Shown here: piece after piece, positions 1 through 52,640 of the stretch
How positions within the stretch are numbered: position 1 is the first letter of the stretch
Layout of the letters: each line of letters opens with the position of its first letter
Assembly (NCBI GenBank): GCA_964509615.1
Contig: CAZDXZ010000001.1
Coordinates: 1-52,640 of the forward strand
Reading direction: 5' to 3'
DNA length: 52,640 bases
Source: an uncultured Dehalococcoidales bacterium
Lineage (GTDB): Bacteria; Chloroflexota; Dehalococcoidia; GIF9; UBA5629
The notes under the pieces: generated by a model
Seen by the model: only the letters and a program-made list of their open reading frames with translations
Databases searched by the model: none
What the model was told of the DNA's origin: nothing
Program-made: the position numbers and the translations under genes

Positions 1-316
1 CGGCCGGCTTCTCCCCGCGCCTGTCGCAATGCATGGCGGTGAGCAGCCGGCAGAGATTGGAATAACCCGTACTGTCCCTGCAAAGCAGGATAAGATGGTA
101 GTCGCCTTCCATGTCTATCTCGGTGCCGATGATGGGCTTAACGCCGGACTTTTTAGCGCTCTGGTAGAACCTGACGGCGCCCGTCAGGCGGTTATGGTCT
201 GTCAGTGCCAGCGCAGGCATTCCGAAATGGGCGGCCTTATCCGCCAGCCGGTCCGGTGCGGCGGCGCCGTCCAGGAAGCTGTAGTAGGAATGCACATGCA
301 GATGTACGAAGGACAT
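1..316 (-). CDS. dnaE: DNA polymerase III alpha-subunit family protein, N-terminal PHP domain only (3' part runs off the window)
   Basis: Absent from the ORF track because there is no stop in the window. Manual minus-strand translation from ATG at 316..314 gives MSFVHLHVHSYYSFLDGAAAPDRLADKAAHFGMPALALTDHNRLTGAVRFYQSAKKSGVKPIIGTEIDMEGDYHLILL... This shows the HxHxHS..S.LDG / ALTDH / IIG.E pattern of the DnaE-type PHP domain. DnaE1 cannot be separated from DnaE2/ImuC on 105 aa. Confidence 0.85.
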   Translation of the reverse strand, partial: MSFVHLHVHSYYSFLDGAAAPDRLADKAAHFGMPALALTDHNRLTGAVRFYQSAKKSGVKPIIGTEIDMEGDYHLILLCRDSTGYSNLCRLLTAMHCDRRGEKPA

Positions 317-335
317 GGCGGTGTTACTCTCCGAC

Positions 336-587
336 TCAGTCGAGCACGCGGTGCAGGAACCAGGCCGAGTCGCTCCTGCACAGCTCGTAAGTGCCGGCGC
401 CCCGCCGCTCGGCGGTGACACGGATGAGAACGCGCACCTGCTCCCCGTTCCACCACTCCGCAGCCTCCCTCCACCAGGACAGTATCTCCACCACCCGGTA
501 GAGACGCCGGCGCCAGATGAAGGCAGTCGGAACGGACTCCCGGCTGATGTGGACGGTGATAGGTTCATCGATCTGTCTGGACACCAC
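336..587 (-). CDS. small Trp-rich hypothetical protein (83 aa) directly upstream of dnaE; resembles what I recall of the DUF6504 family that accompanies error-prone polymerase genes
   Basis: ORF track 336..587, GTG start, purine-rich SD-like tract about 8 nt upstream, stop 19 nt before the dnaE ATG. Sequence FIWRRRLYRVVEILSWWREAAEWWNGEQ...GTYELCRSDSAWFLHRVLD. The family assignment is from memory only. Confidence 0.6.
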   Translation of the reverse strand: MVSRQIDEPITVHISRESVPTAFIWRRRLYRVVEILSWWREAAEWWNGEQVRVLIRVTAERRGAGTYELCRSDSAWFLHRVLD

Positions 588-615
588 GCTCCATCCCCTT
601 TACAGGTGTGCAAGA

Positions 616-645
616 ATTATAGTAGAACAAATGTTCTGGTGTCAA
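616..645 (-). promoter_or_regulatory. sigma70-type promoter, consensus -35 TTGACA and -10 TATAAT with 18-nt spacer, driving the small ORF-dnaE unit
   Basis: Minus strand reads TTGACA (645..640), then ccagaacatttgttctac, then TATAAT (621..616). The GTG start at 587 lies about 30 nt downstream. Confidence 0.7.
624..637. promoter_or_regulatory. LexA/SOS box of the Gram-positive (Cheo) type, GAAC-N4-GTTC core
   Basis: AGAACAAATGTTCT is a perfect palindrome lying entirely inside the -35/-10 spacer of the promoter above. Confidence 0.7.
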
Positions 646-654
646 ACCGGGATG

Positions 655-694
655 GCATAAAAACAGCCGATGCCGTTCGAATGGCATCGGCTGT
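655..694 (-). terminator. Rho-independent terminator after the TolB-like gene
   Basis: 12-bp perfect stem, ACAGCCGATGCC (663..674) with GGCATCGGCTGT (683..694), 8-nt loop. On the minus strand it is followed by TTTTTAT. Confidence 0.75.
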
Positions 695-735
695 TGTGGC
701 CTGTTTGATACTGCAGCCGGCGATATGGTTAGCGG

Positions 736-1743
736 CTATCTCCAGGTCGGGCAGATGTTGTTGGACTTGCCGTAGGTCAGGCGGCGGATGTTGCTGCCGT
801 CGGCGTTCATAAGATATATATCCTTGTTGCCGTTGGCATCGGAGACAAAGGCGATTTGCTTGCCGTCGGGTGACCATACCGGGTTGCGGTTGTCGTTGAT
901 ATTATCCGTGAGCTTCCTGGCCGTCAGCAGCGGGAAAGGGGATGATGCGTCCGCGACCCAGAGATCTCCCTTGGCGGCAGTGCCCCTGACCCAGACGATC
1001 TTATTGGTGACCGGCGACCAGTCCGGCTCGGAGCCGTCCACGGCGACAATCAGGCCGAACTTTTTCTGGTCGCTGCCGTCGGGATTCATGGTATAAAGCA
1101 TGGGGCTGATAGCGTTTTCATCCCGGTTGGAGGCGAAGAGGATTCTGGAGCCGTCCGGTGACCAGATGGGCGCACTGTTCCAGCCCGACCTGTGACCGTG
1201 GCCCTGGGCCTCCGCTTCGGAAGCCGGCTCTTCATGTTTTTCGCTGGCAATGGTGTCGGTCAGCTGCCGAACGCCTGTGCCATCGGAGTTCATTGCAAAT
1301 ATCTCAAGGTTAAATATGCCCTCTTCAGTGATGACCTGGGAAACAAAGACGATTTGCTTGCCGTCAGGCGACCACCTGGGCAATGCGCTGCGTCCCTTTA
1401 CGTCACTGATCATCCTGCGGTCGCTGCCGTCGGCATTCATGCTCCAGATCTGATAATTAAATGATTCATTTGAGGTGAAAGCGATCCTTTTTCCGTCAGG
1501 CGACCAGTCGGGTGTGCCGTCGACTGTGCGGTTGTCCGTTGACAGGGGCTTCAGGTCTGTCCCACCGATATCAACTGTATATATGTGAACTATGCCATCC
1601 CGGTCGGAACTGAAAGCGACCAGCCCCGGAAGGCCCGAGGGCTGATAGGTGGCGGCCGGGGAGGCGCAGGCGAATAACGATGTCGCCGATAATGCCAGCA
1701 GGCCGATAAGACACATTAATTTACAGGGCTTGAAGTTGGGCAT
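736..1743 (-). CDS. TolB-like / PD40 (WD40-like beta-propeller) repeat lipoprotein
   Basis: Signal peptide with lipobox (LSATSLFAC). Repeated SPDGK(R/Q)IAF(T/V)S-type PD40 motifs (DWSPDGKRIAFTS, RWSPDGKQIVFVS, IWSPDGSRILFAS, VWSPDGKQIAFVS). Confidence 0.8.
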   Translation of the reverse strand: MPNFKPCKLMCLIGLLALSATSLFACASPAATYQPSGLPGLVAFSSDRDGIVHIYTVDIGGTDLKPLSTDNRTVDGTPDWSPDGKRIAFTSNESFNYQIWSMNADGSDRRMISDVKGRSALPRWSPDGKQIVFVSQVITEEGIFNLEIFAMNSDGTGVRQLTDTIASEKHEEPASEAEAQGHGHRSGWNSAPIWSPDGSRILFASNRDENAISPMLYTMNPDGSDQKKFGLIVAVDGSEPDWSPVTNKIVWVRGTAAKGDLWVADASSPFPLLTARKLTDNINDNRNPVWSPDGKQIAFVSDANGNKDIYLMNADGSNIRRLTYGKSNNICPTWR

Positions 1744-1840
1744 GGTGATTTCTCCTCGAGTGTGTATTACCTTGCTGTGGAAAGTATAATGGCAGATTCG
1801 GATATTGGCAAATGGCCGCCGGCTGACCCGGACGCGCCGG

Positions 1841-3013
1841 TCAGGCGGTCTTGCGCGTCGTCATAAACTCGACCGCCCAATCGCGCATGGTACGGGGAGG
1901 AGTGTGCTCCTCGGCATTGCGCACCAGGGTCAGGGAGCCGGACTGGCATTTGTAGGCGCAGACTCCGCATCCTATGCAGAGGGCCTCGTCGGGCTCGGAT
2001 ACCTTGCCGGTTTTGTTGGTTAGCTCGCGGACGCGCCCTTCCCCATCACGCAGAGTGGTTTTACGTCCCCTGGCCTGAGGAGATTCCCTGAGCTTGAGTG
2101 CTTCCATGGGGCAGCGCTTGACGCACAGCCCGCAGCCGGTGCAGGTCTGCTGCTCAACTTTAATATGGTAGTTGGATGGCACCAGCCCCTCGTGCTTCAT
2201 GCGTTTGACGGCTTCAAACCACATGCAGCAGCAATTGCAGCAGTTGCAGATGGTGTCGGGCTTTTCCTGCTGGTTCGACATAGCGTGCACCAGGCCGGCC
2301 TCGGCGCACTGCTTGAGGATACGCTCGGTCTCCTCACGTGTGATCTCGCGGCCCATGCCGTTTTCCACGGCGTAGCGTCCCAGCCTGTCGAAGTGCAGGC
2401 ATACTTCGTTGGGGTATTTGTCGGGCTTGCCCGTTACCAGCTCTTTCTTCACACGGCAGGGGCAGAAGCTGACGCTGAAAAACGTGTAGGAATCAAGATG
2501 CTTTTTAACTTCCTCGTAGGGCAGTATGGCCTGCTTGTCCTCGATTACAGTGTTTACAGGCAGCACGCGCAGGCCTTTTTCTTTGACGGTCTCCCAGGGC
2601 TGCATGAAGGTCGGGAAATGGTTATCGGACAGCACTGCAAACTGTCTGCTGACCTCATCCTTCCTGCCCGGCCATCCCGTGGCGCGCATGAGCATGAAAA
2701 TATCGTTGAGCATATAGTGAGGGACACCGTCGCGGTCGAATTTATAGAGGAATCCCTTGCCTGTCAGCTCATCCAGCCGACCTGCCAGGTCGGCTGGGTC
2801 CATACCCTTCAGCCCGGCCCACACCTCGAGGCTTTTGGGCGAGTACGGCATGCCGGTCAGGAACTCAGCCTCGGCGGGTGTGTATTTTGCGACTATGACT
2901 TCCAGCAGTTTCTCCCCGCCCGGAACGCCGTACCAGCTTTTCCTCTGCCATTCGATGAACTGCAGGTAGATCTGCTTTTCCGAGTCCGATAGAACGATCT
3001 CCGGCTGGTTCAT
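1841..3013 (-). CDS. Cys-rich iron-sulfur protein with C-terminal 2x[4Fe-4S] ferredoxin-type motifs
   Basis: CTGCGLCVKRCP and CIGCGVCAYKC (CxxCxxCxxxC(P)), plus upstream CPC and the dense CNCCNCCC motif. 50 nt downstream of marR on the same strand. Confidence 0.7.
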   Translation of the reverse strand: MNQPEIVLSDSEKQIYLQFIEWQRKSWYGVPGGEKLLEVIVAKYTPAEAEFLTGMPYSPKSLEVWAGLKGMDPADLAGRLDELTGKGFLYKFDRDGVPHYMLNDIFMLMRATGWPGRKDEVSRQFAVLSDNHFPTFMQPWETVKEKGLRVLPVNTVIEDKQAILPYEEVKKHLDSYTFFSVSFCPCRVKKELVTGKPDKYPNEVCLHFDRLGRYAVENGMGREITREETERILKQCAEAGLVHAMSNQQEKPDTICNCCNCCCMWFEAVKRMKHEGLVPSNYHIKVEQQTCTGCGLCVKRCPMEALKLRESPQARGRKTTLRDGEGRVRELTNKTGKVSEPDEALCIGCGVCAYKCQSGSLTLVRNAEEHTPPRTMRDWAVEFMTTRKTA

Positions 3014-3063
3014 AAAATACTCCTGGCCCGTTTAATTTGACTGTTGAAGCCGGCCCGTTGGAA

Positions 3064-3492
3064 TTAACCTATTTGCGAACGGCCCAGCTCCCGCAGCACA
3101 CGTTCAAAGACCGCCATATCCTGCCCGGGGATATTTTTTCGAATGGCGGCGTTCAATTCGTCCGCGAAGCCGATGATGCGCGGCCCAACCTCCCTTGCCT
3201 TTTGCGTCAGGTATACCAGAGCGGACCTGCGGTCCTCGACATTCGGCCGGCGCTCCACGTAGCCGTTTTTTTCCATGCGGTCGAGTATGCCGGTGATGGT
3301 TGAGCCATCCAGCGCCACACGCTGCCCCAGCTCGCCGATCGTTATGCCGTCTCCAACCCAGAGGGCGCTGAAAACCATGTACTGCGGCGTGGTCAGATTG
3401 AAAGGCGACAGGCGGGAATCGTAGTGCTCGTAGACACGCCGCATCAATCGCCCGATATTAAAGCAGATATAATCGTCCAGCTCGTTTGTCAT
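3064..3492 (-). CDS. MarR-family transcriptional regulator (142 aa)
   Basis: The track ORF 3064..3828 is over-extended. The MarR-like sequence starts at the internal ATG at 3492 (MTNELDDYICFNIGRLMRRV...TTPQYMVFSAL...ITIGELGQRVALDGSTITGILDRMEKNGYVERR...DRR). Confidence 0.85.
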   Translation of the reverse strand: MTNELDDYICFNIGRLMRRVYEHYDSRLSPFNLTTPQYMVFSALWVGDGITIGELGQRVALDGSTITGILDRMEKNGYVERRPNVEDRRSALVYLTQKAREVGPRIIGFADELNAAIRKNIPGQDMAVFERVLRELGRSQIG

Positions 3493-3520
3493 AACCTGAT
3501 ACTTTTTACACAGAATATTT

Positions 3521-3544
3521 GCATACAATATAATAATTGTATGC
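3521..3544. promoter_or_regulatory. candidate MarR operator: perfect 9-bp inverted repeat with 6-bp AT spacer
   Basis: GCATACAAT-ATAATA-ATTGTATGC in the divergent intergenic region between marR (start 3492) and the CcdA-like gene (start 3659). Confidence 0.55.
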
Positions 3545-3658
3545 GCTTTTGTCAAGGGCAGGTGTGATTGGGTGGATGGGTTGGGGTTAGGCGATCTTGG
3601 TTGCCGGTCCGGAGCGGCGTGGAAAAACGGATTGACACAGGTTGCGGGATTGCTCAAA

Positions 3659-4375
3659 ATGGAGCAAATGGACATACAGGGGCTGTTAGCCGATATCAGC
3701 CTGCCGGGCATCTCCGCCTTCCTGCTCGGTGTGATGGCGGCGATCGGGCCTTGCACACTTGCCGCCAACCTGGCGGCGCTGGCGTATATCAGCCGCAGAC
3801 TTTCTGACCGCAGGTTCGCGGTTACCACCGGGGCCCTGTATACACTGGGCAGGATGATTACCTACACCGTGCTGGGGATGCTGATTATCTATGCCGGGCT
3901 GAGCATTCCCGCGATCGCCAACTTTCTGCAGGATTTCGGTGAGAAGGTGATGGGGCCTTTGCTGATAGCGGTAGGTCTGATCATGCTTTTTCTGGACAGG
4001 ATATCTCTGGGCGAGCACGGGAGCACAGTGGCAAACGCCGCCGGCAGGCTGGCGGATATGGGCATGCTGGGCGCTCTGCCGCTGGGCATTGTGCTGGCTC
4101 TGGCATTCTGCCCCTATAGCGCGGTGCTTTTCTTCGGTGTACTCATACCGCTGGCATTCAAGACCAGGGGTGGCGTGGGGTTGCCGGCTTTATTTGCCCT
4201 GGGCACAGGCCTTCCCGTGATGTTATTCGGTACACTCCTGTCGCTGGGCGTGGTGGGCGCGGCAAAATGGATAAATGCCATTAGCAGGGTGGAGAAATAT
4301 ATAAGGGTAGCCATGGCGCTGATCTTCATTTTGATCGGCCTTCTCTATATATGGCTGTGGCTGAATCCCTATTGA
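3659..4375 (+). CDS. CcdA/DsbD-superfamily (DsbD_2-like) polytopic membrane protein
   Basis: About 6 predicted TM helices and an N-terminal-helix Cys-Pro-type motif (AAIGPCTLAANL). Start trimmed to ATG 3659 (MEQMDIQ); the track start 3572 adds non-hydrophobic junk. Family call is moderate. Confidence 0.55.
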   Translation: MEQMDIQGLLADISLPGISAFLLGVMAAIGPCTLAANLAALAYISRRLSDRRFAVTTGALYTLGRMITYTVLGMLIIYAGLSIPAIANFLQDFGEKVMGPLLIAVGLIMLFLDRISLGEHGSTVANAAGRLADMGMLGALPLGIVLALAFCPYSAVLFFGVLIPLAFKTRGGVGLPALFALGTGLPVMLFGTLLSLGVVGAAKWINAISRVEKYIRVAMALIFILIGLLYIWLWLNPY

Positions 4376-4590
4376 GCAGAATGGATCAGTCGAATCAAAG
4401 CAGGGCCGGATCACAGCGCAGGAAGCCCGCTCCCTCATGAAATTGATTGACTCGTCAGCTAACATATATTAGTCTCAATTCTGCTATAATATTGTTGTAA
4501 TATTTTTTTTGCTGTGGTAAGCTGTTAACGTATTGTTGGGACGGAATATAAGCGGTCACGTTTATATAAAAAAAGGTAGGAGGTTGTTAC

Positions 4591-6291
4591 ATGGCGGACA
4601 TTTATAGCAAAAAGCCCTGGCTGGCATTTTACGACAAGCAAGTGCCTGCAACGTTGCAGTATCCGGAGACGAGTTTCTGGGAAACGGTGGAGCCGGCGTT
4701 CAAACATGATCCCAAGCGCGTAAGCCTGCACTATATGGGTACCCCGTTCACTTTCAAGCAGATGGACGAGATGTCCAACCGCTTTGCCAATCTGCTCAAG
4801 AAGATCGGCCTGAAGAAGGGCGATACGGTGGGCATAAACCTTCCCAACCTGCCCGCGTATTATATTGGGTTGCTGGGTATACAGAAGGCCGGCTGCGTGC
4901 TGACCGGCGTGAGCCCGCTGCTGACGGCCGAGGAGCTTAACCATCAGCTCAAGGATTCCGGCGCCAAGGTGCTGGTTACGCTCGACGCCCTCTACCCGCG
5001 GGTGATCAAGGGCATCGGCGGCACCGATCTCAAGGCCATTGTTTTCACCGGCATAGCCGATTACATCCCCCCGGTGATGGCGACCTTGGCGAAAATGCTT
5101 AAGAAGATACCCACCGGCAAAGTTCTGCCCATACCCGGCATCGAGATATACCATTTCAAGGATGTGATGAAGAACATGCCGGCCACTCCCGTGGCCGAGA
5201 AGGTCAGCATGGATGATACCTGCGTAATGCAGTATACGGGAGGCACCACTGGCCTGCCCAAGGGCGCGGAATTGACCCACCGCAACATGGTGAGCCAGAT
5301 GTTCCAGGTCACCACCTGGCTGGATACTCAGATGGGAAGCGTGGTAGGCATGACGGCCTTCCCGCTGTTCCATATCGCGGGCCTGCTGGTCTGCATGGCT
5401 ATGATGTCCAAGGCCATCACCCTGATCGCCGTGCCCAATCCGCGCGACCAGCAGTTCATAATAAAGAACATGAAGAAATACCGTCCGAACGTTATCGGCA
5501 ATGTGCCTACGGTATACCTGGAGCTGATGAAGCAGCCCGGGTTCCGCGGATATGATTTCTCCGATGTGCAGTATTTCGCCAGCGGCGCCGCCCCGTTCCC
5601 TCCCGAATATATCAAGGACTTCGAAAAAATTGTGGGCGAGAACAAGCTGGTGGAGGTATACGGGCTGACTGAGACCAGCCCCATCATCACGGCCAATCCG
5701 CGCTATGGGAAGAAGAAACCCGGCGCGGTCGGCATCCCTTTCCCCGACGTCCTGATCAGGATTGTCGATCCGGCGACGGGCGAGGACCTTCCCTTCAATG
5801 AGCCGGGCGAGGTAGCGGTGAAGGGGCCGCAGGTCTTCACCAAGGGTTATTTCAAGAAGCCGCAGGAGACAGCCAATGTACTGCGAAACGGCTGGTTCCA
5901 TACCGGCGATATCGGAAGGATGGACGAGGAGGGATACCTTACCATAGTTGACAGGCTCAAGGACATGGTCAATGTCTCCGGCTTCAAGGTTTTCACCCGT
6001 GAGCTGGATGACATTATCTGCGAGCACCCCGATGTCGACATGGGCGCAACAATCGGCATACAGGATCCCAACAGGCCAGGTTCTGAAATCGTGGCATCGG
6101 CCATCATCCTCAAGCCTGGTATAGAGAAGAGCGAGGCGGAGAAGGCCAAGATCATCGAGTACCTCAAGGGCAAAGTAGCTCCCTACAAGGTCCCCAAGCG
6201 CATAGAGTTCTACGACCAGCTTCCTACCAGCGCCGTGGGCAAGATCTTGAAGAGGGAACTGCGCACCATGATGACCGAGAAGCCCAAGTAA
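4591..6291 (+). CDS. AMP-dependent acyl-CoA synthetase/ligase (FadD-like), first gene of the GRE operon
   Basis: AMP-binding motif MQYTGGTTGLPKG, GYGLTET-type motif (VYGLTETS), TGDIGRMDEEGY, and C-terminal catalytic Lys region PTSAVGKILKRELR. Strong RBS AGGAGG 8 nt upstream. Confidence 0.9.
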   Translation: MADIYSKKPWLAFYDKQVPATLQYPETSFWETVEPAFKHDPKRVSLHYMGTPFTFKQMDEMSNRFANLLKKIGLKKGDTVGINLPNLPAYYIGLLGIQKAGCVLTGVSPLLTAEELNHQLKDSGAKVLVTLDALYPRVIKGIGGTDLKAIVFTGIADYIPPVMATLAKMLKKIPTGKVLPIPGIEIYHFKDVMKNMPATPVAEKVSMDDTCVMQYTGGTTGLPKGAELTHRNMVSQMFQVTTWLDTQMGSVVGMTAFPLFHIAGLLVCMAMMSKAITLIAVPNPRDQQFIIKNMKKYRPNVIGNVPTVYLELMKQPGFRGYDFSDVQYFASGAAPFPPEYIKDFEKIVGENKLVEVYGLTETSPIITANPRYGKKKPGAVGIPFPDVLIRIVDPATGEDLPFNEPGEVAVKGPQVFTKGYFKKPQETANVLRNGWFHTGDIGRMDEEGYLTIVDRLKDMVNVSGFKVFTRELDDIICEHPDVDMGATIGIQDPNRPGSEIVASAIILKPGIEKSEAEKAKIIEYLKGKVAPYKVPKRIEFYDQLPTSAVGKILKRELRTMMTEKPK

Positions 6292-6308
6292 CTTACTGAG
6301 GAGAAGAA

Positions 6309-7451
6309 ATGAAAAAGCGTCCCGTATTCCGCACCGAACTTTGCGACATGCTTGGCACCGAATATCCGGTGATGCTGGCGGGGATGGGGACTGCAGGCGG
6401 CTACACTTTGACCGCCGCGGTTTCCAACGCCGGCGGCCTGGGCATGCTCGGCGCCACGTTTTTATGGCCTGATGAGCTCAGGGAATGGATCAGGAAAATA
6501 CGCTCCCTCACCGATAAGCCTTTCGGCGTCGACATATTGCTGCCGGCAGCCATACCCAAGGATTTCGACCTGGATAAGCTCAAGGACTACATCCCTCCCG
6601 AGCACACGGAATTTGTCCGCAAGATGGCCAAAGATTTCGGTGTCGAAGGCGCTAAAATGAAGGAGTGGCCCATCTCCGAGGAGTTCGGATGGAGCCAGTT
6701 CCAGGTGGTGAAAGAGGAGAAGGTTCCCTTCTTTGCCCTGGGACTGGGCACGCCCGACTGGCTGATACCGGAGGCGCATGAAGCCGGCATCAAGATTGTG
6801 TCGCTGGTAGGCAATGTACGCAACGCCGTCCGCATTAAAAAGATGGGGGCCGATATTATCATTGCCCAGGGACATGATGCAGGCGGACATACCGGCAGGG
6901 TAGGTACCATGGCCCTTGTTCCTCAGGTAGTGGATGCCGTGGCGCCCACGCCCGTGGTAGCCGCCGGCGGCATAGCCGACGGCCGCGGCCTTGTGGCTGC
7001 GCTGGCATTGGGCGCCATCGGCGCCTGGTGCGGTACCGCCTTTTTAGCCACCCGTGAATGTTTCTGGGATTTCGTTGACTTCGGCATGCTCAACAAGCCT
7101 ACTATCGAAGCCTATTATCGCAAGCTCATCGAGTCTGACGAAGAGGCCGAGCAGATCACCCGCATTTACAGCGGCAAGACCACCAGATCTTTTAAAAACA
7201 AGCTTAGCGAGGCCTGGGACAAGTCAGGCCTGAAAACCCTGCCCATGCCTCTGCAGAGCATGCTGGTCTCCGACCTGCTGCAGGGCATGATGGAGAAAGG
7301 CGAAGCCGAATATTATCCCATGTTCGCCGGGCAGATCACGGGACTGATCAAGGAGATCAGAAGCGCACAGGAAGTTATGGACGATATCATCGGCGGGGCT
7401 GTGAAAATCATGCAAAAACAATTCCCGTCGGAGGTGACCATTAAGGCCTGA
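6309..7451 (+). CDS. nitronate monooxygenase / FabK-like FMN-dependent oxidoreductase (NMO family TIM barrel)
   Basis: GMGTAGGYTLTAAVSNAGGLGMLGA, IIAQGHDAGGHTG, VVAAGGIADGRG. RBS GAGGAG. Confidence 0.85.
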   Translation: MKKRPVFRTELCDMLGTEYPVMLAGMGTAGGYTLTAAVSNAGGLGMLGATFLWPDELREWIRKIRSLTDKPFGVDILLPAAIPKDFDLDKLKDYIPPEHTEFVRKMAKDFGVEGAKMKEWPISEEFGWSQFQVVKEEKVPFFALGLGTPDWLIPEAHEAGIKIVSLVGNVRNAVRIKKMGADIIIAQGHDAGGHTGRVGTMALVPQVVDAVAPTPVVAAGGIADGRGLVAALALGAIGAWCGTAFLATRECFWDFVDFGMLNKPTIEAYYRKLIESDEEAEQITRIYSGKTTRSFKNKLSEAWDKSGLKTLPMPLQSMLVSDLLQGMMEKGEAEYYPMFAGQITGLIKEIRSAQEVMDDIIGGAVKIMQKQFPSEVTIKA

Positions 7452-7493
7452 GCATCGGAAAAAGGACGAGACGGCCGCAAAAAGGATATCGAG

Positions 7494-8294
7494 ATGGAGT
7501 ATGAAGGTCTGATACTTGAGAAGAAGGATTACGTGGCGACATTGACCATGAACAGACCGCACAGATTGAACGCGCTGACGGGTGAGATCAGCAACGAGTA
7601 TTTGCCCAGGATATTCAGGGACCTGCAGGAGGATGATGACGTCCGTGCGCTTATCATAACCGGCGCGGGCAAAGGTTTCTGCACGGGCGCCGACGTCATT
7701 ATTTTCAACCAGGCGGCCGAGGAAGGAAGGCTGCAGGAGCTGCTGGAGCCACATGCCCAGACCATCGGCGGCGCATTCGTGATGGGCCTGTATAATCTGC
7801 AGAAGCCGGTCATTGCCGCCGTCAACGGGGTGGCCGCAGGCGGCGGCGTGTCGCTGGCGCTGCTGGCCGACATCAGGATCGCTTCAGAGAAGGCTTTGTT
7901 CAATATGGCTTTCGTCATGCGGGGACTGATACCCGATTGCGGCTGCACCTACCTTATGCCGCGCCTGCTGGGCACGGGGCGCAGCTACGAATACATGTAT
8001 ACCGGGGCGACTATCGACGCGCGCGAAGCGGAGCGCATCGGGCTGGTAAACAGGGTCGTACCACATGAGAAGCTGATGGAAGAGGCGGAAGCACTGGCGG
8101 CCAGGATCGTGCAGGGCCCCCCGCTGGCCTATAAGCAGATCAAGCGCGCGGTGCAGAGCGGCCTGCACAACACCCTGGAACAGCAGCTCTTTATCGAGAC
8201 ATACGCGCAGAAGAACCTGATGGGAAGCGAGGATTTCCGTGAGGGGCTCAACTGCTTCAGGGAGAAGCGGATGCCCGAGTTTAAGGGACGCTGA
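7494..8294 (+). CDS. enoyl-CoA hydratase/isomerase (crotonase) family protein
   Basis: LTMNRPHRLNAL, ITGAGKGFCTGADV, AAVNGVAAGGGVSLALLADIRIA, and the typical C-terminal EGLNCFREKR. Confidence 0.9.
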   Translation: MEYEGLILEKKDYVATLTMNRPHRLNALTGEISNEYLPRIFRDLQEDDDVRALIITGAGKGFCTGADVIIFNQAAEEGRLQELLEPHAQTIGGAFVMGLYNLQKPVIAAVNGVAAGGGVSLALLADIRIASEKALFNMAFVMRGLIPDCGCTYLMPRLLGTGRSYEYMYTGATIDAREAERIGLVNRVVPHEKLMEEAEALAARIVQGPPLAYKQIKRAVQSGLHNTLEQQLFIETYAQKNLMGSEDFREGLNCFREKRMPEFKGR

Positions 8295-8342
8295 TAAATA
8301 GTAATAAATAAACAGCTTATACAGGAATAGGAGGAACACCTG

Positions 8343-10988
8343 ATGAAAGATTTCGATGCCGTAGTGGTGGGGGCGGGCCTGGGCGGAATCTCCGCTGCGA
8401 CCTACCTGGCCAAGGCGGGCAAGAAGGTTGTGCTGCTGGAGAAACATAATGTGCCGGGCGGTTATGCGACTTCGTTTCTGAGAGGGCGCTTTGAATTTGA
8501 GATCGCCCTGCACCAGCTCTCCGGTTACGGGACGGAGGAGGATAAGGGGCCCATCTGGAAAATCCTGCATGACAGCGGTGTCTCGGACCGTGTGGACATA
8601 CTGCACATCCCGGACCTGTACCGCAGCATTTTCCCCGATTTCACCATCGAGCTTCCCAAGGGCAGGCAAAACTATGAGGACGCCCTGTGCAGCCAGTTCC
8701 CGCGGGAGGCCGAGGGCATCAAGAAATTCTCCAATATCATGTTCGAATTCGCCAGGCAGGCCATGCGATCCATGCGGGTGGGCATGAAGGCGGTGATGGA
8801 GAATCCATCCGAGTACCCCGAGCTGGTCGGCAATTTCGGCAAAACGCTGTCCGAGGTGCTCAATCCTCTGGTATCCGATGAGAAGGCGCGGGCAGTGATC
8901 GGGCAGCTGTGGGGCTACTTCTGCCAGCCGCCCTCCAAGATGGCGTTCCTCATCTATGCCCTGGGACTGGTCAGCTACATCAGGTTTGGCCCGGCCCATG
9001 TCAGGGGGACGTCGCAAAATCTCTCACAGGCTTTTATCGATACGATGGAATCCTACGGCGGCGAGGTCTGGTTCAACAACGGCGCCAGGAAGATTATTGT
9101 AAAGGACGGCAAGGTGCGGGGAGTGCTGACGGAGGACGGCACCGAGATCGCCACGCAGCACGTCGTGTGCAGCGCCAACCCGGTGACCACCAGCCTGGAG
9201 CTGGTCGGGCGCGACAACATGCCGGGCTGGTACCTCAACCGGCTGGGCGGATGGAGCGGCGGCGCCAGCACATTTAACATCTACGTGGGCCTGGACTGCC
9301 CCTGCCAGGATGTCGGGCTTAACGTACACGAGAATTTCGTCAATAAGACTTATGACCTGGACGCACAGTACGAAAATATGCGCAATTCGCTTGATTATGA
9401 GCCGGACGGCAATGCCATCGTGGCTTACAACGTGGTTGATCCGACCGTTTCGCCCAGGGGCACGGCATCGTGCGTGATCACGCAGATAGCCTATGCCGAC
9501 CCCTGGCTGAAGCTGTCCCCATCCGAATATGTAGTGGCCAAGAACAGGATGGCTGAAAAGGTGCTCAAGCTGGCGGAAGTGGCGGCGCCGAATCTGAGGG
9601 AGCATATCGAGGTGATCGAGGTTGCCACGCCGCTGACCAATATCCGCTACACGGGAAATCCGCGCGGCAGCATCATCGGATTCGACGAGAACTTCACCGG
9701 TACCGGGTTCCTGCGCATACCCATGCGCGGGCCGCTGGAGGGGCTGTATTTCGCCAATGCCTGGGTCAATATCGGAGGTGGATTCGAATCGTGCATCGCC
9801 TCGGGCGCAATGGCATCGCGAGAAGTGCTGCGCGACATGGAGAAGGGTCCCTGGGATGCGGGCGAGATAACCAAGATGAAGGAATCGCTGGAAAAGCAAA
9901 AGGTGCAGGCTCATGAGCTGAAGGACACCATCACACCCGAGGATAAATTCGTGAAGAGCATCCATCCCCGCAGGCTGCAGCTCAAGGTCAAGGAGATAGT
10001 CAAAGAGACGGCCAGCGCCAAGACTTTTAGGTTGGAATCCAAGAACGGCCGGCTACCGCACTTCCGCGCCGGCCAGTATATCAACCTCTTCGTGGATATC
10101 AAGGGTGTCAAGACCTCGCGACCCTACAGCATATCGTCGACGCCGGGCAAGCCGTACTATGACATCACGGTACGCCGTGTTGACGGCGGCTTCGTTTCGC
10201 ACTACCTGCTGGACAGCGTCAAGGTCGGTGACAGCTTTGAATCAACCGGTCCCAACGGATATTTCTACTATGAGCCGCTGATGGACTCGTCGGACCTCGT
10301 TCTCCTGGCGGGCGGCAGCGGCGCAGCGCCTTTCATCTCCATCATTCGCGAGACTATTGAAAAGAAGCAGCCGCTGAAGATACATCTGATCTACGGCAGC
10401 CGCAAACCGGATGACATAATCTTCGAAAAAGAGCTTAAAGAGATCGTTGCCAAAAACAAGAACATCAAGGTCGATTACGTGATGAGCGAACCCCCGGCGG
10501 GCTGGAAGGGCGCCTCGGGCTTCCTGGATGACAAGGTGATCTCGAAGCTTGCGGGCGATCTGAAGGGAAAGACGGTGTTTGTGTGCGGACCGGCGCTGAT
10601 GTATGAGCTCTGCGGACCGGCGCTGGCCAAGCTGGGTGTGCCCGCCAGGCGGACCAAGCGCGAAGCATACGGGCCGCCGCAGGATGTGACCAAAGAGCCT
10701 GCCTGGCCAGGAACAGCCGCGTCCAAGGAATTTGAGGTCATTGAAATGCGGAGCGGCAAGAAAGCCAAAGCCAAGGCCGGTGAGCCGCTGATGAACTCGC
10801 TGGAACGGGCGGGCATCGTGGTACCGGCCATCTGCCGCTCCGGTGAGTGCACGGCCTGCCGCACCAAGCTGATCTCAGGCAAGGTCTTCACACCCTCCAG
10901 GGTGCATCACCGCCAGGCGGACAGGAAGTCGGGATATATTCATCCCTGTATGAGCTATCCTCTTGACGATCTGCGGATCAAAGTGTAA
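8343..10988 (+). CDS. three-module fusion: CrtI/phytoene-desaturase-family FAD oxidoreductase + FNR-like FAD/NAD(P)-binding reductase + plant-type 2Fe-2S ferredoxin (881 aa)
   Basis: N-terminal Rossmann DAVVVGAGLGGISAATYLAKAGKKVVLLEKHNVPGG. From about aa 537, RPYSISS (RxYS), LLAGGSGAAPF (GGxGxxP) and VFVCGP. C-terminal CRSGECTACRTK...HPC (Cx4Cx2C...C). Confidence 0.85.
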   Translation: MKDFDAVVVGAGLGGISAATYLAKAGKKVVLLEKHNVPGGYATSFLRGRFEFEIALHQLSGYGTEEDKGPIWKILHDSGVSDRVDILHIPDLYRSIFPDFTIELPKGRQNYEDALCSQFPREAEGIKKFSNIMFEFARQAMRSMRVGMKAVMENPSEYPELVGNFGKTLSEVLNPLVSDEKARAVIGQLWGYFCQPPSKMAFLIYALGLVSYIRFGPAHVRGTSQNLSQAFIDTMESYGGEVWFNNGARKIIVKDGKVRGVLTEDGTEIATQHVVCSANPVTTSLELVGRDNMPGWYLNRLGGWSGGASTFNIYVGLDCPCQDVGLNVHENFVNKTYDLDAQYENMRNSLDYEPDGNAIVAYNVVDPTVSPRGTASCVITQIAYADPWLKLSPSEYVVAKNRMAEKVLKLAEVAAPNLREHIEVIEVATPLTNIRYTGNPRGSIIGFDENFTGTGFLRIPMRGPLEGLYFANAWVNIGGGFESCIASGAMASREVLRDMEKGPWDAGEITKMKESLEKQKVQAHELKDTITPEDKFVKSIHPRRLQLKVKEIVKETASAKTFRLESKNGRLPHFRAGQYINLFVDIKGVKTSRPYSISSTPGKPYYDITVRRVDGGFVSHYLLDSVKVGDSFESTGPNGYFYYEPLMDSSDLVLLAGGSGAAPFISIIRETIEKKQPLKIHLIYGSRKPDDIIFEKELKEIVAKNKNIKVDYVMSEPPAGWKGASGFLDDKVISKLAGDLKGKTVFVCGPALMYELCGPALAKLGVPARRTKREAYGPPQDVTKEPAWPGTAASKEFEVIEMRSGKKAKAKAGEPLMNSLERAGIVVPAICRSGECTACRTKLISGKVFTPSRVHHRQADRKSGYIHPCMSYPLDDLRIKV

Positions 10989-11024
10989 AAGTAAATTATG
11001 AGTATGTAGCTAAGGAGGCTAATT

Positions 11025-13421
11025 ATGACTACAAGAACAGTGAACTTAATGGTTAAAACTCCCATCAAGGCGCAGCAGGTGGCGCTGGATTATCTGAGCG
11101 CCGATGCCAGGGCGACGCGGCCCGGTTTCATCTGGTCGCTCGATCTGGAACGCGCGAGGCTGGTGACGCAGTCTTACAAAATGACCGAAGGCCAGCCGAT
11201 AATCACCCGGCGTGCCAAAGCGCTGGCGCATATACTGGATAATATGACCCTTTACATCAGGCCCGATGAAATGATCGTGGGTAATTATGCCTCCAACAGC
11301 GACTCGGTGCCTTTTTACCCTGAGCTGGCCTGGAAGTGGATAGCCAGGGAGACCGCTCCGGGGCAGGTCTACCAGAGCATGCTCAACGATGAGGGCAGAA
11401 AGGAATTGAAGGAGATCGGCGAGTACTGGGGAGACCGCTCCATCCACCACATGAGCAAGAAATACCTTACCCCCGAGCTGAAGGAGCAGTTCTGGATCTT
11501 CAACTGGGAATCAGCCACACCCAACTATGACAAGATACTCTCCATAGGTTTGAAAGGCATCCTGGGGGAAGCCAGAGAGAGGTTGAAGAAGCTCGATCGA
11601 GAATACATGGACGAGACGATCAACGGCATTGATTTCGTCAGCAAAAAGGAATTTCTGGAGAGCACCATCATCAGCATGGAGGCGGTGTGCAGGTGGTCGA
11701 AGAGGTATGCTGAGCTGGCGCGCAGCCTGGCGAAATCAGAGAAGGACGTGCTCAGGAAAGTTGAGCTCGGCAACATTGCCGAGGCCTGCGAACAGGTGCC
11801 GGAGCACCCGGCGCGCACGCTGCTCGAGGCAATACAGTCATACTGGTTCATCCACCTGGTAGTCAACTTCCTCGAGATGCCCCAGGTGGGTTCCGGCGTA
11901 CGCTTCGACGTGGTATTCAACCCGTTCTATGAGAAGGACCTGGCCGCGGGCAAGATAACACGTGAATCGGCGCAGGAGCTGGTGGAGTTCCTTTTCGTTA
12001 AATTCCAGGAGACGGGCTTCCTGCATGCGCCTATCTGGTCCGGCTTCGGCGGTGGGGCGCTGGGGTTCCAGACCGTCACAATCGGCGGTGTGGACTCCAA
12101 GGGCCGAGATGTCACAAATGAGATGAGCCTTATCATCCTCGATGCCACCAAGACCGTCCGCGCCATCGTGCCGCCGCTGGCGCTGCGCTGGCATGACGGC
12201 ATACCGCGCAAGCTGGTGGACAAGGCTATCGAGTGCCTGGCATCCGGGATGCCGCAGCCGGCTATCTTCAACGACAAGGTGTGTGTGCTGAGACTGGTCA
12301 ACATGGGCACGCCGCTTGAGGATGCACGCAACTACTCCATCAACAACTGCATGGTGCCCACCATACCCGGCAAAAACTTCAGCCACATCTCGGCCTGGGC
12401 CAGCGGTGTGCCGGCGCCCCTCTGCCTCAACCAGGCGCTGGGCATAGACCCGCTGGCTATCTATAAGAAAGCGGGCAACAAGGTGCTCGATCCCGAGAAA
12501 GTAAAGTCCATGCAGGAAGTTTTCGATGCGTTCATAGAGAACTACCGGCTGGTGATTCACCGTCTGGTGCGCATCGCCAATATCGCAGACGCCCTTTACA
12601 AAGCGTGGGCGCCGCGCCCCTTCCTGTCTTCCGTTATCGATGACTGCATCGAGAGGGCGCAGGATGTGCGCGATTGGAACTATATGCCCGATTACCGCGA
12701 TGTAACGCTTTTCGGCCTGAACACGGTGGCAGATTCGCTGACAGCCGTGAAAAAGGTGGTTTTCGACGACAAAAAGATCAGCATGAAGCAGCTTGTGGAA
12801 GCTTTGAAGAACAACTGGAAAGGTTACGAAGAGATTCGCCAGCTATGCCTGCGCGCCCCCAAGTTCGGCAATGACGATGATTATGCCGATCTGATCTCGA
12901 GCGAGGTTGCACGCAGAATAGAAGAGGAGACCAGCAAATGCAAGACCAACTGGGGCACATCGGTGCATGTGGACGGGACCGCCGCCACCGCCTGGTGGAG
13001 CTTCGGCCGCGTTTGCGGCCCGACCCCGGATGGGAGGATGAGCGGAGATCCCTTCAACGACGGGACCATCTCCCCCATGGCGGGACGTGATAAGAAAGGC
13101 CCTACCGCGGTGCTCAAATCCGTAGCGAAGGTAGACCCGCTGGAGAGCTGGAACCACCTCTTCAACCAGAGCTTCATGCCGCAGTTCCTGGTGGGACACA
13201 ATGCCGAGGTCTTCGCTCAATACCTGAAGACTTTTGCCGACATGGGGATACACCATATCCAGTTCTCCACGGTCAACAGGGAGACACTGGAGGATGCGCA
13301 GGACCATCCTGAGAAATATCCCACACTGATGGTCAGGGTGGCTGGATTCGCCGCGTACTTCGTCGATCTCGACCGCAGCATCCAGGATTCCATCATAGCC
13401 AGGACTCCGCAGTGCTTTTAA
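11025..13421 (+). CDS. glycyl radical enzyme, PFL2/PflD-like (798 aa)
   Basis: C-terminal glycine-radical motif MVRVAGFAAYFVDLDRSIQDSIIARTP (Gly774). Candidate thiyl Cys442 in ...DARNYSINNCMVPTIPGK.... N-terminus is typical of the PFL2 family (ERARLVTQSYKMTEGQP..RRAKAL). RBS AAGGAGG. Confidence 0.9.
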   Translation: MTTRTVNLMVKTPIKAQQVALDYLSADARATRPGFIWSLDLERARLVTQSYKMTEGQPIITRRAKALAHILDNMTLYIRPDEMIVGNYASNSDSVPFYPELAWKWIARETAPGQVYQSMLNDEGRKELKEIGEYWGDRSIHHMSKKYLTPELKEQFWIFNWESATPNYDKILSIGLKGILGEARERLKKLDREYMDETINGIDFVSKKEFLESTIISMEAVCRWSKRYAELARSLAKSEKDVLRKVELGNIAEACEQVPEHPARTLLEAIQSYWFIHLVVNFLEMPQVGSGVRFDVVFNPFYEKDLAAGKITRESAQELVEFLFVKFQETGFLHAPIWSGFGGGALGFQTVTIGGVDSKGRDVTNEMSLIILDATKTVRAIVPPLALRWHDGIPRKLVDKAIECLASGMPQPAIFNDKVCVLRLVNMGTPLEDARNYSINNCMVPTIPGKNFSHISAWASGVPAPLCLNQALGIDPLAIYKKAGNKVLDPEKVKSMQEVFDAFIENYRLVIHRLVRIANIADALYKAWAPRPFLSSVIDDCIERAQDVRDWNYMPDYRDVTLFGLNTVADSLTAVKKVVFDDKKISMKQLVEALKNNWKGYEEIRQLCLRAPKFGNDDDYADLISSEVARRIEEETSKCKTNWGTSVHVDGTAATAWWSFGRVCGPTPDGRMSGDPFNDGTISPMAGRDKKGPTAVLKSVAKVDPLESWNHLFNQSFMPQFLVGHNAEVFAQYLKTFADMGIHHIQFSTVNRETLEDAQDHPEKYPTLMVRVAGFAAYFVDLDRSIQDSIIARTPQCF

Positions 13422-14371
13422 ACTCACAGGAGGCCGGCGAGACGGGCGACGTTAAGTCTGAAAAAGACCTGAAAGGGCTGGTATTTAATATCCAGCGCTA
13501 CAGCATTCACGACGGACCGGGCATAAGGACGACGGTCTTTTTCAAAGGTTGCCCGCTGCACTGCAGGTGGTGCTCCAATCCGGAATCTATCAGTCCCAAG
13601 CCCGAGATACTGGTGAGGGAGGCCGGGTGCAACGGCTGCCGGCGCTGTTTAGACGTTTGTTCGGCGGGAGCTTTATCACTGGCCTCCACCGGCCTGTGGC
13701 TGGACAGGGCTAAATGCGACCTCTGTCTGAAATGCATTGACGCTTGCTGGGAAGACGCGATAGAGGTGGCCGGGCGTTATATGACGCTCGATGAGGTGGT
13801 GGAAGAGTGCCGGAGGGACGAGCCCTTCTACCGCAACTCCGGCGGCGGCGTAACGCTTTCGGGAGGCGAGCCGCTGTTGCAGGCGGACTTCGCCCTGGCG
13901 CTTCTCAACAGGTGCAGAGCGCTGGGCTATAACACAGCGCTGGATACCTGCGGGCAGGTAGCATGGGGCGTTCTGGACAGGGCGCTCGATTCTGCCGACC
14001 TCATACTATTCGATATCAAGCATCTGGATGCCGATGAGCACCGGGACGGCACAGGCGCGGACAACAAGCTGATTCTGTCCAACCTTGAGAAAGCTGTGAG
14101 TTCCGGCAAGTCGCGGATCTGGATCAGGATTCCCGTGATACCGGGATACAACGACTCCAGCGAGTATATTGATAAGCTGGCCGCCAGGTTGCGCGGTATG
14201 AAGGCCGAGAAAGTGTCTGTGCTCGGTTATCACGAGTTCGGCCGTCCCAAATACCAGTCGCTGGGGAAGGCCTACCAGCTCAGCGGCCGCAAGCCGCTGG
14301 GCAGTATCCGCCTCAACGAGATCGTGGATATATTCAAGTCGGCCGGCCTGGACGCCACCGCAGGGTATTGA
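13412..14371 (+). CDS. glycyl-radical-enzyme activating enzyme (radical SAM, with two auxiliary ferredoxin-type clusters)
   Basis: GPGIRTTVFFKGCPLHCRWCSNPE (CxxxCxxC), then CNGCRRCLDVC and CDLCLKCIDAC, then SGGEPLLQ. The GTG start overlaps the GRE stop by 10 nt. Confidence 0.9.
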   Translation: MLLNSQEAGETGDVKSEKDLKGLVFNIQRYSIHDGPGIRTTVFFKGCPLHCRWCSNPESISPKPEILVREAGCNGCRRCLDVCSAGALSLASTGLWLDRAKCDLCLKCIDACWEDAIEVAGRYMTLDEVVEECRRDEPFYRNSGGGVTLSGGEPLLQADFALALLNRCRALGYNTALDTCGQVAWGVLDRALDSADLILFDIKHLDADEHRDGTGADNKLILSNLEKAVSSGKSRIWIRIPVIPGYNDSSEYIDKLAARLRGMKAEKVSVLGYHEFGRPKYQSLGKAYQLSGRKPLGSIRLNEIVDIFKSAGLDATAGY

Positions 14372-14419
14372 CAGCTGGGCCTGGCGGCTCGCAGCCGGCG
14401 CAGGATTAGACAAAATATA

Positions 14420-14453
14420 GGGGCTTCGCCGAAGCGAAGCCCCTTGATCTTTC
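14420..14453 (+). terminator. Rho-independent terminator closing the GRE operon
   Basis: GGGGCTTCGC-cgaa-GCGAAGCCCC, a perfect 10-bp stem (14420..14443), followed by the T-rich TTGATCTTTC. Confidence 0.7.
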
Positions 14454-14809
14454 AGATCCTTGCTCCTCCCTACTCTCCCCCAGAGGAAAGCCTCAATACT
14501 TTGCTTTATCCTTCATTTTTGCAGCTTCTTTACTGCTTAACGGAGAGCTCGGGAGTTTTACCTGCTCTCCCCTTCTGCACGCCCGCAGACTATCTCTGCT
14601 CCTCCTGCAGGGGAGAGCTTCCTCGAGGAAAGAGCCATTCTACAAACATGGCCTGTTTCTTGACCATTTCCTGCCTCCCGGGGGGCTTATCGGTCTCAAT
14701 GCCCCTCAATTTCATGCTACTACTAACGACCGGAGCGGTCAAACTGAATGGAGAGCGCCTTGCAGACCGTCCCTGGGTGCTACATAATGTTGTGGTTGAA
14801 AGGGAACAA

Positions 14810-15862
14810 ATGATGGCGAAAAAGATGTTGCTGGGCCTGGGCACCGACGAGTTGAAAAACCTGACGGCCGATCTCGGGCAGAAGAAGTTTCGTGGCAAAC
14901 AGGTGTCCGACTGGATATACAGGCGCGGCTGCCGGCAGGTCGACGATATGACCGATCTCCCGGCCCCCTTCAGGGCCGTGCTGGACGAGTCGTGGACGGT
15001 GGGAAGGTCATCAGTCAGGAATGTCAGCACGGGCAGGGACGGCACATTCAAACTGCTGCTGGTGCCTTTTTACGGCGACCTGGTGGAGACCGTGGGCATG
15101 CCGTATGATGACCGTTTCTCCTGCTGTGTGTCCACCCAGGTGGGATGCCCGGTGGCCTGTGCCTTTTGCGCTACAGGCGCCGACGGTTTCAAACGCAACC
15201 TGGCTGCGGGCGAGATAGTCGACCAGGTCCTGACCGTGGGAGATATCGCAGTCCGTAGAAAGATACTCGCTGATGAGGGAAGGGTCAGCCATGTTGTATT
15301 TATGGGAATGGGTGAACCGTTGCTTAATTACGATGCCACCCTGACCGCGCTGCGTCTGATCAATGAAGAGCTGAAGATAGGGATGCGCAATATAACGGTT
15401 AGCACGATCGGTTATGTTCCCGGTATATACCGGCTGGCGGCTGAAAATATGCAGTTCACGCTGGCGGTCTCGCTGCATGCCGCCTCGGACGCATTGCGCA
15501 GAAAGCTGGTGCCTGGCATGTCACGCTACCTGTTGAAGGATATAGTTGCAGCCTGCCAGCATTACGTCAACCAGACGGGCCGGCGGGTTACGTTCGAGTA
15601 CTGCCTGCTGAAAGGGATAAACAATAGTGCGGCGGAAGCGGCCGCCCTGGCCTCGCTGCTAAAAGGATTAAACTGCCACGTGAACCTCATCCCCTTTAAC
15701 GAGGTGCCGCACGGCAATTACAGGCATCCCGAAGCCCCGGCAATCGCTTTCTTCAGACAGGTGCTCGAGAGATCGAGCATAACCGTAACGCAGCGGGAGC
15801 AGAAGGGAGCGGGCATACAGGCGGCCTGCGGGCAGTTAGGCCGGCAATCCTTATCTAAATAA
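14810..15862 (+). CDS. rlmN: 23S rRNA/tRNA adenine-C2 methyltransferase RlmN (radical SAM)
   Basis: The track ORF 14444..15862 is over-extended. The RlmN-like sequence starts at ATG 14810 (MMAKKMLLGLGTDELKNL..FRGKQVSDWIY). Motifs CPVACAFCATG, GMGEPLLNY, and the C-terminal GAGIQAACGQL. Confidence 0.9.
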   Translation: MMAKKMLLGLGTDELKNLTADLGQKKFRGKQVSDWIYRRGCRQVDDMTDLPAPFRAVLDESWTVGRSSVRNVSTGRDGTFKLLLVPFYGDLVETVGMPYDDRFSCCVSTQVGCPVACAFCATGADGFKRNLAAGEIVDQVLTVGDIAVRRKILADEGRVSHVVFMGMGEPLLNYDATLTALRLINEELKIGMRNITVSTIGYVPGIYRLAAENMQFTLAVSLHAASDALRRKLVPGMSRYLLKDIVAACQHYVNQTGRRVTFEYCLLKGINNSAAEAAALASLLKGLNCHVNLIPFNEVPHGNYRHPEAPAIAFFRQVLERSSITVTQREQKGAGIQAACGQLGRQSLSK

Positions 15863-15907
15863 GTAGATATACGGATTGTCAAAGTCCCCGTCATGCTCCC
15901 ATCAAAC

Positions 15908-15935
15908 TTGACTTTACGAGTAACTATGTTACAAT
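15908..15935 (+). promoter_or_regulatory. sigma70-type promoter ahead of the acyl-CoA ligase array
   Basis: TTGACT (15908..15913), 16-nt spacer, TACAAT (15930..15935). Confidence 0.55.
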
Positions 15936-15959
15936 TGACCGGTCAATTAACGATTGACC
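15933..15959. promoter_or_regulatory. candidate operator: 16-bp perfect palindrome plus a third half-site
   Basis: AATTGACCGGTCAATT (15933..15948) overlaps the -10 hexamer. A further ATTGACC lies at 15953..15959. Confidence 0.5.
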
Positions 15960-16007
15960 ACAAGACGGGAACACATCGCGCCGTTGGCGATGCGGGTCGG
16001 AGTCGAA

Positions 16008-17714
16008 ATGGATAAATACCCCTGGTTTAAGAATTATGATGAAGGTGTGCCTCGCACACTTGAGCCCTATCCCCCAACGACTATGATCGAGGTGGTCGAT
16101 GAATCGGCCCGAACCAAACCCTACAGGGCCATGTTCTATTTCAAGGGGCATAGGCTACTCTATTACGACTTTGTAAGGCAAAGCGATGCACTGGCCGCGG
16201 GCCTGGTTGCCCAGGGCATAAAGAAGGGGGACCGCGTGGCCCTGCTCCTTCCCAATTCGCCGCAGATGGTGCTGGCTTTTCAGGGCATCTGGAAGGCAGG
16301 CGCAATAGCCGTCCCTATCAACCCACTCTACACCGAACACGAGCTCAAGCATGCACTAATGGAGGTGGGCGCCTCGGCGGTGATAGTGCTGAATCCCTTC
16401 TACGCAGCCATCAAGAATATACAGTCCGGCACCGTGATCAGGACCGTTATTGCCACCAGCATCAAGGAATACCTGCCGGCGCACCTGGGCCTGCTTTTCA
16501 CACTGGCCAGGGAGAAGAAGGAGGGCTACCGCATATCTCTTCAGAAGGGTGACGTCTGGTTTCAGGAACTGCTGCGGCGGCACAGAAACGATCCCAGACC
16601 TGATATTCATGTCGGGCCGGAGGATGCAGCCGTGATACTTTTCAGCGGAGGTACCACCGGCACTCCCAAGGGCGCCGTCGGCACACACGGCGCCCTCATT
16701 ATGACCGCCATGCAGATCAATGCCTGGCTCGGCCCTGTGCTTGAGAAATGGGAGGACAAAGTGGCACTGACCATGCCGCTATTCCACGTTTTTGGATGTG
16801 CGGGTGCTCTGGGGACCGCCATGATAAACCGTTCGTCCTGCATCCTTATTCCCAACCCGCGAGATATCACCGACGTGGTCAAAAGCATCAGGCAGTACAA
16901 GCCGGCCTTCATGCCCGGCGTACCCACGTTTTACATCGGCATTATGAACCATCCCCTGGTGAAATCGGGCAGGATTAAGTTGTCGGGCATGAAAATTTGC
17001 ATCGTGGGCGCCGCCCCTCTGATGGCCGATACCAAGAAACAGTTTGAAAGCATGACGGGCGGAAGGCTGCTGGAAGGCTATGCCATGACGGAGACCATGC
17101 AGGCGGCGACGCTCAATCCTGTGATGGGTGTTAATAAAGAAGGCTCGGTGGGCATGCCTCTGCCCGACGTGATTATTAAGATCGTGGATGCCGAGACCGG
17201 CCGGGACAGCATGAAAGCCGGCGACCTTGGCGAGATATGTTTTAAGGCCCCGAACCTGATGACCGGCTACTGGAACAGGCCACAGGAAACAGCGGATATG
17301 CTGAGGGACGGCTGGCTGTATACCGGCGACATCGGTTATCTCGATAATGACGGGCACCTCTTCCTGCACAGCCGCAAGAAGGATATAATCAAGACCAGCG
17401 GTTTTCAAGTCTGGCCGCGCGAGGTAGAGGAGGTGTTGCATGAGCACCCGGCGGTTATGGAGGCCAGCGTAGCCGGCGTGCCCGATCAATACCAGGGCGA
17501 AGCGGTTAAGGCATGGGTAGTTTTGAATAGCGGGATGAAATGTTCGGCCGATGAGCTCAGGGAGCATTGCCGCTCCAAACTATCGGCTTACAAGGTGCCC
17601 CGGTACATAGAATTTAAAGATAATCTGCCTAAAACCCAGATTGGCAAGATTCTGAGGAGGGTTTTGATCGAGGAAGAGAAAGGCAAACAGGGAGGGGAGA
17701 CCGATAACACATAG
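16008..17714 (+). CDS. FadD-like AMP-dependent acyl-CoA ligase, array paralog 1
   Basis: Start trimmed to ATG 16008 (MDKYPWFKNYDEGVP), matching the N-termini of the paralogs. ILFSGGTTGTPKG; LPKTQIGKILRR. Confidence 0.88.
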   Translation: MDKYPWFKNYDEGVPRTLEPYPPTTMIEVVDESARTKPYRAMFYFKGHRLLYYDFVRQSDALAAGLVAQGIKKGDRVALLLPNSPQMVLAFQGIWKAGAIAVPINPLYTEHELKHALMEVGASAVIVLNPFYAAIKNIQSGTVIRTVIATSIKEYLPAHLGLLFTLAREKKEGYRISLQKGDVWFQELLRRHRNDPRPDIHVGPEDAAVILFSGGTTGTPKGAVGTHGALIMTAMQINAWLGPVLEKWEDKVALTMPLFHVFGCAGALGTAMINRSSCILIPNPRDITDVVKSIRQYKPAFMPGVPTFYIGIMNHPLVKSGRIKLSGMKICIVGAAPLMADTKKQFESMTGGRLLEGYAMTETMQAATLNPVMGVNKEGSVGMPLPDVIIKIVDAETGRDSMKAGDLGEICFKAPNLMTGYWNRPQETADMLRDGWLYTGDIGYLDNDGHLFLHSRKKDIIKTSGFQVWPREVEEVLHEHPAVMEASVAGVPDQYQGEAVKAWVVLNSGMKCSADELREHCRSKLSAYKVPRYIEFKDNLPKTQIGKILRRVLIEEEKGKQGGETDNT

Positions 17715-17750
17715 CTGCCACTGTAAAAATTATGAAGGGAGGTTGTATCG

Positions 17751-19451
17751 ATGACAGAATCATATCCCTGGTTTAAAAGTTATGATGCGGGGGTGCCGCA
17801 CACACTGGAACCTTATCCGCAGGTGACTTTTCTGGACGTGGTGGAAGACGCGGCAAAAAAAGGGCCCGATCACAGGTTCCTTATTTTCAAGGACAGGACT
17901 ATCAGCTACAGCGAACTGGTCCGGCTCTACTCGGTGTTTGCCGCGGCCCTCAAGGCCAACGGTGTGAAAAAGGGCGACCGAGTTGCCATATTGCTGCCCA
18001 ACTGCCCGCAGGGCTTTATCAGCTCGTTTGCAGCCTGGAAGGCCGGAGCAATACCTGTACCGCTCAATCCCATGTACACCGAGCACGAATTGCAGCACTG
18101 CCTCAAGGAGTGCGGCGCCGAGGTTGCCATCGTGCTGACGCCTTTTTACGCCACCGTTAAGAAGATCCAGCCCCAGACCAAGCTAAGATTGATCATAGCT
18201 ACCAATATCAAGGAATACCTCCCGCCTTTCCTGGCCACCATGTTCACGCTGCTCAAGGAGAAGAAGGAAGGGCACAGAATTGCTATCCAGGCGGGCGACC
18301 TGCGGATGGCAGAGCTCATGAGCAAGCATGCCGCCGACCCGGCGCCCGATAACAAGCCCGGCTCAGAAGATGTTGCGCTGCTGCTTTTCAGCGGAGGCAC
18401 GACGGGCGTTCCCAAGGGCGTCATTATAACGCATAAATGCCTGGTCGCAGAGGCCTGGCAGCTCAAGGTCTGGAATGACAGCGTCCTGACGGAATGGGAC
18501 GATGTGGTTATGATGATTATGCCGCTCTTCCACGTCTACGGCTTTGCGGGTGTGATGGGCACGTCCATCATGGGACACAATCCGCTGGCCGTTGTTCCCA
18601 ATCCGCGCGATCGAGATGATGTGGTAAAGACCATTAATAAAGTGAAACCGGCATATTTTCCGGCAGTCCCCACGATGTTCATTGCGTTGTTGGAGCACAA
18701 GCTGGTGAAGGCAGGGAAGGTAGATTTCAAATCCATGAAGCTATGCGTAGCATCGGCGGCGCCTTTGCTGCCTGAGACCAAGCGACGCTTTGAGGATTTG
18801 ACCGGCGGCAAGCTGATTGAGGGTTATGGTATGACGGAGGTGACCGCAGCCATCACACTTGGCCCGGTTGAGGGAAAATGGACGCCCGGATCGGCCGGCA
18901 TTCCTCTGCCTGATGTTATTCTACGTATCGTGGACGTTGAAACGGGGGAGAAAGACATGCCGCTGGGGACGGAGGGTGAGATCATCGCCAGGTGTCCTCA
19001 GGTGATGGTGGGCTACTGGAACAGGCCGGAGGCCACGGCGGAGATGATCCGCAACGGTTGGCTGTATACAGGAGATATCGGCTATCTCAACGATGAAGGT
19101 TGCCTCTTCATCACGTCGCGCAAAAAGGAATTGATCAAGCCGGGCGGCTTCCAGGTCTGGCCGCGCGAGGTTGAAGAGTGTATAAGCACCTATCCCAAGG
19201 TGGCGGAGGTGGGAGTGGCGGGGATTCCCGATGCGTACCAGGTCGAGGCCGTCAAAGCTTGGGTGGTGTTGCGCGAGGGAGAAACTGCTACGGTGGAGGA
19301 GATTCAAGCACACTGCCGTGAGAAACTGATAGCCTACAAGGTGCCCAAGCATATCGAATTCAGGACCGAATTGCCCAAGACAATGGTGGGCAAGATACTG
19401 AAACGTGTACTCGTTGAGGAGGAGATAGCCAGACAAAAAGCGGCGAAGTGA
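17751..19451 (+). CDS. FadD-like AMP-dependent acyl-CoA ligase, array paralog 2
   Basis: MTESYPWFKSYDAGVP; LLFSGGTTGVPKG; LPKTMVGKILKR. RBS GGGAGG. Confidence 0.9.
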   Translation: MTESYPWFKSYDAGVPHTLEPYPQVTFLDVVEDAAKKGPDHRFLIFKDRTISYSELVRLYSVFAAALKANGVKKGDRVAILLPNCPQGFISSFAAWKAGAIPVPLNPMYTEHELQHCLKECGAEVAIVLTPFYATVKKIQPQTKLRLIIATNIKEYLPPFLATMFTLLKEKKEGHRIAIQAGDLRMAELMSKHAADPAPDNKPGSEDVALLLFSGGTTGVPKGVIITHKCLVAEAWQLKVWNDSVLTEWDDVVMMIMPLFHVYGFAGVMGTSIMGHNPLAVVPNPRDRDDVVKTINKVKPAYFPAVPTMFIALLEHKLVKAGKVDFKSMKLCVASAAPLLPETKRRFEDLTGGKLIEGYGMTEVTAAITLGPVEGKWTPGSAGIPLPDVILRIVDVETGEKDMPLGTEGEIIARCPQVMVGYWNRPEATAEMIRNGWLYTGDIGYLNDEGCLFITSRKKELIKPGGFQVWPREVEECISTYPKVAEVGVAGIPDAYQVEAVKAWVVLREGETATVEEIQAHCREKLIAYKVPKHIEFRTELPKTMVGKILKRVLVEEEIARQKAAK

Positions 19452-19515
19452 TGATCCGAAAAGGTAATTAGGCGTTTGGCGCTTAATCATAATAACAAAT
19501 CAAAGGAGGCTTATC

Positions 19516-21207
19516 TTGTCCGACAAAAGATGGTTAAAAAACTATGACAAAGGGGTTCCCGCTTCGCTGGAACCCTATCCGCAGAAGACGCTTGTCGACT
19601 ATGTGGATGATGCGGTTAAAGAGCATCCCGATTACCCCATGGTGCTGTTTAAGAAGAGGAAGATGTCATATGCCGAGATCCAGAAGCTTAGCGACGAGTT
19701 CGCGGCTGTCCTGGTGGCCAAAGGCGTTAAAAAGGGAGACCGCGTTGCCCTGATCATGCCCAATTGCCCCCAGGCCATCATCTGCCGCTGGGGCGCATGG
19801 AAAGCCGGCGCCATCCTGGTACACATGAATCCCATGTACACCGAGTCCGAGCTCGAGCATGCCCTCAAGGACTGCGGCGCTGAGACTGTGGTAGTGCTGA
19901 CATTGTTCTACAATACGGTCAAGAAGCTGCAGCCGAGGACCAAATTGAAGCTGGTCATAGCTACAAGCATTAAGGACTACCTTCCCCCGGTGCTCAAGGT
20001 GCTTTTCACCCTGGCCAAGGAGAAGAAGGAAGGACATCGCATCGCCCTGCAATCCGGCGATTTCTGGCTGGCCGAGCTGATTAAGTCCCAGGCCGGAGCG
20101 AAACGGCCTGATGTGAAAGTGCTCCCCAGTGACGATGCCCTGATACTTTTCTCCGGCGGCACGACCGGCACGCCCAAGGGCGTGGTGGGAACGCATCATT
20201 CCCAGGTTATCACGGGACTGCAGTTCAGCTCCTGGTTCGGTGAGATAGTCGAGCCTTACAAGGACGTGATGATGCTGGTGCTGCCGCTTTTCCACTCATT
20301 CGCCACATATGCCGTAATGAGCACGGCAATCGTCGGGCATGCCGCGATGTCGCTGGTGCCCAACCCGCGCGACCGCGACGACGTGGTTGCCACCATCAAC
20401 CACGATAAGCCGTCGTTCTTCCCCGCCGTACCCGCCATGTTCATCGGACTGCTGGAGCATCCGGCGGTCAAGGCGGGCAAGGTGGACTTCAGCTCGATGA
20501 AATGCTGCAACTCGGGCGCGGCCCCGCTGCTGTATGAGACAAAGAAACGCTTTGAAGACCTGACCGGTGGGCGCATCGTGGAAGGATACGGCCTGACCGA
20601 GTCTACCATGGCCTGCTGCTGCACTCCTTTCCGCGGAACATGGAAGCAGGGCTCCGTGGGCATGCCGCTCCCGGACGTTATAATCAGGATCGGCGATATC
20701 GAGACCGGCGAGGGCGACATGCCTGCCGGCAAGGAGGGGGAGATCGTCTTCAACGCTCCGCAGTTGATGGTCGGGTACTGGAACAGGCCCGAGGAGACCA
20801 AGGAGATGCTGCGTAATGGCTGGCTGTATACGGGCGATGTCGGTTATATGGATGATGACGGTTACGTTTTCATCACGTCGCGCAAAAAGGACCTGATTAA
20901 GCCCAGCGGATTCCAAGTATGGCCGAGGGAAGTTGAAGAGGTCATCAGCAGCCATCCGGCGGTGGCCGAGGTCAGCGTCGCCGGCATTCCCGATGCCAAG
21001 CAGGGCGAAGCTGTAAAAGCCTGGGTGGTGCTGGAAGCCGGCAAGACGGCTACGGTGGAGGAGATAAAGGCCTGGTGCAAGGAGAAGCTGGTCGCCTACA
21101 AGATACCCAAGTTCGTGGAGTTCCGCAGCGACCTGCCCAAGACAATGGTGGGCAAGGTGCTGCGAAGGGTCCTTCAGGAGGAAGAAGCGGCCAAAAGCAA
21201 GAAGTAA
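19516..21207 (+). CDS. FadD-like AMP-dependent acyl-CoA ligase, array paralog 3
   Basis: TTG start after AAGGAGG. ILFSGGTTGTPKG; LPKTMVGKVLRR. Confidence 0.9.
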   Translation: MSDKRWLKNYDKGVPASLEPYPQKTLVDYVDDAVKEHPDYPMVLFKKRKMSYAEIQKLSDEFAAVLVAKGVKKGDRVALIMPNCPQAIICRWGAWKAGAILVHMNPMYTESELEHALKDCGAETVVVLTLFYNTVKKLQPRTKLKLVIATSIKDYLPPVLKVLFTLAKEKKEGHRIALQSGDFWLAELIKSQAGAKRPDVKVLPSDDALILFSGGTTGTPKGVVGTHHSQVITGLQFSSWFGEIVEPYKDVMMLVLPLFHSFATYAVMSTAIVGHAAMSLVPNPRDRDDVVATINHDKPSFFPAVPAMFIGLLEHPAVKAGKVDFSSMKCCNSGAAPLLYETKKRFEDLTGGRIVEGYGLTESTMACCCTPFRGTWKQGSVGMPLPDVIIRIGDIETGEGDMPAGKEGEIVFNAPQLMVGYWNRPEETKEMLRNGWLYTGDVGYMDDDGYVFITSRKKDLIKPSGFQVWPREVEEVISSHPAVAEVSVAGIPDAKQGEAVKAWVVLEAGKTATVEEIKAWCKEKLVAYKIPKFVEFRSDLPKTMVGKVLRRVLQEEEAAKSKK

Positions 21208-21220
21208 TTACGTGAGTAAG

Positions 21221-21250
21221 GCTGTCCCCGGCCTGAGGGCCGGGGACAGC
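21221..21250 (+). other. GC-rich perfect hairpin between paralogs 3 and 4 (no T-tract)
   Basis: GCTGTCCCCGGCC-tgag-GGCCGGGGACAGC, 13-bp stem, followed by ttgaaaat. Confidence 0.6.
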
Positions 21251-21297
21251 TTGAAAATACAGTCACGGCATAAAATATAAAATTTGGAGGTTGTTGC

Positions 21298-22986
21298 ATG
21301 GCAGAGTATCGCTGGTTAAAGAATTACGATCCCGGTGTCCCGAAAACACTTGAACCCTATCCTCAGAAGACGCTCCTTGACTATACGGATGAGGCTGTCA
21401 AAGAGCACCCCGACTATCCCATGGTGCTGTTTAAGAAGAGGAAAATGTCTTATGCTGAGATCCAGAAACTGAGCGACGAGTTTGCCGCGGCCCTGGCGGC
21501 TAACGGTGTTAAAAAGGGAGACCGCGTGGCACTGATCATGCCTAACTGTCCGCAGGCCATCATCTGCCGCTGGGGGGCATGGAAGGTCGGCGCCATACTG
21601 GTACATTTAAATCCGATGTACACCGAAAGCGAGCTGGAACATGCTCTCAAGGATTGTGGGGCTGAGACTGCAGTAGTGCTGACCATGTTCTACAAGAATT
21701 TTAAGAAGATACAGCCGCGCACAAACGTGAAACTGGTAATCGCCACCAGCATCAAGGACTACCTTCCGCCCGTGCTCAACGTGCTCTTCACCCTTCTTAA
21801 GGAGAAGAAAGAGGGGCACTATGTTGAACTGGAGAAGGGAGATGTGTGGCTGGTTGACCTGATCAAGCAGTACGCCGGCGCCAAGAGGCCGGATGTAAAA
21901 GTGACGCCTCAGGATTACGCCCTCATACTATTCAGTGGCGGCACAACCGGCACGCCCAAGGGCGTGATAGGCAATCATCATTCGATGGTGATAACCGCCC
22001 TGCAGTATTTAGCATGGTTCGGCGGCCAGATCGAAAGCTATAAAGATATCATCATGGCCAGCCTGCCGCTTTTTCATGTGTACAGCACCTATGGTGTCAT
22101 GAGCACTGCAGTAGTATGCCACGTAGCGATGTCACTGGTGCCCAATCCGCGCGACCGGGAAGACCTGATTGCCACTATTCAACACGATAGGCCGACTTTC
22201 TTCCCTGCAGTTCCGGCACTGTACATCTCATTGCTGGCGCATCCCAAGGTCATAGCCGGTAAAGTGGATTTCAAATCGATGAAGTTCTGCGTTTCGGGCG
22301 CCGCTCCGCTGCTGTCCGAAACCAAGAAGCAGTTTGAGGGACTGACCGGCGGTCGCATAGTCGAAGGCTACGCTATGACCGAGGCCACCATGGCGTCCTG
22401 CGTTACCCCCTATCTGGGCAAGTGGAAGGAGGGGTCCACCGGTATGCCATTGCCCGATGTGATCGTCAGGATCGGCGATCTGGAGACCGGTGAGGGCGAT
22501 CTGCCCGCCGGCACAGAAGGCGAAATCGTTATCAAAGCGCCGCAGCTCATGGTGGGATACTGGAACAGGCCGGAAGAGACCAAAGAGATGCTGCGGGACG
22601 GCTGGCTGTACACCGGCGATATCGGGTATGTGGATGATGACGGATACCTGTTCATCACCTCGCGCAAGAAGGACCTGATCAAACCCAGCGGCTTCCAGGT
22701 GTGGCCACGCGAGGTAGAGGAAGTTATTAGCACCAATCCAAATGTGGCGGAGGTCTGCGTGGCCGGTGTGCCGGATGCCAAGCAGGGGGAGGCGGTTAAA
22801 GCCTGGGTGGTGTTGCAGACCGGCAAGACCGCTACAGCGGAGGAGATACAGGCCTGGTGCAGGGACAAGCTGGTAGCCTATAAGATCCCCAAATTTGTTG
22901 AGTTCCGAACCGAATTGCCCAAGACAATGGTGGGCAAGGTGCTGAGAAGGGTTCTGGTGGAGGAGGAGAAAGCCAAAGCCAAATAG
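21298..22986 (+). CDS. FadD-like AMP-dependent acyl-CoA ligase, array paralog 4 (closest relative of paralog 3)
   Basis: MAEYRWLKNYDPGVP; ILFSGGTTGTPKG; LPKTMVGKVLRR. RBS TGGAGG. Confidence 0.9.
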   Translation: MAEYRWLKNYDPGVPKTLEPYPQKTLLDYTDEAVKEHPDYPMVLFKKRKMSYAEIQKLSDEFAAALAANGVKKGDRVALIMPNCPQAIICRWGAWKVGAILVHLNPMYTESELEHALKDCGAETAVVLTMFYKNFKKIQPRTNVKLVIATSIKDYLPPVLNVLFTLLKEKKEGHYVELEKGDVWLVDLIKQYAGAKRPDVKVTPQDYALILFSGGTTGTPKGVIGNHHSMVITALQYLAWFGGQIESYKDIIMASLPLFHVYSTYGVMSTAVVCHVAMSLVPNPRDREDLIATIQHDRPTFFPAVPALYISLLAHPKVIAGKVDFKSMKFCVSGAAPLLSETKKQFEGLTGGRIVEGYAMTEATMASCVTPYLGKWKEGSTGMPLPDVIVRIGDLETGEGDLPAGTEGEIVIKAPQLMVGYWNRPEETKEMLRDGWLYTGDIGYVDDDGYLFITSRKKDLIKPSGFQVWPREVEEVISTNPNVAEVCVAGVPDAKQGEAVKAWVVLQTGKTATAEEIQAWCRDKLVAYKIPKFVEFRTELPKTMVGKVLRRVLVEEEKAKAK

Positions 22987-23013
22987 AGGATCATTCTTAC
23001 TCAAAATAATAGA

Positions 23014-23043
23014 GACCGGTCCCGGCACGTGCCGGGACCGGTC
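23014..23043. other. 30-nt perfect palindrome 13 nt upstream of the paralog 5 start
   Basis: GACCGGTCCCGGCACGTGCCGGGACCGGTC. No T-tract follows it. It contains the self-complementary octamer GACCGGTC at both ends. Confidence 0.6.
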
Positions 23044-23056
23044 AGAAGGATGCGAA

Positions 23057-24700
23057 TTGACTGAATATCTGTGGTACAAAAGCTATGATGCGGGTGTCCC
23101 CCGCTCTCTTGAGCCATACCCCCGCAAGACCATTATGGATGTCCTGCTGGAAGCCAGAAACGAGCGTCCTGATTATCCCATGATCATCTTTCAGGACAGG
23201 AAGCTCAGCTACAGAGAAATAGTCAATGAAAGCGATGCGATGGCAGCGGCGCTGGCTTCCATGGGTGTGAAAAAGGGTGACCGCATAGCTGTACTTTTCC
23301 TGAACTGTCCGCAGGAGTACATTATCTTCTTCGCGGCGTGGAAGCTGGGCGCTATCGTAGTTCCTCTAAACCCGCTGTATACCGAGTTCGAGCTGGAAGC
23401 GAGGTTGAATGATATCGATGCCCAAACAGCCGTGGTGCTCAATCTCTGGTATCCTATGGTCAAAAGATTGCAGAAAAAAACCAGTGTTCGCAATGTCATG
23501 CTGGCCGAGTTCGACGATTACACGGCGCAGAATAAGGAGAAGGCGGCGACCGCTATTGAGCCCGGCGACAACTGGTGGCTCGATCTCACCAGGAAATACG
23601 CGGGGAAACCGGTCCCCAGGGTGGAAGTCGGGCCGGACGATACGGCCCTGATCCTGTTCTCTGGAGGTACCACCGGCACGCCCAAGGGCGTTATGGAGAG
23701 CCACAAGTCCCTGGTCATCACAGGCATGCAGGTAGAAGCCTGGTTCCGCGAGATTTCACTCTGGTGGGACGAGAAATTCCTGGTGCCGCTTCCTCTTTTC
23801 CACGCCTTCGGCATCTATGCCAGCTTCGGCATGGCGCTGGTCCAGCACAATATATCGGTGCTCATCGCCAACCCGCGCGACATCAAGGGCATGATCGATA
23901 CCATCAGGAACCAGGGCATAACCAATATGGGCGCCGCTCCCACCATGTTCATCTCGATGCTGGAATATCCCGAGCTAAAAATGGGCGACCTCAAGACCAT
24001 ACGCATGGCTACGTCCGGCGCGGCGCCGCTGATGCGTGAGACCAAGGACCAGTTTGAAAAGCATATCAGCGGCCGTTTGACGGAGGGATATGCGCTGACC
24101 GAGAGCGGCATGGCCATGCTCACCACGCCTGCCAAAGGCAAGTGGAAGGAGGGTTCGATCGGCCTGCCCCTGCCCGATACCATTGTACGCATCGTGGATA
24201 TAGAAAGCGGGAATTCAGACATGCCGGTCGGCCAGCCGGGAGAGATCATCATCAAGGCGCCGCAGTTGATGCAGGGCTACTGGAAACGTCCGGAAGAGAC
24301 CAGAGAGATCCTGCGGGACGGCTGGCTCTATACGGGCGATATCGGTTACATGGACGAGGATGGATATATCTTTCTGACCTCACGCAAGAAGGACCTGATA
24401 AAATGCGGAGGGTTCCAGGTCTGGCCGCGCGAGGTTGAAGAGATACTGCAGGAGCACCCGGCCGTGGCTGAAGTCTGCGTGGGAGGTATACCCGATCCCA
24501 GGCAGATGGAGGCAGTCAAGGCCTGGATAGTGCTGAAAGAGGGAAAAAGCGTCACGGCGGAGGAGCTGCAAAAATATTGCCGTGAGAAGCTCACAGGCTA
24601 CAAAGTGCCGAAGCATTTCGAGTTTCGCAAGGATTTGCCCAAGACGTTTGTGGGCAAGGTACTGCGCCGTGTATTACAGGATGAGGAGAAAAACAAGTAG
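23057..24700 (+). CDS. FadD-like AMP-dependent acyl-CoA ligase, array paralog 5 (shortest, 547 aa)
   Basis: TTG start (MTEYLWYKSYDAGVP); ILFSGGTTGTPKG; LPKTFVGKVLRR. Confidence 0.88.
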   Translation: MTEYLWYKSYDAGVPRSLEPYPRKTIMDVLLEARNERPDYPMIIFQDRKLSYREIVNESDAMAAALASMGVKKGDRIAVLFLNCPQEYIIFFAAWKLGAIVVPLNPLYTEFELEARLNDIDAQTAVVLNLWYPMVKRLQKKTSVRNVMLAEFDDYTAQNKEKAATAIEPGDNWWLDLTRKYAGKPVPRVEVGPDDTALILFSGGTTGTPKGVMESHKSLVITGMQVEAWFREISLWWDEKFLVPLPLFHAFGIYASFGMALVQHNISVLIANPRDIKGMIDTIRNQGITNMGAAPTMFISMLEYPELKMGDLKTIRMATSGAAPLMRETKDQFEKHISGRLTEGYALTESGMAMLTTPAKGKWKEGSIGLPLPDTIVRIVDIESGNSDMPVGQPGEIIIKAPQLMQGYWKRPEETREILRDGWLYTGDIGYMDEDGYIFLTSRKKDLIKCGGFQVWPREVEEILQEHPAVAEVCVGGIPDPRQMEAVKAWIVLKEGKSVTAEELQKYCREKLTGYKVPKHFEFRKDLPKTFVGKVLRRVLQDEEKNK

Positions 24701-24717
24701 CGGCTGAGAATGAGAGG

Positions 24718-24753
24718 CGCCCGGTTAATTGAATTCGGTTAGCCGGGCGTTTT
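24718..24753 (+). terminator. hairpin with T-tract after paralog 5
   Basis: CGCCCGG (24718..24724) pairs with CCGGGCG (24743..24749) and is followed by TTTT. Confidence 0.45.
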
Positions 24754-24789
24754 AAAATAGGCAGTAATTATTGTTTGAGGAGGTTTAAA

Positions 24790-26451
24790 GTGGCGGATTA
24801 TCCCTGGTACAAATCATACGACCAAGGAGTACCTCATTCCATCCAGCCCTATCCCGAGATTACCCTGCTGGATATCATCGCAGAGACCACGCGCGAAATG
24901 CCCGAGCACACGTTCATGTATTTCAAGGACAGGTATTTCTCATACAAGGAGGCGACCAGGCTGTTCGAGGTTATGGCTTCGGCGCTGATCGCCAAAGGGG
25001 TAAAGCCGGGGGACCGCGTGGCCAGCATGCTGCTGAATACGCCGCAGCAGCTGACAGCCGCATTCGGCACCATGAAGGCCGGCGCCATTTTCGTACCGCT
25101 TAATCCACTGTACAACGAAGATGAGCTGATACATGCGCTGACCACCGTGGAAGCCGAGATTATCATTGTCTGGGATCTGCTGTACGCAAACATCAAGAAG
25201 GTGCAGCCCCGCACCAAGCTCAAGCTGGTCATCGCCACCTCGCTGGAAGACTACATGCTGCCCGAGGCGAAGAAGCCGCATACCATGCAGCTGGAAAAGG
25301 GCGATATGTGGATGGATGAGCTGATGGAGCAGCATGCCAATGATCCTGCTCCCAATGTTAAACCGGGTGTAAATGACACAGCCCTGATACTGTTCAGCGG
25401 AGGGACGACCGGGGCCCCCAAGGGCGCCATGCTTTCTTTCAAGAACATGCTGGCCGTCGGACTGCAGACCAATGCCTGGAACAAATCGGGCATGGTCACC
25501 CCCGACGACTATACCATGGCGCTGATGCCCATGTTCCATGCCTACGGCTTCAACGGTGTTATCGGCAGTTCGATCGGCAACCGCAACCCTCTGGCGATCG
25601 TAGCCAATCCGAGAGACCTTGATGACGTGATTGCGACAATCAAGAAGGTCCGTCCCGGATCGATGCCCGGTGTGCCGACGCTCTTCATCGGTCTGATGGA
25701 GCATCCGGAGGTCAAGGCGGGCAAGGTGGATTTCTCATGTTTGAAGTACTGTCTCTCCGGCGCCATCCCGCTGATGGTTGAGACCAAGCAAAGGTGGGAG
25801 GCCATGACCGGCGCCCCTATTCTCGAGGCCTATGGCCTGACGGAATCCACGGTTGTATTCACCGTGGGCCCGCTCAAGGGACAGTGGAAGGAAGGAGCGG
25901 TTGGACTACCCCTGCCCGACGTCATAATTAAATTTATGGACGTCGCGGATCCCGACAGAGAGCTGCCTTACGGCGAGGAAGGCGAGGTAGTGGGCAAGGG
26001 TCCTCAGATCATGCAGGGATACTGGAATAATCCTAAGGGAACCAGTGAGATGGTCAAGGACGGCTGGTTGTACACCGGCGATATCGGTTATATGGACAAG
26101 GACGGATACCTTTACCTGACATCGCGCAAGAAGGACCTGATCAAGCCCAGCGGCCACCAGGTATGGCCCAAGGAAGTGGAAGAGGTCCTGGCAACCCATC
26201 CCGCCGTGGCCGAGGCATGCGTGGCGGGGATACCGGACGCCAAACAGGTCGAGGCGGTAAAGGCCTGGGTGATACTGCTGCCCGGGCAGAAAGCAACTGA
26301 AGAGGAGCTTCAGGCCTATTGCAGGGACAAGCTGACCGCCTACAAGGTACCCAAGTTCATTGAATTCCGCGACGCATTGCCCAAGACACTGGTCGGTAAA
26401 ATACTGAGAAGGGTGCTGCAGGAGGAAGAAAAGACCAAGTCATCTAAATAA
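24790..26451 (+). CDS. FadD-like AMP-dependent acyl-CoA ligase, array paralog 6
   Basis: The track start TTG 24775 lies inside the RBS GAGGAGG. The GTG at 24790 gives VADYPWYKSYDQGVP, matching the paralogs. ILFSGGTTGAPKG; LPKTLVGKILRR. Confidence 0.88.
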   Translation: MADYPWYKSYDQGVPHSIQPYPEITLLDIIAETTREMPEHTFMYFKDRYFSYKEATRLFEVMASALIAKGVKPGDRVASMLLNTPQQLTAAFGTMKAGAIFVPLNPLYNEDELIHALTTVEAEIIIVWDLLYANIKKVQPRTKLKLVIATSLEDYMLPEAKKPHTMQLEKGDMWMDELMEQHANDPAPNVKPGVNDTALILFSGGTTGAPKGAMLSFKNMLAVGLQTNAWNKSGMVTPDDYTMALMPMFHAYGFNGVIGSSIGNRNPLAIVANPRDLDDVIATIKKVRPGSMPGVPTLFIGLMEHPEVKAGKVDFSCLKYCLSGAIPLMVETKQRWEAMTGAPILEAYGLTESTVVFTVGPLKGQWKEGAVGLPLPDVIIKFMDVADPDRELPYGEEGEVVGKGPQIMQGYWNNPKGTSEMVKDGWLYTGDIGYMDKDGYLYLTSRKKDLIKPSGHQVWPKEVEEVLATHPAVAEACVAGIPDAKQVEAVKAWVILLPGQKATEEELQAYCRDKLTAYKVPKFIEFRDALPKTLVGKILRRVLQEEEKTKSSK

Positions 26452-26491
26452 CTTCACACATAAAATAATAATTTCTTACAGGAGGACATGA

Positions 26492-28180
26492 ATGGCCGAG
26501 TATCCATGGTTCAAGCATTATGATGAGGGTGTGCCTAAAACGCTTCAACCGTATCCTGACAAGAGGCTTTACGAGGATGTTGCCGACGTAGCCAGAGAGA
26601 GGCCCGGGCAGAAGTTTATCTGGTTCAAGGGCAGGTGGATGACCTACAAGGAGGTTGACCATCTGAGCGACGTACTGGCTGCGGGCCTGGTAGCCCAGGG
26701 GGTTAAGAAGGGCGACCGCGTTGCCATGCTGATGCCCAACTCACCGAATATCGTCATCAGCCAGCTTGCCATCTGGAAGGCGGGCGCCATCTCTGTGCCC
26801 GTCAATCCGCTTTACAGCGAGGGCGAGCTCGAGTTTGCGCTCAAGGAATGCGGCGCGGAAGTCGCTATCGTCCTGACGGCGTTTTACGACCCTGTGAAGA
26901 AGATCCAGGGGCGCACCAATCTGCGGCTGCTAATCGTTACCAGCGTAAAAGAGTACCTGTCTCCCTTCGTAAAGACGATCTTCACCCTGTTTATGGAGAA
27001 AAAGCAGGGGCAGTACCTGGAAAAAGTGCAGGGTAACGATATCTGGCTGCAGGACCTGATGAAAAAGCATGCCGGCGATAAGAAACCCGATATAAAGGTG
27101 AGCGGAAAGGATACCGGACTGCTGCTGTTCAGCGGCGGCACGACCGGCACACCCAAAGCCGTGATGCTGAGCCATGAAGCCATCTTCATGAACGGTCGGC
27201 AGATACATTCGTGGTCCAAGCCACTGGCTACGGACTGGACGGATGCGCTTGTCCTGCTGATGCCCTTCTTCCATGTTTACGGCAATGTAATCCTGCTATC
27301 GACGGCCATAGCAGGCCGTTATCCCACGGCACTAATCCCCAATCCCCGCGAGGTCAAGGACGTTCTGGCTACGATCAAGAAGGTCAAGCCGGCCTTCTTC
27401 CCGGCCATTTCGGCCATCTTCATCGGGCTTATGAACAGGCCTGAGGTAAAATCGGGCAAGATCGATTTCAAGACAATGAAGTCGTCGGTGGCGGCGGCTG
27501 CGCCGCTTCTGCCGGAGACCAAGAGGCAATGGGAGGCCATGACGGGAGGCAAGATCGTGGAAGCCTACGGCCTCACGGAATCGGGCGTGCTGGCCATGGG
27601 TCCCTTCCTGGGCAAATGGAAGGAGGGGGCGGTCGGCATGCCTACGCCCGATACGGTCATCAAGATCGTCGATATCGACACTGGCAAGACAGAGCTCAAG
27701 CCAGGAGAGGCGGGTGAGATAATAGCCAGTGGGCCGCACATCATGCAGGGCTACTGGAACCGTCCTGAAGCAACAGCGGAGATGCTGCGCGACGGCTGGC
27801 TTTACACGGGAGACATCGGTTACATGGATGAGGACGGCTACCTTTTTATAACTTCCCGCAAGAAGGACCTGATCAAGCCCAGCGGCCATCAGGTCTTCCC
27901 CGTCGAGATCGAGGAGATCATAGCCCAGCATCCCGCCGTGCTCGAGGTGGGTGTGGCCGGTGTGCCCGATCCTGCCCAGGGCGAAGCTGTGAAAGCGTGG
28001 ATAGTTTTGAGGGATGAACAATCCTGTACTGTCGAGGAGATACAGGTTTTCTGCCGCGATAAACTGACCGCATACAAGGTGCCCAAGCACGTGGAGTTCC
28101 GTGATGCGTTGCCCAAGACCATGGTGGGCAAGGTACTGCGCCGTATATTGCAGGAGGAAGATAGAGCCAAGGGCAAGTAA
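26492..28180 (+). CDS. FadD-like AMP-dependent acyl-CoA ligase, array paralog 7
   Basis: MAEYPWFKHYDEGVP; LLFSGGTTGTPKA; LPKTMVGKVLRR. RBS AGGAGG. Confidence 0.9.
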   Translation: MAEYPWFKHYDEGVPKTLQPYPDKRLYEDVADVARERPGQKFIWFKGRWMTYKEVDHLSDVLAAGLVAQGVKKGDRVAMLMPNSPNIVISQLAIWKAGAISVPVNPLYSEGELEFALKECGAEVAIVLTAFYDPVKKIQGRTNLRLLIVTSVKEYLSPFVKTIFTLFMEKKQGQYLEKVQGNDIWLQDLMKKHAGDKKPDIKVSGKDTGLLLFSGGTTGTPKAVMLSHEAIFMNGRQIHSWSKPLATDWTDALVLLMPFFHVYGNVILLSTAIAGRYPTALIPNPREVKDVLATIKKVKPAFFPAISAIFIGLMNRPEVKSGKIDFKTMKSSVAAAAPLLPETKRQWEAMTGGKIVEAYGLTESGVLAMGPFLGKWKEGAVGMPTPDTVIKIVDIDTGKTELKPGEAGEIIASGPHIMQGYWNRPEATAEMLRDGWLYTGDIGYMDEDGYLFITSRKKDLIKPSGHQVFPVEIEEIIAQHPAVLEVGVAGVPDPAQGEAVKAWIVLRDEQSCTVEEIQVFCRDKLTAYKVPKHVEFRDALPKTMVGKVLRRILQEEDRAKGK

Positions 28181-28190
28181 ATTCTGACAG

Positions 28191-28225
28191 AAAGCGGCGG
28201 GAGCACACTCCCGCCGCTTTTTTTA
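28191..28225. terminator. bidirectional Rho-independent terminator shared by the ligase array and the convergent 28245..30530 gene
   Basis: AAAGCGGCGGGAG-caca-CTCCCGCCGCTTT plus a run of 7 T (28218..24), with an A-run on the left for the opposite strand. Confidence 0.85.
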
Positions 28226-28244
28226 TTGTAAGAAATTGCAGCAC

Positions 28245-30530
28245 TTAGCCGGGTCGAGTCCCGTTGGGGAGGCCTTGCTCCCGGCTTTTAATGAAGTGCA
28301 CGACCTCTTTCAGGCCAAAGGTTCCCTCCATCGGTCCCAGCCTGGATGCCGCCAGGGCGCCCATGGCATTAGCCAGCCTGGCGGCCTCGTATAGTGGCAG
28401 GTTATCGAGGTATCCGCTAATGAAACCGGCATCGAAGCAATCGCCCGCGCCGGTGGGGTCGACGGCATTCACCCTGAATCCAGGCACATCGAAGGAGGAC
28501 TCTCGGGTGTATACACGGCAGCCGCTGTCACCTTGTTTAAGCGCCACAATTTTCACACCCGACTCGATCAACCGCCGGCAGGCCATGTCGGCATCCTGCT
28601 CGTGCATCAGCAGGCCGGCCTCATTGCCGCTGGGAAGCACGATGTCGGCCAGGCGGACGATGGGAAGCAATATATTTCTGCACTCCTCGGCGGAGAGCAG
28701 TTCGGGCCTTAAATTGGGATCGAGGCTGACGCTGCCGCCGGATTCTTTGACCGCCTCGGCCATCGCCATGCAGGCGTCCCTGATAGAGCGGCTTATGGAT
28801 AGCGAGCAGCCCATAAGGTGTAAATGGCGGAAGGATCGCGTATATTCGACCGCCCGGGAGATGGGAGGCAGGCGGTCCGATGCCGTGCCTGCGATGTGAA
28901 AGATAAAGTTGCGCCCGCCATCCCTGTCATAGGCCACGAAGGCGCAACCGGTGGACCTTCCCCTGATTGAAGAGATGAGTTTCCCATCAATGCCGTCATC
29001 CGAGAATCTTTTCCTCAACAGACGGCCGAAGCCATCCTGCCCCAGCGAGCCCACGAAGCCCGTGCGTTTCCCGATACGAGCAGAGGCGTCCGCGAAGATG
29101 GCGGGTGCGCCGCTGGGGAACGGACCCATGAAGCGGCCGATTGTGTCCAGGGGCATATCGACCGACGGGCGCATTATCTCCACGATCAATTCGCCCGCCG
29201 TCAGCACCTGGCCCTCATCCCAGAAAGGCAGCCTGCTGCGGCGCCGGAATTCTTTTTCAAGCACAGGGATTGAGTCCTGCAAATTGAAAGCACGGCAGTA
29301 CTTCAATATCTGTTGCGAGATGCTCTCAACCACGTACCGGTGTGGATCGAAGCCGTCTTTACTGAGGTTGGCATAAAGGCGTCTGCGCGCTTTCACCACT
29401 TCCCTGTCCGTCCATATGTAGCGTGCTCCGGTCTTGAGCAACCAGGTCTGCCTTTTATCAAATAGTCTCTCGAAAGGTATGCCGGACTCGTCAGGGTGCA
29501 GCCATTTACGCCACCGGCCGGAGCGGATAACCGCCTGTTTGAGCGATTCTTTGAAGTCTGAAGGGACTGCGGCGCTGCCGCCGATTGAGGACTTCTCCCT
29601 CGATTCAAGTTCGAAGAGGGCGTCGCATTCCACCTCGGTAAATTCGGGGCCGACATTGGCGCCCCCCATTTTGCTGGCCGGGTAGTCGGAGGGATTATCC
29701 ACGTTATCTGTGTAGTGTCCTTTCAGCACCATGCCGTAGGCGCCGGCGATAGCGTAGAGCTCCTTCGCCACCTGCGGATCGAACAGGGTGGTATCCAGGT
29801 CCGTTCCAACCTTTCCCACGATGAAGCACGGCCATGCCCGGCTTAAACCTTCCCGTGTCATACGTTTGCGCAATCCCGCCAGGAAACCGCTGAACATGTC
29901 TTCGTCGGCCAGGCCGCCCTTGACCTCCTCGGTGCCCACCTCGTATGCGACCGGGGGCAGCCCGTGCTTGATGCGGAATGACTCGCACTGCCCGATAAGT
30001 TGGACTGTCCTGTCTATGATCGTATTGAGCTCGAGTTTCCCGCCGGGCGGCAGGTCGCGGTCCACCGTTGGATCGATGTGAAGCAGGTCGAAACCTGCTG
30101 CAATAGCCGACTCCAGCGATGTCCGGAGCGCTCTCATTGTGCGGCCATAGGGCCATTTTTCGGTGGTATGCCTGTCCCGCAGCCAGGGACCGGCATGGTC
30201 TATCCCCAGTAGAATAGGGCCTTTAAAACCGACTTTCCGGGCGGTGCGCCTGACCAGAGCGACGAAGTTGGCATGGCTCCATCCCGTGTAGCCTCCGTCA
30301 AGGTCGACCTGATTGAGCGTAGCGGCGAAAAATATGGGGCAGTCCGCCTGCCTGGCAGCAAGCAGGGCCGCCTCAACCACCGAAAGGGAGTTGGCCGAAA
30401 CGGCCAGCAGCGTGCGCCAGGGCGCACCCTCTTTGGCCGACAGCCGGGAGAACGAGCGCAGTATAGCCTGGCACAGGGTTAACCCGCTGTGTGCCGACTG
30501 GCGCCTTGAATAGGAAACATCAGCTGTCAT
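28245..30530 (-). CDS. fusion protein: GatZ/KbaZ/AgaZ-like (tagatose-6-phosphate-kinase-named family) N-terminal domain + PfkB-family sugar kinase C-terminal domain (761 aa)
   Basis: N-terminal half: AVSANSLSVVEAALLAARQADCPIFFAATLNQVD..GGYTGW...LGIDHAGPW. C-terminal half: PfkB signatures GSLGQDGFG and VDPTGAGDCFDAGFISGYL. Confidence 0.75.
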   Translation of the reverse strand: MTADVSYSRRQSAHSGLTLCQAILRSFSRLSAKEGAPWRTLLAVSANSLSVVEAALLAARQADCPIFFAATLNQVDLDGGYTGWSHANFVALVRRTARKVGFKGPILLGIDHAGPWLRDRHTTEKWPYGRTMRALRTSLESAIAAGFDLLHIDPTVDRDLPPGGKLELNTIIDRTVQLIGQCESFRIKHGLPPVAYEVGTEEVKGGLADEDMFSGFLAGLRKRMTREGLSRAWPCFIVGKVGTDLDTTLFDPQVAKELYAIAGAYGMVLKGHYTDNVDNPSDYPASKMGGANVGPEFTEVECDALFELESREKSSIGGSAAVPSDFKESLKQAVIRSGRWRKWLHPDESGIPFERLFDKRQTWLLKTGARYIWTDREVVKARRRLYANLSKDGFDPHRYVVESISQQILKYCRAFNLQDSIPVLEKEFRRRSRLPFWDEGQVLTAGELIVEIMRPSVDMPLDTIGRFMGPFPSGAPAIFADASARIGKRTGFVGSLGQDGFGRLLRKRFSDDGIDGKLISSIRGRSTGCAFVAYDRDGGRNFIFHIAGTASDRLPPISRAVEYTRSFRHLHLMGCSLSISRSIRDACMAMAEAVKESGGSVSLDPNLRPELLSAEECRNILLPIVRLADIVLPSGNEAGLLMHEQDADMACRRLIESGVKIVALKQGDSGCRVYTRESSFDVPGFRVNAVDPTGAGDCFDAGFISGYLDNLPLYEAARLANAMGALAASRLGPMEGTFGLKEVVHFIKSREQGLPNGTRPG

Positions 30531-30572
30531 TAAGATATCTGAATGTACCGGTTTAACAGCTATTATACACAG

Positions 30573-32264
30573 TTAGAGCATCTTTTCGCCGCAAATATCT
30601 TCGGAGCACCAGCAGGTCAGGCTTCCTTCCACAAACTTTACATCTTTGAAGCCCGCGCCTTTGAGAGTGCAGCAGGCCTGGTATGCGCGCCCTCCACGCC
30701 GGCACATGACAACGGTCTCCTTTTCCTTATCCAGCTTGTCCATACCCTCGTATAACCTGTGTTGTGGCATTAGATGGGCCTGCGGCGCCTCGATCCAGGA
30801 CTGGTCGGCCTCATATTTACTTCTTACGTCAAGGAGAGTGAAATCATCACCTGAGTCTATCTTTTTTTTTGCAGCGTCGGGGCTGATGCCCTCCGTCCTT
30901 CCCTCCAGTTTATTGCGCACAAGGTTGGCTGCATGGTGAAGGACATCCAGGGCGGTGTTGTAGGGAGGGGCGTAGGCCAGGTCCAGGTCTGCCAGCGTGT
31001 CCACCGTCATTCCCATCGTAATTGCAGTGGCCAGCACATCGATGCGCTTGATGACTTCGCCGGGCCCGGTGCCCTGGCCGCCCAGTATGCGCCGGCTCTT
31101 CCTGTCCACGATGAGCTTGATTATTATCTCCTTGTAGCCCGGGTAATACATCGGCTTATCCGGGCCTGGAATAAGTGCGGTCACGGTTTCGAAACCTGCT
31201 TCAAGCGCCTGTTTCTCTCCCAGCCCCACGCGTCCGGTATTGAAATCGAATACCTTTACGCAGGCGGTGCTGACGATGCCGCCGAATTTTTCACTGCCGC
31301 CGGTTATATTGGCCGCTATCACATGTCCGTGCTTGTTGGCGGTGGAGCCCAGCGGCACGAATGTCTTCTTACCGGTGACGATGCTCAGGTTGGCCACGCA
31401 GTCGCCGCCGGCGTATATATCGGGATCGCTGGTCTGCAGATACTCGTTAACAAGGATGTCACCCGACGGGCCTATCTCCAACCCCGCTTCCTTTGCCAGC
31501 TTCGAATTGGGGCGCACGCCTATGGCGAAGATGACCACATCTCCCTCGATCGTCTCCTTATCCGTAACGGTGTGGCTCACTTTATCCCCCTCGCCTTTGA
31601 ACTCCGCCACCTTTTGCCCCAGCTTGAGGATTACCCCCTTGCTTTTCACGTGGTCGGCCAGCAGGTCGGATATCTCCGCATCAAGTATGCCCGGCAGAAT
31701 TTTATCCAGCGCCTCAACGACGGTGACGTTCAATCCTCGTGCGGACAGCGCCTCGATCATCTCGACTCCGATCAGGCCGGCGCCCACCACGACAGCTTTT
31801 TTTGAGACCGACTCGTGTATAAGAGCCCTTATATCGTCCGCATCGGGGACGCGTTTCAGAATGTGCACTCCTTTGAGGTTGATGCCTTGGATGGGGGGGA
31901 CTACGGGATTTGCGCCTGTGGCGATGACCAGCCTGTCGTATTCGATGGAATACTGCCGGCCTTCAGTCAGAGCGGTCACATCTATCCTGTGCGCCGGGCG
32001 GTCGATGCGGTCCACGCGTGTAGCCGTCAGCACGTCCACATTGCTGATTTTCTTAAAGGCGGCCGCGTCGCGCACCAGGAGCGAGTTGCGGGACTTGACG
32101 ACATTCGAGATGTAATAAGGCAGCCCGCATCCGGCGTAAGAGATCAGCTCTTCATCCTGAACCATGGTAATTTGAGCTTCCGCATCCAGCCTGCGCGCGC
32201 GGGCAGCCGTCTTGGGCCCGCAGGCGCCGCCGCCGATAATCACGATTTTCAATCCTCCGGACAT
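30573..32264 (-). CDS. CoA-disulfide reductase / NADH oxidase-family flavoprotein fused to a C-terminal rhodanese domain (563 aa)
   Basis: Start trimmed to ATG 32264 (MSGGLKIVIIGGGACGPK) with AGGAGG 8 nt upstream. Redox Cys in SYAGCGLPYY, second Rossmann VVVGAGLIGVE, and the rhodanese loop VVMCRRGGRA. Confidence 0.85.
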   Translation of the reverse strand: MSGGLKIVIIGGGACGPKTAARARRLDAEAQITMVQDEELISYAGCGLPYYISNVVKSRNSLLVRDAAAFKKISNVDVLTATRVDRIDRPAHRIDVTALTEGRQYSIEYDRLVIATGANPVVPPIQGINLKGVHILKRVPDADDIRALIHESVSKKAVVVGAGLIGVEMIEALSARGLNVTVVEALDKILPGILDAEISDLLADHVKSKGVILKLGQKVAEFKGEGDKVSHTVTDKETIEGDVVIFAIGVRPNSKLAKEAGLEIGPSGDILVNEYLQTSDPDIYAGGDCVANLSIVTGKKTFVPLGSTANKHGHVIAANITGGSEKFGGIVSTACVKVFDFNTGRVGLGEKQALEAGFETVTALIPGPDKPMYYPGYKEIIIKLIVDRKSRRILGGQGTGPGEVIKRIDVLATAITMGMTVDTLADLDLAYAPPYNTALDVLHHAANLVRNKLEGRTEGISPDAAKKKIDSGDDFTLLDVRSKYEADQSWIEAPQAHLMPQHRLYEGMDKLDKEKETVVMCRRGGRAYQACCTLKGAGFKDVKFVEGSLTCWCSEDICGEKML

Positions 32265-32364
32265 ATCGATGGTCCTCCTGACACAATCATAATCTAAATA
32301 GCCGACAAAGGTAATTATAATCGAAACAAATTGCCTGCAAAACCGGCTGAAGCTATACTTTAAT

Positions 32365-33312
32365 ATGAGGCAGGTGGCCTCAGGTAAAATGAGAATCAAG
32401 CTTGCGGCCGGCTTGGCCGCCGCCATTATACTCAGTCTGTGCGCGTGCTCAGCTTCATCGCTTCCGTTCATGCCTGCTCCGGCGCCGGCTAGACTCCCCG
32501 AGGTATTCTTTTTCAGAGCGGACAACTCGAGGATTGAGAGCGGCACGGCTGCTACGTTGCGCTGGAATATAGACGGCGCCGACGAGATCGTTATCGACCA
32601 TGGCATCGGACAGGTGGAGGCCAGCGGCCAGATTCAGGTCATGCCGACCGAGATAACTGCCTACAATCTGACCGCTGTCAGCAAGGGCGGCACCGTTGTG
32701 AGTTCCGTTATTATCAATGTCGTGCCCATGATAAAAACGGCCAGCCTCCCCACCAGCCCGGCTATTGATCCCAACGGCATCCCAGAGAATATTCGCGCCG
32801 ACATGCTACCTTCCTTAAAGGAAAACGAGTCCTATGTATTTTTCAAGGGGGCTATCATGGTGGGGGCTGATAATCATTACATCGTGCTGTGCAATAATCC
32901 CGCCGCTGGCAATCCGAGTTGGGCTGAATTAATAGCGTTCCTGCAAGCCGATCAGACCGACCGCCATGCCTATGTGACCGGCTCATTCACCTGCGGAGAC
33001 TTCTCCGAGATGCTGCATAACAACGCCGAGGCATCAGGCATCCGGGCGGCCATCGTCGCCGTCAAATTGCTGCCGGTCGGCATGGCTGAAGGCTACACCA
33101 ACCACTCTTTGAACGCCTTTCAGACGACGGACAAGGGACTGGTGTATATAGATACGACTTCATCCTCGCAGGGCTATTATGCCGATAAACAGGTTAAGGT
33201 GGAGGTCGGCCAGCAATACCAGCCGGTGGCTATTTTCCCGCAGCCGGGCCAGATGCAGGTCTGGCCCAGCATGGGCACGGTTATTTCAATAGATATACCT
33301 GCCTACTGGTAA
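32365..33312 (+). CDS. predicted lipoprotein, hypothetical; N-terminal Ig-like segment and possible transglutaminase/papain-like C-terminal core
   Basis: Signal peptide with LSLCAC lipobox. The Cys..His..Asp spacing in SFTCGDFSEMLHNNAEASGIRAAIV ... NHSLNAF ... LVYIDT recalls transglutaminase-like cores (weak). An alternative start lies at 32389. Confidence 0.5.
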   Translation: MRQVASGKMRIKLAAGLAAAIILSLCACSASSLPFMPAPAPARLPEVFFFRADNSRIESGTAATLRWNIDGADEIVIDHGIGQVEASGQIQVMPTEITAYNLTAVSKGGTVVSSVIINVVPMIKTASLPTSPAIDPNGIPENIRADMLPSLKENESYVFFKGAIMVGADNHYIVLCNNPAAGNPSWAELIAFLQADQTDRHAYVTGSFTCGDFSEMLHNNAEASGIRAAIVAVKLLPVGMAEGYTNHSLNAFQTTDKGLVYIDTTSSSQGYYADKQVKVEVGQQYQPVAIFPQPGQMQVWPSMGTVISIDIPAYW

Positions 33313-33394
33313 CCGGATCGACCCGGCCGTAAAGATTATTTATGCCTTTCCATGCGATAATATGTTTATCTTATATCCAAGGGAGCGGTGATGC

Positions 33395-34192
33395 ATGAGT
33401 AAATTCATCGATAAGCTGGATGGTCTGAATAAGGTTACAGCCCCTGCCATGGGCTTCCATACTGCAGGCAGCGGGGACAAGCCCCTGCCAATGCTGGTTG
33501 CCGTTGAGCTATCCGGGAAACCCGAAGACGAGTTAAAGGAGGTTGCCAGCACGAGCGCCTGCGCAGGCATACTTGACCCCGCCGGGCTGTCCGGCGCCGC
33601 CCTTGTAAAATACCTCAAGACGAAGGTGGATATGCCGGTCGGCCTTGTTTTGACCGGCGGTAAAACGGGCACCGGCGCCAAACCGGAAGGGAGCGATATC
33701 GACTTCATCGTGTTCGATGCCAACCTGCCGGTCAAGTCGCTGGCGGGAAATGAGCCGGGATCGGTAGGCAGGGTGCTGCGGCTGGATATGTCGATCGAGG
33801 CCGGGCTGATGCGGGCCGTCAACAGCCTTCATCCTGAGATCGAGGCTGTGATGGTGGACCTCAGGGTCCCTGCGCTCACAATGGAAACCCTGATGCAGTG
33901 CCGCCGGGCGGCAGATTTCTCGGGCCAGCCCGTCATAGCTTTGACAATCGCCGCGCTTACGACCGCCGAGTTGACCGCTTTACGTGAGGCCGGAGTCAAA
34001 TGCCTGGTCCTGCCTGCGGGTACAGGCGCAGCCGACATAAGTTCGCTCATCGATGATATACGCGCCCTGCCCAAACCGGAAAAGAAGAGGGATAAAAAAG
34101 GCATTGCTATCGTGCCCAGGATCGGGCTTACGCCGGCGCCCAAAAAGGACGCAGATGACGGCGGAGACGACGACGGCGATAACGATGACTGA
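33395..34192 (+). CDS. hypothetical protein with alternating beta/alpha pattern and a basic-then-polyacidic tail
   Basis: ORF track. Tail reads PKPEKKRDKKG...PAPKKDADDGGDDDGDNDD. I recognise no motif. Confidence 0.5.
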   Translation: MSKFIDKLDGLNKVTAPAMGFHTAGSGDKPLPMLVAVELSGKPEDELKEVASTSACAGILDPAGLSGAALVKYLKTKVDMPVGLVLTGGKTGTGAKPEGSDIDFIVFDANLPVKSLAGNEPGSVGRVLRLDMSIEAGLMRAVNSLHPEIEAVMVDLRVPALTMETLMQCRRAADFSGQPVIALTIAALTTAELTALREAGVKCLVLPAGTGAADISSLIDDIRALPKPEKKRDKKGIAIVPRIGLTPAPKKDADDGGDDDGDNDD

Positions 34193-34231
34193 TAAATATT
34201 TCCTGTCCTGATTCCTTCAGGTCCTACTGAT

Positions 34232-34846
34232 ATGACCCAGAATTTATGGCTGTTCCTGCTTTCCGCGGCCGGCATATCGCTGTCCGGTGTGATGCTTCCA
34301 GGACCGCTGACCGCCGCCACTATCGCCAAAGGGTATGACGACAGGAATGCAGGGGCTGTGATCGGCATAGGGCACGGGATAGTGGAGATCCCCATCATTG
34401 CGCTGATTTACTTCGGATTTGCCTCCTACCTGGAGACCCCTACGGTCAAGATGGTTGCCGGCCTGGCGGGCGGCGCCCTGCTGATAGTGATGGGGCTGCT
34501 GATTTTTTTTGCCTTTAAAAGACCGGTGGAGGGCGCATCCGTCATTCCCTATAACCCACTGGTTACCGGCATAGTAATGACAGGCGGCAATCCCTATGTT
34601 TTTCTCTGGTGGGCGACCATAGGCGTGGCGTTGATATCGGGCGCCGTAACCTTCGGCATGCTGGGACTGGTGCTTTTCACGATCGTCCATCTAGCCTGTG
34701 ATATCACCTGGGACCAGATCGTGTCCATGACGGTCTTCCGCACCAGGCACCTGTGGACGCCCCGGGCGCAAAAAATCGTCTTTAGCATTTGTGCGGCAGT
34801 TCTGATAGGATTTGGTATCTGGTATGCCGTGTCAGTCTTCCTTTGA
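34232..34846 (+). CDS. LysE/RhtB-family amino-acid exporter-like membrane protein
   Basis: About 6 TM helices. N-terminal SLSGVMLPGPLTAATIAKG resembles the LysE-type PGP motif. Confidence 0.6.
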   Translation: MTQNLWLFLLSAAGISLSGVMLPGPLTAATIAKGYDDRNAGAVIGIGHGIVEIPIIALIYFGFASYLETPTVKMVAGLAGGALLIVMGLLIFFAFKRPVEGASVIPYNPLVTGIVMTGGNPYVFLWWATIGVALISGAVTFGMLGLVLFTIVHLACDITWDQIVSMTVFRTRHLWTPRAQKIVFSICAAVLIGFGIWYAVSVFL

Positions 34847-34928
34847 GCTGATAGCTGCACTATCGATTTAATCTATGCAAGATTATTGACAGGACCTGAA
34901 CTGAGAGATAATCCCTCGGATTCCTGAA

Positions 34929-36134
34929 TTGTTCGATACGCTTAAAAAACATTTAAGTCAATGGGGAGGGGGCATAAGCCTCTTCTTCTGCTTCACTCAT
35001 TTCAGCCAGGACCTGATGACCAGCCTGCTCATCACGCTGCTGCCGTTTATCCGGCAGGATATGATGCTGAACTACTTCCAGTCCGGATTGCTGGTCTCCG
35101 CATTCAGCGTTACCTCGGGACTATCGCAGATACTGGGCGGATGGGTCGGCGACCGCATCAAGCACAGGTGGATATCGATAACGATGGGTTTGATCGGAGT
35201 AGGCATCAGCGGCATCGCCGCAGGCCTGATGCCGACCTATGAATCATTGCTGGTAGCCATGGTGGCCATGGGTATCTTTGCTGGCGCTTACCATCCTGCG
35301 GCTGTGCCCGCCATCAGCAGTATGTTCGAGGACCGGCGCGGCAAGGCCATAGGGCTGCATATGATCGGCGGCGCCATAGGCTTCGGCCTGGGTCCCTTTA
35401 TCGGCACGGCCATCGCTGCAACCATCAGCTGGCACATGGCCTTTATCCTGCTTTCCATACCGGCGCTGGTCGCAGGGGTGAGCGTGGCGGTCTGGCTGCG
35501 CAAAATGGAGCCCGATATACCGCGCCATACATTTGCTGAAGTAAAAGGGAAAAAGGCCGATACCGATGCGCCGTCGCTCTGGCAGGTGCTGAAGAAGGTT
35601 TCCGTGGTCTTCATACTGGTAATCGTGGTTACCTTCACCTCCGGCTCTCTGCTGCCTTTCATACCGCTTTACCTGGTCGACCATTACAACCTCAGCGCAA
35701 CAATGGCCGCGGTCTGGACCAGCATATTGAGGGCATCGGGAATTCTGGGAGGCCTGTTCGGGGGATGGCTTTCCGACAGGTGGGGAAACAGGAATGCAGT
35801 GCTGCTGGCGTTGATTGCCATCGGCCCGGCCATACTGCTCTTCACGACAGTCGGTTATTTCCCTGCGCTGGCCGTGATGATGATCGTCATAGGGATACTG
35901 TGGATGCTGAGGGAGACTGTGGTGCAGACATATTTGATTACCAAGACGCCGTCGCACATGCACGGCTTGATGGTCGGCATCTATTTCGGCATCGGGCAGC
36001 AGGGCCAGAGCCTGCTCCAGCCCGTTTACGGAGTGTTTATGGACATGGCCGGAATCTCAAACGTCTTCCTCATCGTCGGCCTCATCAGCCTGGCCACATC
36101 CATCGTCACAATCTTCCTTGCTCGCAAAATATAG
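34929..36134 (+). CDS. MFS transporter
   Basis: 12 predicted TM segments and the loop 2-3 motif GGWVGDRIKHR. TTG start. Confidence 0.75.
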   Translation: MFDTLKKHLSQWGGGISLFFCFTHFSQDLMTSLLITLLPFIRQDMMLNYFQSGLLVSAFSVTSGLSQILGGWVGDRIKHRWISITMGLIGVGISGIAAGLMPTYESLLVAMVAMGIFAGAYHPAAVPAISSMFEDRRGKAIGLHMIGGAIGFGLGPFIGTAIAATISWHMAFILLSIPALVAGVSVAVWLRKMEPDIPRHTFAEVKGKKADTDAPSLWQVLKKVSVVFILVIVVTFTSGSLLPFIPLYLVDHYNLSATMAAVWTSILRASGILGGLFGGWLSDRWGNRNAVLLALIAIGPAILLFTTVGYFPALAVMMIVIGILWMLRETVVQTYLITKTPSHMHGLMVGIYFGIGQQGQSLLQPVYGVFMDMAGISNVFLIVGLISLATSIVTIFLARKI

Positions 36135-36177
36135 GATCAGCCGGTAATTACTGAGAATTATTGGCAGGGGGCCGTTT

Positions 36178-37323
36178 TCAGCAGCTCTGCTGAATGGCCT
36201 GGAAGTATTTCCCCTCCGTCTTGATGGAGGGGGCGATCACCAGTTTAACTTTCTGGAACTCTTTGATATTGAGCGCCCCGCAGACTCCCATGGCGTTGCG
36301 CAGCGCGCCAACATAGTTTTCCGTACCGTCAGTCACGTGGCTGGGACCGAAGAGGAGTTTATCGAGTGAACCTTTGACGCCGGTCTTGATGCGCGTGCCG
36401 CGCGGGAGCGTGGCTGACGGCTGGGACATGCCCCAGTGGTATCCTTTGCCGGGCGCTTCGGCGGCGCGTGTGAGTATGGAACCGAAGACCACGGCGTCGG
36501 CCCCGGCCACAAAGGCCTTGCACATATCGCTGCCGATGCGGATGCCGCCGTCGGTGATGATCGAGACATAGCGGCCGCTCTCTTTGAAATAAACGTCGCG
36601 TGCGGCCGCGCAGTCGATGGTGGCCGTCACCTGCGGCACACCCACGCCCAGCACCTCGCGCGTTGTGCAAGCCGCGCCCGGCCCGATGCCTACCAGCAGG
36701 CCGTCGATGCCTGTCCGCATCAACTCCAGCGCCGCGCTGTAGGTCACTGCGTTGCCCACCATCACCGGGATACGGAGCTGCTTGCACAGGTCGGAGAAGC
36801 TCAGGCCGCGGTAGCTCTTGGATATATGCCGTGCAGTGGTTACAGTGGTCTGCACCACGATTATGTCTGCGCCGGCTTCCTCAGCGACGGGAGCCAGCTT
36901 CTTGGTTGTGGCTGGTATCATGGACACGGCGCAGGCGGCGCCGGCCTTCTTTATCTTCTGGATGCGCTGTGCGATAAGCGAGTCTTTGATGGGCTGGCTG
37001 TAGATCTTCTGCATCAGGGCGGTGACCTCCGCCTGAGGCGCGTTGATTATCTCGTCCAGTATAGCGCGTGGATTATCGTATCGAACCTGCACACCGTCGA
37101 TATTGAGTATGGGCAGCCCGCCGGCCTTGTTGAAGGCAATGGCGAAATCGGGGTCAACCACCGCATCCATGGCGGCTGCTACAACTGGTATGGCGAATGT
37201 GATATCGCGGATTTTGAACTCGATATTGGTCTGGTCCGGATTGACCGTGACGTCCCCTGGCACGATTGCCACTTCGTCGAAACCATATGCTCGTTCGAGC
37301 TCTTTGAATTTAGGTACCGGCAT
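36178..37323 (-). CDS. GuaB3-type IMP dehydrogenase-related protein (IMPDH/GMPR TIM barrel without CBS pair)
   Basis: FDEVAIVPGD..., active-site-like loop VGIGPGAACTTREVLGVGVPQ, and GGIRIGSDMCKAFVAGADAVVFGS. At 381 aa it is too short to hold a CBS insert. Confidence 0.8.
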   Translation of the reverse strand: MPVPKFKELERAYGFDEVAIVPGDVTVNPDQTNIEFKIRDITFAIPVVAAAMDAVVDPDFAIAFNKAGGLPILNIDGVQVRYDNPRAILDEIINAPQAEVTALMQKIYSQPIKDSLIAQRIQKIKKAGAACAVSMIPATTKKLAPVAEEAGADIIVVQTTVTTARHISKSYRGLSFSDLCKQLRIPVMVGNAVTYSAALELMRTGIDGLLVGIGPGAACTTREVLGVGVPQVTATIDCAAARDVYFKESGRYVSIITDGGIRIGSDMCKAFVAGADAVVFGSILTRAAEAPGKGYHWGMSQPSATLPRGTRIKTGVKGSLDKLLFGPSHVTDGTENYVGALRNAMGVCGALNIKEFQKVKLVIAPSIKTEGKYFQAIQQSC

Positions 37324-37596
37324 TGCAGGCCTCGGGGGGTGATTAGCGGAAACTATATCAAAACAGGCAGTTTGAAGTCAAGCTTTGCCATGACACTTCA
37401 TTCAGCATCAAGCCGGGATGAGGCCCAGCGCAAGGGCAATTTTAGGAGCAACCGGCCTGGTTTATCGAGGTAGGGTCAATGCTCCACCAGCTATAAAAAC
37501 CGACCCCATACTGTGCCGAACATGGAGCCTGCTCGAGATTGCCGTCAGAAATAGCTTGCTCATCTAACGAATTATCCGGCACTTTGGTAATATCGC

Positions 37597-37625
37597 TTGA
37601 CATATCAAACTTTAAGCGCTATAAA
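37597..37625 (+). promoter_or_regulatory. sigma70-type promoter upstream of the sensor kinase gene
   Basis: TTGACA (37597..37602), 17-nt spacer, TATAAA (37620..37625), about 70 nt before ATG 37694. Confidence 0.5.
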
Positions 37626-37693
37626 GTCATCATACGCTAGACCAGGTCAGAACTTCTCTTTGAAAGACATCCCCACGACTGTGGAGGCAGGCA

Positions 37694-40108
37694 ATGAAGG
37701 CAGCGGCGTCAGGTAACTACATAACCTCCATCTTTGGCATACTTGCTCTCATCGGCGTTGCCCTGACCAGCCTCTATAGCTACGTCCTTTTCCATACCCT
37801 GGCCGAGGCCTTTATCATTGTCATCGCCTGCGGCGTCTTCATGGTCGCCTGGAACTCCCGCAATTTCTCCCAGAGCAGCTACTTCACTTTTATCGGTATC
37901 GCCTATCTCTTCGTCGCCATGATTGAGCTTCTTCACACCATGGCATACAAAGGTCTGGGAGTTTTCCAGGGTTATGATGCAAACCTGCCAACGCAACTGT
38001 GGATTGCCGCCCGCTACATGGAAAGCCTTTCCCTGTTGGTAGCGCCCCTGATCATCAACCGCAAGCTCAGAATCTGGCCAACCCTCTTGGGTTACATGGT
38101 GGTCACGGCTCTTCTAGTGGTGTCCATCTTCTATTGGAAGAACTTTCCTGACTGTTTCGTCCAGGGCAGCGGGTTGACGCCTTTCAAGGTTGCCAGCGAA
38201 TATATCATCTCCATCATCCTGGCAGGAGCCATTTATCTGCTACTGCGAAACCGCAAGCAATTTGACCCCAGGGTACTCAGGCTTCTAATTGCTTCCATCG
38301 CCGTCACTATCTGCGCCGAGATGGCATTCACTCTCTATGCAGATGTATACGGCATATTGAACCTGTTCGGTCATCTCTTAACCATCATCTCCTTCTACCT
38401 GATTTACAGGGCTGTCATCGTCACCGGACTAAAAGAGCCTTACGCTCTTTTATTCCGAGAACTTAACATAAGCCGCAATGAACTGCAATTGGAAAAAAAC
38501 AGGCTGGAAAACGTGAACCGCGAGTTGGAGGACATCAACCGCGGAGTGGTTGCCCTGTACGCCGAGCTCGACGAGAAGGCAACACACCTTGCCAGTGCTA
38601 ATGAGCTCAAGGCACGCTTCCTGTCCAACATGAGCCACGAGTTCCGCACTCCGCTTAATTCTATACTTTCTTTATCCCGCTTATTGCTTGACCGTGTTGA
38701 CGGAGACCTTACTGAGGATCAGGATAAGCAGGTAACCTACATTCAGGGATCCGCCTCCGCTCTATCCAACCTGGTAAACGACCTGCTGGACATATCCAAG
38801 ATAGAAGCGGGTAAAACAACGATTAACGTTACTGATTTTGAGGTGAGCACGATATTAAGCGCGCTGCGCGGCATGTTGCGCCCGCTGCTGGTCAACCCCC
38901 GAGTGGCTTTTACTATTGAGGAGGTAGCGGGTATCCCTGCTCTTCACACTGATGAAGGCAAGGTCTCCCAGATACTGAGAAACCTCGTCTCCAATGCCAT
39001 CAAGTTCACCGAAAAAGGCGAGATACGGGTGATTGCGCGATTGGACACCGCAGGCGAAACGGTGACTTTTTCCGTAGCCGACACGGGTATTGGAATAGCT
39101 GCGGAAGATCAGAAACGTATTTTTAACGAGTATACGCAGATAGATAGCGCTCTCCAGCGCAAGACCAAAGGCACCGGGCTGGGGTTGTCACTATCACGAA
39201 AGCTGGCGCAGATACTGGGTGGGGATATCGCGGTGGAAAACAAACCAGGTAAAGGCTCGGTTTTTTATCTGACTATACCGCTGCACTACCCGGGACCGGC
39301 GCTGCCTGGCGCGGATCAACAAATCACGGCAGAGGATACCACGCGCTATCCCGTGCTGGTAATAGAAGACGACCAGACCACTCAAACGCTCTATGAAAAA
39401 TATCTCAGGGGCACAGGATTTCAGGTGCTGAAGGCATTTTCCCTGAGAGAAGCCCGCGCCATGCTGGAAAAAATCAAGCCGCTGGCTATCGTCCTGGATA
39501 TTCTTCTTCCGGGCGAAGACGGTTGGGCATTTCTCTCGGAGCTTAAAACGGGGAATGCTACAAAAAATATCCCCGTCATAGTTGCCACCGTGCTTGAAGA
39601 CGGCCGGCGGGGAATGATGCTGGGCGCGGAAGATTTCTGCACCAAGCCGGTAGAGCGTAAATGGCTACTGGAGAACCTGAGGAAAATATCGGCAAAAACC
39701 CCGGTGGAAAACGTGCTCATCATTGATGATGAGGAAGTAGCCAGGTACATCATAAAGGGAATTCTGGCAGATACCAAATACAAGATCATAGAAGCCGATG
39801 GCGGCATTGAAGGCCTGGAAAAAGCGAGGCAACTGAAACCGGATTTAATCTTGTTGGATCTGATGATGCCGGGTATGAACGGCTTTGAGGTGCTGGCAAA
39901 GCTCAAAGAGGATAAGGCCACCAGCCGGATTCCGGTGATAGTCGTGACGTCCAAGGTACTGGAAAAAGATGAATTAGATTACTTGAATAAAAAAGCCAGA
40001 GCTGTAGTCGCCAAAGGCCAGACTGCCGGTGATGCAATGATGATAGCTGTGCGCGAGGCTCTGGTCAAAGCCGCCGCTGAACGCAACATATCGGGGAGTG
40101 CGCAATGA
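37694..40108 (+). CDS. hybrid sensor histidine kinase: polytopic membrane sensor domain, coiled coil, HisKA, HATPase_c, two receiver domains
   Basis: About 7 N-terminal TM helices, H-box SHEFRTPLNSI, G-boxes DTGIGI and GTGLGLSLS, and REC aspartates in VLDILLPGEDG and LLDLMMPGMNG. Confidence 0.85.
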   Translation: MKAAASGNYITSIFGILALIGVALTSLYSYVLFHTLAEAFIIVIACGVFMVAWNSRNFSQSSYFTFIGIAYLFVAMIELLHTMAYKGLGVFQGYDANLPTQLWIAARYMESLSLLVAPLIINRKLRIWPTLLGYMVVTALLVVSIFYWKNFPDCFVQGSGLTPFKVASEYIISIILAGAIYLLLRNRKQFDPRVLRLLIASIAVTICAEMAFTLYADVYGILNLFGHLLTIISFYLIYRAVIVTGLKEPYALLFRELNISRNELQLEKNRLENVNRELEDINRGVVALYAELDEKATHLASANELKARFLSNMSHEFRTPLNSILSLSRLLLDRVDGDLTEDQDKQVTYIQGSASALSNLVNDLLDISKIEAGKTTINVTDFEVSTILSALRGMLRPLLVNPRVAFTIEEVAGIPALHTDEGKVSQILRNLVSNAIKFTEKGEIRVIARLDTAGETVTFSVADTGIGIAAEDQKRIFNEYTQIDSALQRKTKGTGLGLSLSRKLAQILGGDIAVENKPGKGSVFYLTIPLHYPGPALPGADQQITAEDTTRYPVLVIEDDQTTQTLYEKYLRGTGFQVLKAFSLREARAMLEKIKPLAIVLDILLPGEDGWAFLSELKTGNATKNIPVIVATVLEDGRRGMMLGAEDFCTKPVERKWLLENLRKISAKTPVENVLIIDDEEVARYIIKGILADTKYKIIEADGGIEGLEKARQLKPDLILLDLMMPGMNGFEVLAKLKEDKATSRIPVIVVTSKVLEKDELDYLNKKARAVVAKGQTAGDAMMIAVREALVKAAAERNISGSAQ

Positions 40109-43100
40109 CAAAGAAAAGAAACAAGGTAATTCTAAACGTGGACGATGTAGATGCCGGGCGCTACACTACCACCAGGATACTGAAGAAGGCCGGTTTCGAG
40201 GTTTGGGAAGCTGCCTCAGGTAATGAAGCCCTGGCAAAGATAAAAGATATGCCGGACATGGTGATTCTTGATGTTAATTTGCCGGACATCAGTGGACTCG
40301 AGGTCTGTGAACGTATAAAGTCTGACCCTTCCACCAGTTCCATACCTGTGCTCCACCTCTCGGCAGCCTATACTGCAATAAAGGACAGGGTAACAGGTCT
40401 GGACCATGGTGCTGATGGCTATCTGGTTCAGCCTGTGGAACCGGATGAGCTTATTGCGCATGTCAATGCGCTGCTGCGGCTGAAAGAGACAGAGGTTAAA
40501 CTAATAGCAGCCAACCGGTTATACGCGCTGCTCAGCGATACCAACCAGGCTATCGTCAGAATTAAAGAGCGCGATGAGCTGTGTCAGACTATCTGTAAAA
40601 TCGCTGTGGAGACCGGGAAATTCAGAATGGCTTGGGTGGGAATGATCGATCAGAAGAGCGGCGCAGTTAAACCTGTAGCGCATTATGGCCATGAGGACGG
40701 CTACTTGAAAAAAGTTTTACCGAATATTAAGGCGAAAGATGCCGGTCCAGTGCCCGATGTACAGGCAATACGAAGAAAAGAAGTAACCGTTATTGGCGAT
40801 ATCGAAACAGATGCCGGGATGCTGCGCTGGCGCGATGAAGCGCTGAAGCGGGGCTACCGCTCGCTGGCAATTGTGCCTTTGAGGCTCAAAGGAAAATTCC
40901 TGGGGAATCTGACCATATATGCCGATAAGCCCTGGTTCTTTACCGACGAGGAAAATAAGCTGTTCCAGGAGATAGGAGATGATATCTCGTTTGCTCTGGA
41001 TTCCATCCAGACAGAAAAGGAACGCCAGGAGGCGGAGGGGGCTATTCAGGAAAGCGAAGAGAAATATCGTTCTCTTTTCAACCAGTCAGCGCAAGGTATC
41101 TATTTGCATGAACTGGACGGCCGCATAATCGACGTCAATGAGACGGCTTGTTCGCAGTCCGGATATTCCAGGGAAGAACTGACACGGATGAGCGTGTTCG
41201 ATTTGCATCCAGATACAAAAGATACCAGGAACATGCCTCGGGCCGAAACACTTCGCTTATGGAATCAGTGGCAGCCGGGACAGAGGTTTAATTATGAGGG
41301 AGAACACCAACGCAAGGACGGTACAGGCTATCCGGTCGTTATCTCCACAGGCGTGGTTCGCTTCAGACATGGGAATTTCATTATGGCTGTTGTTCAGGAC
41401 ATTACCGAGCGCAAGAAGGCAGAGAAGGCGCTGCGGGCGAGCGAGGAGCGGTACCGCCTGCTGGCCGAACACACAAAAGATATGGTGTGGCTCATGGATA
41501 TGAACCTTAACACCGTTTACCTTAGTCCCTTAACCGAAAAAGTCAGCGGCTTTACGTTGCAGGAAAGGATGGAACTGACAATGGAGCAGAGTCTCACGCC
41601 GGAGTCGCTGAAATTGGCAGCAGACCTGTTTTTAAAAGAACTACCAAAGGTGCAGGCCGACCCGGACTACAATCCCATTCGCACATTGGAACTCGAGTAT
41701 TACTGCAAGGACGGCACAACCAAGTGGACGGAAGATACATTCAGTGTGATAAGAGATGAGAATGGCAAGCCCTCATTTATCCTTGGCGAGGCCAGGGACA
41801 TCAGCGAGCGCAAGCAGGCCAAGGACAAACTGCGCGAGAGCGAGGAGCGGTTTCGTGTTGCGCAGGAAATGTCCCCCGATGGATTCACCATTCTTCATCC
41901 TTTGCGAAACGAAAAAGGTGAGGTCATTGACTTTACGTGGGTTTACGAAAACCAGGCAATCGCACGTATTAACGGAACAGATCCGGAAGAAGTAAAAGGC
42001 AAGCGGCTGCTTGACCTATTTCCAACTCATAAAGGCACATCTGTATTTGAATCATATATCAATGTGGCCACTTCTGGAAGGCCACAGATAATAGAAGAAG
42101 TATATGTTGGAGAGATCGTTTCAAGGCCGACATGGCTTCGTCTGGTGGTTGTATCGATGGGTGAAGATATTGCTATTCTTGCACAGGACATCACCGAGCG
42201 CAAGCGGGCGGAGGAGGCCGTACTGCGCTCAAAAACATTGTTGCAAATTATCGTTGATTCCTCACCGGACTGGATATATGTCAAGGACTCTGAGCACAGA
42301 TACATAATGGTCAACAAATGCTTGGCTGAGGCGCAGAAGCTGGCGCCGCAGGATATGATCGGCAGGCCGGATACCGACTTCTTCCCGGAGGAACTCTGCC
42401 TCGGCAATCCGGAAAAAGGCATTACGGGATATCATACGGAAGACCGTCTGGTTTTTCAGGGGCAGATAGTGCACGATCCTGGCAAAATAATTACCTGGGC
42501 CGATGGCTCACCACATATCTACAATTCATACAAAATACCGCTGGCCGACCAGGCGGGGAATATATACGCCGCCTTGGTATACAGCCGCGATATCACGGCC
42601 CGTCACAAGGCGGAAGGCGAGAGAGAAGCCGCCTTTAACGTACTTAAGCGGACATTTCAGGCTGTTATAGATACCCTGGCCAGAGTGGTGGAAATGCGCG
42701 ACCCATATACCGCCGGGCACCAGCGGCGTGTGGCCGGGCTGGCAAGCGCTATAGCCCGTGAGATGAATCTGGATGATGCCAGAATTGAACATCTGATAAT
42801 GGCAGCCAAGATACATGACATCGGAAAAATGTATGTGCCATCCGATATTCTGAGCAAGCCCGGCAAACTGAATGATCTTGAGTTTAGCTTGATCAGGACA
42901 CATACCCAGGGTAGTTACAATATTATCAGGGACATCGAATTTTCTCAGCCTGTTGCACTGATGGCCCTGCAGCATCATGAAAGGCTTGACGGCTCAGGGT
43001 ACCCCAACGGGTTGAAAGGCGCAGAGCTACTTACTGAATCCAGAATATTAGCTGTGGCGGATGTAGTCGAAGCAATGTCTTCACACCGTCCTTACAGGCC

Positions 43101-43227
43101 ATCGCTCGGTATTGATAAGGCACTTGAAGAAATATCCAGGAACAAAGGCAAGCTGTATGATCCAGACGTGGTGGATACCTGCCTGGAGCTCTTTAAGAGC
43201 GGCAGGTTCGAGTTTAAAGACGTGTGA
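40105..43227 (+). CDS. response-regulator receiver + GAF + multiple PAS + HD-GYP domain protein (predicted c-di-GMP phosphodiesterase)
   Basis: REC (MVILDVNLPDISG), repeated PAS-flanking DITERKKAE / DISERKQAK / DITERKRAE linkers, then HD (KIHDIGKM) and HHERLDGSGYPNGL. The start overlaps the kinase stop (ATGA). Confidence 0.85.
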   Translation: MTKKRNKVILNVDDVDAGRYTTTRILKKAGFEVWEAASGNEALAKIKDMPDMVILDVNLPDISGLEVCERIKSDPSTSSIPVLHLSAAYTAIKDRVTGLDHGADGYLVQPVEPDELIAHVNALLRLKETEVKLIAANRLYALLSDTNQAIVRIKERDELCQTICKIAVETGKFRMAWVGMIDQKSGAVKPVAHYGHEDGYLKKVLPNIKAKDAGPVPDVQAIRRKEVTVIGDIETDAGMLRWRDEALKRGYRSLAIVPLRLKGKFLGNLTIYADKPWFFTDEENKLFQEIGDDISFALDSIQTEKERQEAEGAIQESEEKYRSLFNQSAQGIYLHELDGRIIDVNETACSQSGYSREELTRMSVFDLHPDTKDTRNMPRAETLRLWNQWQPGQRFNYEGEHQRKDGTGYPVVISTGVVRFRHGNFIMAVVQDITERKKAEKALRASEERYRLLAEHTKDMVWLMDMNLNTVYLSPLTEKVSGFTLQERMELTMEQSLTPESLKLAADLFLKELPKVQADPDYNPIRTLELEYYCKDGTTKWTEDTFSVIRDENGKPSFILGEARDISERKQAKDKLRESEERFRVAQEMSPDGFTILHPLRNEKGEVIDFTWVYENQAIARINGTDPEEVKGKRLLDLFPTHKGTSVFESYINVATSGRPQIIEEVYVGEIVSRPTWLRLVVVSMGEDIAILAQDITERKRAEEAVLRSKTLLQIIVDSSPDWIYVKDSEHRYIMVNKCLAEAQKLAPQDMIGRPDTDFFPEELCLGNPEKGITGYHTEDRLVFQGQIVHDPGKIITWADGSPHIYNSYKIPLADQAGNIYAALVYSRDITARHKAEGEREAAFNVLKRTFQAVIDTLARVVEMRDPYTAGHQRRVAGLASAIAREMNLDDARIEHLIMAAKIHDIGKMYVPSDILSKPGKLNDLEFSLIRTHTQGSYNIIRDIEFSQPVALMALQHHERLDGSGYPNGLKGAELLTESRILAVADVVEAMSSHRPYRPSLGIDKALEEISRNKGKLYDPDVVDTCLELFKSGRFEFKDV

Positions 43228-43491
43228 TTCTCAGGATCAGCCTGCAGGGCTAAATCGGCATCAATAGATCGGATACCCGGCAGGCGCTGCCTGCAGTTCT
43301 ATTATCTTGTGAGTAATTGTTGGTGCGCCGGAATAAGCTTTTTGCCCTCAAACTGGAGTTCGGGAACTGTCCACAATGGCCCATTAAAAATGGATACGAA
43401 ATAGTCTGGTCAATCTGATTTTAACGAAAGTTCTACCGGCGACATAAAGTTTACCGCCGAGCGTAAACTGGGATATAATTACTGCGTTATC

Positions 43492-44244
43492 GTGCCTGTT
43501 CTGTATGTTGTTGCCACGCCCATCGGTAACCTTGAGGATATCACGCTGAGAGCCCTGAGGGTGCTGGGCGAGGTTCAATTGATAGCGGCTGAGGACACCC
43601 GCACCTCGCGCAAGCTGCTGAGCAGATACGATATCAAGACAGGATTGACCAGTTACTACGAGCACAATAAGAAGAGCAAGATGCCGGTCCTGCTGAAAAT
43701 GCTGGAGGAACAGGACATCGCCCTTATCTCGGAGGCCGGCACGCCGGGCATCAGCGATCCGGGCTATGAGCTCATCAGGGGTGCGATAGAGAAAGGGTTC
43801 AAGGTCGAGGTATTGCCGGGGCCTTCGGCGGTGACCGCCGCCCTGGCTGTCTCGGGCCTGGCCGCGGACCAGTTCCTTTACCTGGGATTTTTACCGCGCA
43901 AGAAGGGTGAGAAAAGGCGGCTGCTGCAATCGGTCAGTTCGGAGCCGCGGAGCATAATCTGTTTCGAGTCGCCCTACAGGGTAGTTGATTCCCTGTCGGC
44001 CATGCTTGAGACACTGGGAGACCGCCAGGTTGCAGTATGCAGGGAGATGAGCAAACTGCATGAGGAGATATACCGCGGGCTGCTGAGCGCGGCAATCAGG
44101 CATTTCAGCAGGCCGCGCGGTGAGTTCACGATTGTTATACAGGGCACCGGCAGTGTAAAAAAGTCCCTGCGCAAGGCACGGGGCAAATCTAAAATGGGAG
44201 TTAAGTCATGCAAGAACGTTTTCGCAGGGGTGCAATCTCAATAG
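43492..44244 (+). CDS. rsmI: 16S rRNA (cytidine1402-2'-O)-methyltransferase RsmI
   Basis: LYVVATPIGNLEDITLRALRVL, AEDTRTSRKLL, SEAGTPGISDPG. GTG start. Confidence 0.85.
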   Translation: MPVLYVVATPIGNLEDITLRALRVLGEVQLIAAEDTRTSRKLLSRYDIKTGLTSYYEHNKKSKMPVLLKMLEEQDIALISEAGTPGISDPGYELIRGAIEKGFKVEVLPGPSAVTAALAVSGLAADQFLYLGFLPRKKGEKRRLLQSVSSEPRSIICFESPYRVVDSLSAMLETLGDRQVAVCREMSKLHEEIYRGLLSAAIRHFSRPRGEFTIVIQGTGSVKKSLRKARGKSKMGVKSCKNVFAGVQSQ

Positions 44245-44645
44245 GACCGGCCAGGTGCGACGGATGCGACAGCACCATACATCACGGCGATGTATACCTG
44301 TCTATCGACGAGAAGACTTCGGACAAGCTGAAGGAAGAGATCATTTTTATAGACGAGCTGGATTGTTCGGAGTGCGGTAAAAGGATTGAGAACGGCGATG
44401 AATACCTTTTCATAATCGATGGGGACAGCGAGAAGTGTTATTGCCCGGCCTGCTATAAGAAAAAGGGCGGTGAAGCATTCAGGAAGAAGAACAACGGCTG
44501 TGAAATTATATACAGGAAATCGGCCCACCAGTCGAGAGAACTGCGGTTCTGCAAGTCCTGCTGCGAGAAGCGCAAGGCCGGAATAGAAAAGAAGGAGAAG
44601 GGGGACAAGGTTTTCACCTTTTTCCCGTCCAAGACCCTTAAATAA
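44208..44645 (+). CDS. small Cys-rich (zinc-ribbon-like) hypothetical protein with an internal repeat
   Basis: Four CxxC pairs (CDGC, CSEC, CPAC, CKSC). Internal repeat CDGCDSTIHHGDVYLSID / CSECGKRIENGDEYLFIID. Overlaps the rsmI 3' end by 37 nt. Confidence 0.5.
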   Translation: MQERFRRGAISIGPARCDGCDSTIHHGDVYLSIDEKTSDKLKEEIIFIDELDCSECGKRIENGDEYLFIIDGDSEKCYCPACYKKKGGEAFRKKNNGCEIIYRKSAHQSRELRFCKSCCEKRKAGIEKKEKGDKVFTFFPSKTLK

Positions 44646-44671
44646 TACGTTGCAAAAAGGGAGATGCACAG

Positions 44672-46345
44672 TTGCCTGATAACATACTTGTTGCTGTAGC
44701 CTGGCCATATGCCAACGGCCCGCTCCACCTGGGCCACATTGCCGGGGCCTATTTGCCCGCCGACATCTTCGCCCGCTATCACCGCCTGCGCGGCAACAGC
44801 GTGTTGATGGTATCCGGCAGCGATGAGCACGGCACACCCATAACTCTGCGCGCCGAGCAAGAGGGCATTTCCCCGGCGGAGCTGGCCACCAGGTATCACA
44901 ACGATTTTCTTGAAAGCTGGGGGAAGCTTGGCATCTCGTTTGACCTGTTCACCACCACGGATACCGCCAACCATGCGGCGGTGACGCATGACATCTTCCT
45001 TAAACTGCTGGAGAAAGGATATATCTATAAAGGCTCAATGCCGCAGGCATATTGCCCCAACTGCAAACGATATCTCCCCGACCGTTACGTGGAGGGCACC
45101 TGCCCCCACTGCAATTTCAATGCAGCCAGGGGCGACCAGTGCGACAACTGCGGCCACACGCTCAATCCCAGCGACCTGATAGACGTACGCTGCCGCACCT
45201 GCTCTTCGACTCCCAGGTTTGAAAACTCGGAGCATTTCTTCCTCAAGCTGAGCGCCTTCGAGGAACAGCTCAGGAAATGGGTGGGGGACAAGGACTTCTG
45301 GCGGCAGAACGTGCAGAAATTCACTCTGGGATTCCTGGAGGGAGGCCTCAAGGACAGGGCCATTACACGCGATATCGAATGGGGCGTCAGCGTGCCCCAG
45401 CCCGGCTTTGAGAAGAAACGCATTTACGTCTGGTTTGAGGCGGTCATCGGATACCTGTCGGCCAGCCGTGAGTGGGCTTCATCGCAGAAGGATAGCGATG
45501 CCTGGAAGGATTTCTGGACGGACCGGAGCAGGGCATATTACTTCATCGGCAAGGACAATATCCCCTTCCATACCATTATCTGGCCCGCCATGCTGATGGG
45601 CTACGGAGGCCTCAGCCTTCCCTATGATGTCCCCGCCAACGAGTTCCTCACAATCGAGGGCAAGAAGCTGTCCACCAGCCGCAACTGGGCCGTGTGGGTG
45701 CCCGATTTCCTGCAGCGCTATGATCCCGACCCACTGCGTTATTACCTCTCGATCAATATGCCCGAGACGGGCGATATGGACTTCTCATGGCACGAGTTCC
45801 TGCGCAAAAACAATGACGAGCTGGTGGCGACCTACGGCAACCTGGTGCACCGCGTGCTTTCTTTCAACCACCGCAATTTCAATGCCTCGGTGCCTGAGCC
45901 GGGCGAAACGGACGAGGCCGGTGACGCGCTGCTGCAGAAGGCGCGCAACGCGCTGGAACAGGTGGGCAGCCAGCTTGAACGCTGCCATTTCAAGGAGGGG
46001 CTCAAAATCGCCATGGCCCTGGCGCAGGATGTCAACCGCTTCCTCGACGACACGGCGCCCTGGAAGATGATCAAGCAGGACCGCCAGGCTGCCGGGAGAT
46101 CGGTATATACAGCCATAGCCGCCATATCGGCGTTGAAAACCATGCTTTATCCCTTCCTGCCTTTCACATCGCAGAAGCTGCACTCCTATTTGGGCTTCGA
46201 GGGAGATATACGCGATGCAGGGTGGGACTTTCAGATTCCTCAACCCGGCCGCGCACTGCCCCAACCCCAGGCGCTGTTCACCAAATTGGAGGATAGCCTG
46301 GTTGAGGAGGAGATGGCCAGGTTGGGGAGCGGCGAAACAGCATGA
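44672..46345 (+). CDS. metG: methionine--tRNA ligase
   Basis: HIGH region PYANGPLHLGH, zinc knuckles CPNC..CPHC..CDNC..CRTC, KMSKS variant KLSTSRN. TTG start. Confidence 0.92.
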   Translation: MPDNILVAVAWPYANGPLHLGHIAGAYLPADIFARYHRLRGNSVLMVSGSDEHGTPITLRAEQEGISPAELATRYHNDFLESWGKLGISFDLFTTTDTANHAAVTHDIFLKLLEKGYIYKGSMPQAYCPNCKRYLPDRYVEGTCPHCNFNAARGDQCDNCGHTLNPSDLIDVRCRTCSSTPRFENSEHFFLKLSAFEEQLRKWVGDKDFWRQNVQKFTLGFLEGGLKDRAITRDIEWGVSVPQPGFEKKRIYVWFEAVIGYLSASREWASSQKDSDAWKDFWTDRSRAYYFIGKDNIPFHTIIWPAMLMGYGGLSLPYDVPANEFLTIEGKKLSTSRNWAVWVPDFLQRYDPDPLRYYLSINMPETGDMDFSWHEFLRKNNDELVATYGNLVHRVLSFNHRNFNASVPEPGETDEAGDALLQKARNALEQVGSQLERCHFKEGLKIAMALAQDVNRFLDDTAPWKMIKQDRQAAGRSVYTAIAAISALKTMLYPFLPFTSQKLHSYLGFEGDIRDAGWDFQIPQPGRALPQPQALFTKLEDSLVEEEMARLGSGETA

Positions 46346-47304
46346 ACCTCGATCAGATATACGCCCCGGTCAGGCCCGGCCTCGATCTGGTGGAATTGAA
46401 GCTGGAGGAGATCTCCGGTAATGAGATACCCCTGCTGGCGCAATTGCTCCAGTATGCCCTTCTGAAAGTCGGCAAAAGGGTCAGACCCGCTCTTACGCTG
46501 CTCAGCGGCAAGTTTTACAATTACGACCTCGAGACACTCATCCCCATGGCCGCAGCCGCGGAGGTGCTTCATATAGGCACGCTGGTACACGATGATATCA
46601 TCGATAATGCCGATATGCGCCACGGCAAGCCGGCTGTTTATCGTACCTGGGGACAGAACAGCGCCTTGTTGCTGGGGGACTATTTGTTCTCAAAGGCGGG
46701 CAGCCTGGCCTCCACTACGGAGAACCTGCGGGTTATCAGGCGTTTCAGCGAGACGCTGATGACGATCTCCGGCGGCGAGCTCCGTGAGGGCAGCCATATA
46801 TTCGATATGGCCGTCGCCAGGGACAACTACTACAAGTGGATCAGCGATAAAACGGCCTGCCTGTTTGTGATGGCTTCCGAGTGCGGATCGGTACTGAGCG
46901 GCTGTCCCGAGGATCAGGTGCGGGCCCTCAAGGACTACGCGCTCAATTTCGGGCTGGCCTTTCAGATTATCGACGACATACTCGATTTCGTAGGTGACCC
47001 GTCCACGCTGGGGAAACCTATCGGCTCAGACCTGAACGAGGGCGCTGCAACGTTGCCGTCCATACTTTACGCTGAGAAAAATCCGAAGGACGGCACGATA
47101 CAGGCCATTATCAGGGACCGTCGCAAGGACCTTGTGCCGGCCGCAGTGGAGAAGGTGCGGGTGTCCGGCACCATAGACGAATGCAGGTCAATCGCGGATG
47201 GATTTGCTCAGAAGGCCAGCCTTTCACTGGACAAGCTGCCGGACTGCGATGCACGCAGGTCGCTCAAGGCGCTGGTAGCCTTCGTTATCGAGAGGAACAG
47301 GTAG
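46342..47304 (+). CDS. trans-polyprenyl diphosphate synthase (hepta-/octaprenyl type)
   Basis: First DDxxD in LVHDDIIDNADMRHG, second in FQIIDDILDF. ATGA overlap with metG. Confidence 0.88.
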   Translation: MNLDQIYAPVRPGLDLVELKLEEISGNEIPLLAQLLQYALLKVGKRVRPALTLLSGKFYNYDLETLIPMAAAAEVLHIGTLVHDDIIDNADMRHGKPAVYRTWGQNSALLLGDYLFSKAGSLASTTENLRVIRRFSETLMTISGGELREGSHIFDMAVARDNYYKWISDKTACLFVMASECGSVLSGCPEDQVRALKDYALNFGLAFQIIDDILDFVGDPSTLGKPIGSDLNEGAATLPSILYAEKNPKDGTIQAIIRDRRKDLVPAAVEKVRVSGTIDECRSIADGFAQKASLSLDKLPDCDARRSLKALVAFVIERNR

Positions 47305-47310
47305 GCGCGG

Positions 47311-49155
47311 TCAGGAGGCCGGTGCGGCCTCGAGGCCGGCTGCAGGGATGGGATCGTTGATCAGCCTGTCGAAAGTGCTGTCGTCTATGGTCTCTTTATC
47401 TATCAGATACTCGGCGATGTATTTCAGCCGCGGCTTCTGTTCCGTCATAATTTCCAGGGCTTTAGTATACGCATCCTTTACCAGTGACTCCACTTCCTCG
47501 TCGATCTCCTGCGCCACCTTATCGCTGTAGTTCTGCTGCTCGTGGATCTCCTTGCCCAGGAAGATCATCTCCTCTCTCTTGCCGAAGGTGCGCGGCCCCA
47601 GTTTCTGGCTCATGCCGAACTCGGTGATCATGCGGCGGGCGATAAGTGTGACCTTCTCCAGGTCGTTCTGTGCGCCGGTGGTCAATTCACCCAGTGAAAC
47701 CTGCTCGGCCGCCCTGCCCGCCAGGCTGATGATCATCATGTCCTTGAACCTTTCGTAGGTTTCGAGATGCCGCTCCTCGCTGGGCAGGAACCTGGTCCAT
47801 CCTCCCATCATGCCCCTGGCCACAATGGATATTTTATGTACGGGGTCGGCGTTGGGCAGCATCTTGGCCGCCAGCGCGTGGCCGGTCTCATGATAGGCAA
47901 TTAATTCGCGCTCCCTCTTGGTAATCACACGTCCCTTCTTCTCGGGGCCGGCGATGACGCGGTCGATGGAATCCTCCAGCTCCTTCTGCCCGATGTCCGT
48001 GCGGTTCCGCCTGGCAGCCAGTATGGCGGCCTCGTTGATCAGGTTGGCCAGGTCGGCGCCGCTGAATCCCGGCGTTTGCCGTGCGATCACATCAAGTTTG
48101 GCTTCCTTGGCCAGCGGCTTGCCCTTGGCGTGGACGGCCAGTATGGCGCTGCGTCCGTTTATATCCGGCTGGTCGATAACGATATGGCGGTCGAACCTGC
48201 CCGGTCTAAGCAGGGCGGGGTCGAGTATGTCCGGCCGGTTGGTGGCGGCCAGCACAATAACGCCGGTATTGCTGTCGAAGCCGTCCATCTCCACCAGTAT
48301 CTGGTTCAGCGTCTGTTCTCGTTCGTCATGCCCGCCGCCCAGGCCCGCTCCCCTGTGCCGGCCCACGGCGTCTATCTCGTCCACAAAGACGATACAGGGT
48401 GAATTACGTTTGGCCTGATCGAAAAGGTCGCGCACGCGCGATGCGCCCACGCCGACGAACATTTCGACGAATTCGCTGCCGCTGATGGAGAAGAAGGGCA
48501 CGCCCGCCTCGCCCGCAGTGGCCTTGGCGACCAGTGTTTTACCGCAGCCGGGAGGGCCGACCAGCAGCAGGCCCCGCGGTATGCGGGCGCCCAGTGCCAG
48601 GAATTTCTGCGGCGACTTGAGGAACTCCACCACTTCCTGGAGCTCGCCCTTGGACTCGTCTATGCCGGCCACGTCGGCAAATGTGACGGTGGGCTTGTCG
48701 CCCGATGCCAGTCGCGCCCGGCTCTTACCGAAATTGAAGGCCTGAGTGTTGGCGCCGCGCGCAGAGCGGAAGAGGAAGAAAAGAAGAGCGCCGAAGAGGA
48801 CCAGGGGCAAGAAGCTCAGCATAATGCTGCCCCAGTCAAAGCCGCCGGTCTTCACATCGAACTTGATCCCGCCCTCACCCAGGTTGACGCCCGCCTCCTT
48901 GAGGCTGTCCATCAGCTCCTTGGTGCTGCCCACGTACGCAGCCTTGACTACGGCCTTGTCATCCTTGAGCCCGATAATGGAGTTGCCGTCCTGCTGTATG
49001 GTGTTGATCTGCCCGTTCCTGGCATTGTCGATGAACGAGTAGAAATCTACTTCCTTGGGTCCTTTGTTGATGGGAAAGAAGCTGAATGCGAGCGCGAGCA
49101 GGGCCACCAGTATGAGTAGGTAGAGAAGGCTACCTTGCCACCATCTTGCTTTCAT
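47311..49155 (-). CDS. ftsH: ATP-dependent zinc metalloprotease FtsH
   Basis: Two N-terminal TM helices, Walker A GPPGCGKT, Walker [12 protein letters not shown] region [20 protein letters not shown], and zinc site HETGHAL. Confidence 0.95.
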
Positions 49156-49267
49156 ATATTACCTTAGTTCAACAGTCAGCTAATTATAGCAAATGACCCG
49201 GCGATGATAAAGAAAAGTTCGTATAAGAACGATGGTAAATTTGAGCTCTGGCGAATCTGTGATCAGG

Positions 49268-49309
49268 GCAAAACACCCGGCTGTATTCAAATACAGCCGG
49301 GTGTTTTGC
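49268..49309. terminator. 19-bp perfect-stem hairpin between the marR-like gene and ftsH
   Basis: GCAAAACACCCGGCTGTAT-tcaa-ATACAGCCGGGTGTTTTGC, 20 nt downstream of the 49329 gene end on the minus strand. Confidence 0.65.
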
Positions 49310-49328
49310 TTTAGCATACACTCTAAGT

Positions 49329-49802
49329 TTAAGGCCAGGGCAGCGCCTTGGGGCTGAGGTGCAACTCCTTCATGCCGGCCTCTTTCAGCATGGTCAGGGC
49401 CGTCTTGAGCTGTCTCTGCTGCTCTGCGCTCAGTTTGGACAGGACACGCCTGGTTCCTTCTTTCTTCATGGACTGCTTGAGGGCGTTTTCTCCCTTTGCC
49501 GTCAGGGTGATGCGGATGAGGTTTTTGCGCTCCATGTTCTTGGTCCGCTTGATCAGTCCCTGTTTTTCCATGCGCATCAGGATGCCTGATATGGAGTGCG
49601 GCTCGCGCAGCAGCATACGGGAAATCCTGGCGGGGGTGACGTCCTTGCCCATGGCGTCCACAAGGAAAAGGATGGCGGCCGAGGTTGCCGACAGGTTCTG
49701 AGGAAGCAGTTCCCGCTCCCGCACCTTCACGAATATGTCGGCTATCTGCATAATCTGAGTGACAAGGGTATAATCCTTGTCCGCTTTAATCTGCTGTACC
49801 AT
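49329..49802 (-). CDS. MarR-family transcriptional regulator
   Basis: LSATSAAILFLV...VTPARISRMLLREPHSISGILMRMEKQGLIKRTKNMERKN (winged-HTH pattern). RBS GGAGGT. Confidence 0.8.
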   Translation of the reverse strand: MVQQIKADKDYTLVTQIMQIADIFVKVRERELLPQNLSATSAAILFLVDAMGKDVTPARISRMLLREPHSISGILMRMEKQGLIKRTKNMERKNLIRITLTAKGENALKQSMKKEGTRRVLSKLSAEQQRQLKTALTMLKEAGMKELHLSPKALPWP

Positions 49803-50139
49803 TTAATAAATCAACCTCCGTTGATATTTTTAATTAATTTGGAATATCGAGAGCCAACATATATTGCGCAGGCATTAATATTGGCACAGCATCTGATTGA
49901 TCAAGGCAATACGCCTGAAATAATTATGACAATAATTGGGGAAAAGTCAAACCCGACCTTCCTGCATTCCCAAACGTATGTGGTCATCGCTTTGACTTGC
50001 TTCCGCCGTATTTGTTTTTGCGCTGCCAGGGGCGCCTTATCTATGCTATAATCAGGTATCGGGAATATACAACCGGTACTATAGTACTAGAGAGGAGATA
50101 AATCTGGAGCCACTGGAAATAGCCCGAAGGGCAGTCGAG

Positions 50140-50448
50140 TTGGCCTCGGATAAGCAGGCCGAGGATGTGGTGTTGCTGGATATGAGGAAGGCCTGCTCCT
50201 TTACGGACTATATCGTTATCTGCAGCGGCGACAGCGACCGCCAGGTGGATGCCATCCACCGGGAGATTCTAAACTCACTCAAAAAGGAATCGGCTGTGCC
50301 CTACCGCAGCGAGGGGGATTCCGAGTCGGGATGGGTACTGCTGGATTATCTGGGCGCGGTCATACATATCTTCTCGAAAGAGATGCGCCATTTCTACGAT
50401 CTGGAAAACGTCTACGGCAAAGCCGTGCGCCTGCTGACTATCCAGTAA
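50140..50448 (+). CDS. rsfS: ribosome silencing factor RsfS (Iojap family); true start probably upstream
   Basis: DKQAEDVVLLDMRKACSFTDYIVICSGDSDRQVDAI...GWVLLDYLGAVIHIF..E.R.FYDLE. The in-frame upstream codons (LEPLEIARRAVE from 50104) also look RsfS-like and follow GAGGAG at 50092..50097. Confidence 0.8.
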   Translation: MASDKQAEDVVLLDMRKACSFTDYIVICSGDSDRQVDAIHREILNSLKKESAVPYRSEGDSESGWVLLDYLGAVIHIFSKEMRHFYDLENVYGKAVRLLTIQ

Positions 50449-50887
50449 GCCACCGGTCCACGTCCCGGGCATAGATCAATATCTCATCGGGCTTGAAGAA
50501 GATGGCCATTTCTTTTTCCGCGTTCTCGGGAGAGTCGGAGCCGTGGATCAGGTTGTGCTCCATGTTTATGCCCAGGTCCGCCCTGATGGTGCCGGGCGCC
50601 GCTTTCTTGGGATCGGTGGAACCCATGGTCTGCCTGGCGGACTCGATCGCCTTCTCGCCTTCCAGCACGGCCGCTATGATCGGTCCGGATGTGATGAAAT
50701 TAACCAGGTCCCGGAAAAACGGTTTCTCTTTGTGAACGGCATAGTGCCTCTCGGCCAGCGCTCTGTCCATGCGCAGCATCTTGAGGGCCACTATTTTCAG
50801 GCCGCGCCTTTCCAGCCGGGAGAGTATCTCTCCGGCCAGGCACCGCTGTACGCCGTCAGGCTTGACTAAAACAAGTGTCTTTTCCAT
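50438..50887 (-). CDS. ndk: nucleoside-diphosphate kinase
   Basis: EKTLVLVKPDGVQR, GPIIAAVLEG, GTIRADLG, and the active-site NLIHGSDS. Confidence 0.95.
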   Translation of the reverse strand: MEKTLVLVKPDGVQRCLAGEILSRLERRGLKIVALKMLRMDRALAERHYAVHKEKPFFRDLVNFITSGPIIAAVLEGEKAIESARQTMGSTDPKKAAPGTIRADLGINMEHNLIHGSDSPENAEKEMAIFFKPDEILIYARDVDRWLTG

Positions 50888-51024
50888 TTCTTCTCCAAGC
50901 CATATTTATTGCCCGCGAGCGGATACTTATTTTATCCGCAATGCCGCTGTTTTGCCATTCTCAGATTGTTGTCGGCGGCCCAATCAGATAGACTATTACG
51001 CAAAATTATCAGGGATAATCAGGT

Positions 51025-51531
51025 ATGGAAGTTCCAACTTACGTGGCAGTGGCCGTTGATATCATGGTAGTCCTGGTGCTGGTTTTCAGCTTTCTAGGAG
51101 GCTTGAGGCAGGGAGCGCCCAAAGAGATGTGCGGGCTGCTGGCATTTATCGTCGCCCTTTCCATCACGGGCGCCTTTTCGATTTATGTCTTTGCGTGGAT
51201 GAGTTTTACCTCGGACCATTTATGGCGGTCGCTGCTGACCTTCGTGATCACCATGGCCATAATTATGATAATAATGCATATTGTCCTGCTGATACCACGC
51301 CACCTGCTGGACAAGATATGGAGTGGGGGATTTTTCTGGAGCGCTCTGGGCGGCATCTTCGGACTGATCAACTCGGCGCTGGGGATGGTGCTGATGGTGC
51401 TGCTGCTGGGAATCTACCCCGTGCTCGGCTGGCTTAACGATCTGCTGGCGGCCTCGAGCGTTTTAGACTGGCTGGTATCGGTATCCGGTCCCACCGTGTT
51501 GTATCTGATGCATATGACCGGAATATATTGA
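51025..51531 (+). CDS. CvpA-family membrane protein
   Basis: 4 TM helices. The N-terminal VDIMVVLVLVFSFLGGLRQGAPKEMCGLLAFIVAL resembles the CvpA signature (..RGF.RGF..E...L). Confidence 0.55.
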   Translation: MEVPTYVAVAVDIMVVLVLVFSFLGGLRQGAPKEMCGLLAFIVALSITGAFSIYVFAWMSFTSDHLWRSLLTFVITMAIIMIIMHIVLLIPRHLLDKIWSGGFFWSALGGIFGLINSALGMVLMVLLLGIYPVLGWLNDLLAASSVLDWLVSVSGPTVLYLMHMTGIY

Positions 51532-51544
51532 TCGGCGGCAGCGG

Positions 51545-52225
51545 TCAGTATTTCTTTTTGCGCTGTGTAATGGGAGGCTGTCTCAGGTAAATAGGCTGAA
51601 GCGTAACCGGGTTGTCCGGTTGCCCGGATTTCAGTCTCTGCCATCCGAGGGACGATATATAGCCCGGCCGCCTCAGGCGCTGCTCCCATTGCGGGATAAC
51701 GGCGTTCTTCCCCAGCGCCTCACGGATATGCTGAGCGGCAGCGGCAGGTATCTCACCGCAAAACAGAGTCTTGCGGCGGGTATTTTCGCACAGTGCCTCA
51801 ACGGTGGTGAGATGCTCCTCTTTCAGCTGTCGCCATTCGTGCTCATAATGATAGAGTGCGGCGGCGATTTCTCCCCTGCCGGCATCGTGCAGCGGGCAGA
51901 GCGGCAGGTCGCTGAAAGCAAACATAAAAGCTTCCGCTTCGAGCGTGCTGACGCCCACCAGCGGCAGGTTGAGGGAGAAGGCCAGTCCCTTGGCCGCACT
52001 GATGCCGGCACGGAGCCCGTTGAAGCTGCCGGGACCGATGGCAACGAATACTGCGGACAGAGACCTGAAGTCCGATCTCGCGGTTTGCAGCAGCCTCTCG
52101 ATATTGGGGAAAAGCTCGGAAGTATGGTTCTGGCCCGGCTTCCAGGTCAGCTCCGCGACAGAACTGCCCTCCAGGGAGACCGCCAGGCCGCCCCAGGATG
52201 TCGAAGTATCTATTGCAAGTTCCAT
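51545..52225 (-). CDS. tsaB: tRNA t6A37 biosynthesis protein TsaB (YeaZ)
   Basis: MELAIDTST..GGLAV, VAIGPGSFNGLRAGISAAKGLAFSLNLPLVGVSTLEA. Confidence 0.88.
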   Translation of the reverse strand: MELAIDTSTSWGGLAVSLEGSSVAELTWKPGQNHTSELFPNIERLLQTARSDFRSLSAVFVAIGPGSFNGLRAGISAAKGLAFSLNLPLVGVSTLEAEAFMFAFSDLPLCPLHDAGRGEIAAALYHYEHEWRQLKEEHLTTVEALCENTRRKTLFCGEIPAAAAQHIREALGKNAVIPQWEQRLRRPGYISSLGWQRLKSGQPDNPVTLQPIYLRQPPITQRKKKY

Positions 52226-52640
52226 TTATCCTCCCCGTCGTTTTGCAGTGAGGCCTTTAAACGGTTGACCAGTTCATCGTATCTCTTGCCGTGGGGGATG
52301 AAGGAGATGCTGCGCTTCTCGCCCGGCAGGTGCGTGAGCCTGATGGTCAGGTTGTCACCGGGCAAAACGTAGGCCCCTTTATCTGCCCATTCTATGGCGC
52401 AGACGGAGTCGTCGCGGAAATATTCGTCCAGGCCGAGGCCTGCGATCTCCTCAAGATGGTCGAGCCGGTAAAGGTCGAGATGGTAGAGGGGAAGCCGGCC
52501 ATGGTATTCGCGGGCTATCATGAAAGACGGGCTGCAGGCATACTCGTCTATACCCAGGCCGAAGGCGATACCCTGCACCAGATGTGTTTTACCTGTGCCC
52601 AGGTTGCCGGTCAGCAGATAGACCTGGTTGCCCTCCGCCA
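52210..52640 (-). CDS. tsaE: tRNA t6A37 biosynthesis ATPase TsaE (5' end beyond the window)
   Basis: Manual extension of track ORF 52210..52578 to the window edge gives ...AEGNQVYLLTGNLGTGKTHLVQGIAFGLGI... (P-loop), then SPSF.IAREY...LYHLDLYRL and CAIEWADK. Overlaps the tsaB start by 16 nt. Confidence 0.85.
   Translation of the reverse strand, partial: AEGNQVYLLTGNLGTGKTHLVQGIAFGLGIDEYACSPSFMIAREYHGRLPLYHLDLYRLDHLEEIAGLGLDEYFRDDSVCAIEWADKGAYVLPGDNLTIRLTHLPGEKRSISFIPHGKRYDELVNRLKASLQNDGEDKWNLQ

Follow-up and report, generated by a model that had tools for sequence, protein, structure and literature searches.

Based on the analysis of the window, the whole stretch of 52,640 nucleotides of DNA that was studied, we conclude that the six genes at positions 4591-14371 are a genuine operon, and that this operon joins two modules that can be separated, a glycyl radical enzyme (GRE) with its activase and a set of genes for CoA-thioester enzymes. 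Judged by its sequence, the GRE is a member of an uncharacterised clade. The unit is best explained as a composite operon with a catabolic role in a Dehalococcoidales-type anaerobe. Tentatively, and with somewhat less than even confidence, we favour the reading that a non-eliminase GRE works in functional coupling with enzymes that activate a hydrophobic substrate with CoA and process its double bonds. Our best candidate for what this GRE acts on is a hydrophobic acid or a lipid.

All six genes lie on the + strand (Table 1), with intergenic gaps of 17, 42, 48 and 36 nt and a 10-nt overlap between the GRE and activase genes, exactly the layout that an earlier note on this DNA had given. The same gene order occurs in L001 and ten metagenome contigs, which argues that the operon is not a chance juxtaposition. 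Purine-rich ribosome-binding sites precede five genes (GGTAGGAGG, the one before the ATG at 4591, GAGGAGAAG, AAAGGA, TAGGAGGAA and TAAGGAGG). The activase has a weak site only, and its start overlaps the GRE stop codon; this suggests coupled translation. The leader carries a promoter-like TTGATT-16-TATATT at 4443-4470 and matched no Rfam family, and farther upstream the sequence diverges between the window, L001 and L094. At the other end, the hairpin placed at 14420 by the earlier note is present, with a weak + strand T-run and with a stem one base pair longer than the 10 bp that the note had counted. No further gene fits within the unit, and no small ORF in the approximately 440 nt between the activase and the probable start of RlmN is convincing.

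Table 1. Features of the six-gene unit and its upstream flank in the window.
Feature	Position	Strand	Basis
Cys-rich Fe-S protein, 390 aa, C-terminal 2x[4Fe-4S] domain	1841..3013	-	Pfam Fer4 families, residues 284-369
MarR-family regulator	3064..3828	-	MarR domain, ORF residues 145-202
DsbD_2-type membrane protein, immediately upstream of the operon	3572..4375	+	Pfam DsbD_2
Conserved promoter/leader region with ribosome-binding site	4440..4590	+	Near-invariant among the window, L001 and L094
FadD-like acyl-CoA ligase (Lig1), 566 aa	4591-6291	+	AMP-binding and AMP-binding_C
FMN enzyme, NMO/FabK family, 380 aa	6309-7451	+	Pfam NMO, 220 bits
Crotonase-fold protein, PaaG type, 266 aa	7494-8294	+	Pfam ECH_1
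CrtI/CrtISO-like FAD enzyme::FNR-type reductase::plant-type 2Fe-2S ferredoxin, 881 aa	8343-10988	+	Pfam
Glycyl radical enzyme (GRE), 798 aa	11025-13421	+	PFL-like and Gly_radical
GRE-activating radical SAM enzyme, 319 aa, GTG start	13412-14371	+	Radical_SAM and Fer4
Terminator-like hairpin, end of unit	14419..14444		11-bp stem, 8 G-C pairs, loop CGAA

Among the enzymes encoded upstream of the GRE, Lig1 has long-chain-fatty-acid--CoA ligase models as its best NCBIfam matches, every one below its cut-off, and shares just 32-37% identity with the seven downstream ligase paralogues. The FMN enzyme, whose closest solved structures are FabK enoyl-ACP reductases (163 bits), matches the FabK equivalog TIGR03151 in two stretches at 237.6 bits (cut-off 453) and is a probable enoyl-thioester reductase. 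The crotonase-fold protein reads GGGVSLAL and AFVMRGLIPD at the positions of the two catalytic Glu of hydratases, both of which are absent; its top solved matches (6sl9, 6slb, 3hrx and 6sla, about 195 bits), which we take to be Thermus PaaG, read GAGMSLAL and AFVRIGLVPD, and the catalytic Asp of PaaG is found in the same ...PD.G context (AFVMRGLIPDCG in the window, AFVRIGLVPDSG in 6sl9). It also matches the E. coli 1,2-epoxyphenylacetyl-CoA isomerase (4fzw_C) with 173 bits, and reaches 217.7 of the 345 bits set for the equivalog TIGR02280. This gene product is a probable delta3,delta2-enoyl-CoA isomerase rather than a hydratase.

The fusion protein consists of Amino_oxidase (residues 13-496), FAD_binding_6 (546-643), NAD_binding_1 (654-755) and Fer2 (803-873) domains. 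It matches the NCBIfam models carot_isom (120.6 < 586.9), crtI_fam (TIGR02734, 108.6 < 238.1), GbcB and PaaE, none of them at cut-off, and the CrtI structure 4dgk with only 50 bits. Fusions of this kind, about 881 aa long, form a large conserved family with members in Dehalococcoidia, Deltaproteobacteria and Actinomycetota, and to our knowledge no CrtI::FNR::Fer2 fusion has been characterised. Since the operon encodes no oxygenase, the reductase tail, which resembles the PaaE/GbcB reductase class, presumably serves the fused flavoenzyme. The three partner enzymes thus share fold and key motifs with PaaG, FabK and CrtISO/RetSat-type flavoenzymes, but differ from them in scoring below the equivalog cut-offs. 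Because the PaaG-type protein lacks the hydratase Glu, the four upstream genes would activate an acid and shift or reduce double bonds. The beta-oxidation-like route suggested earlier is partly supported, but the four genes do not make up a beta-oxidation cycle, since no hydratase, dehydrogenase or thiolase was found within the operon.

Chloroflexi join the GRE-activase and NMO-ECH-fusion modules in two different gene orders. Arrangement 1 comprises the six-gene order in L001 and six metagenome contigs, together with four more contigs of close relatives whose version has five genes, the crotonase gene being absent, and the conservation of the neighbourhood in other MAGs or contigs, which had been raised before, is borne out by about 11 of them. 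Arrangement 2, in nine distinct contigs, runs GRE-AE-SBP-unknown-ECH-fusion-(ACAD)-SCP2-SCP2-FeADH, with a divergent MarR gene, NMO, an OYE/dienoyl-CoA-reductase-like gene and ECH; its partner identities are only 46-65%. Where arrangement 1 has all six genes, and in arrangement 2 too, the crotonase gene lies immediately 5' of the fusion gene. Each module is also found apart from the other: the GRE and activase stand by themselves in Asgard archaea and several bacteria (L089, L003 and L083 are among the loci), which implies that the GRE reaction does not depend on the CoA module, and the NMO-ECH-fusion module occurs without any GRE in Actinomycetota-type contigs.

This separability raises the alternative that two unrelated modules merely lie side by side, a self-sufficient GRE-activase pair and a ligase/FabK-like/PaaG-like/CrtI-fusion set that works in a separate unsaturated acyl-CoA pathway. 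GRE and activase genes without CoA genes in six loci (L004-L006, L087, L089 and L003), fusion, ECH and NMO genes in nine GRE-free loci, and a ligase-fusion pair with a TetR gene in five others all speak for it. However, the tight gaps (36 nt between fusion and GRE), the single strand and the single terminal hairpin argue against it, as do the retention of the linkage in two gene orders despite the low partner identity in the second and the embedding of the GRE in different CoA-thioester operons in other lineages, and we consider it unlikely. In L008/L090, AtuA, acyl-CoA carboxylase and DUF35/thiolase genes surround the GRE on one strand, along with a Liv-type ABC transporter with ligase, 3-hydroxyacyl-CoA dehydrogenase and ECH; in L086 the neighbours are a ligase, a hotdog thioesterase, a patatin and a FadR-type regulator. 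The GRE loci of L088 (thiolase and SCP2 fusion) and L084 (ACAD and SCP2) and those of the sister clades (ACADs, thiolases, ECH and ligases) are of the same kind. The tie of the GRE to CoA-thioester metabolism, as proposed in the earlier note, thus recurs in unrelated gene sets such as those of L008/L090 and L086. In relatives, genes for periplasmic binding proteins and Liv-type transporters lie near the GRE, which suggests an acid taken up from outside instead of a hydrocarbon; with the gene order also considered, an imported acid fits no worse than a hydrocarbon. That the GRE would initiate the route is what we infer.

The GRE matches both domains of its superfamily (PF02901, 547.8 bits; PF01228, 98.1 bits), and carries the glycyl motif R-V-A-G774-F and the Cys loop N-N-C442-M-V-P with a single catalytic Cys, which aligns with C433 of the B12-independent glycerol dehydratase (GDH) and C493 of the benzylsuccinate synthase TutD and is invariant in all homologues. 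A dedicated activase is encoded beside it, as befits the superfamily, with the motif C47xxxC51xxC54 (residues 47-54) and two ferredoxin-like Cys motifs; the activase exceeds the cut-off of TIGR02494 (344.8 > 174) and falls below those of all substrate-specific activase equivalogs. The GRE itself is below every curated NCBIfam equivalog cut-off, including those of the eliminases HpsG (502/1000, score/cut-off), HypD (490/1100), CutC (442/1050) and HpfG (430/1000). It shares 35.6% identity with GDH and 31.6% with TutD, and the structure search returned glycerol dehydratase (461 bits), propanediol dehydratase (444), TutD (373), MasD (355) and the arylacetate decarboxylase AAD (351). The enzyme therefore lies outside the characterised classes, as had been supposed, its best solved relative being 36% identical, and the partner sets of known GREs are likewise missing from the unit, with no shell, small Fe-S subunit, sulfonate or proline genes. 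No function for the clade was found in the published literature, and whole GRE clades are still uncharacterised according to a 2026 review (PMC13450708).

The active site sets the enzyme apart from the eliminases and isomerases. A C-x-E motif on the Cys loop has been reported for GRE 1,2-eliminases and isomerases (PMC13450708). The window GRE reads C442-M443-V444 and lacks it. Val or Ile occupies the +2 position in 19/19 sequences of the orthologue clade, with C-M-V-P in all 16 orthologues at least 60% identical to the window GRE except L008/L090, which share C-M-I-P with the more distant L007; in the same scan ordinary eliminases read G-C-V-E, and L074, a genuine benzylsuccinate synthase (1010 bits to TutD), reads C-M-S-P. 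In the alignment, GDH E435, D447, H164, S282 and Y640 correspond to V444, I455, S163, V288 and T652, so that every acid/base residue used by eliminases and isomerases is absent, and the aligned pocket positions V444, I455, V288, F348, T652, A654 and A656 are aliphatic, aromatic or small. These pocket assignments are alignment-based, since the AlphaFold model, with a mean pLDDT of 62, is too low in confidence for reading the pocket. R531 is conserved over nearly the entire superclade of related sequences.

A second alternative to the coupled, non-eliminase reading is that the GRE is a subunit-free arylacetate-type decarboxylase (AAD/PAD-like), which would convert a hydrophobic carboxylate to CO2 and a hydrocarbon or shortened acid. 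The single subunit and the missing C-x-E are shared with AAD (7e7l, Cys-loop segment G-C-V-L), and the hydrophobic pocket positions, the widely conserved R531 and the acid substrate suggested by the binding proteins of relatives are in keeping with such an enzyme. The decarboxylase models, however, are far from being passed (IAD 410/1100; HPAD large subunit 294/1150), no HPAD-type small-subunit ORF was found in the unit, the AAD score is below that of GDH, and the neighbouring CoA ligase would serve no purpose if the product were a hydrocarbon, except where the substrate is a dicarboxylate. For PAD, the active-site residues Q484, W495 and Y691 are reported to be essential, and the Cys-loop segment of AAD that was compared gave no active-site residue in common with the GRE. 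We regard a decarboxylase as quite improbable.

Still less probable, and in our view very much so, is a 1,2-eliminase or dehydratase that turns a hydrophobic diol or ether into an aldehyde, then an acid and then a CoA ester. Glycerol and propanediol dehydratases (1r8w, 5i2a) are the best overall matches and of similar length, and their activase has the same two extra ferredoxin-like clusters; an aldehyde:ferredoxin oxidoreductase near L003 and the sister-clade L025, together with the Fe-ADH of arrangement 2, would also fit an aldehyde-forming reaction. But the C-x-E Glu is Val, the diol-binding His, Asp and Ser of these dehydratases are replaced by aliphatic or small residues and Tyr640 is substituted as well, the score against the PFL2/GDH subfamily model TIGR01774 is 541 against a cut-off of 678, all eliminase equivalog cut-offs are missed, and the window unit holds no microcompartment genes. 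The commonest database name, formate C-acetyltransferase, and a Pfam family named PFL-like are all that suggest pyruvate formate-lyase, a negligible prospect refuted by N441-C442 with its single Cys in place of a Cys-Cys pair, by TIGR01255 (124 versus 994 bits) and by a match to the E. coli enzyme of 118 bits in the C-terminal region alone.

For the coupled, non-eliminase reading, we propose the following course. First, the activase would place a radical on G774, from which it would be relayed to C442. Since no general base is available, the substrate radical would be resolved without elimination; our first guess is that it adds to an unsaturated co-substrate, a hydroalkylation as in the X-succinate synthases, which have the similar C-M-S-P loop, and our second is that the hydrogen is returned at a shifted position, an isomerisation. 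The FadD-like ligase would then thioesterify the resulting carboxylate, the PaaG-type protein would move a 3-ene to the 2-position, and the FabK-like enzyme and the CrtI-like flavoenzyme, the latter drawing on the NAD(P)H-to-FAD-to-[2Fe-2S] chain within the same protein, would saturate the remaining double bonds. The end product would be an ordinary acyl-CoA that enters beta-oxidation encoded elsewhere.

Hydroalkylation as the specific chemistry of the GRE is distinctly doubtful. The X-succinate synthases (TutD/BssA, 4pkc; MasD, 9o8u) share with the window GRE the fold, the Met after the Cys and the Pro at +3 (C-M-S-P versus C-M-V-P in the window), the lack of a +2 Glu and hydrophobic or small aligned pocket residues, and their downstream CoA-dependent processing has a counterpart in the clade, where some related loci contain DUF35/thiolase pairs. 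However, the identity is only 32%, and the GRE is overall closer to eliminases. Genes for beta, gamma or delta subunits are absent from the window unit, no small ORF for a small Fe-S subunit being found within or after it nor in the annotated related loci. The window activase is below the BssD cut-off, no CoA-transferase or mutase was found in the operon neighbourhood, unlike in X-succinate synthase systems, and the transporters near GRE relatives suggest an acid substrate. The fumarate-binding TutD residues R508, W613, N615 and Q707 align with A457 (or I455), R558, V560 and T652 and are not conserved, the register of R508 being uncertain through an indel of 2-4 residues after the Cys, with Arg at 455 in Asgard orthologues and sister clades.

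In the neighbour-joining tree, the orthologue clade and the superclade (sequences at least 41% identical) each have a bootstrap of 100/100, and the bipartition that joins the superclade with the X-succinate synthases has a weak 65/100 in a biased sample. The clade occurs in Chloroflexi, Desulfobacterota-type bacteria and Asgard archaea, where MAGs of Hermod-, Loki-, Jord-, Thor- and Hodarchaeota encode, beside an activase, orthologues 60-65% identical to the window GRE. Archaeal PFL-like GREs are also represented by A. fulgidus PflD (2f3o) and by the putative Ass/Bss of Hermodarchaeota and other Asgard archaea, for which the Hermodarchaeota assignment was based on 29-33% identity to AssA/BssA (PMC8163825). 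In the latter, compared by description, Gly precedes the catalytic Cys, whereas the window GRE clade has Asn, and kinship is possible. The clade may even represent a new functional GRE class, a proposal that we hold as speculative and on balance doubtful: a single-subunit non-eliminase, related to but distinct from the X-succinate synthases, that performs C-H activation on a substrate of the lipid, isoprenoid or aryl-alkanoate type, perhaps with a non-fumarate co-substrate or with a CoA thioester as substrate, and that has spread by horizontal transfer among Asgard archaea, Chloroflexi and Desulfobacterota. If true, carbon in sediments would be turned over anaerobically by a widespread route that has gone unrecognised.

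Additionally, three genes upstream of the operon recur in related loci. Next to orthologous GRE genes, the Cys-rich Fe-S protein has full-length homologues in L083 (27% identity, E 1e-34) and in the Lokiarchaeia contig L084 (24%, E 8e-32), and it is syntenic in L001, L094 and L107; it may be an accessory redox partner that supplies electrons. The MarR gene, whose real start is probably near 3570, is 83-90% conserved among operon-type relatives, has a counterpart in divergent orientation next to the GRE gene of L081/L082 and L085 and another close to that of L083, and probably regulates the six-gene unit. The DsbD_2-type protein is conserved alongside, with 83-91% identity, in L001, L094, L097, L107, L114 and L139.

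The 798-aa glycyl radical enzyme (GRE) of the operon is best filed within the GRE superfamily as a variant whose chemistry we infer from its sequence and context. It scored under every curated equivalog cut-off (score/cut-off: HpsG 502/1000, HypD 490/1100, CutC 442/1050, IAD 410/1100, HPAD 294/1150 and PFL 124/994) and below that of the PFL2/glycerol-dehydratase subfamily model (541 vs 678), and the PFL-type Cys-Cys pair is absent from it. Its top solved relatives are the B12-independent glycerol dehydratase (GDH; 461 bits, 35.6% identity), then propanediol dehydratase. All characterised eliminases and new isomerases keep a C-x-E motif (2026 review, PMC13450708), whereas the window GRE clade lacks this catalytic signature. 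In the alignment, the GDH catalytic Glu435 is replaced by Val444, and the substrate-binding Asp447, His164, Ser282 and Tyr640 by Ile455, Ser163, Val288 and Thr652; as judged by these positions, the eliminase acid/base residues are absent and the aligned pocket positions hold aliphatic or small residues. Among 98 GREs recovered from genomes for motif comparison, the Glu is missing in all those sharing 41% identity or more with the query (the superclade), which carry Cys loops of the form C-M-[V/I/S/R/Q]-[P/W] or C-V-Y-[L/M/I], while most of the remoter GREs have a G-C-V-E loop. D650-G651-T/S652 is common to the whole superclade and R531 to nearly all of it, and the GRE and its activase are predicted to form a competent pair. 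The AlphaFold2 model of the GRE, built on a 12-sequence alignment, had a mean pLDDT of 62, with the entire barrel core and the Gly loop below 50.

The query Cys loop, C-M-V-P, appears to resemble that of the X-succinate synthases (XSS), because a genuine benzylsuccinate synthase in the compared set (L074; 1010 bits to TutD, and the route by which the TutD sequence for comparison was obtained) carries C-M-S-P. In a neighbour-joining tree of a biased sample, the orthologue clade and the superclade were each recovered at 100/100, and the superclade joined XSS at 65/100. The GRE aligned with TutD at 373 bits and 31.6% identity and with MasD at 355 bits. However, the window GRE does not share TutD residues Arg508, Trp613, Asn615 and Gln707, and its clade occurs without XSS subunits, no small-subunit genes being found; both the differing residues and the missing genes count against XSS membership. 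Position 455, probably the equivalent of the fumarate-binding Arg508 of benzylsuccinate synthase, lies in an H-I-S context in bacterial orthologues and H-R-S in Asgard ones, the sister clades also having Arg. Limonenylsuccinate synthase, tempting for its isoprenoid theme, was rejected as a model, since it falls outside this clade and is a classical XSS of three subunits that comes with a CoA-transferase (PMC12583861), and a second GRE in locus L086, tried as an XSS comparison, has a G-C-L-E loop of eliminase type.

The partner enzymes give a different picture from the beta-oxidation-like route proposed in the earlier note. The "crotonase" (ECH) has Ser and Phe at the two hydratase catalytic-Glu positions, and its best alignments, sharing the GAGMSLAL and AFVRIGLVPD motifs, are with 6sl9, 6slb, 3hrx and 6sla, which we take to be Thermus PaaG; delta3,delta2-enoyl-CoA isomerase is therefore the likeliest role of the ECH. 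The NMO protein is nearest to FabK enoyl reductases, and the 881-aa fusion combines a CrtI/CrtISO-like FAD domain, an FNR-type reductase and a 2Fe-2S ferredoxin. Therefore, the four upstream genes, including the FadD-like ligase, form no beta-oxidation cycle, and by their predicted functions serve acid activation and C=C isomerisation or reduction. Identity between the operon ligase and its seven tandem paralogues downstream is just 32-37%, and the operon ligase is itself tandemly duplicated in some relatives (L153, L097). The fusion belongs to a separate large family of more than 120 clusters (at least 55% identity) in Dehalococcoidia, Deltaproteobacteria and Actinomycetota. In the actinomycetotal locus L091, four tandem stand-alone CrtI-like genes (~498 aa) follow a CrtI::FNR::Fer2 fusion, and their products may share its reductase tail.

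Related loci were collected in two sets, GRE-anchored and fusion-anchored, with the flanks of two high-GC loci (L002, L034) annotated in part. The neighbourhood proved to be conserved, the order ligase-NMO-ECH-fusion-GRE-activase (AE) recurring in the Dehalococcoidales contig L001 and, counting forms without ECH, in ten metagenome contigs, with GRE identities of 80-95%. L001 is the closest genome contig (GRE 93% identical); its synteny with the window takes in the Fe-S protein, MarR and DsbD-like genes before the operon and reaches the fourth ligase paralogue after it, which is as far as the retrieved sequence goes. ECH is cleanly missing from four of the ten (L095, L096, L107, L114), whose operons thus have five genes; these have GREs 92-93% identical and an NMO-fusion spacing of ~85 nt. 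A second order, GRE-AE-binding protein-unknown-ECH-fusion-(ACAD)-SCP2-SCP2-Fe-ADH, occurs in nine distinct contigs together with a divergent MarR, NMO, an OYE/dienoyl-CoA-reductase-like gene and ECH; identities to the window are 75-77% for GRE, 62-66% for the fusion, 59-63% for ECH and 46-51% for NMO. Elsewhere, GRE-AE sits within an AtuA/acyl-CoA-carboxylase/DUF35-thiolase operon (L008/L090), beyond which lies a Liv-type transporter with ligase, 3-hydroxyacyl-CoA dehydrogenase and ECH, or adjoins ligase, thioesterase, patatin and FadR (L086), and in Asgard archaea its sole partner is a divergent Thioredox_DsbH gene. GRE is present in 14 of 53 fusion-anchored loci (at least 10 kb); among those lacking it are a group ordered TetR-ligase-fusion and another, ACAD-TetR-DUF35-thiolase-thiolase-DUF35-ECH-NMO-fusion, that also carries additional CrtI paralogues as separate genes. 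These varied contexts, the GRE-less loci and the two gene orders lead to the conclusion that the operon is a composite of two separable modules, joined at least twice by Chloroflexi. The genomic linkage of GRE to CoA-thioester enzymes is a repeated one.

The orthologue clade is large, unusually strongly conserved and spans two domains of life: its clusters, 60-95% identical, come from Chloroflexi/Dehalococcoidia, Smithellaceae and Thermodesulfobacteriota, and from Loki-, Hermod-, Jord-, Thor- and Hodarchaeota MAGs. None of them bears a functional name. The clade is common in MAGs of sediment and lake origin. Asgard GREs were labelled "Ass/Bss" on 29-33% identity in the Hermodarchaeota paper (PMC8163825), and according to the 2026 review (PMC13450708) no archaeal PFL-like GRE has yet been given a function, nor have entire clades. 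As in the earlier note, the operon could not be matched to a known pathway, and neither clade nor operon was found described in the literature on GREs of Dehalococcoidia/Chloroflexi and on GRE-CoA enzyme links. The neighbours of sister clade D include SDRs, a carboxylesterase, an MFS transporter and an aldehyde oxidoreductase, with no XSS-type partners (CoA-transferase, mutase) in these contexts. Four tandem sister-clade paralogues (C-V-Y-L loop) stand with one activase ahead of a ligase in L022, and paired paralogues occur likewise in L017, L020 and L024.

We propose that the thiyl radical would take hydrogen from a hydrophobic substrate, and that the substrate radical would be resolved without elimination, either by an addition of the XSS kind or by giving hydrogen back at a shifted position; the product would then be activated with CoA, isomerised from 3-ene to 2-ene and saturated at the expense of NAD(P)H. 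With a ligase, a PaaG-like isomerase, a FabK-like reductase and a self-sufficient CrtI-like flavoenzyme as partners, the candidate substrate narrows to an unsaturated carboxylate of hydrophobic character. An acid taken up from outside is favoured by the binding proteins and Liv transporters of relatives, and SCP2, SCPx-type thiolase/DUF35, Atu-like carboxylase and CrtI-like enzymes point tentatively to chains that are branched, isoprenoid or bulky in some other way. The observation in the earlier note is confirmed and its interpretation supported in part. Every characterised GRE class has opened new anaerobic metabolism (choline to TMA, hydroxyproline, sulfonates, toluene, alkanes), and this clade, strongly conserved, common in MAGs and with neither the eliminase and isomerase signature nor XSS subunits, is a good target, for which the defined partner set offers a concrete experimental handle and the relatives' binding proteins could be used for ligand fishing. 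Since activation of the multi-subunit XSS enzymes is the bottleneck in biocatalysis, an enzyme forming C-C bonds without accessory subunits, if this is such a one, would be of interest there.

The six open reading frames of the operon lie where first described, with spacings of 17, 42, 48 and 36 nt and a 10-nt GRE/activase overlap, and Pfam bore out all six domain calls. Of the ribosome-binding sites claimed for the genes, purine-rich ones precede five, the activase starting at a GTG within the end of the GRE gene; the closing hairpin is present, with a CGAA loop and a stem of 11 bp rather than 10 bp. No convincing small ORF occurs in the ~440 nt that separate the activase from the likely start of the RlmN-like gene. 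About 150 nt before the operon hardly vary across two related contigs and the sequence farther upstream is divergent, which suggests a conserved promoter or leader; Rfam gave no family for it, nor anywhere in the window. The rest of the window has housekeeping genes such as those for MetRS, FtsH and polyprenyl synthase, and the operon region is therefore chromosomal. The first downstream ligase paralogues are kept at 85-96% in L001, L093 and L094. The Cys-rich Fe-S protein has no family name beyond Fer4; it adjoins orthologous GREs in three distant lineages, and homologues lie near fusion homologues in L111, L119, L137, L161, L162 and L168. A divergent Thioredox_DsbH protein of ~690 aa stands upstream of the GRE in all five Asgard contigs (L004, L005, L006, L084, L087), 57-61% identical between them.

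Coordinates of features in the window and in related loci
Feature	Position	Strand	Remark
Cys-rich Fe-S protein	1841-3013	-	CPCR...NCCxCCC + 2x[4Fe-4S]; L083 8220-9224; L084 15233-16297
Conserved upstream stretch	4440-4590
AT-rich imperfect palindrome	4477-4504		could be a MarR operator
GRE residue 455	~12387-12389	+
Terminator hairpin	14419-14444
RlmN-like radical SAM ORF	14444-15862	+	over-extended at 5′ end, as listed runs through hairpin; RlmN_N begins at residue 129; MMAKK start near 14810
Seven tandem AMP-binding acyl-CoA ligases	15954-28180	+	547-586 aa; gaps 36-90 nt; 47-80% identical among themselves
GatZ/KbaZ-like::PfkB kinase fusion	28245-30530	-	761 aa
Pyridine-nucleotide-disulphide oxidoreductase, C-terminal rhodanese domain	30573-32606	-	677 aa; adjoins GatZ/KbaZ-like::PfkB fusion
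Tandem sister-clade GREs	L022 9866-20664
Stand-alone CrtI-like genes	L091 12804-19561
Duplicated operon-type ligase	L153 2-3317

Follow-up and report, generated by a model that had tools for sequence, protein, structure and literature searches.

A fusion of a CrtI-like flavoenzyme with a phthalate-dioxygenase-reductase-type tail in anaerobic bacteria, most likely reducing or shifting C=C bonds of acyl-CoA compounds without oxygen

The window analyzed here is a 52,640-nucleotide stretch of DNA from an uncultured Dehalococcoidales bacterium (GCA_964509615.1 CAZDXZ010000001.1:1-52640). It contains a putative operon that starts with an acyl-CoA ligase gene, has a promoter-like site at 4443-4470 upstream of that gene, and runs to the activase of a glycyl radical enzyme (GRE). 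Within it lies a single gene that joins a CrtI-like flavoenzyme to a reductase and a ferredoxin. The features are as follows, with the evidence for each in parentheses.

3064..3828, minus strand: divergent MarR-family regulator (Pfam MarR)
4591..6291, plus strand: acyl-CoA ligase, FadD-like, first gene of the putative operon (Pfam AMP-binding, NCBIfam)
6309..7451, plus strand: FabK-like FMN enzyme of the NMO family, for the alpha,beta position of acyl thioesters (Pfam NMO, NCBIfam FabK)
7494..8294, plus strand: PaaG-type crotonase-fold protein with the single-Asp delta3,delta2-enoyl-CoA isomerase signature (signature residues, PDB matches)
8329..8334, plus strand: Shine-Dalgarno sequence AGGAGG, 8 nt 5' of the fusion ATG at 8343 (sequence read)
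8343..10988, plus strand: 881-aa fusion of a CrtI-like flavoenzyme with an FNR-like reductase and a plant-type [2Fe-2S] ferredoxin (ORF, translation, Pfam, homologues, AF2)
8343..9842, plus strand: CrtI-like (COG1233 / amine-oxidase fold) FAD domain, aa 1-500 (Pfam, 4dgk alignment, Foldseek)
9843..9974, plus strand: helical linker, aa 501-544 (model helices, split loci)
9978..10271, plus strand: flavin-binding beta-barrel of the FNR-like reductase, aa 546-643, with R593-P-Y-S (Pfam FAD_binding_6, Foldseek)
10302..10607, plus strand: NAD(P)H-binding domain, aa 654-755, with GGSGAAP 657-663 and CGP 748-750 (Pfam NAD_binding_1, conservation)
10749..10961, plus strand: plant-type [2Fe-2S] ferredoxin domain, aa 803-873, ligands C831, C836, C839 and C869 (Pfam Fer2)
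11025..13421, plus strand: GRE, PFL2/eliminase clade, whose Cys loop is atypical (Pfam/NCBIfam, 1r8w alignment)
13412..14371, plus strand: GRE-activating radical SAM enzyme (TIGR02494, 345 bits, above the cut-off)
14419..14444, no strand assigned: 11-bp GC-rich hairpin, terminator-like on both strands, the likely end of the ligase-to-activase operon (sequence)
15954..28180, plus strand: seven tandem acyl-CoA ligase paralogues, 47-80% pairwise identity (Pfam, pairwise identities)

The product of the FabK-like gene scores 238 bits against NCBIfam FabK, below the cut-off, and its nearest PDB entries are the FabK enoyl-ACP reductases 5gvh, 7l00, and 2z6i. The crotonase-fold protein lacks the Glu at both hydratase positions (GGGVS, FNMAF) and retains the Asp in GLIPDCG. 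Its best PDB matches, 6sl9 and 3hrx (E ~1e-56), have generic titles; we take them to be Thermus PaaG, with which the aligned signature agrees. It also matches 4fzw_C, named 1,2-epoxyphenylacetyl-CoA isomerase, at E 8e-50. Compared with glycerol dehydratase 1r8w, the GRE has the loop N-N-C442-M-V-P, which lacks the general-base Glu, and the glycyl motif RVAG774F; the atypical Cys loop is conserved in 48 orthologues. The operon contains no alcohol or aldehyde dehydrogenase, so the entry substrate would be a carboxylic acid rather than a hydrocarbon. In close relatives, a MarR regulator is found upstream of the cluster (L007-L012, L016, L087, L092, L114), and runs of ligases are kept downstream in related clusters (L007-L017, L087-L101).

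As the initial annotation had read it, the fusion ORF runs without interruption from an ATG through 881 codons to a stop, and every motif named there is present in the translation: GAGLGG (10-15), RPYSIS (593-598), GGSGAAP (657-663), CGP (748-750), and C831-x4-C836-x2-C839...C869. Pfam places four domains on the protein, all above the gathering score: Amino_oxidase (aa 13-496, 78 bits), FAD_binding_6 (aa 546-643, 53 bits), NAD_binding_1 (aa 654-755, 78 bits), and Fer2 (aa 803-873, 35.5 bits). Across 65 homologous sequences, GAGLGG (with the GxGxxG glycines G14 and G15), E33, R593, P594, G657-G660, C748-G-P, and all four cluster Cys are invariant, and the complete R593PYS and G657GSGAAP motifs are invariant or nearly so. 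AlphaFold2 models the full chain with a mean pLDDT of 90.7 and a pTM of 0.91, the latter suggesting that the domains would be held in a fixed arrangement. The linker is predicted to be helical at 481-501, 508-518, and 530-540.

A frameshift or an assembly artefact joining two genes is excluded, because the same full-length chain occurs in homologues from independent assemblies. There are more than 100 of these, 55-93% identical, and among the matches listed 120 of 120 carry the same domain set, nearly all of them 880-883 aa long with 100% coverage. The fusion had been called unusual, which holds against characterised enzymes only; in metagenomes it has 936 matches at E≤1e-10, and its relatives occupy 234 sites in species-representative genomes. 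All of these relatives are from MAGs of anaerobes, as expected from the anoxic setting first proposed, and the four-domain chain is retained from 93% down to 26% identity. The architecture is thus common but functionally unassigned, with no characterised member of the family found in a literature search, NCBIfam, or the PDB. The earlier remark that no characterised example was known therefore stands for the fused form, but it overlooked an unfused precedent, CtmAB with CtmE and CtmF (PMC4109377).

The two halves also occur as separate genes. In four species-representative genomes they are adjacent, each with its own ATG, and in distant relatives they are adjacent and translationally coupled; for the two stand-alone FNR+Fer2 proteins sampled, the overlap with a CrtI-like gene of 500-510 aa is 8-11 nt. 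Alignments of the stand-alone reductases to the fusion begin at query residues ~509-537. In the split-gene relatives, the segment corresponding to the linker extends the separate reductase at its N-terminus, and the same extension is present in ~45 further stand-alone reductase clusters. At least five bacterial lineages have kept either the fused form or a dedicated reductase partner, and the two halves form a dedicated partnership. In P0191, which is related to the CrtI-like half (33% identity), the fusion partners are instead a Pyr_redox_2 NAD(P)H reductase and a BFD-type 2Fe-2S domain. This different reductase fusion implies that the need for NAD(P)H electrons delivered through a 2Fe-2S cluster arose at least twice.

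The tail is a phthalate dioxygenase reductase (PDR)-type module, an FNR-like reductase with a C-terminal plant-type 2Fe-2S domain, as first assigned. Foldseek matches it to PDR 2pia (TM 0.78, aligned over fusion residues 546-870) and to the reductase part only of 6laa/6kbh, and the NCBIfam matches GbcB, Hcr-like PRK10684, and PaaE cover residues 544-880. The order of the domains, with the flavin barrel first, the NAD(P)H domain next, and Fer2 last, and the motifs RxYS, GGxGxxP, CGP, and Cx4Cx2C...C agree with this fold. PDR, PaaE, Hcr, and the CYP116B reductase all donate electrons from NAD(P)H, and to our knowledge so does every characterised FNR+Fer2 module of this order. Since the tail shares order, motifs, and fold with these proteins, we infer that electrons would flow from NAD(P)H to the CrtI-like domain. 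The earlier proposal of a self-sufficient NAD(P)H-linked enzyme is supported as the natural reading of a real fusion with such a tail. A preference for NADPH is hinted at by YGSRK, which follows the second strand of the NAD domain.

The N-terminal half aligns over its full length to CrtI 4dgk (residues 7-499, E 1e-12). The GxGxxG...E motif together with an Amino_oxidase-type fold over ~500 aa places it in the CrtI/phytoene desaturase superfamily (COG1233), and its best structural matches are the carotenoid desaturases 4rep (Foldseek TM 0.84), 4dgk, and 5mog. With public annotations reading 'phytoene dehydrogenase-like', it might seem an ordinary desaturase or isomerase of carotenoid biosynthesis (CrtI/CrtD/CrtISO) that happens to bear a reductase. 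However, every curated carotenoid model in NCBIfam scores far short of its cut-off; the best match, carotenoid isomerase (carot_isom, TIGR02730), gives 120.6 bits against 586.9, followed by CrtD (TIGR02733) with 110.4 against 549.7, crtI_fam (TIGR02734) with 108.6 against 238.1, and CrtO with 74.8 against 1000. No phytoene synthase was seen among the annotated window ORFs or the typed loci, and the sole prenyl-diphosphate synthase of the window (46342-47304) lies ~36 kb off amid housekeeping genes. The context is that of acyl-CoA metabolism, and the hosts are uncultured anaerobes. We consider a role in carotenoid biosynthesis hardly credible.

The CrtI-like domain has a subfamily motif, F52-E-I-A-L-H57, in which H57 is invariant in the 65 sequences, and F-[DE]-x-[SA]-L-H is common to most relatives with a readable motif region. 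According to PMC11061730, CtmAB and the Sterolibacterium delta-24 desaturase carry their flavin on the His of an N-terminal G-F-[LR]-x-[NS]-[TL]-H-A motif, and His57 lies at that position with the same F-x4-H spacing. It is possible, though unlikely, that the fusion performs a similar O2-independent dehydrogenation or hydroxylation at an allylic position, in which case the tail would either activate the enzyme reductively or let electrons leave. CtmA/B are flavoproteins of COG1233 and are likewise encoded with a ferredoxin and a reductase (PMC4109377), and both known enzymes serve anaerobic isoprenoid catabolism that proceeds via CoA esters. Candidate substrates would be a terpenoid, a steroid, or an unsaturated acyl chain. 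However, the E51-F-E-I-A-L-H57-Q of the fusion agrees with the published motif only at F, L, and H, and the motif was found in none of 269 relatives, exactly or nearly so ([LR] position included), and exactly in no ORF of the fetched loci. Furthermore, both enzymes are heteromers of two paralogous subunits without an Fe-S cluster, whereas each fusion chain has one CrtI-like domain plus a 2Fe-2S domain, and no second CrtI-like paralogue is present in the window. The operon also lacks the dehydrogenases that would take a hydroxylated hydrocarbon to the acid, and passing electrons from allylic oxidation to NAD+ is thermodynamically unfavourable. Stand-alone paralogues beside actinomycetotal fusions lack the motif His. 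The distant four-domain relatives P0237 and P0245 have F-S-T-G-[LV]-H-Y, presumably the RetSat motif.

The fusion is genomically associated with acyl-CoA enzymes. In 42 well-flanked fusion loci, a crotonase-fold neighbour is found in 69%, an acyl-CoA ligase in 60%, a FabK-like enzyme in 48%, and a thiolase in 36%. The most constant neighbour is the PaaG-type protein, and its signature is present in every row spanning the region among 50 fusion-adjacent homologues from all context types. Actinomycetota loci have thiolase/DUF35 pairs and acyl-CoA dehydrogenases; no beta-oxidation genes are found in GRE-linked clusters.

The fusion had originally been tied to the GRE, and within the Dehalococcoidia clade the link is strict when viewed from the GRE side (16 of 16 well-flanked loci, GRE ≥73% identity). 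It is not a property of the family, as only 14 of the 42 fusion loci (33%), all from Dehalococcoidia, have a GRE; PaaG-type isomerases, acyl-CoA ligases, and FabK-like enzymes are commoner partners. GRE activases require a one-electron donor, and in the window, as in the orthologous loci, the GRE and activase genes follow immediately after the fusion, so the tail might mainly supply this reductant, the CrtI-like domain being incidental. However, two thirds of the well-flanked fusion loci lack a GRE, fusion or split forms without one occur in Actinomycetota, Desulfobacterota, Myxococcota, and Anaerolineae, and no fusion lies within 8 kb of the GREs in a sister clade (70-71% identity). In addition, plant-type 2Fe-2S potentials are generally too high for the [4Fe-4S] clusters of activases. 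The distribution largely refutes this role, which we regard as very improbable.

What reaction, then, does the fusion enzyme catalyze? Most likely, it works on C=C bonds of acyl-CoA compounds, which it would reduce or shift without the use of oxygen. We tentatively favour, at somewhat below even confidence, a three-cofactor, oxygen-independent, self-sufficient enzyme that saturates a C=C bond of an unsaturated acyl-CoA with electrons from NAD(P)H. NAD(P)H would reduce the flavin of the FNR-like domain, and single electrons would pass through the C-terminal [2Fe-2S] cluster to the CrtI-like domain and its FAD. Once reduced, this FAD would saturate a C=C bond of a dienoyl, polyenoyl, isoprenoid, or alicyclic acyl-CoA that neither standard beta-oxidation nor the usual enoyl reductases can deal with. 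The proposed product, a 3-enoyl-CoA, would be brought into conjugation by the adjacent PaaG-type delta3,delta2-isomerase and then be processed by the FabK-like enzyme in Dehalococcoidia or by acyl-CoA dehydrogenase and thiolase in Actinomycetota. Dienoyl-CoA reductase and delta3,delta2-isomerase are a classical pairing, and a PaaG-type crotonase without the catalytic Glu but with the Asp kept beside the fusion matches it.

A thioester substrate is suggested by the acyl-CoA-enzyme neighbours, by hotdog thioesterase domains fused to four relatives of the CrtI-like half, and by the position of P0191 beside a type III PKS, KS, and ACP; the hotdog- and PKS-linked proteins are 31-34% identical to the CrtI-like half, so this evidence does not come from the fusion itself. 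The E0' of enoyl-CoA/acyl-CoA is about -10 mV and that of NAD(P)H is -320 mV, so reduction is downhill and NAD+-linked desaturation strongly uphill. Thus, of the 'desaturase or saturase' first suggested, the saturase, or a reduced-flavin isomerase, is favoured and the desaturase is not. Against the saturase, the characterised enzymes of the wider group known to us are oxidative at allylic positions (CtmAB, delta-24 desaturase) or redox-neutral (CrtISO), with RetSat the sole saturase precedent we know of. The invariant His57, the candidate residue for a covalent flavin, also counts against it, as covalent flavins usually favour oxidation of the substrate, and so do the GRE-linked clusters without beta-oxidation genes. 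The FabK-like neighbour leaves the direction of the reaction unfixed, since FabK-family enzymes are also dehydrogenase/isomerases, such as FabX (PMC8626469).

Instead of net reduction, the enzyme could catalyze a redox-neutral cis/trans or positional shift of the double bond, with the reductase priming the FAD and maintaining its reduced, competent state. The carotenoid isomerase model is the top NCBIfam match, JGI calls several members 'prolycopene isomerase', and the PaaG-type neighbour shows double-bond shifting within the pathway. CRTISO, UDP-galactopyranose mutase, and lycopene cyclases share the fold and need reduced flavin without net redox change, and no in vivo reductant is known for them. 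However, the TIGR02730 score is far under its cut-off, and a permanent, stoichiometric three-domain reductase would be a costly priming device where the cytoplasm is already reducing. The retention of the partnership in at least five lineages and the second, independent reductase fusion suggest a continuous electron demand. We therefore find isomerization rather unlikely and prefer saturation.

The closest known systems are the unfused limonene dehydrogenase CtmABEF and the PDR-fused self-sufficient P450s. In Castellaniella defragrans, CtmA/B (COG1233) are encoded together with CtmE, a 2Fe-2S ferredoxin, and CtmF, an NADH:ferredoxin oxidoreductase, and ctmE mutants cannot use limonene (PMC4109377). 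In terms of function, the system has the same three modules as the fusion, and its oxygen-independent catabolism likewise proceeds via a CoA ligase and crotonase-family enzymes. Unlike in the fusion, the modules are separate polypeptides, and CtmAB is a heterodimer of two paralogues with a covalent flavin (PMC11061730, citing Puentes-Cala et al. 2018). CtmE and CtmF are annotated as kin of an alphaproteobacterial (Caulobacter) ferredoxin and NADH:ferredoxin oxidoreductase, and are presumably not of the FNR/PDR type with a plant-type Fer2. The Ctm reaction is an oxidation, an allylic methyl hydroxylation, in contrast to the saturation proposed here.

In Sterolibacterium denitrificans, the delta-24 steroid desaturase forms an alpha4beta4 heteromer and holds a covalent FMN as a stable semiquinone (PMC11061730). 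This CtmAB-related flavoprotein needs no O2 for its reaction on an isoprenoid side chain beside an existing double bond, and no physiological electron partner is known for it, but it has no Fe-S cluster or fused reductase, is acceptor-dependent (oxidative), and has a flavin motif that is absent in the fusion.

CRTISO isomerises, and RetSat saturates, isolated or polyene C=C bonds using reduced FAD, the chemistry proposed for the fusion, and TIGR02730, as a proxy for them, is the best curated match of the N-terminal half. However, the score is far below the family cut-off, their substrates are carotenoids and retinol rather than thioesters, and we know of no fused or dedicated reductase for either. 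CrtI (4dgk) and the CrtD-like gamma-carotenoid desaturase (4rep) are the closest solved structures (TM 0.84 and 0.72, the higher for 4rep; 17-18% identity) and have both the FAD-binding GxGxxG and the general three-domain fold of the N-terminal half. They lack F-[DE]-x-[SA]-L-H, CrtI reading F-T-F-D-A-G-P-T-V, and they are membrane-peripheral, with quinone or O2 as acceptor and no reductase partner.

E. coli FadH passes electrons from NADPH through FAD, an Fe-S cluster, and a second flavin to a C=C bond of an acyl-CoA, and mammalian DECR gives a 3-enoyl-CoA product that needs a delta3,delta2-isomerase. The fusion, paired with a PaaG-type isomerase in most loci, may be their functional analogue. 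Their catalytic domains are not homologous to that of the fusion; FadH has an OYE TIM barrel plus a 4Fe-4S cluster, DECR is an SDR, and the fusion has no Pfam match to Oxidored_FMN or Fer4.

The C-terminal 340 aa of the fusion share order, motifs, and fold with PDR modules and with the tails of class VII P450s (CYP116B / P450-RhF type). The catalytic domain of the fusion is an amine-oxidase/CrtI-fold flavoprotein rather than a heme or non-heme iron oxygenase, no p450 Pfam match is present in it, and no O2 chemistry is implied. CYP116B is thus an architectural analogue only, in which an N-terminal catalytic domain is likewise made self-sufficient by a PDR-like tail.

The reading frame at 8343-10988 (+) is unbroken, starts at an ATG with AGGAGG 8 nt on its 5′ side, and encodes 881 aa. 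Four Pfam domains were found in this fusion protein, all above the gathering score.

Pfam domains of the fusion protein
Residues 13-496: Amino_oxidase (CrtI-type)
Residues 546-643: FAD_binding_6
Residues 654-755: NAD_binding_1
Residues 803-873: Fer2

The reading frame and these four domains bear out the single uninterrupted ORF described in the initial annotation, and every motif quoted there can be read in the translation: GAGLGG (residues 10-15), RPYSIS (593-598), GGSGAAP (657-663), CGP (748-750), and C831-x4-C836-x2-C839...C869. The chain carries three cofactor-binding modules, with invariant ligands. The NCBIfam models nearest to the N-terminal half are carotenoid isomerase, CrtD, and crtI_fam, and those nearest to the C-terminal 340 aa are GbcB, Hcr-like NADH oxidoreductase, and PaaE. 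All of these scores are far under the curated cut-offs, which places the fusion outside every curated family; that it is an ordinary carotenoid enzyme is scarcely credible. Judged from its sequence, the protein belongs to the CrtI superfamily and to the phthalate dioxygenase reductase (PDR) class, but to no characterised family, as it falls under the carotenoid cut-offs and lacks the published motif of Ctm, the limonene dehydrogenase system of Castellaniella defragrans.

An AlphaFold2 model of the fusion, built on a 65-sequence alignment, has a mean pLDDT of 90.7 and a pTM of 0.91. It points to a compact chain whose domains are confidently placed relative to one another, with a linker of three helices (481-540). 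Foldseek matched the N-terminal half to the γ-carotenoid desaturase 4rep (TM 0.84), CrtI 4dgk, and plant PDS 5mog. For the C-terminal half, the matches were phthalate dioxygenase reductase 2pia (TM 0.78), cytochrome b5 reductases, and the self-sufficient P450 CYP116B46, in its reductase part; no solved structure was found that spans both halves. Directly after the FAD-binding β-meander is a subfamily motif, F-[DE]-x-[SA]-L-H, common to most relatives of the CrtI-like half with a readable motif region and present in fused, split, and stand-alone relatives alike. In the fusion, it is F52-E-I-A-L-H57, with H57 invariant; in the alignment, CrtI has no His at the equivalent position.

Searched against 5.8 billion protein clusters, the fusion had 936 matches at E ≤ 1e-10. 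The 120 listed are 55-93% identical to the fusion, nearly all of them 880-883 aa long and with 100% coverage, and all have the same Pfam set. Clustering at 50% gave 15 full-length clusters in the best 150, and the four of these scanned with Pfam, 26-43% identical to the window fusion, all have the four-domain architecture. With each GTDB species represented by one genome, relatives were found at 234 sites. All of the 80 that were retrieved come from MAGs, of Dehalococcoidia/Chloroflexota, anaerobic Actinomycetota (Anoxymicrobiaceae, Geothermincolia, Solincola), Desulfobacterota/‘Deltaproteobacteria’, Anaerolineae, and Myxococcota; the closest is 96% identical, in a Dehalococcoidia MAG, and several of these genomes have two or three paralogues. 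Full-length homologues from so many independent assemblies exclude the frameshift or assembly artefact joining two genes that had been considered at the outset. The apparent breaks in L066, L075, L081, and L083, four of the fetched loci, fall within domains and out of frame, and are therefore sequencing errors or pseudogenes. It had also been considered that the architecture might be common and functionally assigned. It is indeed common, but the names it bears in public databases are unspecific (‘FAD-dependent oxidoreductase’, ‘phytoene dehydrogenase-like protein/ferredoxin-NADP reductase’, ‘prolycopene isomerase’) and it has no curated family. A full-text literature search found no paper on the CrtI-like + FNR + Fer2 architecture; the 2026 benzene ‘Magic cluster’ (PMC13101534) is a GlcDEF-like complex, unrelated to the fusion.

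The two halves are dedicated partners, and the partnership is conserved. At four loci (Anaerolineae, Anaerolineales, Myxococcota, Thermodesulfobacteriota; 42-47% identity), they are split into two genes, with the break exactly at the linker.

Genes at the four split loci
Upstream: CrtI-like ORF, 513-546 aa, stop TAG or TGA
Downstream: FNR+Fer2 ORF, 392-417 aa, own ATG 0-40 nt after the upstream stop

Programmed read-through was ruled out, because the stop codon is not the same throughout and every downstream ORF begins with an ATG of its own; an RBS is clear for one downstream ORF, and in L070 there are two stops in frame. Stand-alone FNR+Fer2 proteins form about 45 clusters (37-53% identity), whose alignment to the fusion begins at the linker, and the two proteins looked up are both encoded by genes overlapping a preceding CrtI-like gene (500-510 aa) by 8-11 nt. 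The deepest branches in a rough neighbour-joining tree, made without support values, are the split forms. Furthermore, the relative P0191, 33% identical to the CrtI-like half, has a different reductase, Pyr_redox_2 with a BFD-type 2Fe-2S domain, at its N-terminus. Thus, from the fusion, the coupled split genes, and P0191, electrons from NAD(P)H via a 2Fe-2S centre are a demand of this CrtI subfamily, for which there are at least three genetic solutions.

P0191 (loci L142-L144) has 971 aa and adjoins a type III PKS, a KS, and an ACP. Four other relatives, P0222, P0240, P0263, and P0266 (800-1103 aa), combine the CrtI-like domain with one or two hotdog thioesterase domains; all five are 31-34% identical to the CrtI-like half and have the same F-D/E-x-S-L-H motif. 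At all four split loci (L069, L070, L072, L074), the reductase ORF and the CrtI-like ORF share one reading frame (chance about 1 in 81), perhaps because the genes were once fused, or the other way round. In Actinomycetota (L003 12804-19561, L037, L042, L084), one to four tandem stand-alone CrtI paralogues of 498 aa, 24-31% identical to the N-terminal half of the fusion, directly follow it. The His motif was absent from these paralogues, which have the classical F-D-x-G instead; they might take electrons from the reductase of the fusion in trans.

We suggest that electrons would pass from NAD(P)H to the FNR flavin, the [2Fe-2S] centre, and then the CrtI-domain FAD. This direction is preferred because every characterised FNR+Fer2 module of this order that we know of (PDR, PaaE, Hcr, VanB, CYP116B reductase) is a donor, and because transfer from substrate to NAD+ would be uphill by about 0.3 V, with a C-C/C=C couple near −10 mV. 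That the reductase tail reduces the CrtI-domain flavin is very likely. The reduced FAD would then saturate a double bond. If the fusion were an isomerase like the carotenoid isomerase CRTISO, only priming electrons would be needed from the fused reductase; we consider this unlikely. Oxygen-independent allylic oxidation with reductive activation, like that of Ctm or the Δ24 steroid desaturase of Sterolibacterium denitrificans, would have CtmABEF as a precedent and would fit the position of His57, but the missing second subunit, the lack of alcohol/aldehyde dehydrogenases, and the thermodynamics all argue against it, and Ctm family membership was rejected on the absent motif. It appears decidedly improbable.

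The neighbouring genes were typed by BLASTP against a small reference set with simple ORF calling.

Neighbours at 42 fusion loci with at least 3 kb on either side
Crotonase-fold protein: 69%
Acyl-CoA ligase: 60%
FabK-like NMO protein: 48%
Thiolase: 36%
Glycyl radical enzyme (GRE): 33%
TetR: 26%
DUF35: 26%
Extra CrtI paralogues: 19%
Acyl-CoA dehydrogenase (ACAD): 17%

Four recurrent gene layouts around the fusion
Layout 1, Dehalococcoidia: MarR(-) ligase, FabK-like, crotonase, FUSION, GRE, activase, then ligase paralogues
Layout 1, rearranged version (Dehalococcoidia): FabK-like(-), GRE, activase, crotonase, FUSION
Layout 2, Actinomycetota: ACAD, TetR, DUF35, thiolase, thiolase, DUF35, crotonase, FabK-like, FUSION, 1-4 stand-alone CrtI paralogues
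Layout 3: crotonase, FUSION, ACAD, ACAD, thiolase
Layout 4: TetR(-), ligase, FUSION

The crotonase at 7494-8294 (+) is an ‘enoyl-CoA hydratase’ in Pfam, yet both catalytic Glu are replaced and a single Asp is kept (GLIPDCG), so it is not a hydratase. Its nearest structures, 6sl9/3hrx, which we take to be Thermus PaaG (their titles in the PDB are unspecific), and E. coli 1,2-epoxyphenylacetyl-CoA isomerase 4fzw_C, have the same signature, as does every informative row of 50 fusion-adjacent crotonases. By these residues, it is most likely a Δ3,Δ2-enoyl-CoA (or oxepin-type) isomerase. The crotonases adjoining the fusion in Actinomycetota and other lineages likewise lack the catalytic Glu and keep the PaaG-type Asp. 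For the NMO protein, the nearest relatives of known structure are FabK enoyl-ACP reductases. Together, the acyl-CoA neighbours, the PaaG-type crotonase, the FabK-like protein, the hotdog fusions, and the PKS, KS, and ACP beside P0191 point to acyl thioesters as the probable substrates of the family. The substrate of the fusion itself would be a CoA thioester, and the product a 3-enoyl-CoA, whose double bond the PaaG-type isomerase would shift into conjugation. This full mechanism, from NAD(P)H to the isomerase, is tentative; it may well be correct, though we stop short of calling it probable.

At 15954-28180 (+), there are seven tandem FadD-like ligase paralogues, 47-80% identical to one another and 32-37% to the ligase at 4591-6291; comparable ligase runs come after the cluster in related MAGs and suggest that many different carboxylic acids serve as substrates. 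Further along the window are four other genes.

28245-30530 (-): 761 aa, GatZ/KbaZ-like domain (tagatose-bisphosphate aldolase non-catalytic subunit family) + tagatose-kinase-like PfkB domain
30573-32606 (-): CoA-disulfide-reductase-like flavoprotein, C-terminal rhodanese, N-terminal extension of about 118 aa that may be an over-long ORF call
32365-33312 (+): 315 aa, no Pfam or NCBIfam match
33395-34192 (+): 265 aa, no Pfam or NCBIfam match

The fusion adjoins the GRE, in either gene order, in 16 of 16 well-flanked metagenomic loci with a GRE of at least 73% identity, and the sister GRE clade (70-71% identity) has no fusion within 8 kb. GRE-linked fusions form three sub-clades within the Dehalococcoidia clade of the tree, interleaved with TetR-ligase paralogues. 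The adjacency, the share of the 42 loci with a GRE, and the tree position together make the link real but clade-specific: the association drawn in the initial annotation holds for the clade with at least 73% GRE identity, and does not extend to the family. This distribution contradicts the idea that the tail of the fusion supplies reductant to the GRE activase, which is very improbable. In the sister clade (L109-L113), which has the same Cys loop, the genes are GRE, activase, ACAD, FabK-like, and ligase, with no CrtI fusion; the FabK-like protein and ligase are thus beside the GRE in both settings.

The GRE (11025-13421, +) is closest to B12-independent glycerol dehydratase. Its Cys loop, Y-S-I-N-N-C442-M-V-P, has Val in place of the general-base Glu of the eliminases (G-C-V-E-P) and is kept in 48 orthologues; the glycyl motif is RVAG774F. 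The reaction it catalyses is probably of a type new for a GRE. A strong, GC-rich hairpin of 11 bp (14419-14444) is located 3′ of the activase gene, which suggests a six-gene operon from 4591 to 14371. An RlmN-like gene was ruled out as part of the system, since the hairpin lies between and the gene is absent from the alternative order (L020, L024, L038). As listed, its ORF (14444-15862, 472 aa) begins with TTG at 14444, inside the hairpin, so the true start is probably further downstream; the homologue adjoining the relative P0009 has 344 aa.

To our knowledge, reduced-flavin CrtI-fold isomerases and saturases and the anaerobic Ctm and Δ24 enzymes have no clearly defined physiological redox partner. 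In the fusion family, the partner is built into the same chain or a translationally coupled gene, so one recombinant protein would be enough to test the question directly. Uncultured Dehalococcoidia, anaerobic Actinomycetota, and Desulfobacterota have the family in abundance in sediments, aquifers, and lakes, where unsaturated lipids and isoprenoids are hydrogenated and broken down by enzymes that, as far as we know, are largely unidentified. Within one clade, the tight linkage to an atypical GRE is a pointer to an anaerobic pathway not yet explored, and biocatalysis would benefit from a self-sufficient NAD(P)H-driven ene-reductase that acts on non-activated double bonds. We can also formulate a wider proposal, which is somewhat doubtful when all its parts are taken together. 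The family would be previously unrecognised O2-independent, NAD(P)H-driven C=C saturases on the CrtI fold, and in anoxic sediments and aquifers they would hydrogenate isolated or conjugated double bonds of lipids, isoprenoid acids, or alicyclic acids activated as acyl-CoA. The Dehalococcoidia members would share one operon with the new type of GRE, its Cys loop without the eliminase Glu, in an undescribed anaerobic pathway for unsaturated carboxylic acids. The chain from NAD(P)H through flavin to 2Fe-2S would be the first defined physiological electron supply for a flavoenzyme like CRTISO or retinol saturase (RetSat).

The solved structures nearest to the two halves are the CrtD-like 4rep and PDR 2pia, and in architecture the fusion is most like the CYP116B-type self-sufficient P450. 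In function, its closest analogue is a 2,4-dienoyl-CoA reductase (FadH/DECR) with a Δ3,Δ2-isomerase: the electron chain of FadH is analogous to the one proposed here, and the fusion and PaaG-type isomerase mirror the dienoyl-CoA reductase/isomerase pair of auxiliary β-oxidation. The nearest known system is CtmAB with CtmE and CtmF of C. defragrans, which covers these three functions for the anaerobic breakdown of limonene (PMC4109377), on separate proteins in Ctm, whereas the fusion has them in one chain.

Follow-up and report, generated by a model that had tools for sequence, protein, structure and literature searches.

Glycyl radical enzymes (GREs), which are sensitive to oxygen, carry out some of the hardest anaerobic reactions, and each recently assigned class, among them choline lyase, hydroxyproline dehydratase, isethionate lyase and the sugar-phosphate isomerases, has opened a pathway. 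According to a 2026 review of GREs, whole clades are unassigned and PFL-like GREs of archaea are still without any known function. Among eliminases and isomerases, those with loops described in that review keep a C-x-E motif, the Glu of which forms a hydrogen bond to the substrate. In the X-succinate synthases (XSS), the backbone of the C-M-S-P loop forms an oxyanion hole for fumarate, the distal carboxylate of which is bound by Arg508 in BSS and by Arg492 in MASS, with further contacts from Trp613, Asn615 and Gln707 (BSS) and from Glu690 (MASS). For the decarboxylases, the essential or proposed residues are Glu505 and Glu637 in HPAD, Glu502 and Arg226 in IAD, and Gln484 (at Cys+2), Trp495 and Tyr691 in PAD. 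Here we describe a GRE encoded by an uncultured Dehalococcoidales bacterium in a stretch of DNA of 52,640 nucleotides (the window), the Cys loop of which reads N-N-C-M-V-P.

The GRE gene, its activase and the Cys loop

The enzyme, its radical sites and its activase are laid out as follows.

11025-13421, plus strand: GRE catalytic subunit, 798 residues (open reading frame; Pfam PFL-like and Gly_radical domains; AF2 fold)
12333-12374, plus strand: Cys loop Y437-K450, YSINNCMVPTIPGK, with the catalytic Cys442 at 12348-12350 (reference alignments; near-invariant in the family)
13335-13403, plus strand: glycyl radical motif R771-R793, with Gly774 at 13344-13346 (fits the GRE fingerprint; Gly_radical domain)
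13412-14371, plus strand: GRE-activating radical SAM enzyme, 319 residues (TIGR02494; Cys motifs)

The catalytic subunit matches the PFL-like domain (E 5e-164) and the Gly_radical domain (E 5e-28) of Pfam. Gly774 lies within RVAGFAAYFVDLDRSIQDSIIAR, which fits the published GRE fingerprint, RVxG[FWY]x6-8[FL]x4Qx2[IV]x2R, in full, and R771, V772 and G774 are invariant in an alignment of 42 sequences. The AF2 model has a pLDDT of 85 and a pTM of 0.90, and in a fold search all solved GREs matched it with TM-scores of 0.85-0.90; with every GRE scoring in this range, the search was uninformative for discriminating between classes. The activase reading frame shares 10 nt with the GRE gene, up to and including its stop codon. 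The activase scores 345 bits against TIGR02494 (NCBIfam cut-off 174), carries one CX3CX2C motif at residues 47-54 and two ferredoxin-type CX2CX2CX3C motifs, as in three-cluster activases, and adjoins the GRE in 10 of the 13 family loci. The marks of the PFL-like division of the GRE superfamily, i.e., the C-terminal fingerprint, a conserved Cys on a loop in the ten-stranded barrel fold and a dedicated activase, are all present. Given the Pfam domains, the complete Gly fingerprint, the alignment of the catalytic Cys, the three-cluster activase and the confident canonical fold, the product of 11025-13421 is almost certainly a functional GRE.

The TGC at 12348-12350, within DARNYSINNCMVPTIPGKNF, is codon 442. 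In a phmmer search of PDB chains, Cys442 falls opposite the catalytic Cys in diol dehydratase, CutC and AAD, and in a MAFFT L-INS-i alignment it pairs with GDH C433, BSS C493, PflB C419 and the corresponding Cys of MasD, HypD, CutC and YbiW. Cys442 and Gly774 had been proposed as the radical sites in an initial annotation of this DNA, and both were borne out by the reference alignments and the complete fingerprint; the residue that aligns with the reference catalytic Cys is Cys442 and not a different Cys with a downstream Glu. At Cys+2, where eliminases carry Glu, the enzyme has Val444 (at least 90% conserved), and at Cys-1 Asn441 aligns with Cys418 of PflB, in agreement with the earlier description of the loop as neither CC nor C-x-E. 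Identity as a PFL or 2-oxoacid formate lyase was ruled out by the single Cys in place of two adjacent ones.

The loop from Y437 to K450 is the same or nearly so in ~115 of 120 homologues (59-95% identity), and Y437, S438, I439, C442, M443, P445, P448, G449 and K450 are invariant in the 42 aligned sequences, where mean column identity is 72%. The N-N-C-M-V-P loop is, as judged from these alignments, under strong selection. Other loops without the Glu are found in XSS (C-M-S-P), AAD (C-V-L), PAD (Gln484) and many uncharacterised 50%-cluster representatives; at the level of sequence, a Glu-less loop is common among uncharacterised GREs and so is not peculiar to the N-C-M-V-P family.

Family, distribution and phylogenetic placement

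Members of the family come from sediment bacteria (Dehalococcoidia and Thermodesulfobacteriota/Smithellaceae) and from Asgard archaea, including MAGs of Hermodarchaeota. The enzyme falls under every NCBIfam equivalog cut-off and reaches 541 bits against subfamily model TIGR01774, for which the cut-off is 678 bits. Its identity to every solved GRE is only about 26-35%, the best solved relative being GDH (461 bits, ~33-35% identity). Family members are at least 59% identical, and the next 50%-cluster representatives fall to 49% and then to at most 44%. The N-N-C-M-V-P family is absent from the 2026 review and from the titles of the 40 highest-ranked papers on GREs since 2024, and literature searches on Asgard, Dehalococcoidia and recent GREs returned nothing specific to it. 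Nor is N-C-M-V-P the standard loop of a characterised class in NCBIfam, in the PDB comparison or in recent GRE literature as far as its titles tell. We regard the family as almost certainly new because of the scores below the NCBIfam cut-offs, the low identity to solved GREs, the identity gap and its absence from this literature; with its invariant N-N-C-M-V-P loop it stands as an uncharacterised group of GREs. It fits the gap left in the review, being well defined, with an unusual invariant loop, and present in Chloroflexota, Thermodesulfobacteriota and several Asgard lineages.

Placement was examined in a distance-based (neighbour-joining) tree, which covers reference sequences and only the 150 representatives nearest the query and contains no IslA, HPAD, PAD, IAD or AAD. 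In 30 of 30 bootstraps, GDH, HypD, CutC and YbiW lie outside the smallest clade that unites the family with BssA and MasD, a clade of ~39 of the 157 sequences. All members of this clade are without Glu at Cys+2, and the family falls outside the XSS sub-clade. The GDH, HypD, CutC, YbiW and PflB references were taken from a plasmid tblastn, which contained no XSS sequence; BssA was retrieved by a genome scan with a bssA primer sequence and confirmed against 4PKC (1953 bits), and MasD is represented by residues 47-849.

Comparison with characterised GREs and the predicted pocket

The glycerol and 1,2-propanediol dehydratases (PDB 1R8W, 5I2G, 9RCO) are the best match to the GRE both in sequence (461 and 444 bits, 33-35% identity) and in fold (TM 0.89), and they share with it a similar length, P-G-K at Cys+6 to Cys+8, the lack of accessory subunits and the same three-cluster type of activase. 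In contrast, the substrate-binding residues of GDH are substituted in the GRE (E435 by V444, H164 by S163, H281/S282 by Q287/V288, D447 by S456 and Y640 by T652), the dehydratases branch apart in the tree, and no microcompartment or diol-pathway genes lie near the GRE. A dehydratase or lyase identity was set aside on the replacement of the Glu and four other substrate residues and on the tree separation, and survives only in the form of a relocated base, considered below. The same substitutions and the 30 of 30 bootstrap separation support the earlier view that Glu-assisted elimination is unlikely.

Over the 160 residues round the Cys loop, the best local PDB match is AAD (PDB 7E7L; E 4e-19 versus 3e-14 for the next). 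Like PAD, it resembles the GRE in its Glu-less loop and in being a single subunit with an activase, whereas its loop reads G-G-C-V-L-H-Q-V-P-G-K in place of N-N-C-M-V. Over its full length AAD is the 23rd PDB match (351 bits) and the lowest of the fold matches listed. The Val at Cys+2 is neither the Glu nor the Gln of the decarboxylases; AAD was compared by a 93-residue fragment only, which is nearest to representatives outside the family clade (P0184, P0250, P0222, P0203). The PFL2 of Archaeoglobus fulgidus (PDB 2F3O) is a distant match (346 bits, 30% identity); like the Hermodarchaeota 'Ass/Bss' genes it is an archaeal PFL-like GRE of debated or predicted function, and the present family too has Asgard members.

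The likeness to XSS lies in the single Cys followed by Met and by Pro at +3 (C-M-S-P in XSS, C-M-V-P here) with no Glu at Cys+2, in the aromatic W161 and in S163, which stand where BSS has its fumarate ligands Tyr197 and Ser199, and in neighbouring genes of beta-oxidation type. BSS alpha (PDB 4PKF/5BWE) and MASS alpha MasD (PDB 9O8U) superpose on the GRE with TM-scores of 0.88-0.90 at ~29-30% identity. However, the residue corresponding to Arg508 (BSS)/Arg492 (MASS) is Ala457 in MAFFT and falls within a gap in the profile alignment, in which the family is missing the 4-residue XSS insertion that bears the Arg. The Trp613 position is occupied by Arg558, Tyr557 or Asp559, depending on the alignment, and never by Trp, so that the fumarate-binding Arg and Trp sought at the suggestion of the initial annotation had no equivalent in any alignment tried. 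Gln707 (BSS)/Glu690 (MASS) is replaced by Thr652. The XSS-like representatives retain equivalents of Arg508, Trp613 and Gln707, with W-x-N and (P/G)-Q-(S/A) where the family has Y-R-D-V-T and D-G-T. The GRE is also without the XSS N-terminal extension, has Asn-Asn before the Cys in place of a hydrophobic pair, and has a Gly-rich loop where BSS has Phe385. The small Fe-S subunits of XSS (beta and gamma, with delta in MASS) have no counterpart beside the GRE, the gaps to its flanking genes in the window being 36 bp upstream and an overlap downstream, and no conserved Cys-rich small ORF of the BssB/BssC kind was found near the GRE in 13 family loci. Because the fumarate-binding residues and the small subunits are absent, the enzyme is not an XSS by the features that define the class, and canonical XSS identity was rejected. 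The family thus adjoins hydrocarbon-activating enzymes in the tree yet is without their fumarate-binding residues, which makes it a concrete, testable target. The earlier leaning towards a fumarate-addition-like reaction is favoured by the C-M-x-P loop and by membership, with BssA and MasD, of a Glu-less clade; the missing binding residues and subunits speak against it.

Other segments compared with the active sites of the references are the following.

11505-11522, plus strand: beta-1 motif W161-E162-S163-A-T165-P166 (register constant across four alignments)
12036-12071, plus strand: Gly-rich loop W338-Q349, WSGFGGGALGFQ, replacing the segment with BSS Phe385/Leu391 and GDH Tyr339 (alignments)
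12696-12701, plus strand: Arg558-Asp559 pair, where the strand with Trp613/Asn615/Ile617 of BSS begins; family-specific
12972-12980, plus strand: Asp650-Gly651-Thr652 on beta-8, invariant (alignments)

Beta-1 provides a substrate site common to GREs (PMC8473560). This site is taken by S163 (GDH His164, CutC Asp216, BSS Ser199), with W161 equivalent to BSS Tyr197; across the family it is Ser, Cys or Ala with a conserved Glu162 (at least 90%) beside it, compared with GDH His164, CutC Asp216, HypD His160 and IslA Gln193 among the references, and T165 and P166 are invariant. In the Gly-rich loop, G344, G347 and Q349 are invariant and W338, G340, G342 and G343 are at least 90% conserved; AF2 confidence is low over residues 333-346. 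R558 is invariant and residue 559 is Asp or Glu, a pair missing from neighbouring families and from XSS, although its register varies by alignment and the side chain that would face the pocket is thus ambiguous. L-INS-i puts Arg558 at the Trp613 position, and it was considered a fumarate-binding Arg that had moved there; this was dropped, as MAFFT-auto gives Tyr557 and hhalign Asp559. On beta-8, T652 matches BSS Gln707 and GDH Tyr640, and D650 matches the position of IslA Arg678 by an indirect link, through the equivalence of HypD Thr645 with IslA Phe682 (PMC8473560) and the alignment of HypD here. Shifts of GRE beta-strands make the prediction of chemistry from sequence unreliable (PMC8473560).

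Gene neighbourhood and possible chemistry

The genes upstream of the GRE in the window are listed below.

1841-3013, minus strand: putative regulator, its N-terminus a weak winged-helix match, that has two 4Fe-4S motifs (Pfam; divergent)
3064-3828, minus strand: putative regulator of the MarR family (Pfam; divergent)
4591-6291, plus strand: FadD-like acyl-CoA ligase (Pfam/NCBIfam)
6309-7451, plus strand: FabK/NMO-like FMN enzyme (Pfam/NCBIfam)
7494-8294, plus strand: enoyl-CoA hydratase, ECH (Pfam/NCBIfam)
8343-10988, plus strand: CrtI-like flavoprotein with fused FNR and 2Fe-2S ferredoxin domains (Pfam/NCBIfam)

The genes from 4591 to 10988, with intergenic gaps of 17-48 bp, form a tight apparent operon together with the GRE and its activase. 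These genes recur, rearranged, in other Chloroflexota loci; 5 of the 13 family loci have the NMO-like gene, 5 the ECH gene and 5 the CrtI-fusion gene, the order differing from that in the window. Most neighbours are acyl-CoA ligases, ECH and acyl-CoA dehydrogenases (ACAD): counted over these 13 and 22 near-family loci (35 in all), AMP-ligases occur in 12, ECH in 10, ACAD in 10 and an SCPx-type thiolase in 4; the window itself holds eight ligase paralogues, and a metagenome scan gave at least seven in-family loci. A MarR gene adjoins the GRE in L002, L003 and L130, and the Fe-S protein of the 1841-3013 type is also found in L001 (Lokiarchaeia), L002 and the near-family L163. Its reading as a reductive-dehalogenase-like partner was not supported, the matches being a weak winged helix and ferredoxin motifs only. 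A limonene-dehydrogenase-type role was set aside for the CrtI-like fusion, the nearest solved proteins to which are phytoene/carotene desaturases (E 1e-12). In many genomes the GRE and activase stand alone among unrelated neighbours, and no mutase, carboxyltransferase or CoA-transferase of the alkyl-/benzylsuccinate pathways was found near the GRE in the loci examined. Beta-oxidation genes are abundant in the host genomes and the neighbourhood signal may be partly background; we consider a link between the GRE and acyl-CoA catabolism evenly poised.

From what is established for GREs, the activase would place a radical on Gly774, from which it would pass to Cys442. The loop supplies no general base, and the residues with which dehydratases bind hydroxyls have been replaced; loss of a heteroatom with the help of a Glu is therefore an unlikely fate for the substrate radical, which may undergo carbon-carbon chemistry instead. 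Base-free hydrogen abstraction, carbon-carbon chemistry and an acyl-CoA pathway together form the best explanation overall, which we put forward tentatively. Its most likely version would be a non-canonical hydroalkylation akin to XSS, in which a substrate radical formed at a C-H bond attacks an unsaturated carboxylate. Backbone amides of C-M-x-P, together with Ser163, Thr652 and the Arg558-Asp559 pair, could hold the acceptor. The reaction would need no accessory subunits, and its product, an acid, would pass to the FadD-like CoA ligases and enzymes of beta-oxidation type encoded nearby. Hydroalkylation specifically is rather doubtful. The acidic Asp559 placed at the Trp613 position by profile-profile alignment would disfavour dicarboxylate binding.

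It is likely that the GRE is neither a formate lyase, nor a C-x-E eliminase/isomerase, nor a canonical XSS. A 1,2-eliminase/isomerase with its base relocated to Glu162 (beta-1), Asp/Glu559 (beta-7) or Asp650 (beta-8) is improbable, even though by sequence and by fold the enzyme is closest to GDH and PD and the strand shifts of GREs bring atypical positions to the substrate (PMC8473560). Each candidate base has something to recommend it, i.e., the conservation of Glu162 beside the common beta-1 site, the pocket-facing placement of the conserved acidic 559 by profile alignment, and the invariance of Asp650 at the IslA Arg678 position. However, the reviewed eliminases and isomerases keep C-x-E, the family stands apart from GDH, HypD, CutC and YbiW in all bootstraps, five of five GDH substrate-binding positions are changed, and by strand alternation Glu162 should face away from the pocket, W161 and S163 matching the inward BSS Tyr197 and Ser199. 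Direct action on a fatty or isoprenoid acid, lipid or acyl-CoA, with a radical isomerisation, rearrangement or C-C cleavage that clears an obstacle to beta-oxidation, is comparably improbable. It would account for the FadD-like ligases (with eight paralogues in the window), FabK-like enzyme, OYE/dienoyl-CoA-reductase-like protein, ECH, ACAD, SCP2, SCPx-type thiolase, patatin, ceramidase, FadR-like regulator and YiiD-type thioesterase that recur as neighbours in distant taxa, and a phosphate or carboxylate could be bound by backbone amides of the invariant Gly-rich GxGGGxxG; yet the enrichment of such neighbours is only modest, the host genomes are rich in these genes, and no particular lipid is directly indicated. 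We know of no GRE with an acyl-CoA as radical substrate. The 2026 review describes none either.

Decarboxylation as performed by AAD or PAD, on an arylacetate-type or another carboxylic acid, with thiyl attack at the alpha C-H or a Kolbe-type step and loss of CO2, is slightly less probable again. The Glu-less AAD match round the Cys loop and the Gln at Cys+2 of PAD point this way, the invariant Arg558 could bind a carboxylate, and many family loci are bare GRE and activase cassettes, often beside a MarR-type regulator. Such cassettes with a regulator resemble known decarboxylase loci. On the other hand, AAD drops to its low rank at full length, its fragment is nearest to sequences outside the family clade, and the product would have no need of the CoA ligase, ECH and ACAD neighbours; to our knowledge, the decarboxylase loci known so far are without CoA-pathway neighbours. 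Canonical fumarate addition, which would make the GRE an alkyl- or benzylsuccinate synthase of the kind that Hermodarchaeota PFL-like genes have been claimed to encode, is highly improbable. The C-M-x-P loop, the shared Glu-less clade and the family members in Hermodarchaeota MAGs are consistent with it, but the absence of the three binding residues that XSS-like representatives retain and of beta or gamma subunits, and a position outside the XSS sub-clade, argue against it.

It is tempting to speculate, at rather long reach, that the family and the neighbouring families with C-M-x loops (C-M-W-P, C-M-Q-P, C-M-S-W, C-M-R-W) could form a subunit-free class, distinct from XSS, that activates C-H bonds by radical chemistry and forms carbon-carbon bonds, through which Dehalococcoidia, Thermodesulfobacteriota and Asgard archaea would channel into beta-oxidation the inert hydrocarbons or lipid-derived compounds found in anoxic sediments. 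If true, archaea would thereby have their first PFL-like GRE with an assigned function. The comparison also calls for caution with metagenomic papers that name any single-Cys PFL-like gene an alkyl- or benzylsuccinate synthase. In a paper that assigns Ass/Bss function to Hermodarchaeota GREs, the grounds were BLAST similarity, a homology model and a loop with a single Cys; those published GREs are described with Gly before the Cys, where the present family carries Asn, and may be a different GRE.

The glycyl radical enzyme, its activase and its Cys loop

The glycyl radical enzyme (GRE) and its activase are encoded by overlapping genes.

11025-13421, + strand: GRE catalytic subunit, an open reading frame of 798 codons
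12348-12350, + strand: TGC codon of the catalytic Cys442, within DARNYSINNCMVPTIPGKNF
13344-13346, + strand: GGA codon of the radical Gly774, within RVAGFAAYFVDLDRSIQDSIIAR
13412-14371, + strand: GRE activase (TIGR02494, 345 bits against a cut-off of 174), overlapping the GRE stop codon

The segment RVAGFAAYFVDLDRSIQDSIIAR matches in full the published GRE C-terminal fingerprint RVxG[FWY]x6-8[FL]x4Qx2[IV]x2R (PMC13450708), which confirmed Gly774 as the glycyl radical site. The protein carries the Pfam domains PFL-like (E 5e-164) and Gly_radical (E 5e-28), and the activase contains one CX3CX2C and two CX2CX2CX3C cluster motifs. An AlphaFold2 model calculated from 42 family sequences (pLDDT 85, pTM 0.90) superposed on all solved GREs with TM values of 0.85-0.90. 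Altogether, the open reading frame, fingerprint, Pfam domains, TIGR02494 match and modelled fold establish a genuine, complete GRE with its own activase, and we are highly confident that the two form a functional pair of an uncharacterised family.

We then compared the Cys loop with those of reference GREs. Sequences of glycerol dehydratase (GDH), HypD, CutC, YbiW and PflB were taken from annotated plasmid records. The benzylsuccinate synthase (BSS) alpha subunit BssA of Aromatoleum tolulyticum, located by a genome scan with a bssA primer sequence, is a near-exact match to the crystallised TutD (1953 bits), and MasD, the alpha subunit of MASS, was represented by residues 47-849 only, from a PDB alignment. 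In phmmer alignments with PDB chains, Cys442 pairs with the Cys of the diol dehydratase and CutC motif G-C-V-E-P, and in a MAFFT L-INS-i alignment it shares a column with GDH C433, BSS C493, PflB C419 and the Cys of MasD, HypD, CutC and YbiW, identifying it as the catalytic Cys. In the latter alignment Asn441 lies opposite PflB C418 and Val444 opposite the Glu of the C-x-E motif of GRE eliminases and isomerases; the loop is thus neither PFL-type CC nor C-x-E, as the initial annotation had read it. Judged by aligned residues, the loss of eliminase features extends beyond the Cys loop: the glycerol-binding residues H164, H281/S282, D447 and Y640 of GDH correspond to S163, Q287/V288, S456 and T652.

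Distribution of the family and its position among GREs

A search of 5.8 billion proteins provided 120 listed homologues with 59-95% identity to the window GRE. Their named sources are Chloroflexi, Smithellaceae, Thermodesulfobacteriota and metagenome-assembled genomes (MAGs) of Lokiarchaeia, Hermodarchaeota, Jordarchaeaceae and Promethearchaeota; the cluster at 95% identity consists of Dehalococcoidia MAGs, which makes this class the probable source of the window. The loop YSINNCMVPT(I/V)PGKN occurs in approximately 115 of the 120 listed. In a 42-sequence family alignment (mean column identity 72%), Y437, S438, I439, C442, M443, P445, P448, G449 and K450 are invariant, while N440, N441 and V444 are conserved in at least 90%. 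The window GRE reached no NCBIfam equivalog cut-off and missed that of the PFL2/glycerol-dehydratase subfamily (541 vs 678 bits). Its best-scoring solved relative is GDH (461 bits), followed by BSS (373), MasD (355) and the decarboxylase AAD (351). Among 50%-identity cluster representatives the family accounts for one or two entries; the nearest outside it are P0122 (49% identity, loop S-N-C-M-W-P) and P0135 (39%, N-H-C-M-Q-P), with others at no more than 44%.

Two subtypes can be distinguished among the listed members. The first, with H-I-S-A-W (Ile455), RVAGFA and DGTA, comprises 83 of the 120, including the window GRE; the second, with H-R-S-A-W (Arg455), RV(A/C)GYS and DGTV, comprises 32, namely all 785-residue Asgard proteins and some bacterial ones. 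The subtypes diverge at pocket-candidate positions and may differ in substrate.

We placed the family in a distance-based neighbour-joining tree of the query neighbourhood (157 sequences comprising references, family members and full-length representatives, without IslA, HPAD, PAD, IAD and full-length AAD; PflB root, 30 bootstraps). Bootstrap values of 30/30 were obtained for family monophyly, for a C-M-x-P group of the family with P0122 and P0135, and for the exclusion of GDH, HypD, CutC and YbiW from the smallest clade (about 39 sequences) holding the family, BssA and MasD. Every member of this clade lacks Glu at Cys+2, whereas most other sequences in the tree carry C-x-E, placing the family in one Glu-less radiation together with the X-succinate synthases (XSS). 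Related metagenomic loci have further Glu-less loops (C-M-S-W, C-M-R-W, C-V-Y-(L/M/I)). Sediment metagenomes contain a large radiation of uncharacterised Glu-less GRE families (loci L138-L163, representatives P0122-P0140) with C-M-W-P, C-M-Q-P, C-M-S-W, C-M-R-W, C-V-Y-L and C-V-S-W loops, many of them adjoining acyl-CoA ligase, enoyl-CoA hydratase (ECH) and acyl-CoA dehydrogenase (ACAD) genes. Loops without this Glu are widespread in uncharacterised GREs, so that the family is a good target for study rather than a shock to the specialist. A 2026 review of the superfamily recognises seven classes, leaves whole clades unassigned and lists no archaeal PFL-like GRE with an assigned function; the family is not evident from the titles and abstract openings of the top-ranked papers mentioning GREs since 2024.

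Comparison with X-succinate synthases and candidate chemistries

In both BSS and MASS, one Arg (BSS Arg508, MASS Arg492) and the oxyanion hole formed by the Cys loop bind fumarate, which is also hydrogen-bonded by BSS Gln707 or MASS Glu690 (PMC12358834). Modelling of BSS adds contacts with Tyr197, Ser199, Trp613 and Asn615 (PMC4848970). The initial annotation had leaned towards a fumarate-addition-like reaction. In favour of this, the C-M-S-P loop of XSS and the C-M-V-P loop of the family share Cys, Met and Pro, and the family falls in a clade with BssA and MasD; the fumarate contacts, in contrast, are missing, with equivalents of neither the Arg nor the Trp present by MAFFT or profile-profile alignment. 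Arg508 is replaced by Ala457 according to MAFFT, and in the profile-profile alignment of the family with six XSS-type sequences it lies in a four-residue XSS insertion that the family lacks. Gln707 is opposite Thr652, and Tyr197/Ser199 correspond to W161/S163, in every alignment made. The XSS-like representatives P0148, P0145, P0140 and P0169 keep the Arg, the W-x-N motif and the Gln, all three of which are absent from the family. No conserved Cys-rich small ORF adjoins the GRE in 13 family loci, where the sole "conserved" small ORFs are antisense shadows within neighbouring genes; beside the window GRE, a 36-bp upstream gap and the overlapping downstream gene leave no space for a small-subunit gene. 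By these class-defining features the window GRE is not an XSS. A report on Hermodarchaeota labels PFL-like genes "alkyl/benzyl-succinate synthases" on the strength of BLAST similarity, a loop with one Cys and a homology model; the missing fumarate contacts make such labels unsafe, at least for this family.

The family has distinctive residues of its own. A Gly-rich loop (residues 338-349, W-S-G-x-G-G-G-A-(L/I)-G-(F/Y)-Q), a low-confidence region of the AlphaFold2 model, stands where BSS has Phe385/Leu391 and GDH has Tyr339. Arg558 is invariant and is followed by Asp, or by Glu in a few members; this pair, which neighbouring families lack, starts the strand that bears Trp613, Asn615 and Ile617 in BSS. 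The residue opposite Trp613 is Arg558, Tyr557 or Asp559 depending on the alignment, making the pocket-facing side chain ambiguous, and with three registers from three alignments we withdrew Arg558 as a relocated fumarate anchor. The triplet Asp650-Gly-Thr652 is invariant; Asp650 maps to the sulfonate-binding Arg678 of IslA, indirectly, through HypD Thr645 = IslA Phe682 (PMC8473560) and our HypD alignment.

The enzyme is probably neither a formate lyase, nor a C-x-E enzyme, nor a canonical XSS. With no base in the loop and no hydroxyl-binding set, carbon-carbon chemistry appears likelier than heteroatom elimination. The substrate radical would then be resolved by carbon-carbon chemistry, and phylogenetic neighbours and gene context suggest that the product or substrate may enter CoA ligation and beta-oxidation. 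Our single best guess, offered tentatively, is a non-canonical, subunit-free hydroalkylation. Glu162 (at least 90% conserved and adjoining the common beta-1 substrate site), the acidic residue 559 and the invariant Asp650 all lie near candidate substrate sites, so that a strand could supply the base; we regard such a relocated-base eliminase as unlikely, and likewise a radical reaction directly on a fatty or isoprenoid acid or acyl-CoA. An AAD/PAD-like decarboxylase seems a little less probable again: AAD 7E7L is the best local match around the Cys loop, but full-length similarity does not back the link. The absence of Arg508, W-x-N and Gln707 equivalents and of small-subunit ORFs led us to rule out canonical XSS identity, which we consider very improbable. 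Beta-strand shifts among GREs make the prediction of chemistry from sequence unreliable (PMC8473560).

Gene neighbourhood

The GRE and activase genes are the fifth and sixth of a six-gene run with intergenic gaps of 17-48 bp or an overlap, preceded by divergent genes for a MarR-family protein and a winged-helix protein with two [4Fe-4S] motifs.

Genes accompanying the GRE-activase pair in the window
4591-6291, + strand: FadD-like ligase, gene 1 of the run
6309-7451, + strand: FabK/NMO-like FMN protein, gene 2
7494-8294, + strand: enoyl-CoA hydratase, gene 3
8343-10988, + strand: CrtI-like flavoprotein carrying fused FNR and 2Fe-2S domains, gene 4
14444-15862, + strand: rlmN-like radical SAM gene, separating the activase gene from the ligase array
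15954-28180, + strand: seven FadD-like acyl-CoA ligase genes, head to tail, with 47-80% mutual identity

The ligase upstream of the GRE shares 32-37% identity with the seven of the array; the closely related locus L133 has six ligase genes. The size of the array points to a wide variety of acid substrates. In the Chloroflexota loci L003, L130 and L134 the NMO-like and ECH genes recur in a changed order, with an OYE/dienoyl-CoA-reductase-like protein, ACAD, SCP2 and Fe-ADH in addition; L003 and L130 also have the CrtI fusion and the MarR gene. Elsewhere in the family the GRE-activase pair stands by itself or with varying neighbours (SCP2, ACAD, patatin, ceramidase, thiolase/SCPx, a FadR-like regulator, a YiiD-type thioesterase, DinB- and thioredoxin-like proteins). 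For 13 loci of the family and 22 near-family (related GRE) loci, we clustered every ORF lying up to 8 kb from the GRE.

Genes near the GRE, by number of loci
AMP-ligase: 12 of 35
Enoyl-CoA hydratase: 10 of 35
Acyl-CoA dehydrogenase: 10 of 35
TetR regulator: 5 of 35
SCPx-type thiolase: 4 of 35

The whole clade, family and near-family, shows a moderate association with acyl-CoA catabolism, which resembles the processing of XSS products; acyl-CoA genes are plentiful in these genomes, and background may account for some of the signal.

The 881-residue fusion combines a CrtI/phytoene-desaturase-like flavoprotein with FNR-type reductase and 2Fe-2S ferredoxin domains, and is conserved next to the GRE at 5 of the 13 family loci; we found no characterised equivalent, the best PDB matches being carotene desaturases (E 1e-12). 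The winged-helix/4Fe-4S protein (about 335-390 residues; window 1841-3013, - strand; L001 15233-16297, - strand; L002 8220-9224, - strand; near-family L163) has a weak TrmB-like N-terminal match, an uncharacterised centre and two C-terminal 4Fe-4S ferredoxin motifs. It occurs near the GRE in one Dehalococcoidia, one Lokiarchaeia and one unassigned bacterial locus, and may regulate the GRE in response to redox state. In the rlmN-like ORF, likely a housekeeping gene interrupting the cluster, an upstream TTG that is probably not the true start adds about 115 residues at the N-terminus.

In some genomes a further GRE gene lies less than 10 kb from the family member; L129 has one (20400-22397, 838 residues, with a FadR-like GntR regulator ahead of it), and L136 has two GRE-type ORFs. 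In the Lokiarchaeia locus L001 (9898-11625, - strand), a B12-binding protein and a URO-D-type methyltransferase, a pairing typical of corrinoid methyltransferase systems, directly follow the activase. Further along the window are two unusual fusions, a 761-residue protein of GatZ/KbaZ-like and PfkB kinase domains (28245-30530, - strand) and a 677-residue pyridine-nucleotide disulfide oxidoreductase with a C-terminal rhodanese domain, resembling CoA-disulfide reductase (30573-32606, - strand). An 804-residue MASE3 hybrid histidine kinase and a 1040-residue receiver/GAF/PAS/HD-GYP-type (HD_5) protein, overlapping by 4 nt (37694-43227, + strand), resemble a signalling pair, with no evident connection to the GRE.

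Follow-up and report, generated by a model that had tools for sequence, protein, structure and literature searches.

Why the chromosome of an uncultured Dehalococcoidales bacterium should carry seven consecutive genes of one enzyme family, and whether their products do one job or several, is the question raised by positions 16008–28180 of the 52,640-nt stretch of DNA analysed here (the window). The segment holds seven intact, same-strand ORFs for FadD-like AMP-forming acyl-CoA ligases (L1 to L7; Table 1), separated from L1 to L7 by spacers of 36, 64, 90, 70, 89 and 40 nt; the ORFs agree with the original prediction on number, positions and spacing. A repeat finder run on the window returned seven copies with a period of 1720–1782 nt and 60–82% nucleotide identity. 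The start of L6 can be read in two ways, giving 553 aa from a GTG preceded by AGGAGG or 558 aa from an upstream TTG. None of the genes looks like a pseudogene, as had been predicted, and full-length domains and complete core motifs are found in all seven. The locus is an unusually large paralog array of an ordinary, known enzyme family, and a literature search found no description of ligase paralog arrays in Dehalococcoidia. Because the enzyme family and its reaction are well known, the array extends existing knowledge and overturns nothing.

Table 1. Features of the ligase array and its upstream surroundings, in window coordinates.
Feature	Position	Strand	Description
Half-similar motif TTGACTCGTCA	4447–4457		upstream of L0
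L0	4591–6291		ligase of the GRE operon
Hairpin terminator	14419–14444		between GRE activase and rlmN
rlmN	14810–15862	+	23S rRNA methyltransferase, 350 aa; Pfam RlmN_N and Radical_SAM
Array promoter and operator (predicted)	15907–15946	+	-35 ACTTGAC, extended -10 TGnTAnAAT, then palindrome
Perfect palindrome TTGACCGGTCAA	15935–15946		after the extended -10
L1	16008–17714	+	FadD-like acyl-CoA ligase, 568 aa; gate position Cys
L2	17751–19451	+	FadD-like acyl-CoA ligase, 566 aa; gate position Phe
L3	19516–21207	+	FadD-like acyl-CoA ligase, 563 aa; gate position Thr
L3/L4 intercistronic stem-loop	21220–21251	+	14 bp, GC-rich, without U-tract
L4	21298–22986	+	FadD-like acyl-CoA ligase, 562 aa; gate position Thr
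L4/L5 intercistronic stem-loop	23014–23043	+	13 bp, GC-rich, directly 5′ of the L5 ribosome-binding site
L5	23057–24700	+	FadD-like acyl-CoA ligase, 547 aa; gate position Ile
L5/L6 hairpin and TTTT	24716–24753	+	terminator-like, less conserved
Weak promoter-like site	24729–24758		L5/L6 spacer
L6	24790–26451	+	FadD-like acyl-CoA ligase, 553 aa; gate position Phe
L7	26492–28180	+	FadD-like acyl-CoA ligase, 562 aa; gate position Asn
Intrinsic terminator after L7	28189–28222	+	15-bp stem and T-run, between convergent genes

All seven proteins are members of the ANL superfamily by domains and core motifs, and L2 also by its modelled two-domain fold. Each matches PF00501 over profile positions 2–384 of 384 (E 1e-78 to 1e-91) and PF13193 over positions 1–76 of 76 (E 1e-18 to 1e-22). 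Every array ligase has the SGGTTGxPK P-loop, GYGxTE, YTGD, SRKKDLIK and, near its C-terminus, PKTxxGK(I/V)L(R/K)R, and the core motifs (P-loop, GYGxTE, YxTGD, hinge, catalytic Lys) are invariant inside every orthogroup as well. The P-loop, TGD region and C-terminal catalytic Lys were thus correctly predicted to be kept throughout, with L7 reading PKA where the other copies carry PKG. The N-terminal YPW(F/Y)K motif, also claimed for all, holds outside L3–L5, in which the segment reads (Y/K)(P/R/L)W(F/Y/L)K. The FACS signature motif spans about 25 residues (DGWLHTGDIg..d..G.l.I.dRkKd), and all seven ligases carry it in the form (D/N)GWLYTGD(I/V)GY(L/M/V)(D/N)x(D/E)Gxh(F/Y)hx SRKK(D/E)hIK (h = hydrophobic).

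FadD/LCFA-CoA ligase models are the top-scoring curated models for all seven proteins, with which they share the Pfam architecture, the A3/A5/A7/A8/A10 motifs and a segment resembling the FACS signature; the N-terminal extensions are also of similar length. However, the array ligases score 380–475 bits against cut-offs of 766–1116, and in the curated-model search none reached an NCBIfam equivalog cut-off: the top scores were 437–475 bits (PRK05605, PRK06710; cut-offs 766 and 1116), and FadD PRK08974 gave 380–419 bits against a cut-off of 884. An AF2 model of L2 (pLDDT 88.9, pTM 0.88) has the canonical two-domain ANL fold. The closest solved structures (226 bits) are plant 4CL (3A9U/3A9V/3NI2, 5BSR) and bacterial benzoate-CoA ligases (4EAT, 4RM3), to which Foldseek aligned the model with TMq 0.80–0.84 (4CL in its AMP+CoA form); with only 24–30% identity, this is a likeness of fold and not of membership, and neither the FadD-type N-terminal extension nor the helix at residues 159–172 is found in these enzymes. 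They supplied the pocket positions for the mapping described below. The best match of the model is the thioester-forming (CoA-bound) 4CL conformation. Since no NCBIfam equivalog was reached and identity to the nearest solved structures does not exceed 30%, "fatty acid" as the substrate class is an extrapolation, and the naming of a substrate was dropped on the same grounds.

Judged from its predicted signals, the array is a self-contained unit with its own promoter, palindromic operator, intercistronic hairpins and terminator. The site at its head is the best promoter-like site of the region, and the promoter/operator core is invariant in 10 loci, distant arrays included; among all 102 fetched loci, TTGRCCRGTCAA occurs at the place of the array promoter only. 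Transcription would start at this single conserved extended -10 promoter, and the overlapping palindrome TTGACCGGTCAA is a probable, if putative, site for a fatty-acid- or acyl-CoA-sensing regulator encoded elsewhere, no regulator gene adjoining the array. The L3/L4 stem-loop has a consensus fold of -32 kcal/mol, with five of its 14 pairs kept by two-sided changes across nine loci, and in the L4/L5 stem-loop compensatory changes affect four of 13 pairs (nine loci). Together with the L5/L6 hairpin, they probably set promoter-proximal relative to promoter-distal mRNA levels. A search of the spacers and leader against Rfam (E ≤ 1) returned no known RNA element, apart from one spurious CsrC-like match on the terminator, and the window contains no tRNA genes.

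The array belongs to the core chromosome, where it lies amid housekeeping genes, and rlmN is its conserved upstream neighbour in every array found (5′ of the ligases in related loci L084, L087, L089, L091–L095, L098 and L102, and as a gene call in L001). Beyond rlmN lies the glycyl-radical-enzyme (GRE) operon, with which the original prediction united the array in one suggested catabolic island; on this reading the ligases would activate the acids that the GRE pathway processes or produces. Same-strand adjacency, in the window and in all eight seven-copy relatives, fits such an island, as do the CoA-dependent enzymes of the GRE operon (ligase L0, an enoyl-CoA hydratase and an NMO/FabK-like reductase) and the half-similar motif TTGACTCGTCA upstream of L0; within the 52.6-kb window, TTGACNNGTCA is found only there and at the array operator (expected 0.25). 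The island is nevertheless unlikely. A strong terminator and the housekeeping gene rlmN separate the two units, and the array has a promoter of its own. Following rlmN there are six ligases in L084, at least four in L087 and two in L089, and at these loci the upstream genes are for arsenic resistance or of other kinds, a GRE operon being absent; own promoter, terminators and such arrays together leave the island unsupported. The operator predates the GRE insertion, because it is conserved in these GRE-less loci. L0, which had been counted as an eighth ligase, does have the same two Pfam domains (full-length PF00501, and PF13193), but it belongs to a different subfamily, with 32–38% identity to the array, so that the GRE operon is provided with an unrelated ligase of its own. 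An operator common to both units was rejected, as the window contains the full palindrome a single time and not upstream of L0, where only the half-similar site is found. The array is independent of the GRE operon, and its adjacency to so striking an operon cautions against taking proximity as a sign of functional linkage. The GRE itself is a PFL2/glycerol-dehydratase-type eliminase. Alkyl-/benzyl-succinate synthase has been reported for some Dehalococcoidia MAGs (PMC7673041); this assignment was rejected here because the best matches are B12-independent glycerol/diol dehydratases and other eliminases, and no equivalog was reached.

Pairwise and phylogenetic comparison, which had been proposed with the original prediction, shows the copies to be 49–80% identical in amino acid sequence and orthologous by position across genomes (NJ tree). 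Orthologues were found for L1 (L084_1, L085_1, L087_1), L2 (75–94% identity), L5 (L084_4, L087_4), L6 (L084_5) and L7 (L084_6). Synonymous sites are saturated between paralogs (dS 1.2–2.2), and the duplications are therefore old. L4 is the youngest duplicate (80% amino acid identity to L3, dS 1.3) and is missing from the shorter arrays L097, L100, L102 and L084. For the pair L3 and L4, recent gene conversion and concerted evolution were both rejected, as sliding-window pS stays at 0.48–0.70 along the genes and no tract is nearly identical. Each copy is under stronger purifying selection than the flanking genes, with dN/dS of 0.032–0.073 for L1–L7 (L1 0.069, L2 0.032, L3 0.042, L5 0.033, L6 0.056, L7 0.036) against 0.081–0.145 for six flanking genes; the dN/dS analysis that had been called for thus found strong selection on every paralog, across many genomes. 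Relatives carry two to seven ligase copies at the same site after rlmN, and in most of them a GRE operon is not nearby. In a GTDB scan of species-representative genomes, none of the 80 best loci, which did not include the array-bearing lineage, has three or more copies and almost all are single-copy, in line with the predicted rarity of such arrays among the closest relatives. Since these loci lacked the array lineage, comparative data were taken from metagenome contigs and exact-protein look-ups.

Divergence between the copies extends to the acyl pocket. Fourteen alignment columns are at least 85% fixed in every orthogroup and have at least four different residues between groups, and they include the equivalents of the ttLC-FACS Trp234 gate (C/F/T/T/I/F/N from L1 to L7) and of Pt4CL1 Pro337, a 4CL pocket position. 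These are two of six literature-defined pocket positions (P = 0.008, a test on few positions and on orthogroups of 7–13 closely related sequences), as mapped by alignment to distant sequences rather than via a ligand-bound structure (pocket definitions from PMC3198602, PMC6122825 and PMC8430942). The gate of Thermus thermophilus ttLC-FACS (1ULT/1V25/1V26; it falls outside the 59 PDB sequences with matches at E ≤ 1e-40) is Trp234 (PMC3198602, PMC6122825), and it aligns with the paralog-specific residue of the array; the array ligases share the G (gate) motif xPxFHxxxx, whereas none has Trp at the gate. The pocket residues are accordingly not identical among the paralogs. The most divergent stretches, at about residues 220–280, 160–200 and 20–60, partly overlap the central segments that had been singled out (140–200 and 230–260) and add an N-terminal one. 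L5 has an 11-residue deletion in a conserved helix around residues 157–170, and L6 a 10-residue deletion in the same helix; the helix is nearly invariant across the wider subfamily, and the deletions are themselves conserved.

Seven redundant copies with essentially one specificity, kept for dosage, robustness or expression conditions, would agree with membership in one subfamily, identical catalytic motifs and a copy number that varies among relatives. L1 lacks its C-terminal domain in three relatives, which means that not every copy is indispensable. Redundancy is still improbable, for dosage amplifications are usually young and near-identical, whereas these duplicates are old and, apart from the L3/L4 pair, only 49–63% identical. 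The orthogroups are conserved separately (dN/dS 0.03–0.07), group-specific differences are fixed at tunnel and gate positions, and the L5 and L6 deletions are retained in an otherwise nearly invariant helix. The predicted diversified battery stands insofar as the copies have diverged, acyl-pocket positions included, around invariant catalytic motifs; for different substrates, these alignment-based patterns provide support only indirectly. Adjacent same-strand FadD paralogs are also found in Pseudomonas aeruginosa, where fadD2-fadD1 (PA3300/PA3299) differ in chain-length preference by genetics and kinetics (PMC2958839). This pair is a model for a specificity-partitioned tandem set, with the differences that it comprises two genes and two reported transcripts (PMC2958839) against seven genes in the array, and that its specificities were measured, in an aerobic proteobacterium, where those of the array are deduced.

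The locus is probably a self-contained, repressor-controlled operon whose seven AMP-forming acyl-CoA synthetases belong to the FadD/long-chain-fatty-acid-CoA-ligase branch of the ANL superfamily and each act on a different subset of acids; compared with a single FadD/LCFA-CoA ligase, it offers seven tandem copies with differing gate and tunnel residues. One ligase gene downstream of rlmN would have been tandem-duplicated in place repeatedly, its ancestral type resembling L3/L4, which is widespread in Chloroflexota and elsewhere lies within beta-oxidation clusters. Since these old duplications, the copies have kept one order, with strong purifying selection on each, and acyl-tunnel residues, the gate among them, have diverged between copies and been fixed per copy lineage. 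Most likely, each enzyme would act on its own set of free carboxylic acids, the sets being distinguished by chain length, branching or ring content, and would form acyl-AMP and from it acyl-CoA at the expense of ATP; jointly they would open a wide spectrum of scavenged acids to beta-oxidation or to reuse in lipids. That the array is a regulated "broad-spectrum carboxylate capture" module, whose seven specificities, separable by experiment, and hairpin-tuned stoichiometry would explain the scavenging lifestyle of these bacteria, is a more tentative proposal, held at slightly less than even confidence. In anoxic sediments and engineered anoxic systems, Dehalococcoidia are abundant but uncultured, and little is understood about them; a deeply conserved, strongly selected seven-enzyme operon points to varied organic-acid uptake and activation as a central trait of one of their lineages. 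The array is also a natural seven-enzyme series with mapped pocket differences, useful for specificity rules of FadD-type enzymes and for biocatalysis.

FadD-like enzymes also include acyl-ACP synthetases and fatty acyl-AMP ligases (FAALs), and the array could have an anabolic or recycling role, passing exogenous or released fatty acids to membrane lipids in the manner of such enzymes. Its core-chromosome position among housekeeping genes would suit this role, and no beta-oxidation genes adjoin it in the window. The role is doubtful, since ACP, PKS, NRPS and acyltransferase genes are absent within 10 kb at the array loci searched (the window, L001, L084, L087 and L089). Mycobacteria have about 34–36 FadD genes of the FACS and FAAL classes, mostly dispersed and many paired with PKS genes; theirs is likewise a large paralog family with diversified substrates in one genome, whereas the array is seven genes head-to-tail in one probable operon that lacks a PKS or ACP partner. 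The C-terminal domain has canonical motifs, and the likeness of the L2 model to the thioester-forming 4CL conformation argues weakly against a FAAL. Single-copy relatives also point away from anabolism, as L088_1 lies among acyl-CoA dehydrogenases, thiolases, a MaoC dehydratase and CoA transferases, and L004 among three alpha/beta hydrolases.

Within the favoured reading of seven acid-activating enzymes, the direction of the reaction is presumed catabolic. The AMP-forming ligase Acs1 of Syntrophus aciditrophicus reportedly works in reverse, making ATP. By analogy, the array ligases might, instead of or besides spending ATP, form it from AMP, PPi and varied acyl-CoA fermentation intermediates in an energy-limited anaerobe, which would make the array a multi-substrate module for substrate-level phosphorylation; this is considered very improbable.

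An assembly or binning artefact, the original prediction's own caveat, has a negligible probability: the source is a metagenome-type assembly and tandem repeats are known to cause mis-assembly (a collapsed or expanded repeat, or a chimeric contig), but the copies are too divergent to be confused (57–76% nucleotide identity, with a longest exact run of 32 nt common to any two), GC content and skew are even over the whole array, and order and junctions are identical in more than 10 independent assemblies (JGI, NCBI, ENA, Logan). Related Dehalococcoidia show the same gene order in at least 10 metagenome assemblies made independently, with the seven-gene order repeated in eight more JGI assemblies at 77–97% amino acid identity. 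Three other assemblies encode an identical L4 protein flanked by the same neighbours, and the cluster formed around L4 at 90% comprises 54 members, drawn from NCBI, JGI, ENA and Logan.

The array consists of seven consecutive FadD-like AMP-forming acyl-CoA ligase genes (L1–L7) on the plus strand, and the ORF calls match the coordinates and spacers (36, 64, 90, 70, 89 and 40 nt) of the original prediction exactly. A repeat finder independently returned seven copies with a period of 1720–1782 nt and 60–82% nucleotide identity. All seven genes have a GGAGG-type ribosome-binding site upstream; L6 starts, as predicted, with a GTG at 24790, eight bases 3′ of AGGAGG, while the ATG of L1 at 16008 is backed by an invariant GGAGT and by the promoter position. 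The ligases had been described as intact, and all seven contain complete PF00501 and PF13193 domains together with the P-loop, GYGxTE, YTGD, SRKKDLIK and C-terminal catalytic-Lys motifs, as does L0, the ligase of the upstream glycyl radical enzyme (GRE) operon. L7 has PKA where the others have PKG. The N-terminal motif ascribed to all seven is present in each, but in a looser form in L3–L5. L0, previously counted as an eighth paralogue, is only 32–38% identical to the array proteins and belongs to a different subfamily.

Coordinates of the array, its predicted signals and neighbouring or related features
Feature	Locus	Position	Strand	Remarks
L1	window	16008-17714	+	ORF call
L2	window	17751-19451	+	ORF call
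L3	window	19516-21207	+	ORF call
L4	window	21298-22986	+	ORF call
L5	window	23057-24700	+	ORF call
L6	window	24790-26451	+	ORF call
L7	window	26492-28180	+	ORF call
Bidirectional hairpin terminator	window	14419-14444		after GRE activase
Terminator	window	28189-28222		closes array
Promoter/operator core	window	15907-15946		ACTTGAC, 17 nt, TGnTAnAAT, then palindrome TTGACCGGTCAA
Promoter/operator core	L084	8140-8179		as in window
Promoter/operator core	L089	8460-8499		as in window
Promoter/operator core	L087			as in window
L3/L4 spacer stem	window	21220-21251		14-bp GC, about -32 kcal/mol, no U-tract
L4/L5 spacer stem	window	23014-23043		13-bp GC, about -26 kcal/mol, no U-tract
L5/L6 spacer hairpin	window	24716-24753		followed by TTTT; less conserved
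Truncated L1 orthologue	L093	3232-4599
Truncated L1 orthologue	L098	3224-4591
Truncated L1 orthologue	L089	8570-9976
Truncated L1 orthologue	L090	8537-9976
GRE unit	window	3064-14371		MarR gene on - strand
TTGACTCGTCA	window	4447-4457		upstream of L0
GatZ/PfkB fusion	window	28245-30530	-	761 aa
CoA-disulfide reductase/rhodanese	window	30573-32270	-
CoA-disulfide reductase/rhodanese	L084	18827-20515
CoA-disulfide reductase/rhodanese	L089	11775-13463
Ferredoxin-motif protein	window	1841-3013	-	390 aa

Paralogue comparison and phylogeny, both proposed with the original prediction, gave 49–80% amino acid identity (80% for the L3/L4 pair, 49–63% otherwise; 57–76% at the nucleotide level) and positional orthology in a neighbour-joining tree. 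The longest exact nucleotide run common to any two paralogues is 32 nt, so an assembler could not have mixed them up. L4 recurs with an identical protein sequence, again between L3 and L5, on three other assemblies (JGI 3300022556, JGI 3300025136 and Logan SRR5214704), and a metagenome scan with the L5 orthogroup (the same-position copies across genomes) as query returned eight further JGI contigs with the same array at 77–97% amino acid identity, in the order GRE-activase, rlmN, L1 to L7, GatZ/PfkB, CoADR. An assembly artefact is ruled out by this divergence, the short exact runs and the recurrence in independent assemblies. At 90% clustering, L4 falls in a cluster of 54 members, among them several from NCBI MAGs named Dehalococcoidia bacterium; the clusters of the window's MetRS and GRE likewise include such MAGs. 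Because the remaining genes of the window are housekeeping genes (MetRS, FtsH, NDK, TsaB-like, polyprenyl synthase, TP-methylase and two-component sensors) and base composition is even along it, the array is placed in the core chromosome of an uncultured Dehalococcoidia.

Shorter arrays of more distant relatives occupy the same chromosomal site. In locus L084 (GCA_016927965.1), rlmN is followed by six ligases and then by a convergent CoA-disulfide-reductase/rhodanese gene; L087 (an ENA contig) has rlmN and at least four ligases up to the contig end, and L085 (a JGI contig) has at least five. Locus L089 (GCA_049510995.1) has two ligases only, the first truncated, in a fully kept backbone (PD40, DsbD_2, rlmN … CoADR, two unknown genes, LysE, IMPDH-like). 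Three short contigs (L097, L100 and L102) have gene orders without L4, one also without L2. Same-position genes of different genomes group together in the tree: L1 with the first genes of L084, L085 and L087, L2 with second genes, L5 with the fourth genes of L084 and L087, and L6 and L7 with the fifth and sixth genes of L084, respectively. Birth and death mark the L3/L4 clade, which splits into three subclades and also takes in single-copy genes of other genomes. One such gene (L088) lies in a beta-oxidation cluster of acyl-CoA dehydrogenases, SCP-x-type thiolases with DUF35 partners, a MaoC dehydratase and CoA transferases, and another (L004) amid three alpha/beta hydrolases. A single ligase within 10 kb was the rule in species-representative genomes: of the 80 closest loci, 76 had one, four had two and none had three or more. 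The array therefore arose within one lineage, by expansion in place of an ordinary FadD-like gene of Chloroflexota.

Synonymous sites between paralogues are saturated (dS 1.2–2.2; for L3/L4, dS 1.3 and dN 0.14), which makes even the most recent duplication an old one, and no tract of low synonymous divergence indicative of recent gene conversion was found. Compared with their orthologues (dS about 0.8–1.1), L1–L7 of the window have dN/dS values of 0.069, 0.032, 0.042, 0.073, 0.033, 0.056 and 0.036, against 0.081–0.145 for GRE-activase, rlmN, GatZ/PfkB, CoADR and two unknown genes. Every copy is thus more strongly constrained than the flanking genes, which argues against redundancy and decay. 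One exception concerns L1, which is intact in the window: in four other loci its orthologue stops after about residue 456–479 and has no C-terminal domain, catalytic Lys included. This reflects either repeated L1 decay or a protein made up of the N-domain alone.

Divergence between the copies was located in an alignment of 69 sequences from the seven orthogroups, in which 116 of 570 columns are invariant. Columns at least 85% fixed in every orthogroup, with at least four different residues between groups, number 14 (L2 positions 34, 88, 175, 231, 234, 265, 268, 269, 333, 350, 366, 382, 496 and 545). Position 265, four residues past the motif-A4 His, is C, F, T, T, I, F and N in L1–L7, 100% fixed within each group, and aligns with Trp234 of ttLC-FACS, the last residue of the gate motif 226-VPMFHVNAW-234; this Trp is no more than 4.5 Å from the myristoyl group and acts as the gate to the fatty-acid tunnel (PMC3198602, PMC6122825). 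The residues reported to make up the substrate pocket of Populus 4CL1 (PMC8430942) align as follows: Pro337 with position 366, and Tyr236, Gly306, Gly331 and Val338 with positions 263, 336, 360 and 367, respectively. Two of the six literature-defined pocket positions are among the 14 columns (hypergeometric P = 0.008). Position 333 (I/V/N/V/T/L/V in L1–L7) matches Lys303, which we take to be a further pocket residue; counting it raises the tally to three of seven (P = 4e-4). The L3/L4 pair diverges most over codons 160–300 (pN 0.20–0.24), the stretch holding these positions. The pattern is that expected if the paralogues had partitioned substrates, and the diversified battery of activating enzymes originally proposed fits the paralogue-specific pocket and gate positions, albeit indirectly, through a distant alignment. 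L5 and L6 also have 10–11 residues missing (alignment columns ~157–170) from a helix at L2 residues 159–172 of the AF2 model. The stretch concerned, IKEYLPPxLxxxFTLLKEKKEGH, shows at least 90% conservation across the wider Chloroflexota subfamily; L5 and L6 do not group as sister clades, and each deletion is common to its own orthologues.

Of the promoter-like sites in the region, the best is 70 nt upstream of L1. Across ten loci, the distant L084, L087 and L089 among them, the rlmN–L1 spacer has an invariant core, set in otherwise variable sequence, that ends in a perfect palindrome, TTGACCGGTCAA, with variants TTGGCCAGTCAA and TTGACCAGTCAA among loci. The pattern TTGRCCRGTCAA occurs at this spacer only and nowhere else in the 102 fetched loci. 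The core is probably an extended −10 promoter overlapped by a putative operator for a regulator encoded elsewhere. Stable, GC-rich stem-loops occur in three of the six spacers, and compensatory double changes were found across nine loci at five pairs of the L3/L4 stem and four of the L4/L5 stem. No Rfam family was found for these hairpins, which are typical of intercistronic stabiliser or attenuator elements and may set unequal expression along the operon.

The GRE unit is real and has an unusual complement of enzymes: MarR, a DsbD_2 membrane protein, L0, an NMO/FabK-like reductase, an enoyl-CoA hydratase, an 881-aa fusion (CrtI/amine-oxidase-like flavoprotein, ferredoxin-reductase and 2Fe-2S module), the GRE and its activase. 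X-succinate synthase-type GREs have been reported in some Dehalococcoidia MAGs (PMC7673041); this identity is ruled out here, the GRE being a PFL2/glycerol-dehydratase-type eliminase (best PDB match 1R8W, 461 bits) that reached no NCBIfam equivalog. The unit adjoins the array in the seven-copy lineage only, and the six-copy, at-least-four-copy and two-copy relatives have arsenic-resistance or other genes in its place. It was inserted in the seven-copy lineage, with the array's predicted promoter and operator older than the insertion, and the single catabolic island once proposed for array and GRE operon is not supported. The sole hint of a link is the half-similar TTGACTCGTCA upstream of L0, a place that lacks the full palindrome. 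This sequence might be coincidental or might serve the same regulator as a half-site: TTGACNNGTCA occurs in the window only there and at the operator, with 0.25 occurrences expected by chance. The two units may nevertheless cooperate functionally.

L1–L7 are FadD-like, yet equivalogs of no named enzyme. Their closest solved structures, at about 25–30% identity, are plant 4-coumarate-CoA ligases, feruloyl-CoA synthetase, malonyl-/oxalyl-CoA synthetases and A. fulgidus FadD-1. For L2, the AF2 model (pLDDT 88.9, pTM 0.88) gave its best superpositions with AMP- and CoA-bound 4CL and with benzoate-CoA ligases (TMq 0.80–0.84); the predicted fold is canonical ANL, in the thioester-forming state. Neither ACP, PKS nor acyltransferase partners were found near the array in the window or the related array loci. 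Mycobacteria have large FadD families, whose genes are mostly dispersed, whereas here seven stand in tandem. As a functional precedent, fadD2-fadD1 of P. aeruginosa comes nearest: in this linked pair, the fadD2 product prefers shorter and the fadD1 product longer fatty acids (PMC2958839). A literature search turned up no comparable array described from Dehalococcoidia. The array is real and conserved, a tandem expansion of unusual size within a well-known enzyme family, which a specialist would call notable, not startling, and a good target for the enzymology and ecology of these uncultured bacteria.

Adjoining the MarR gene is a 390-aa protein with two C-terminal 4Fe-4S ferredoxin motifs and an N-terminal 280 residues without family assignment. 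Downstream of the array, a fusion of GatZ/KbaZ-like and PfkB tagatose-kinase-like domains lies between the array and the CoA-disulfide reductase in the seven-copy lineage only, being absent from L084 and L089. Every array has as its conserved, convergent neighbour downstream this CoA-disulfide-reductase-like flavoprotein, which carries a C-terminal rhodanese domain; the arrangement may reflect synteny alone or a functional link related to CoA.
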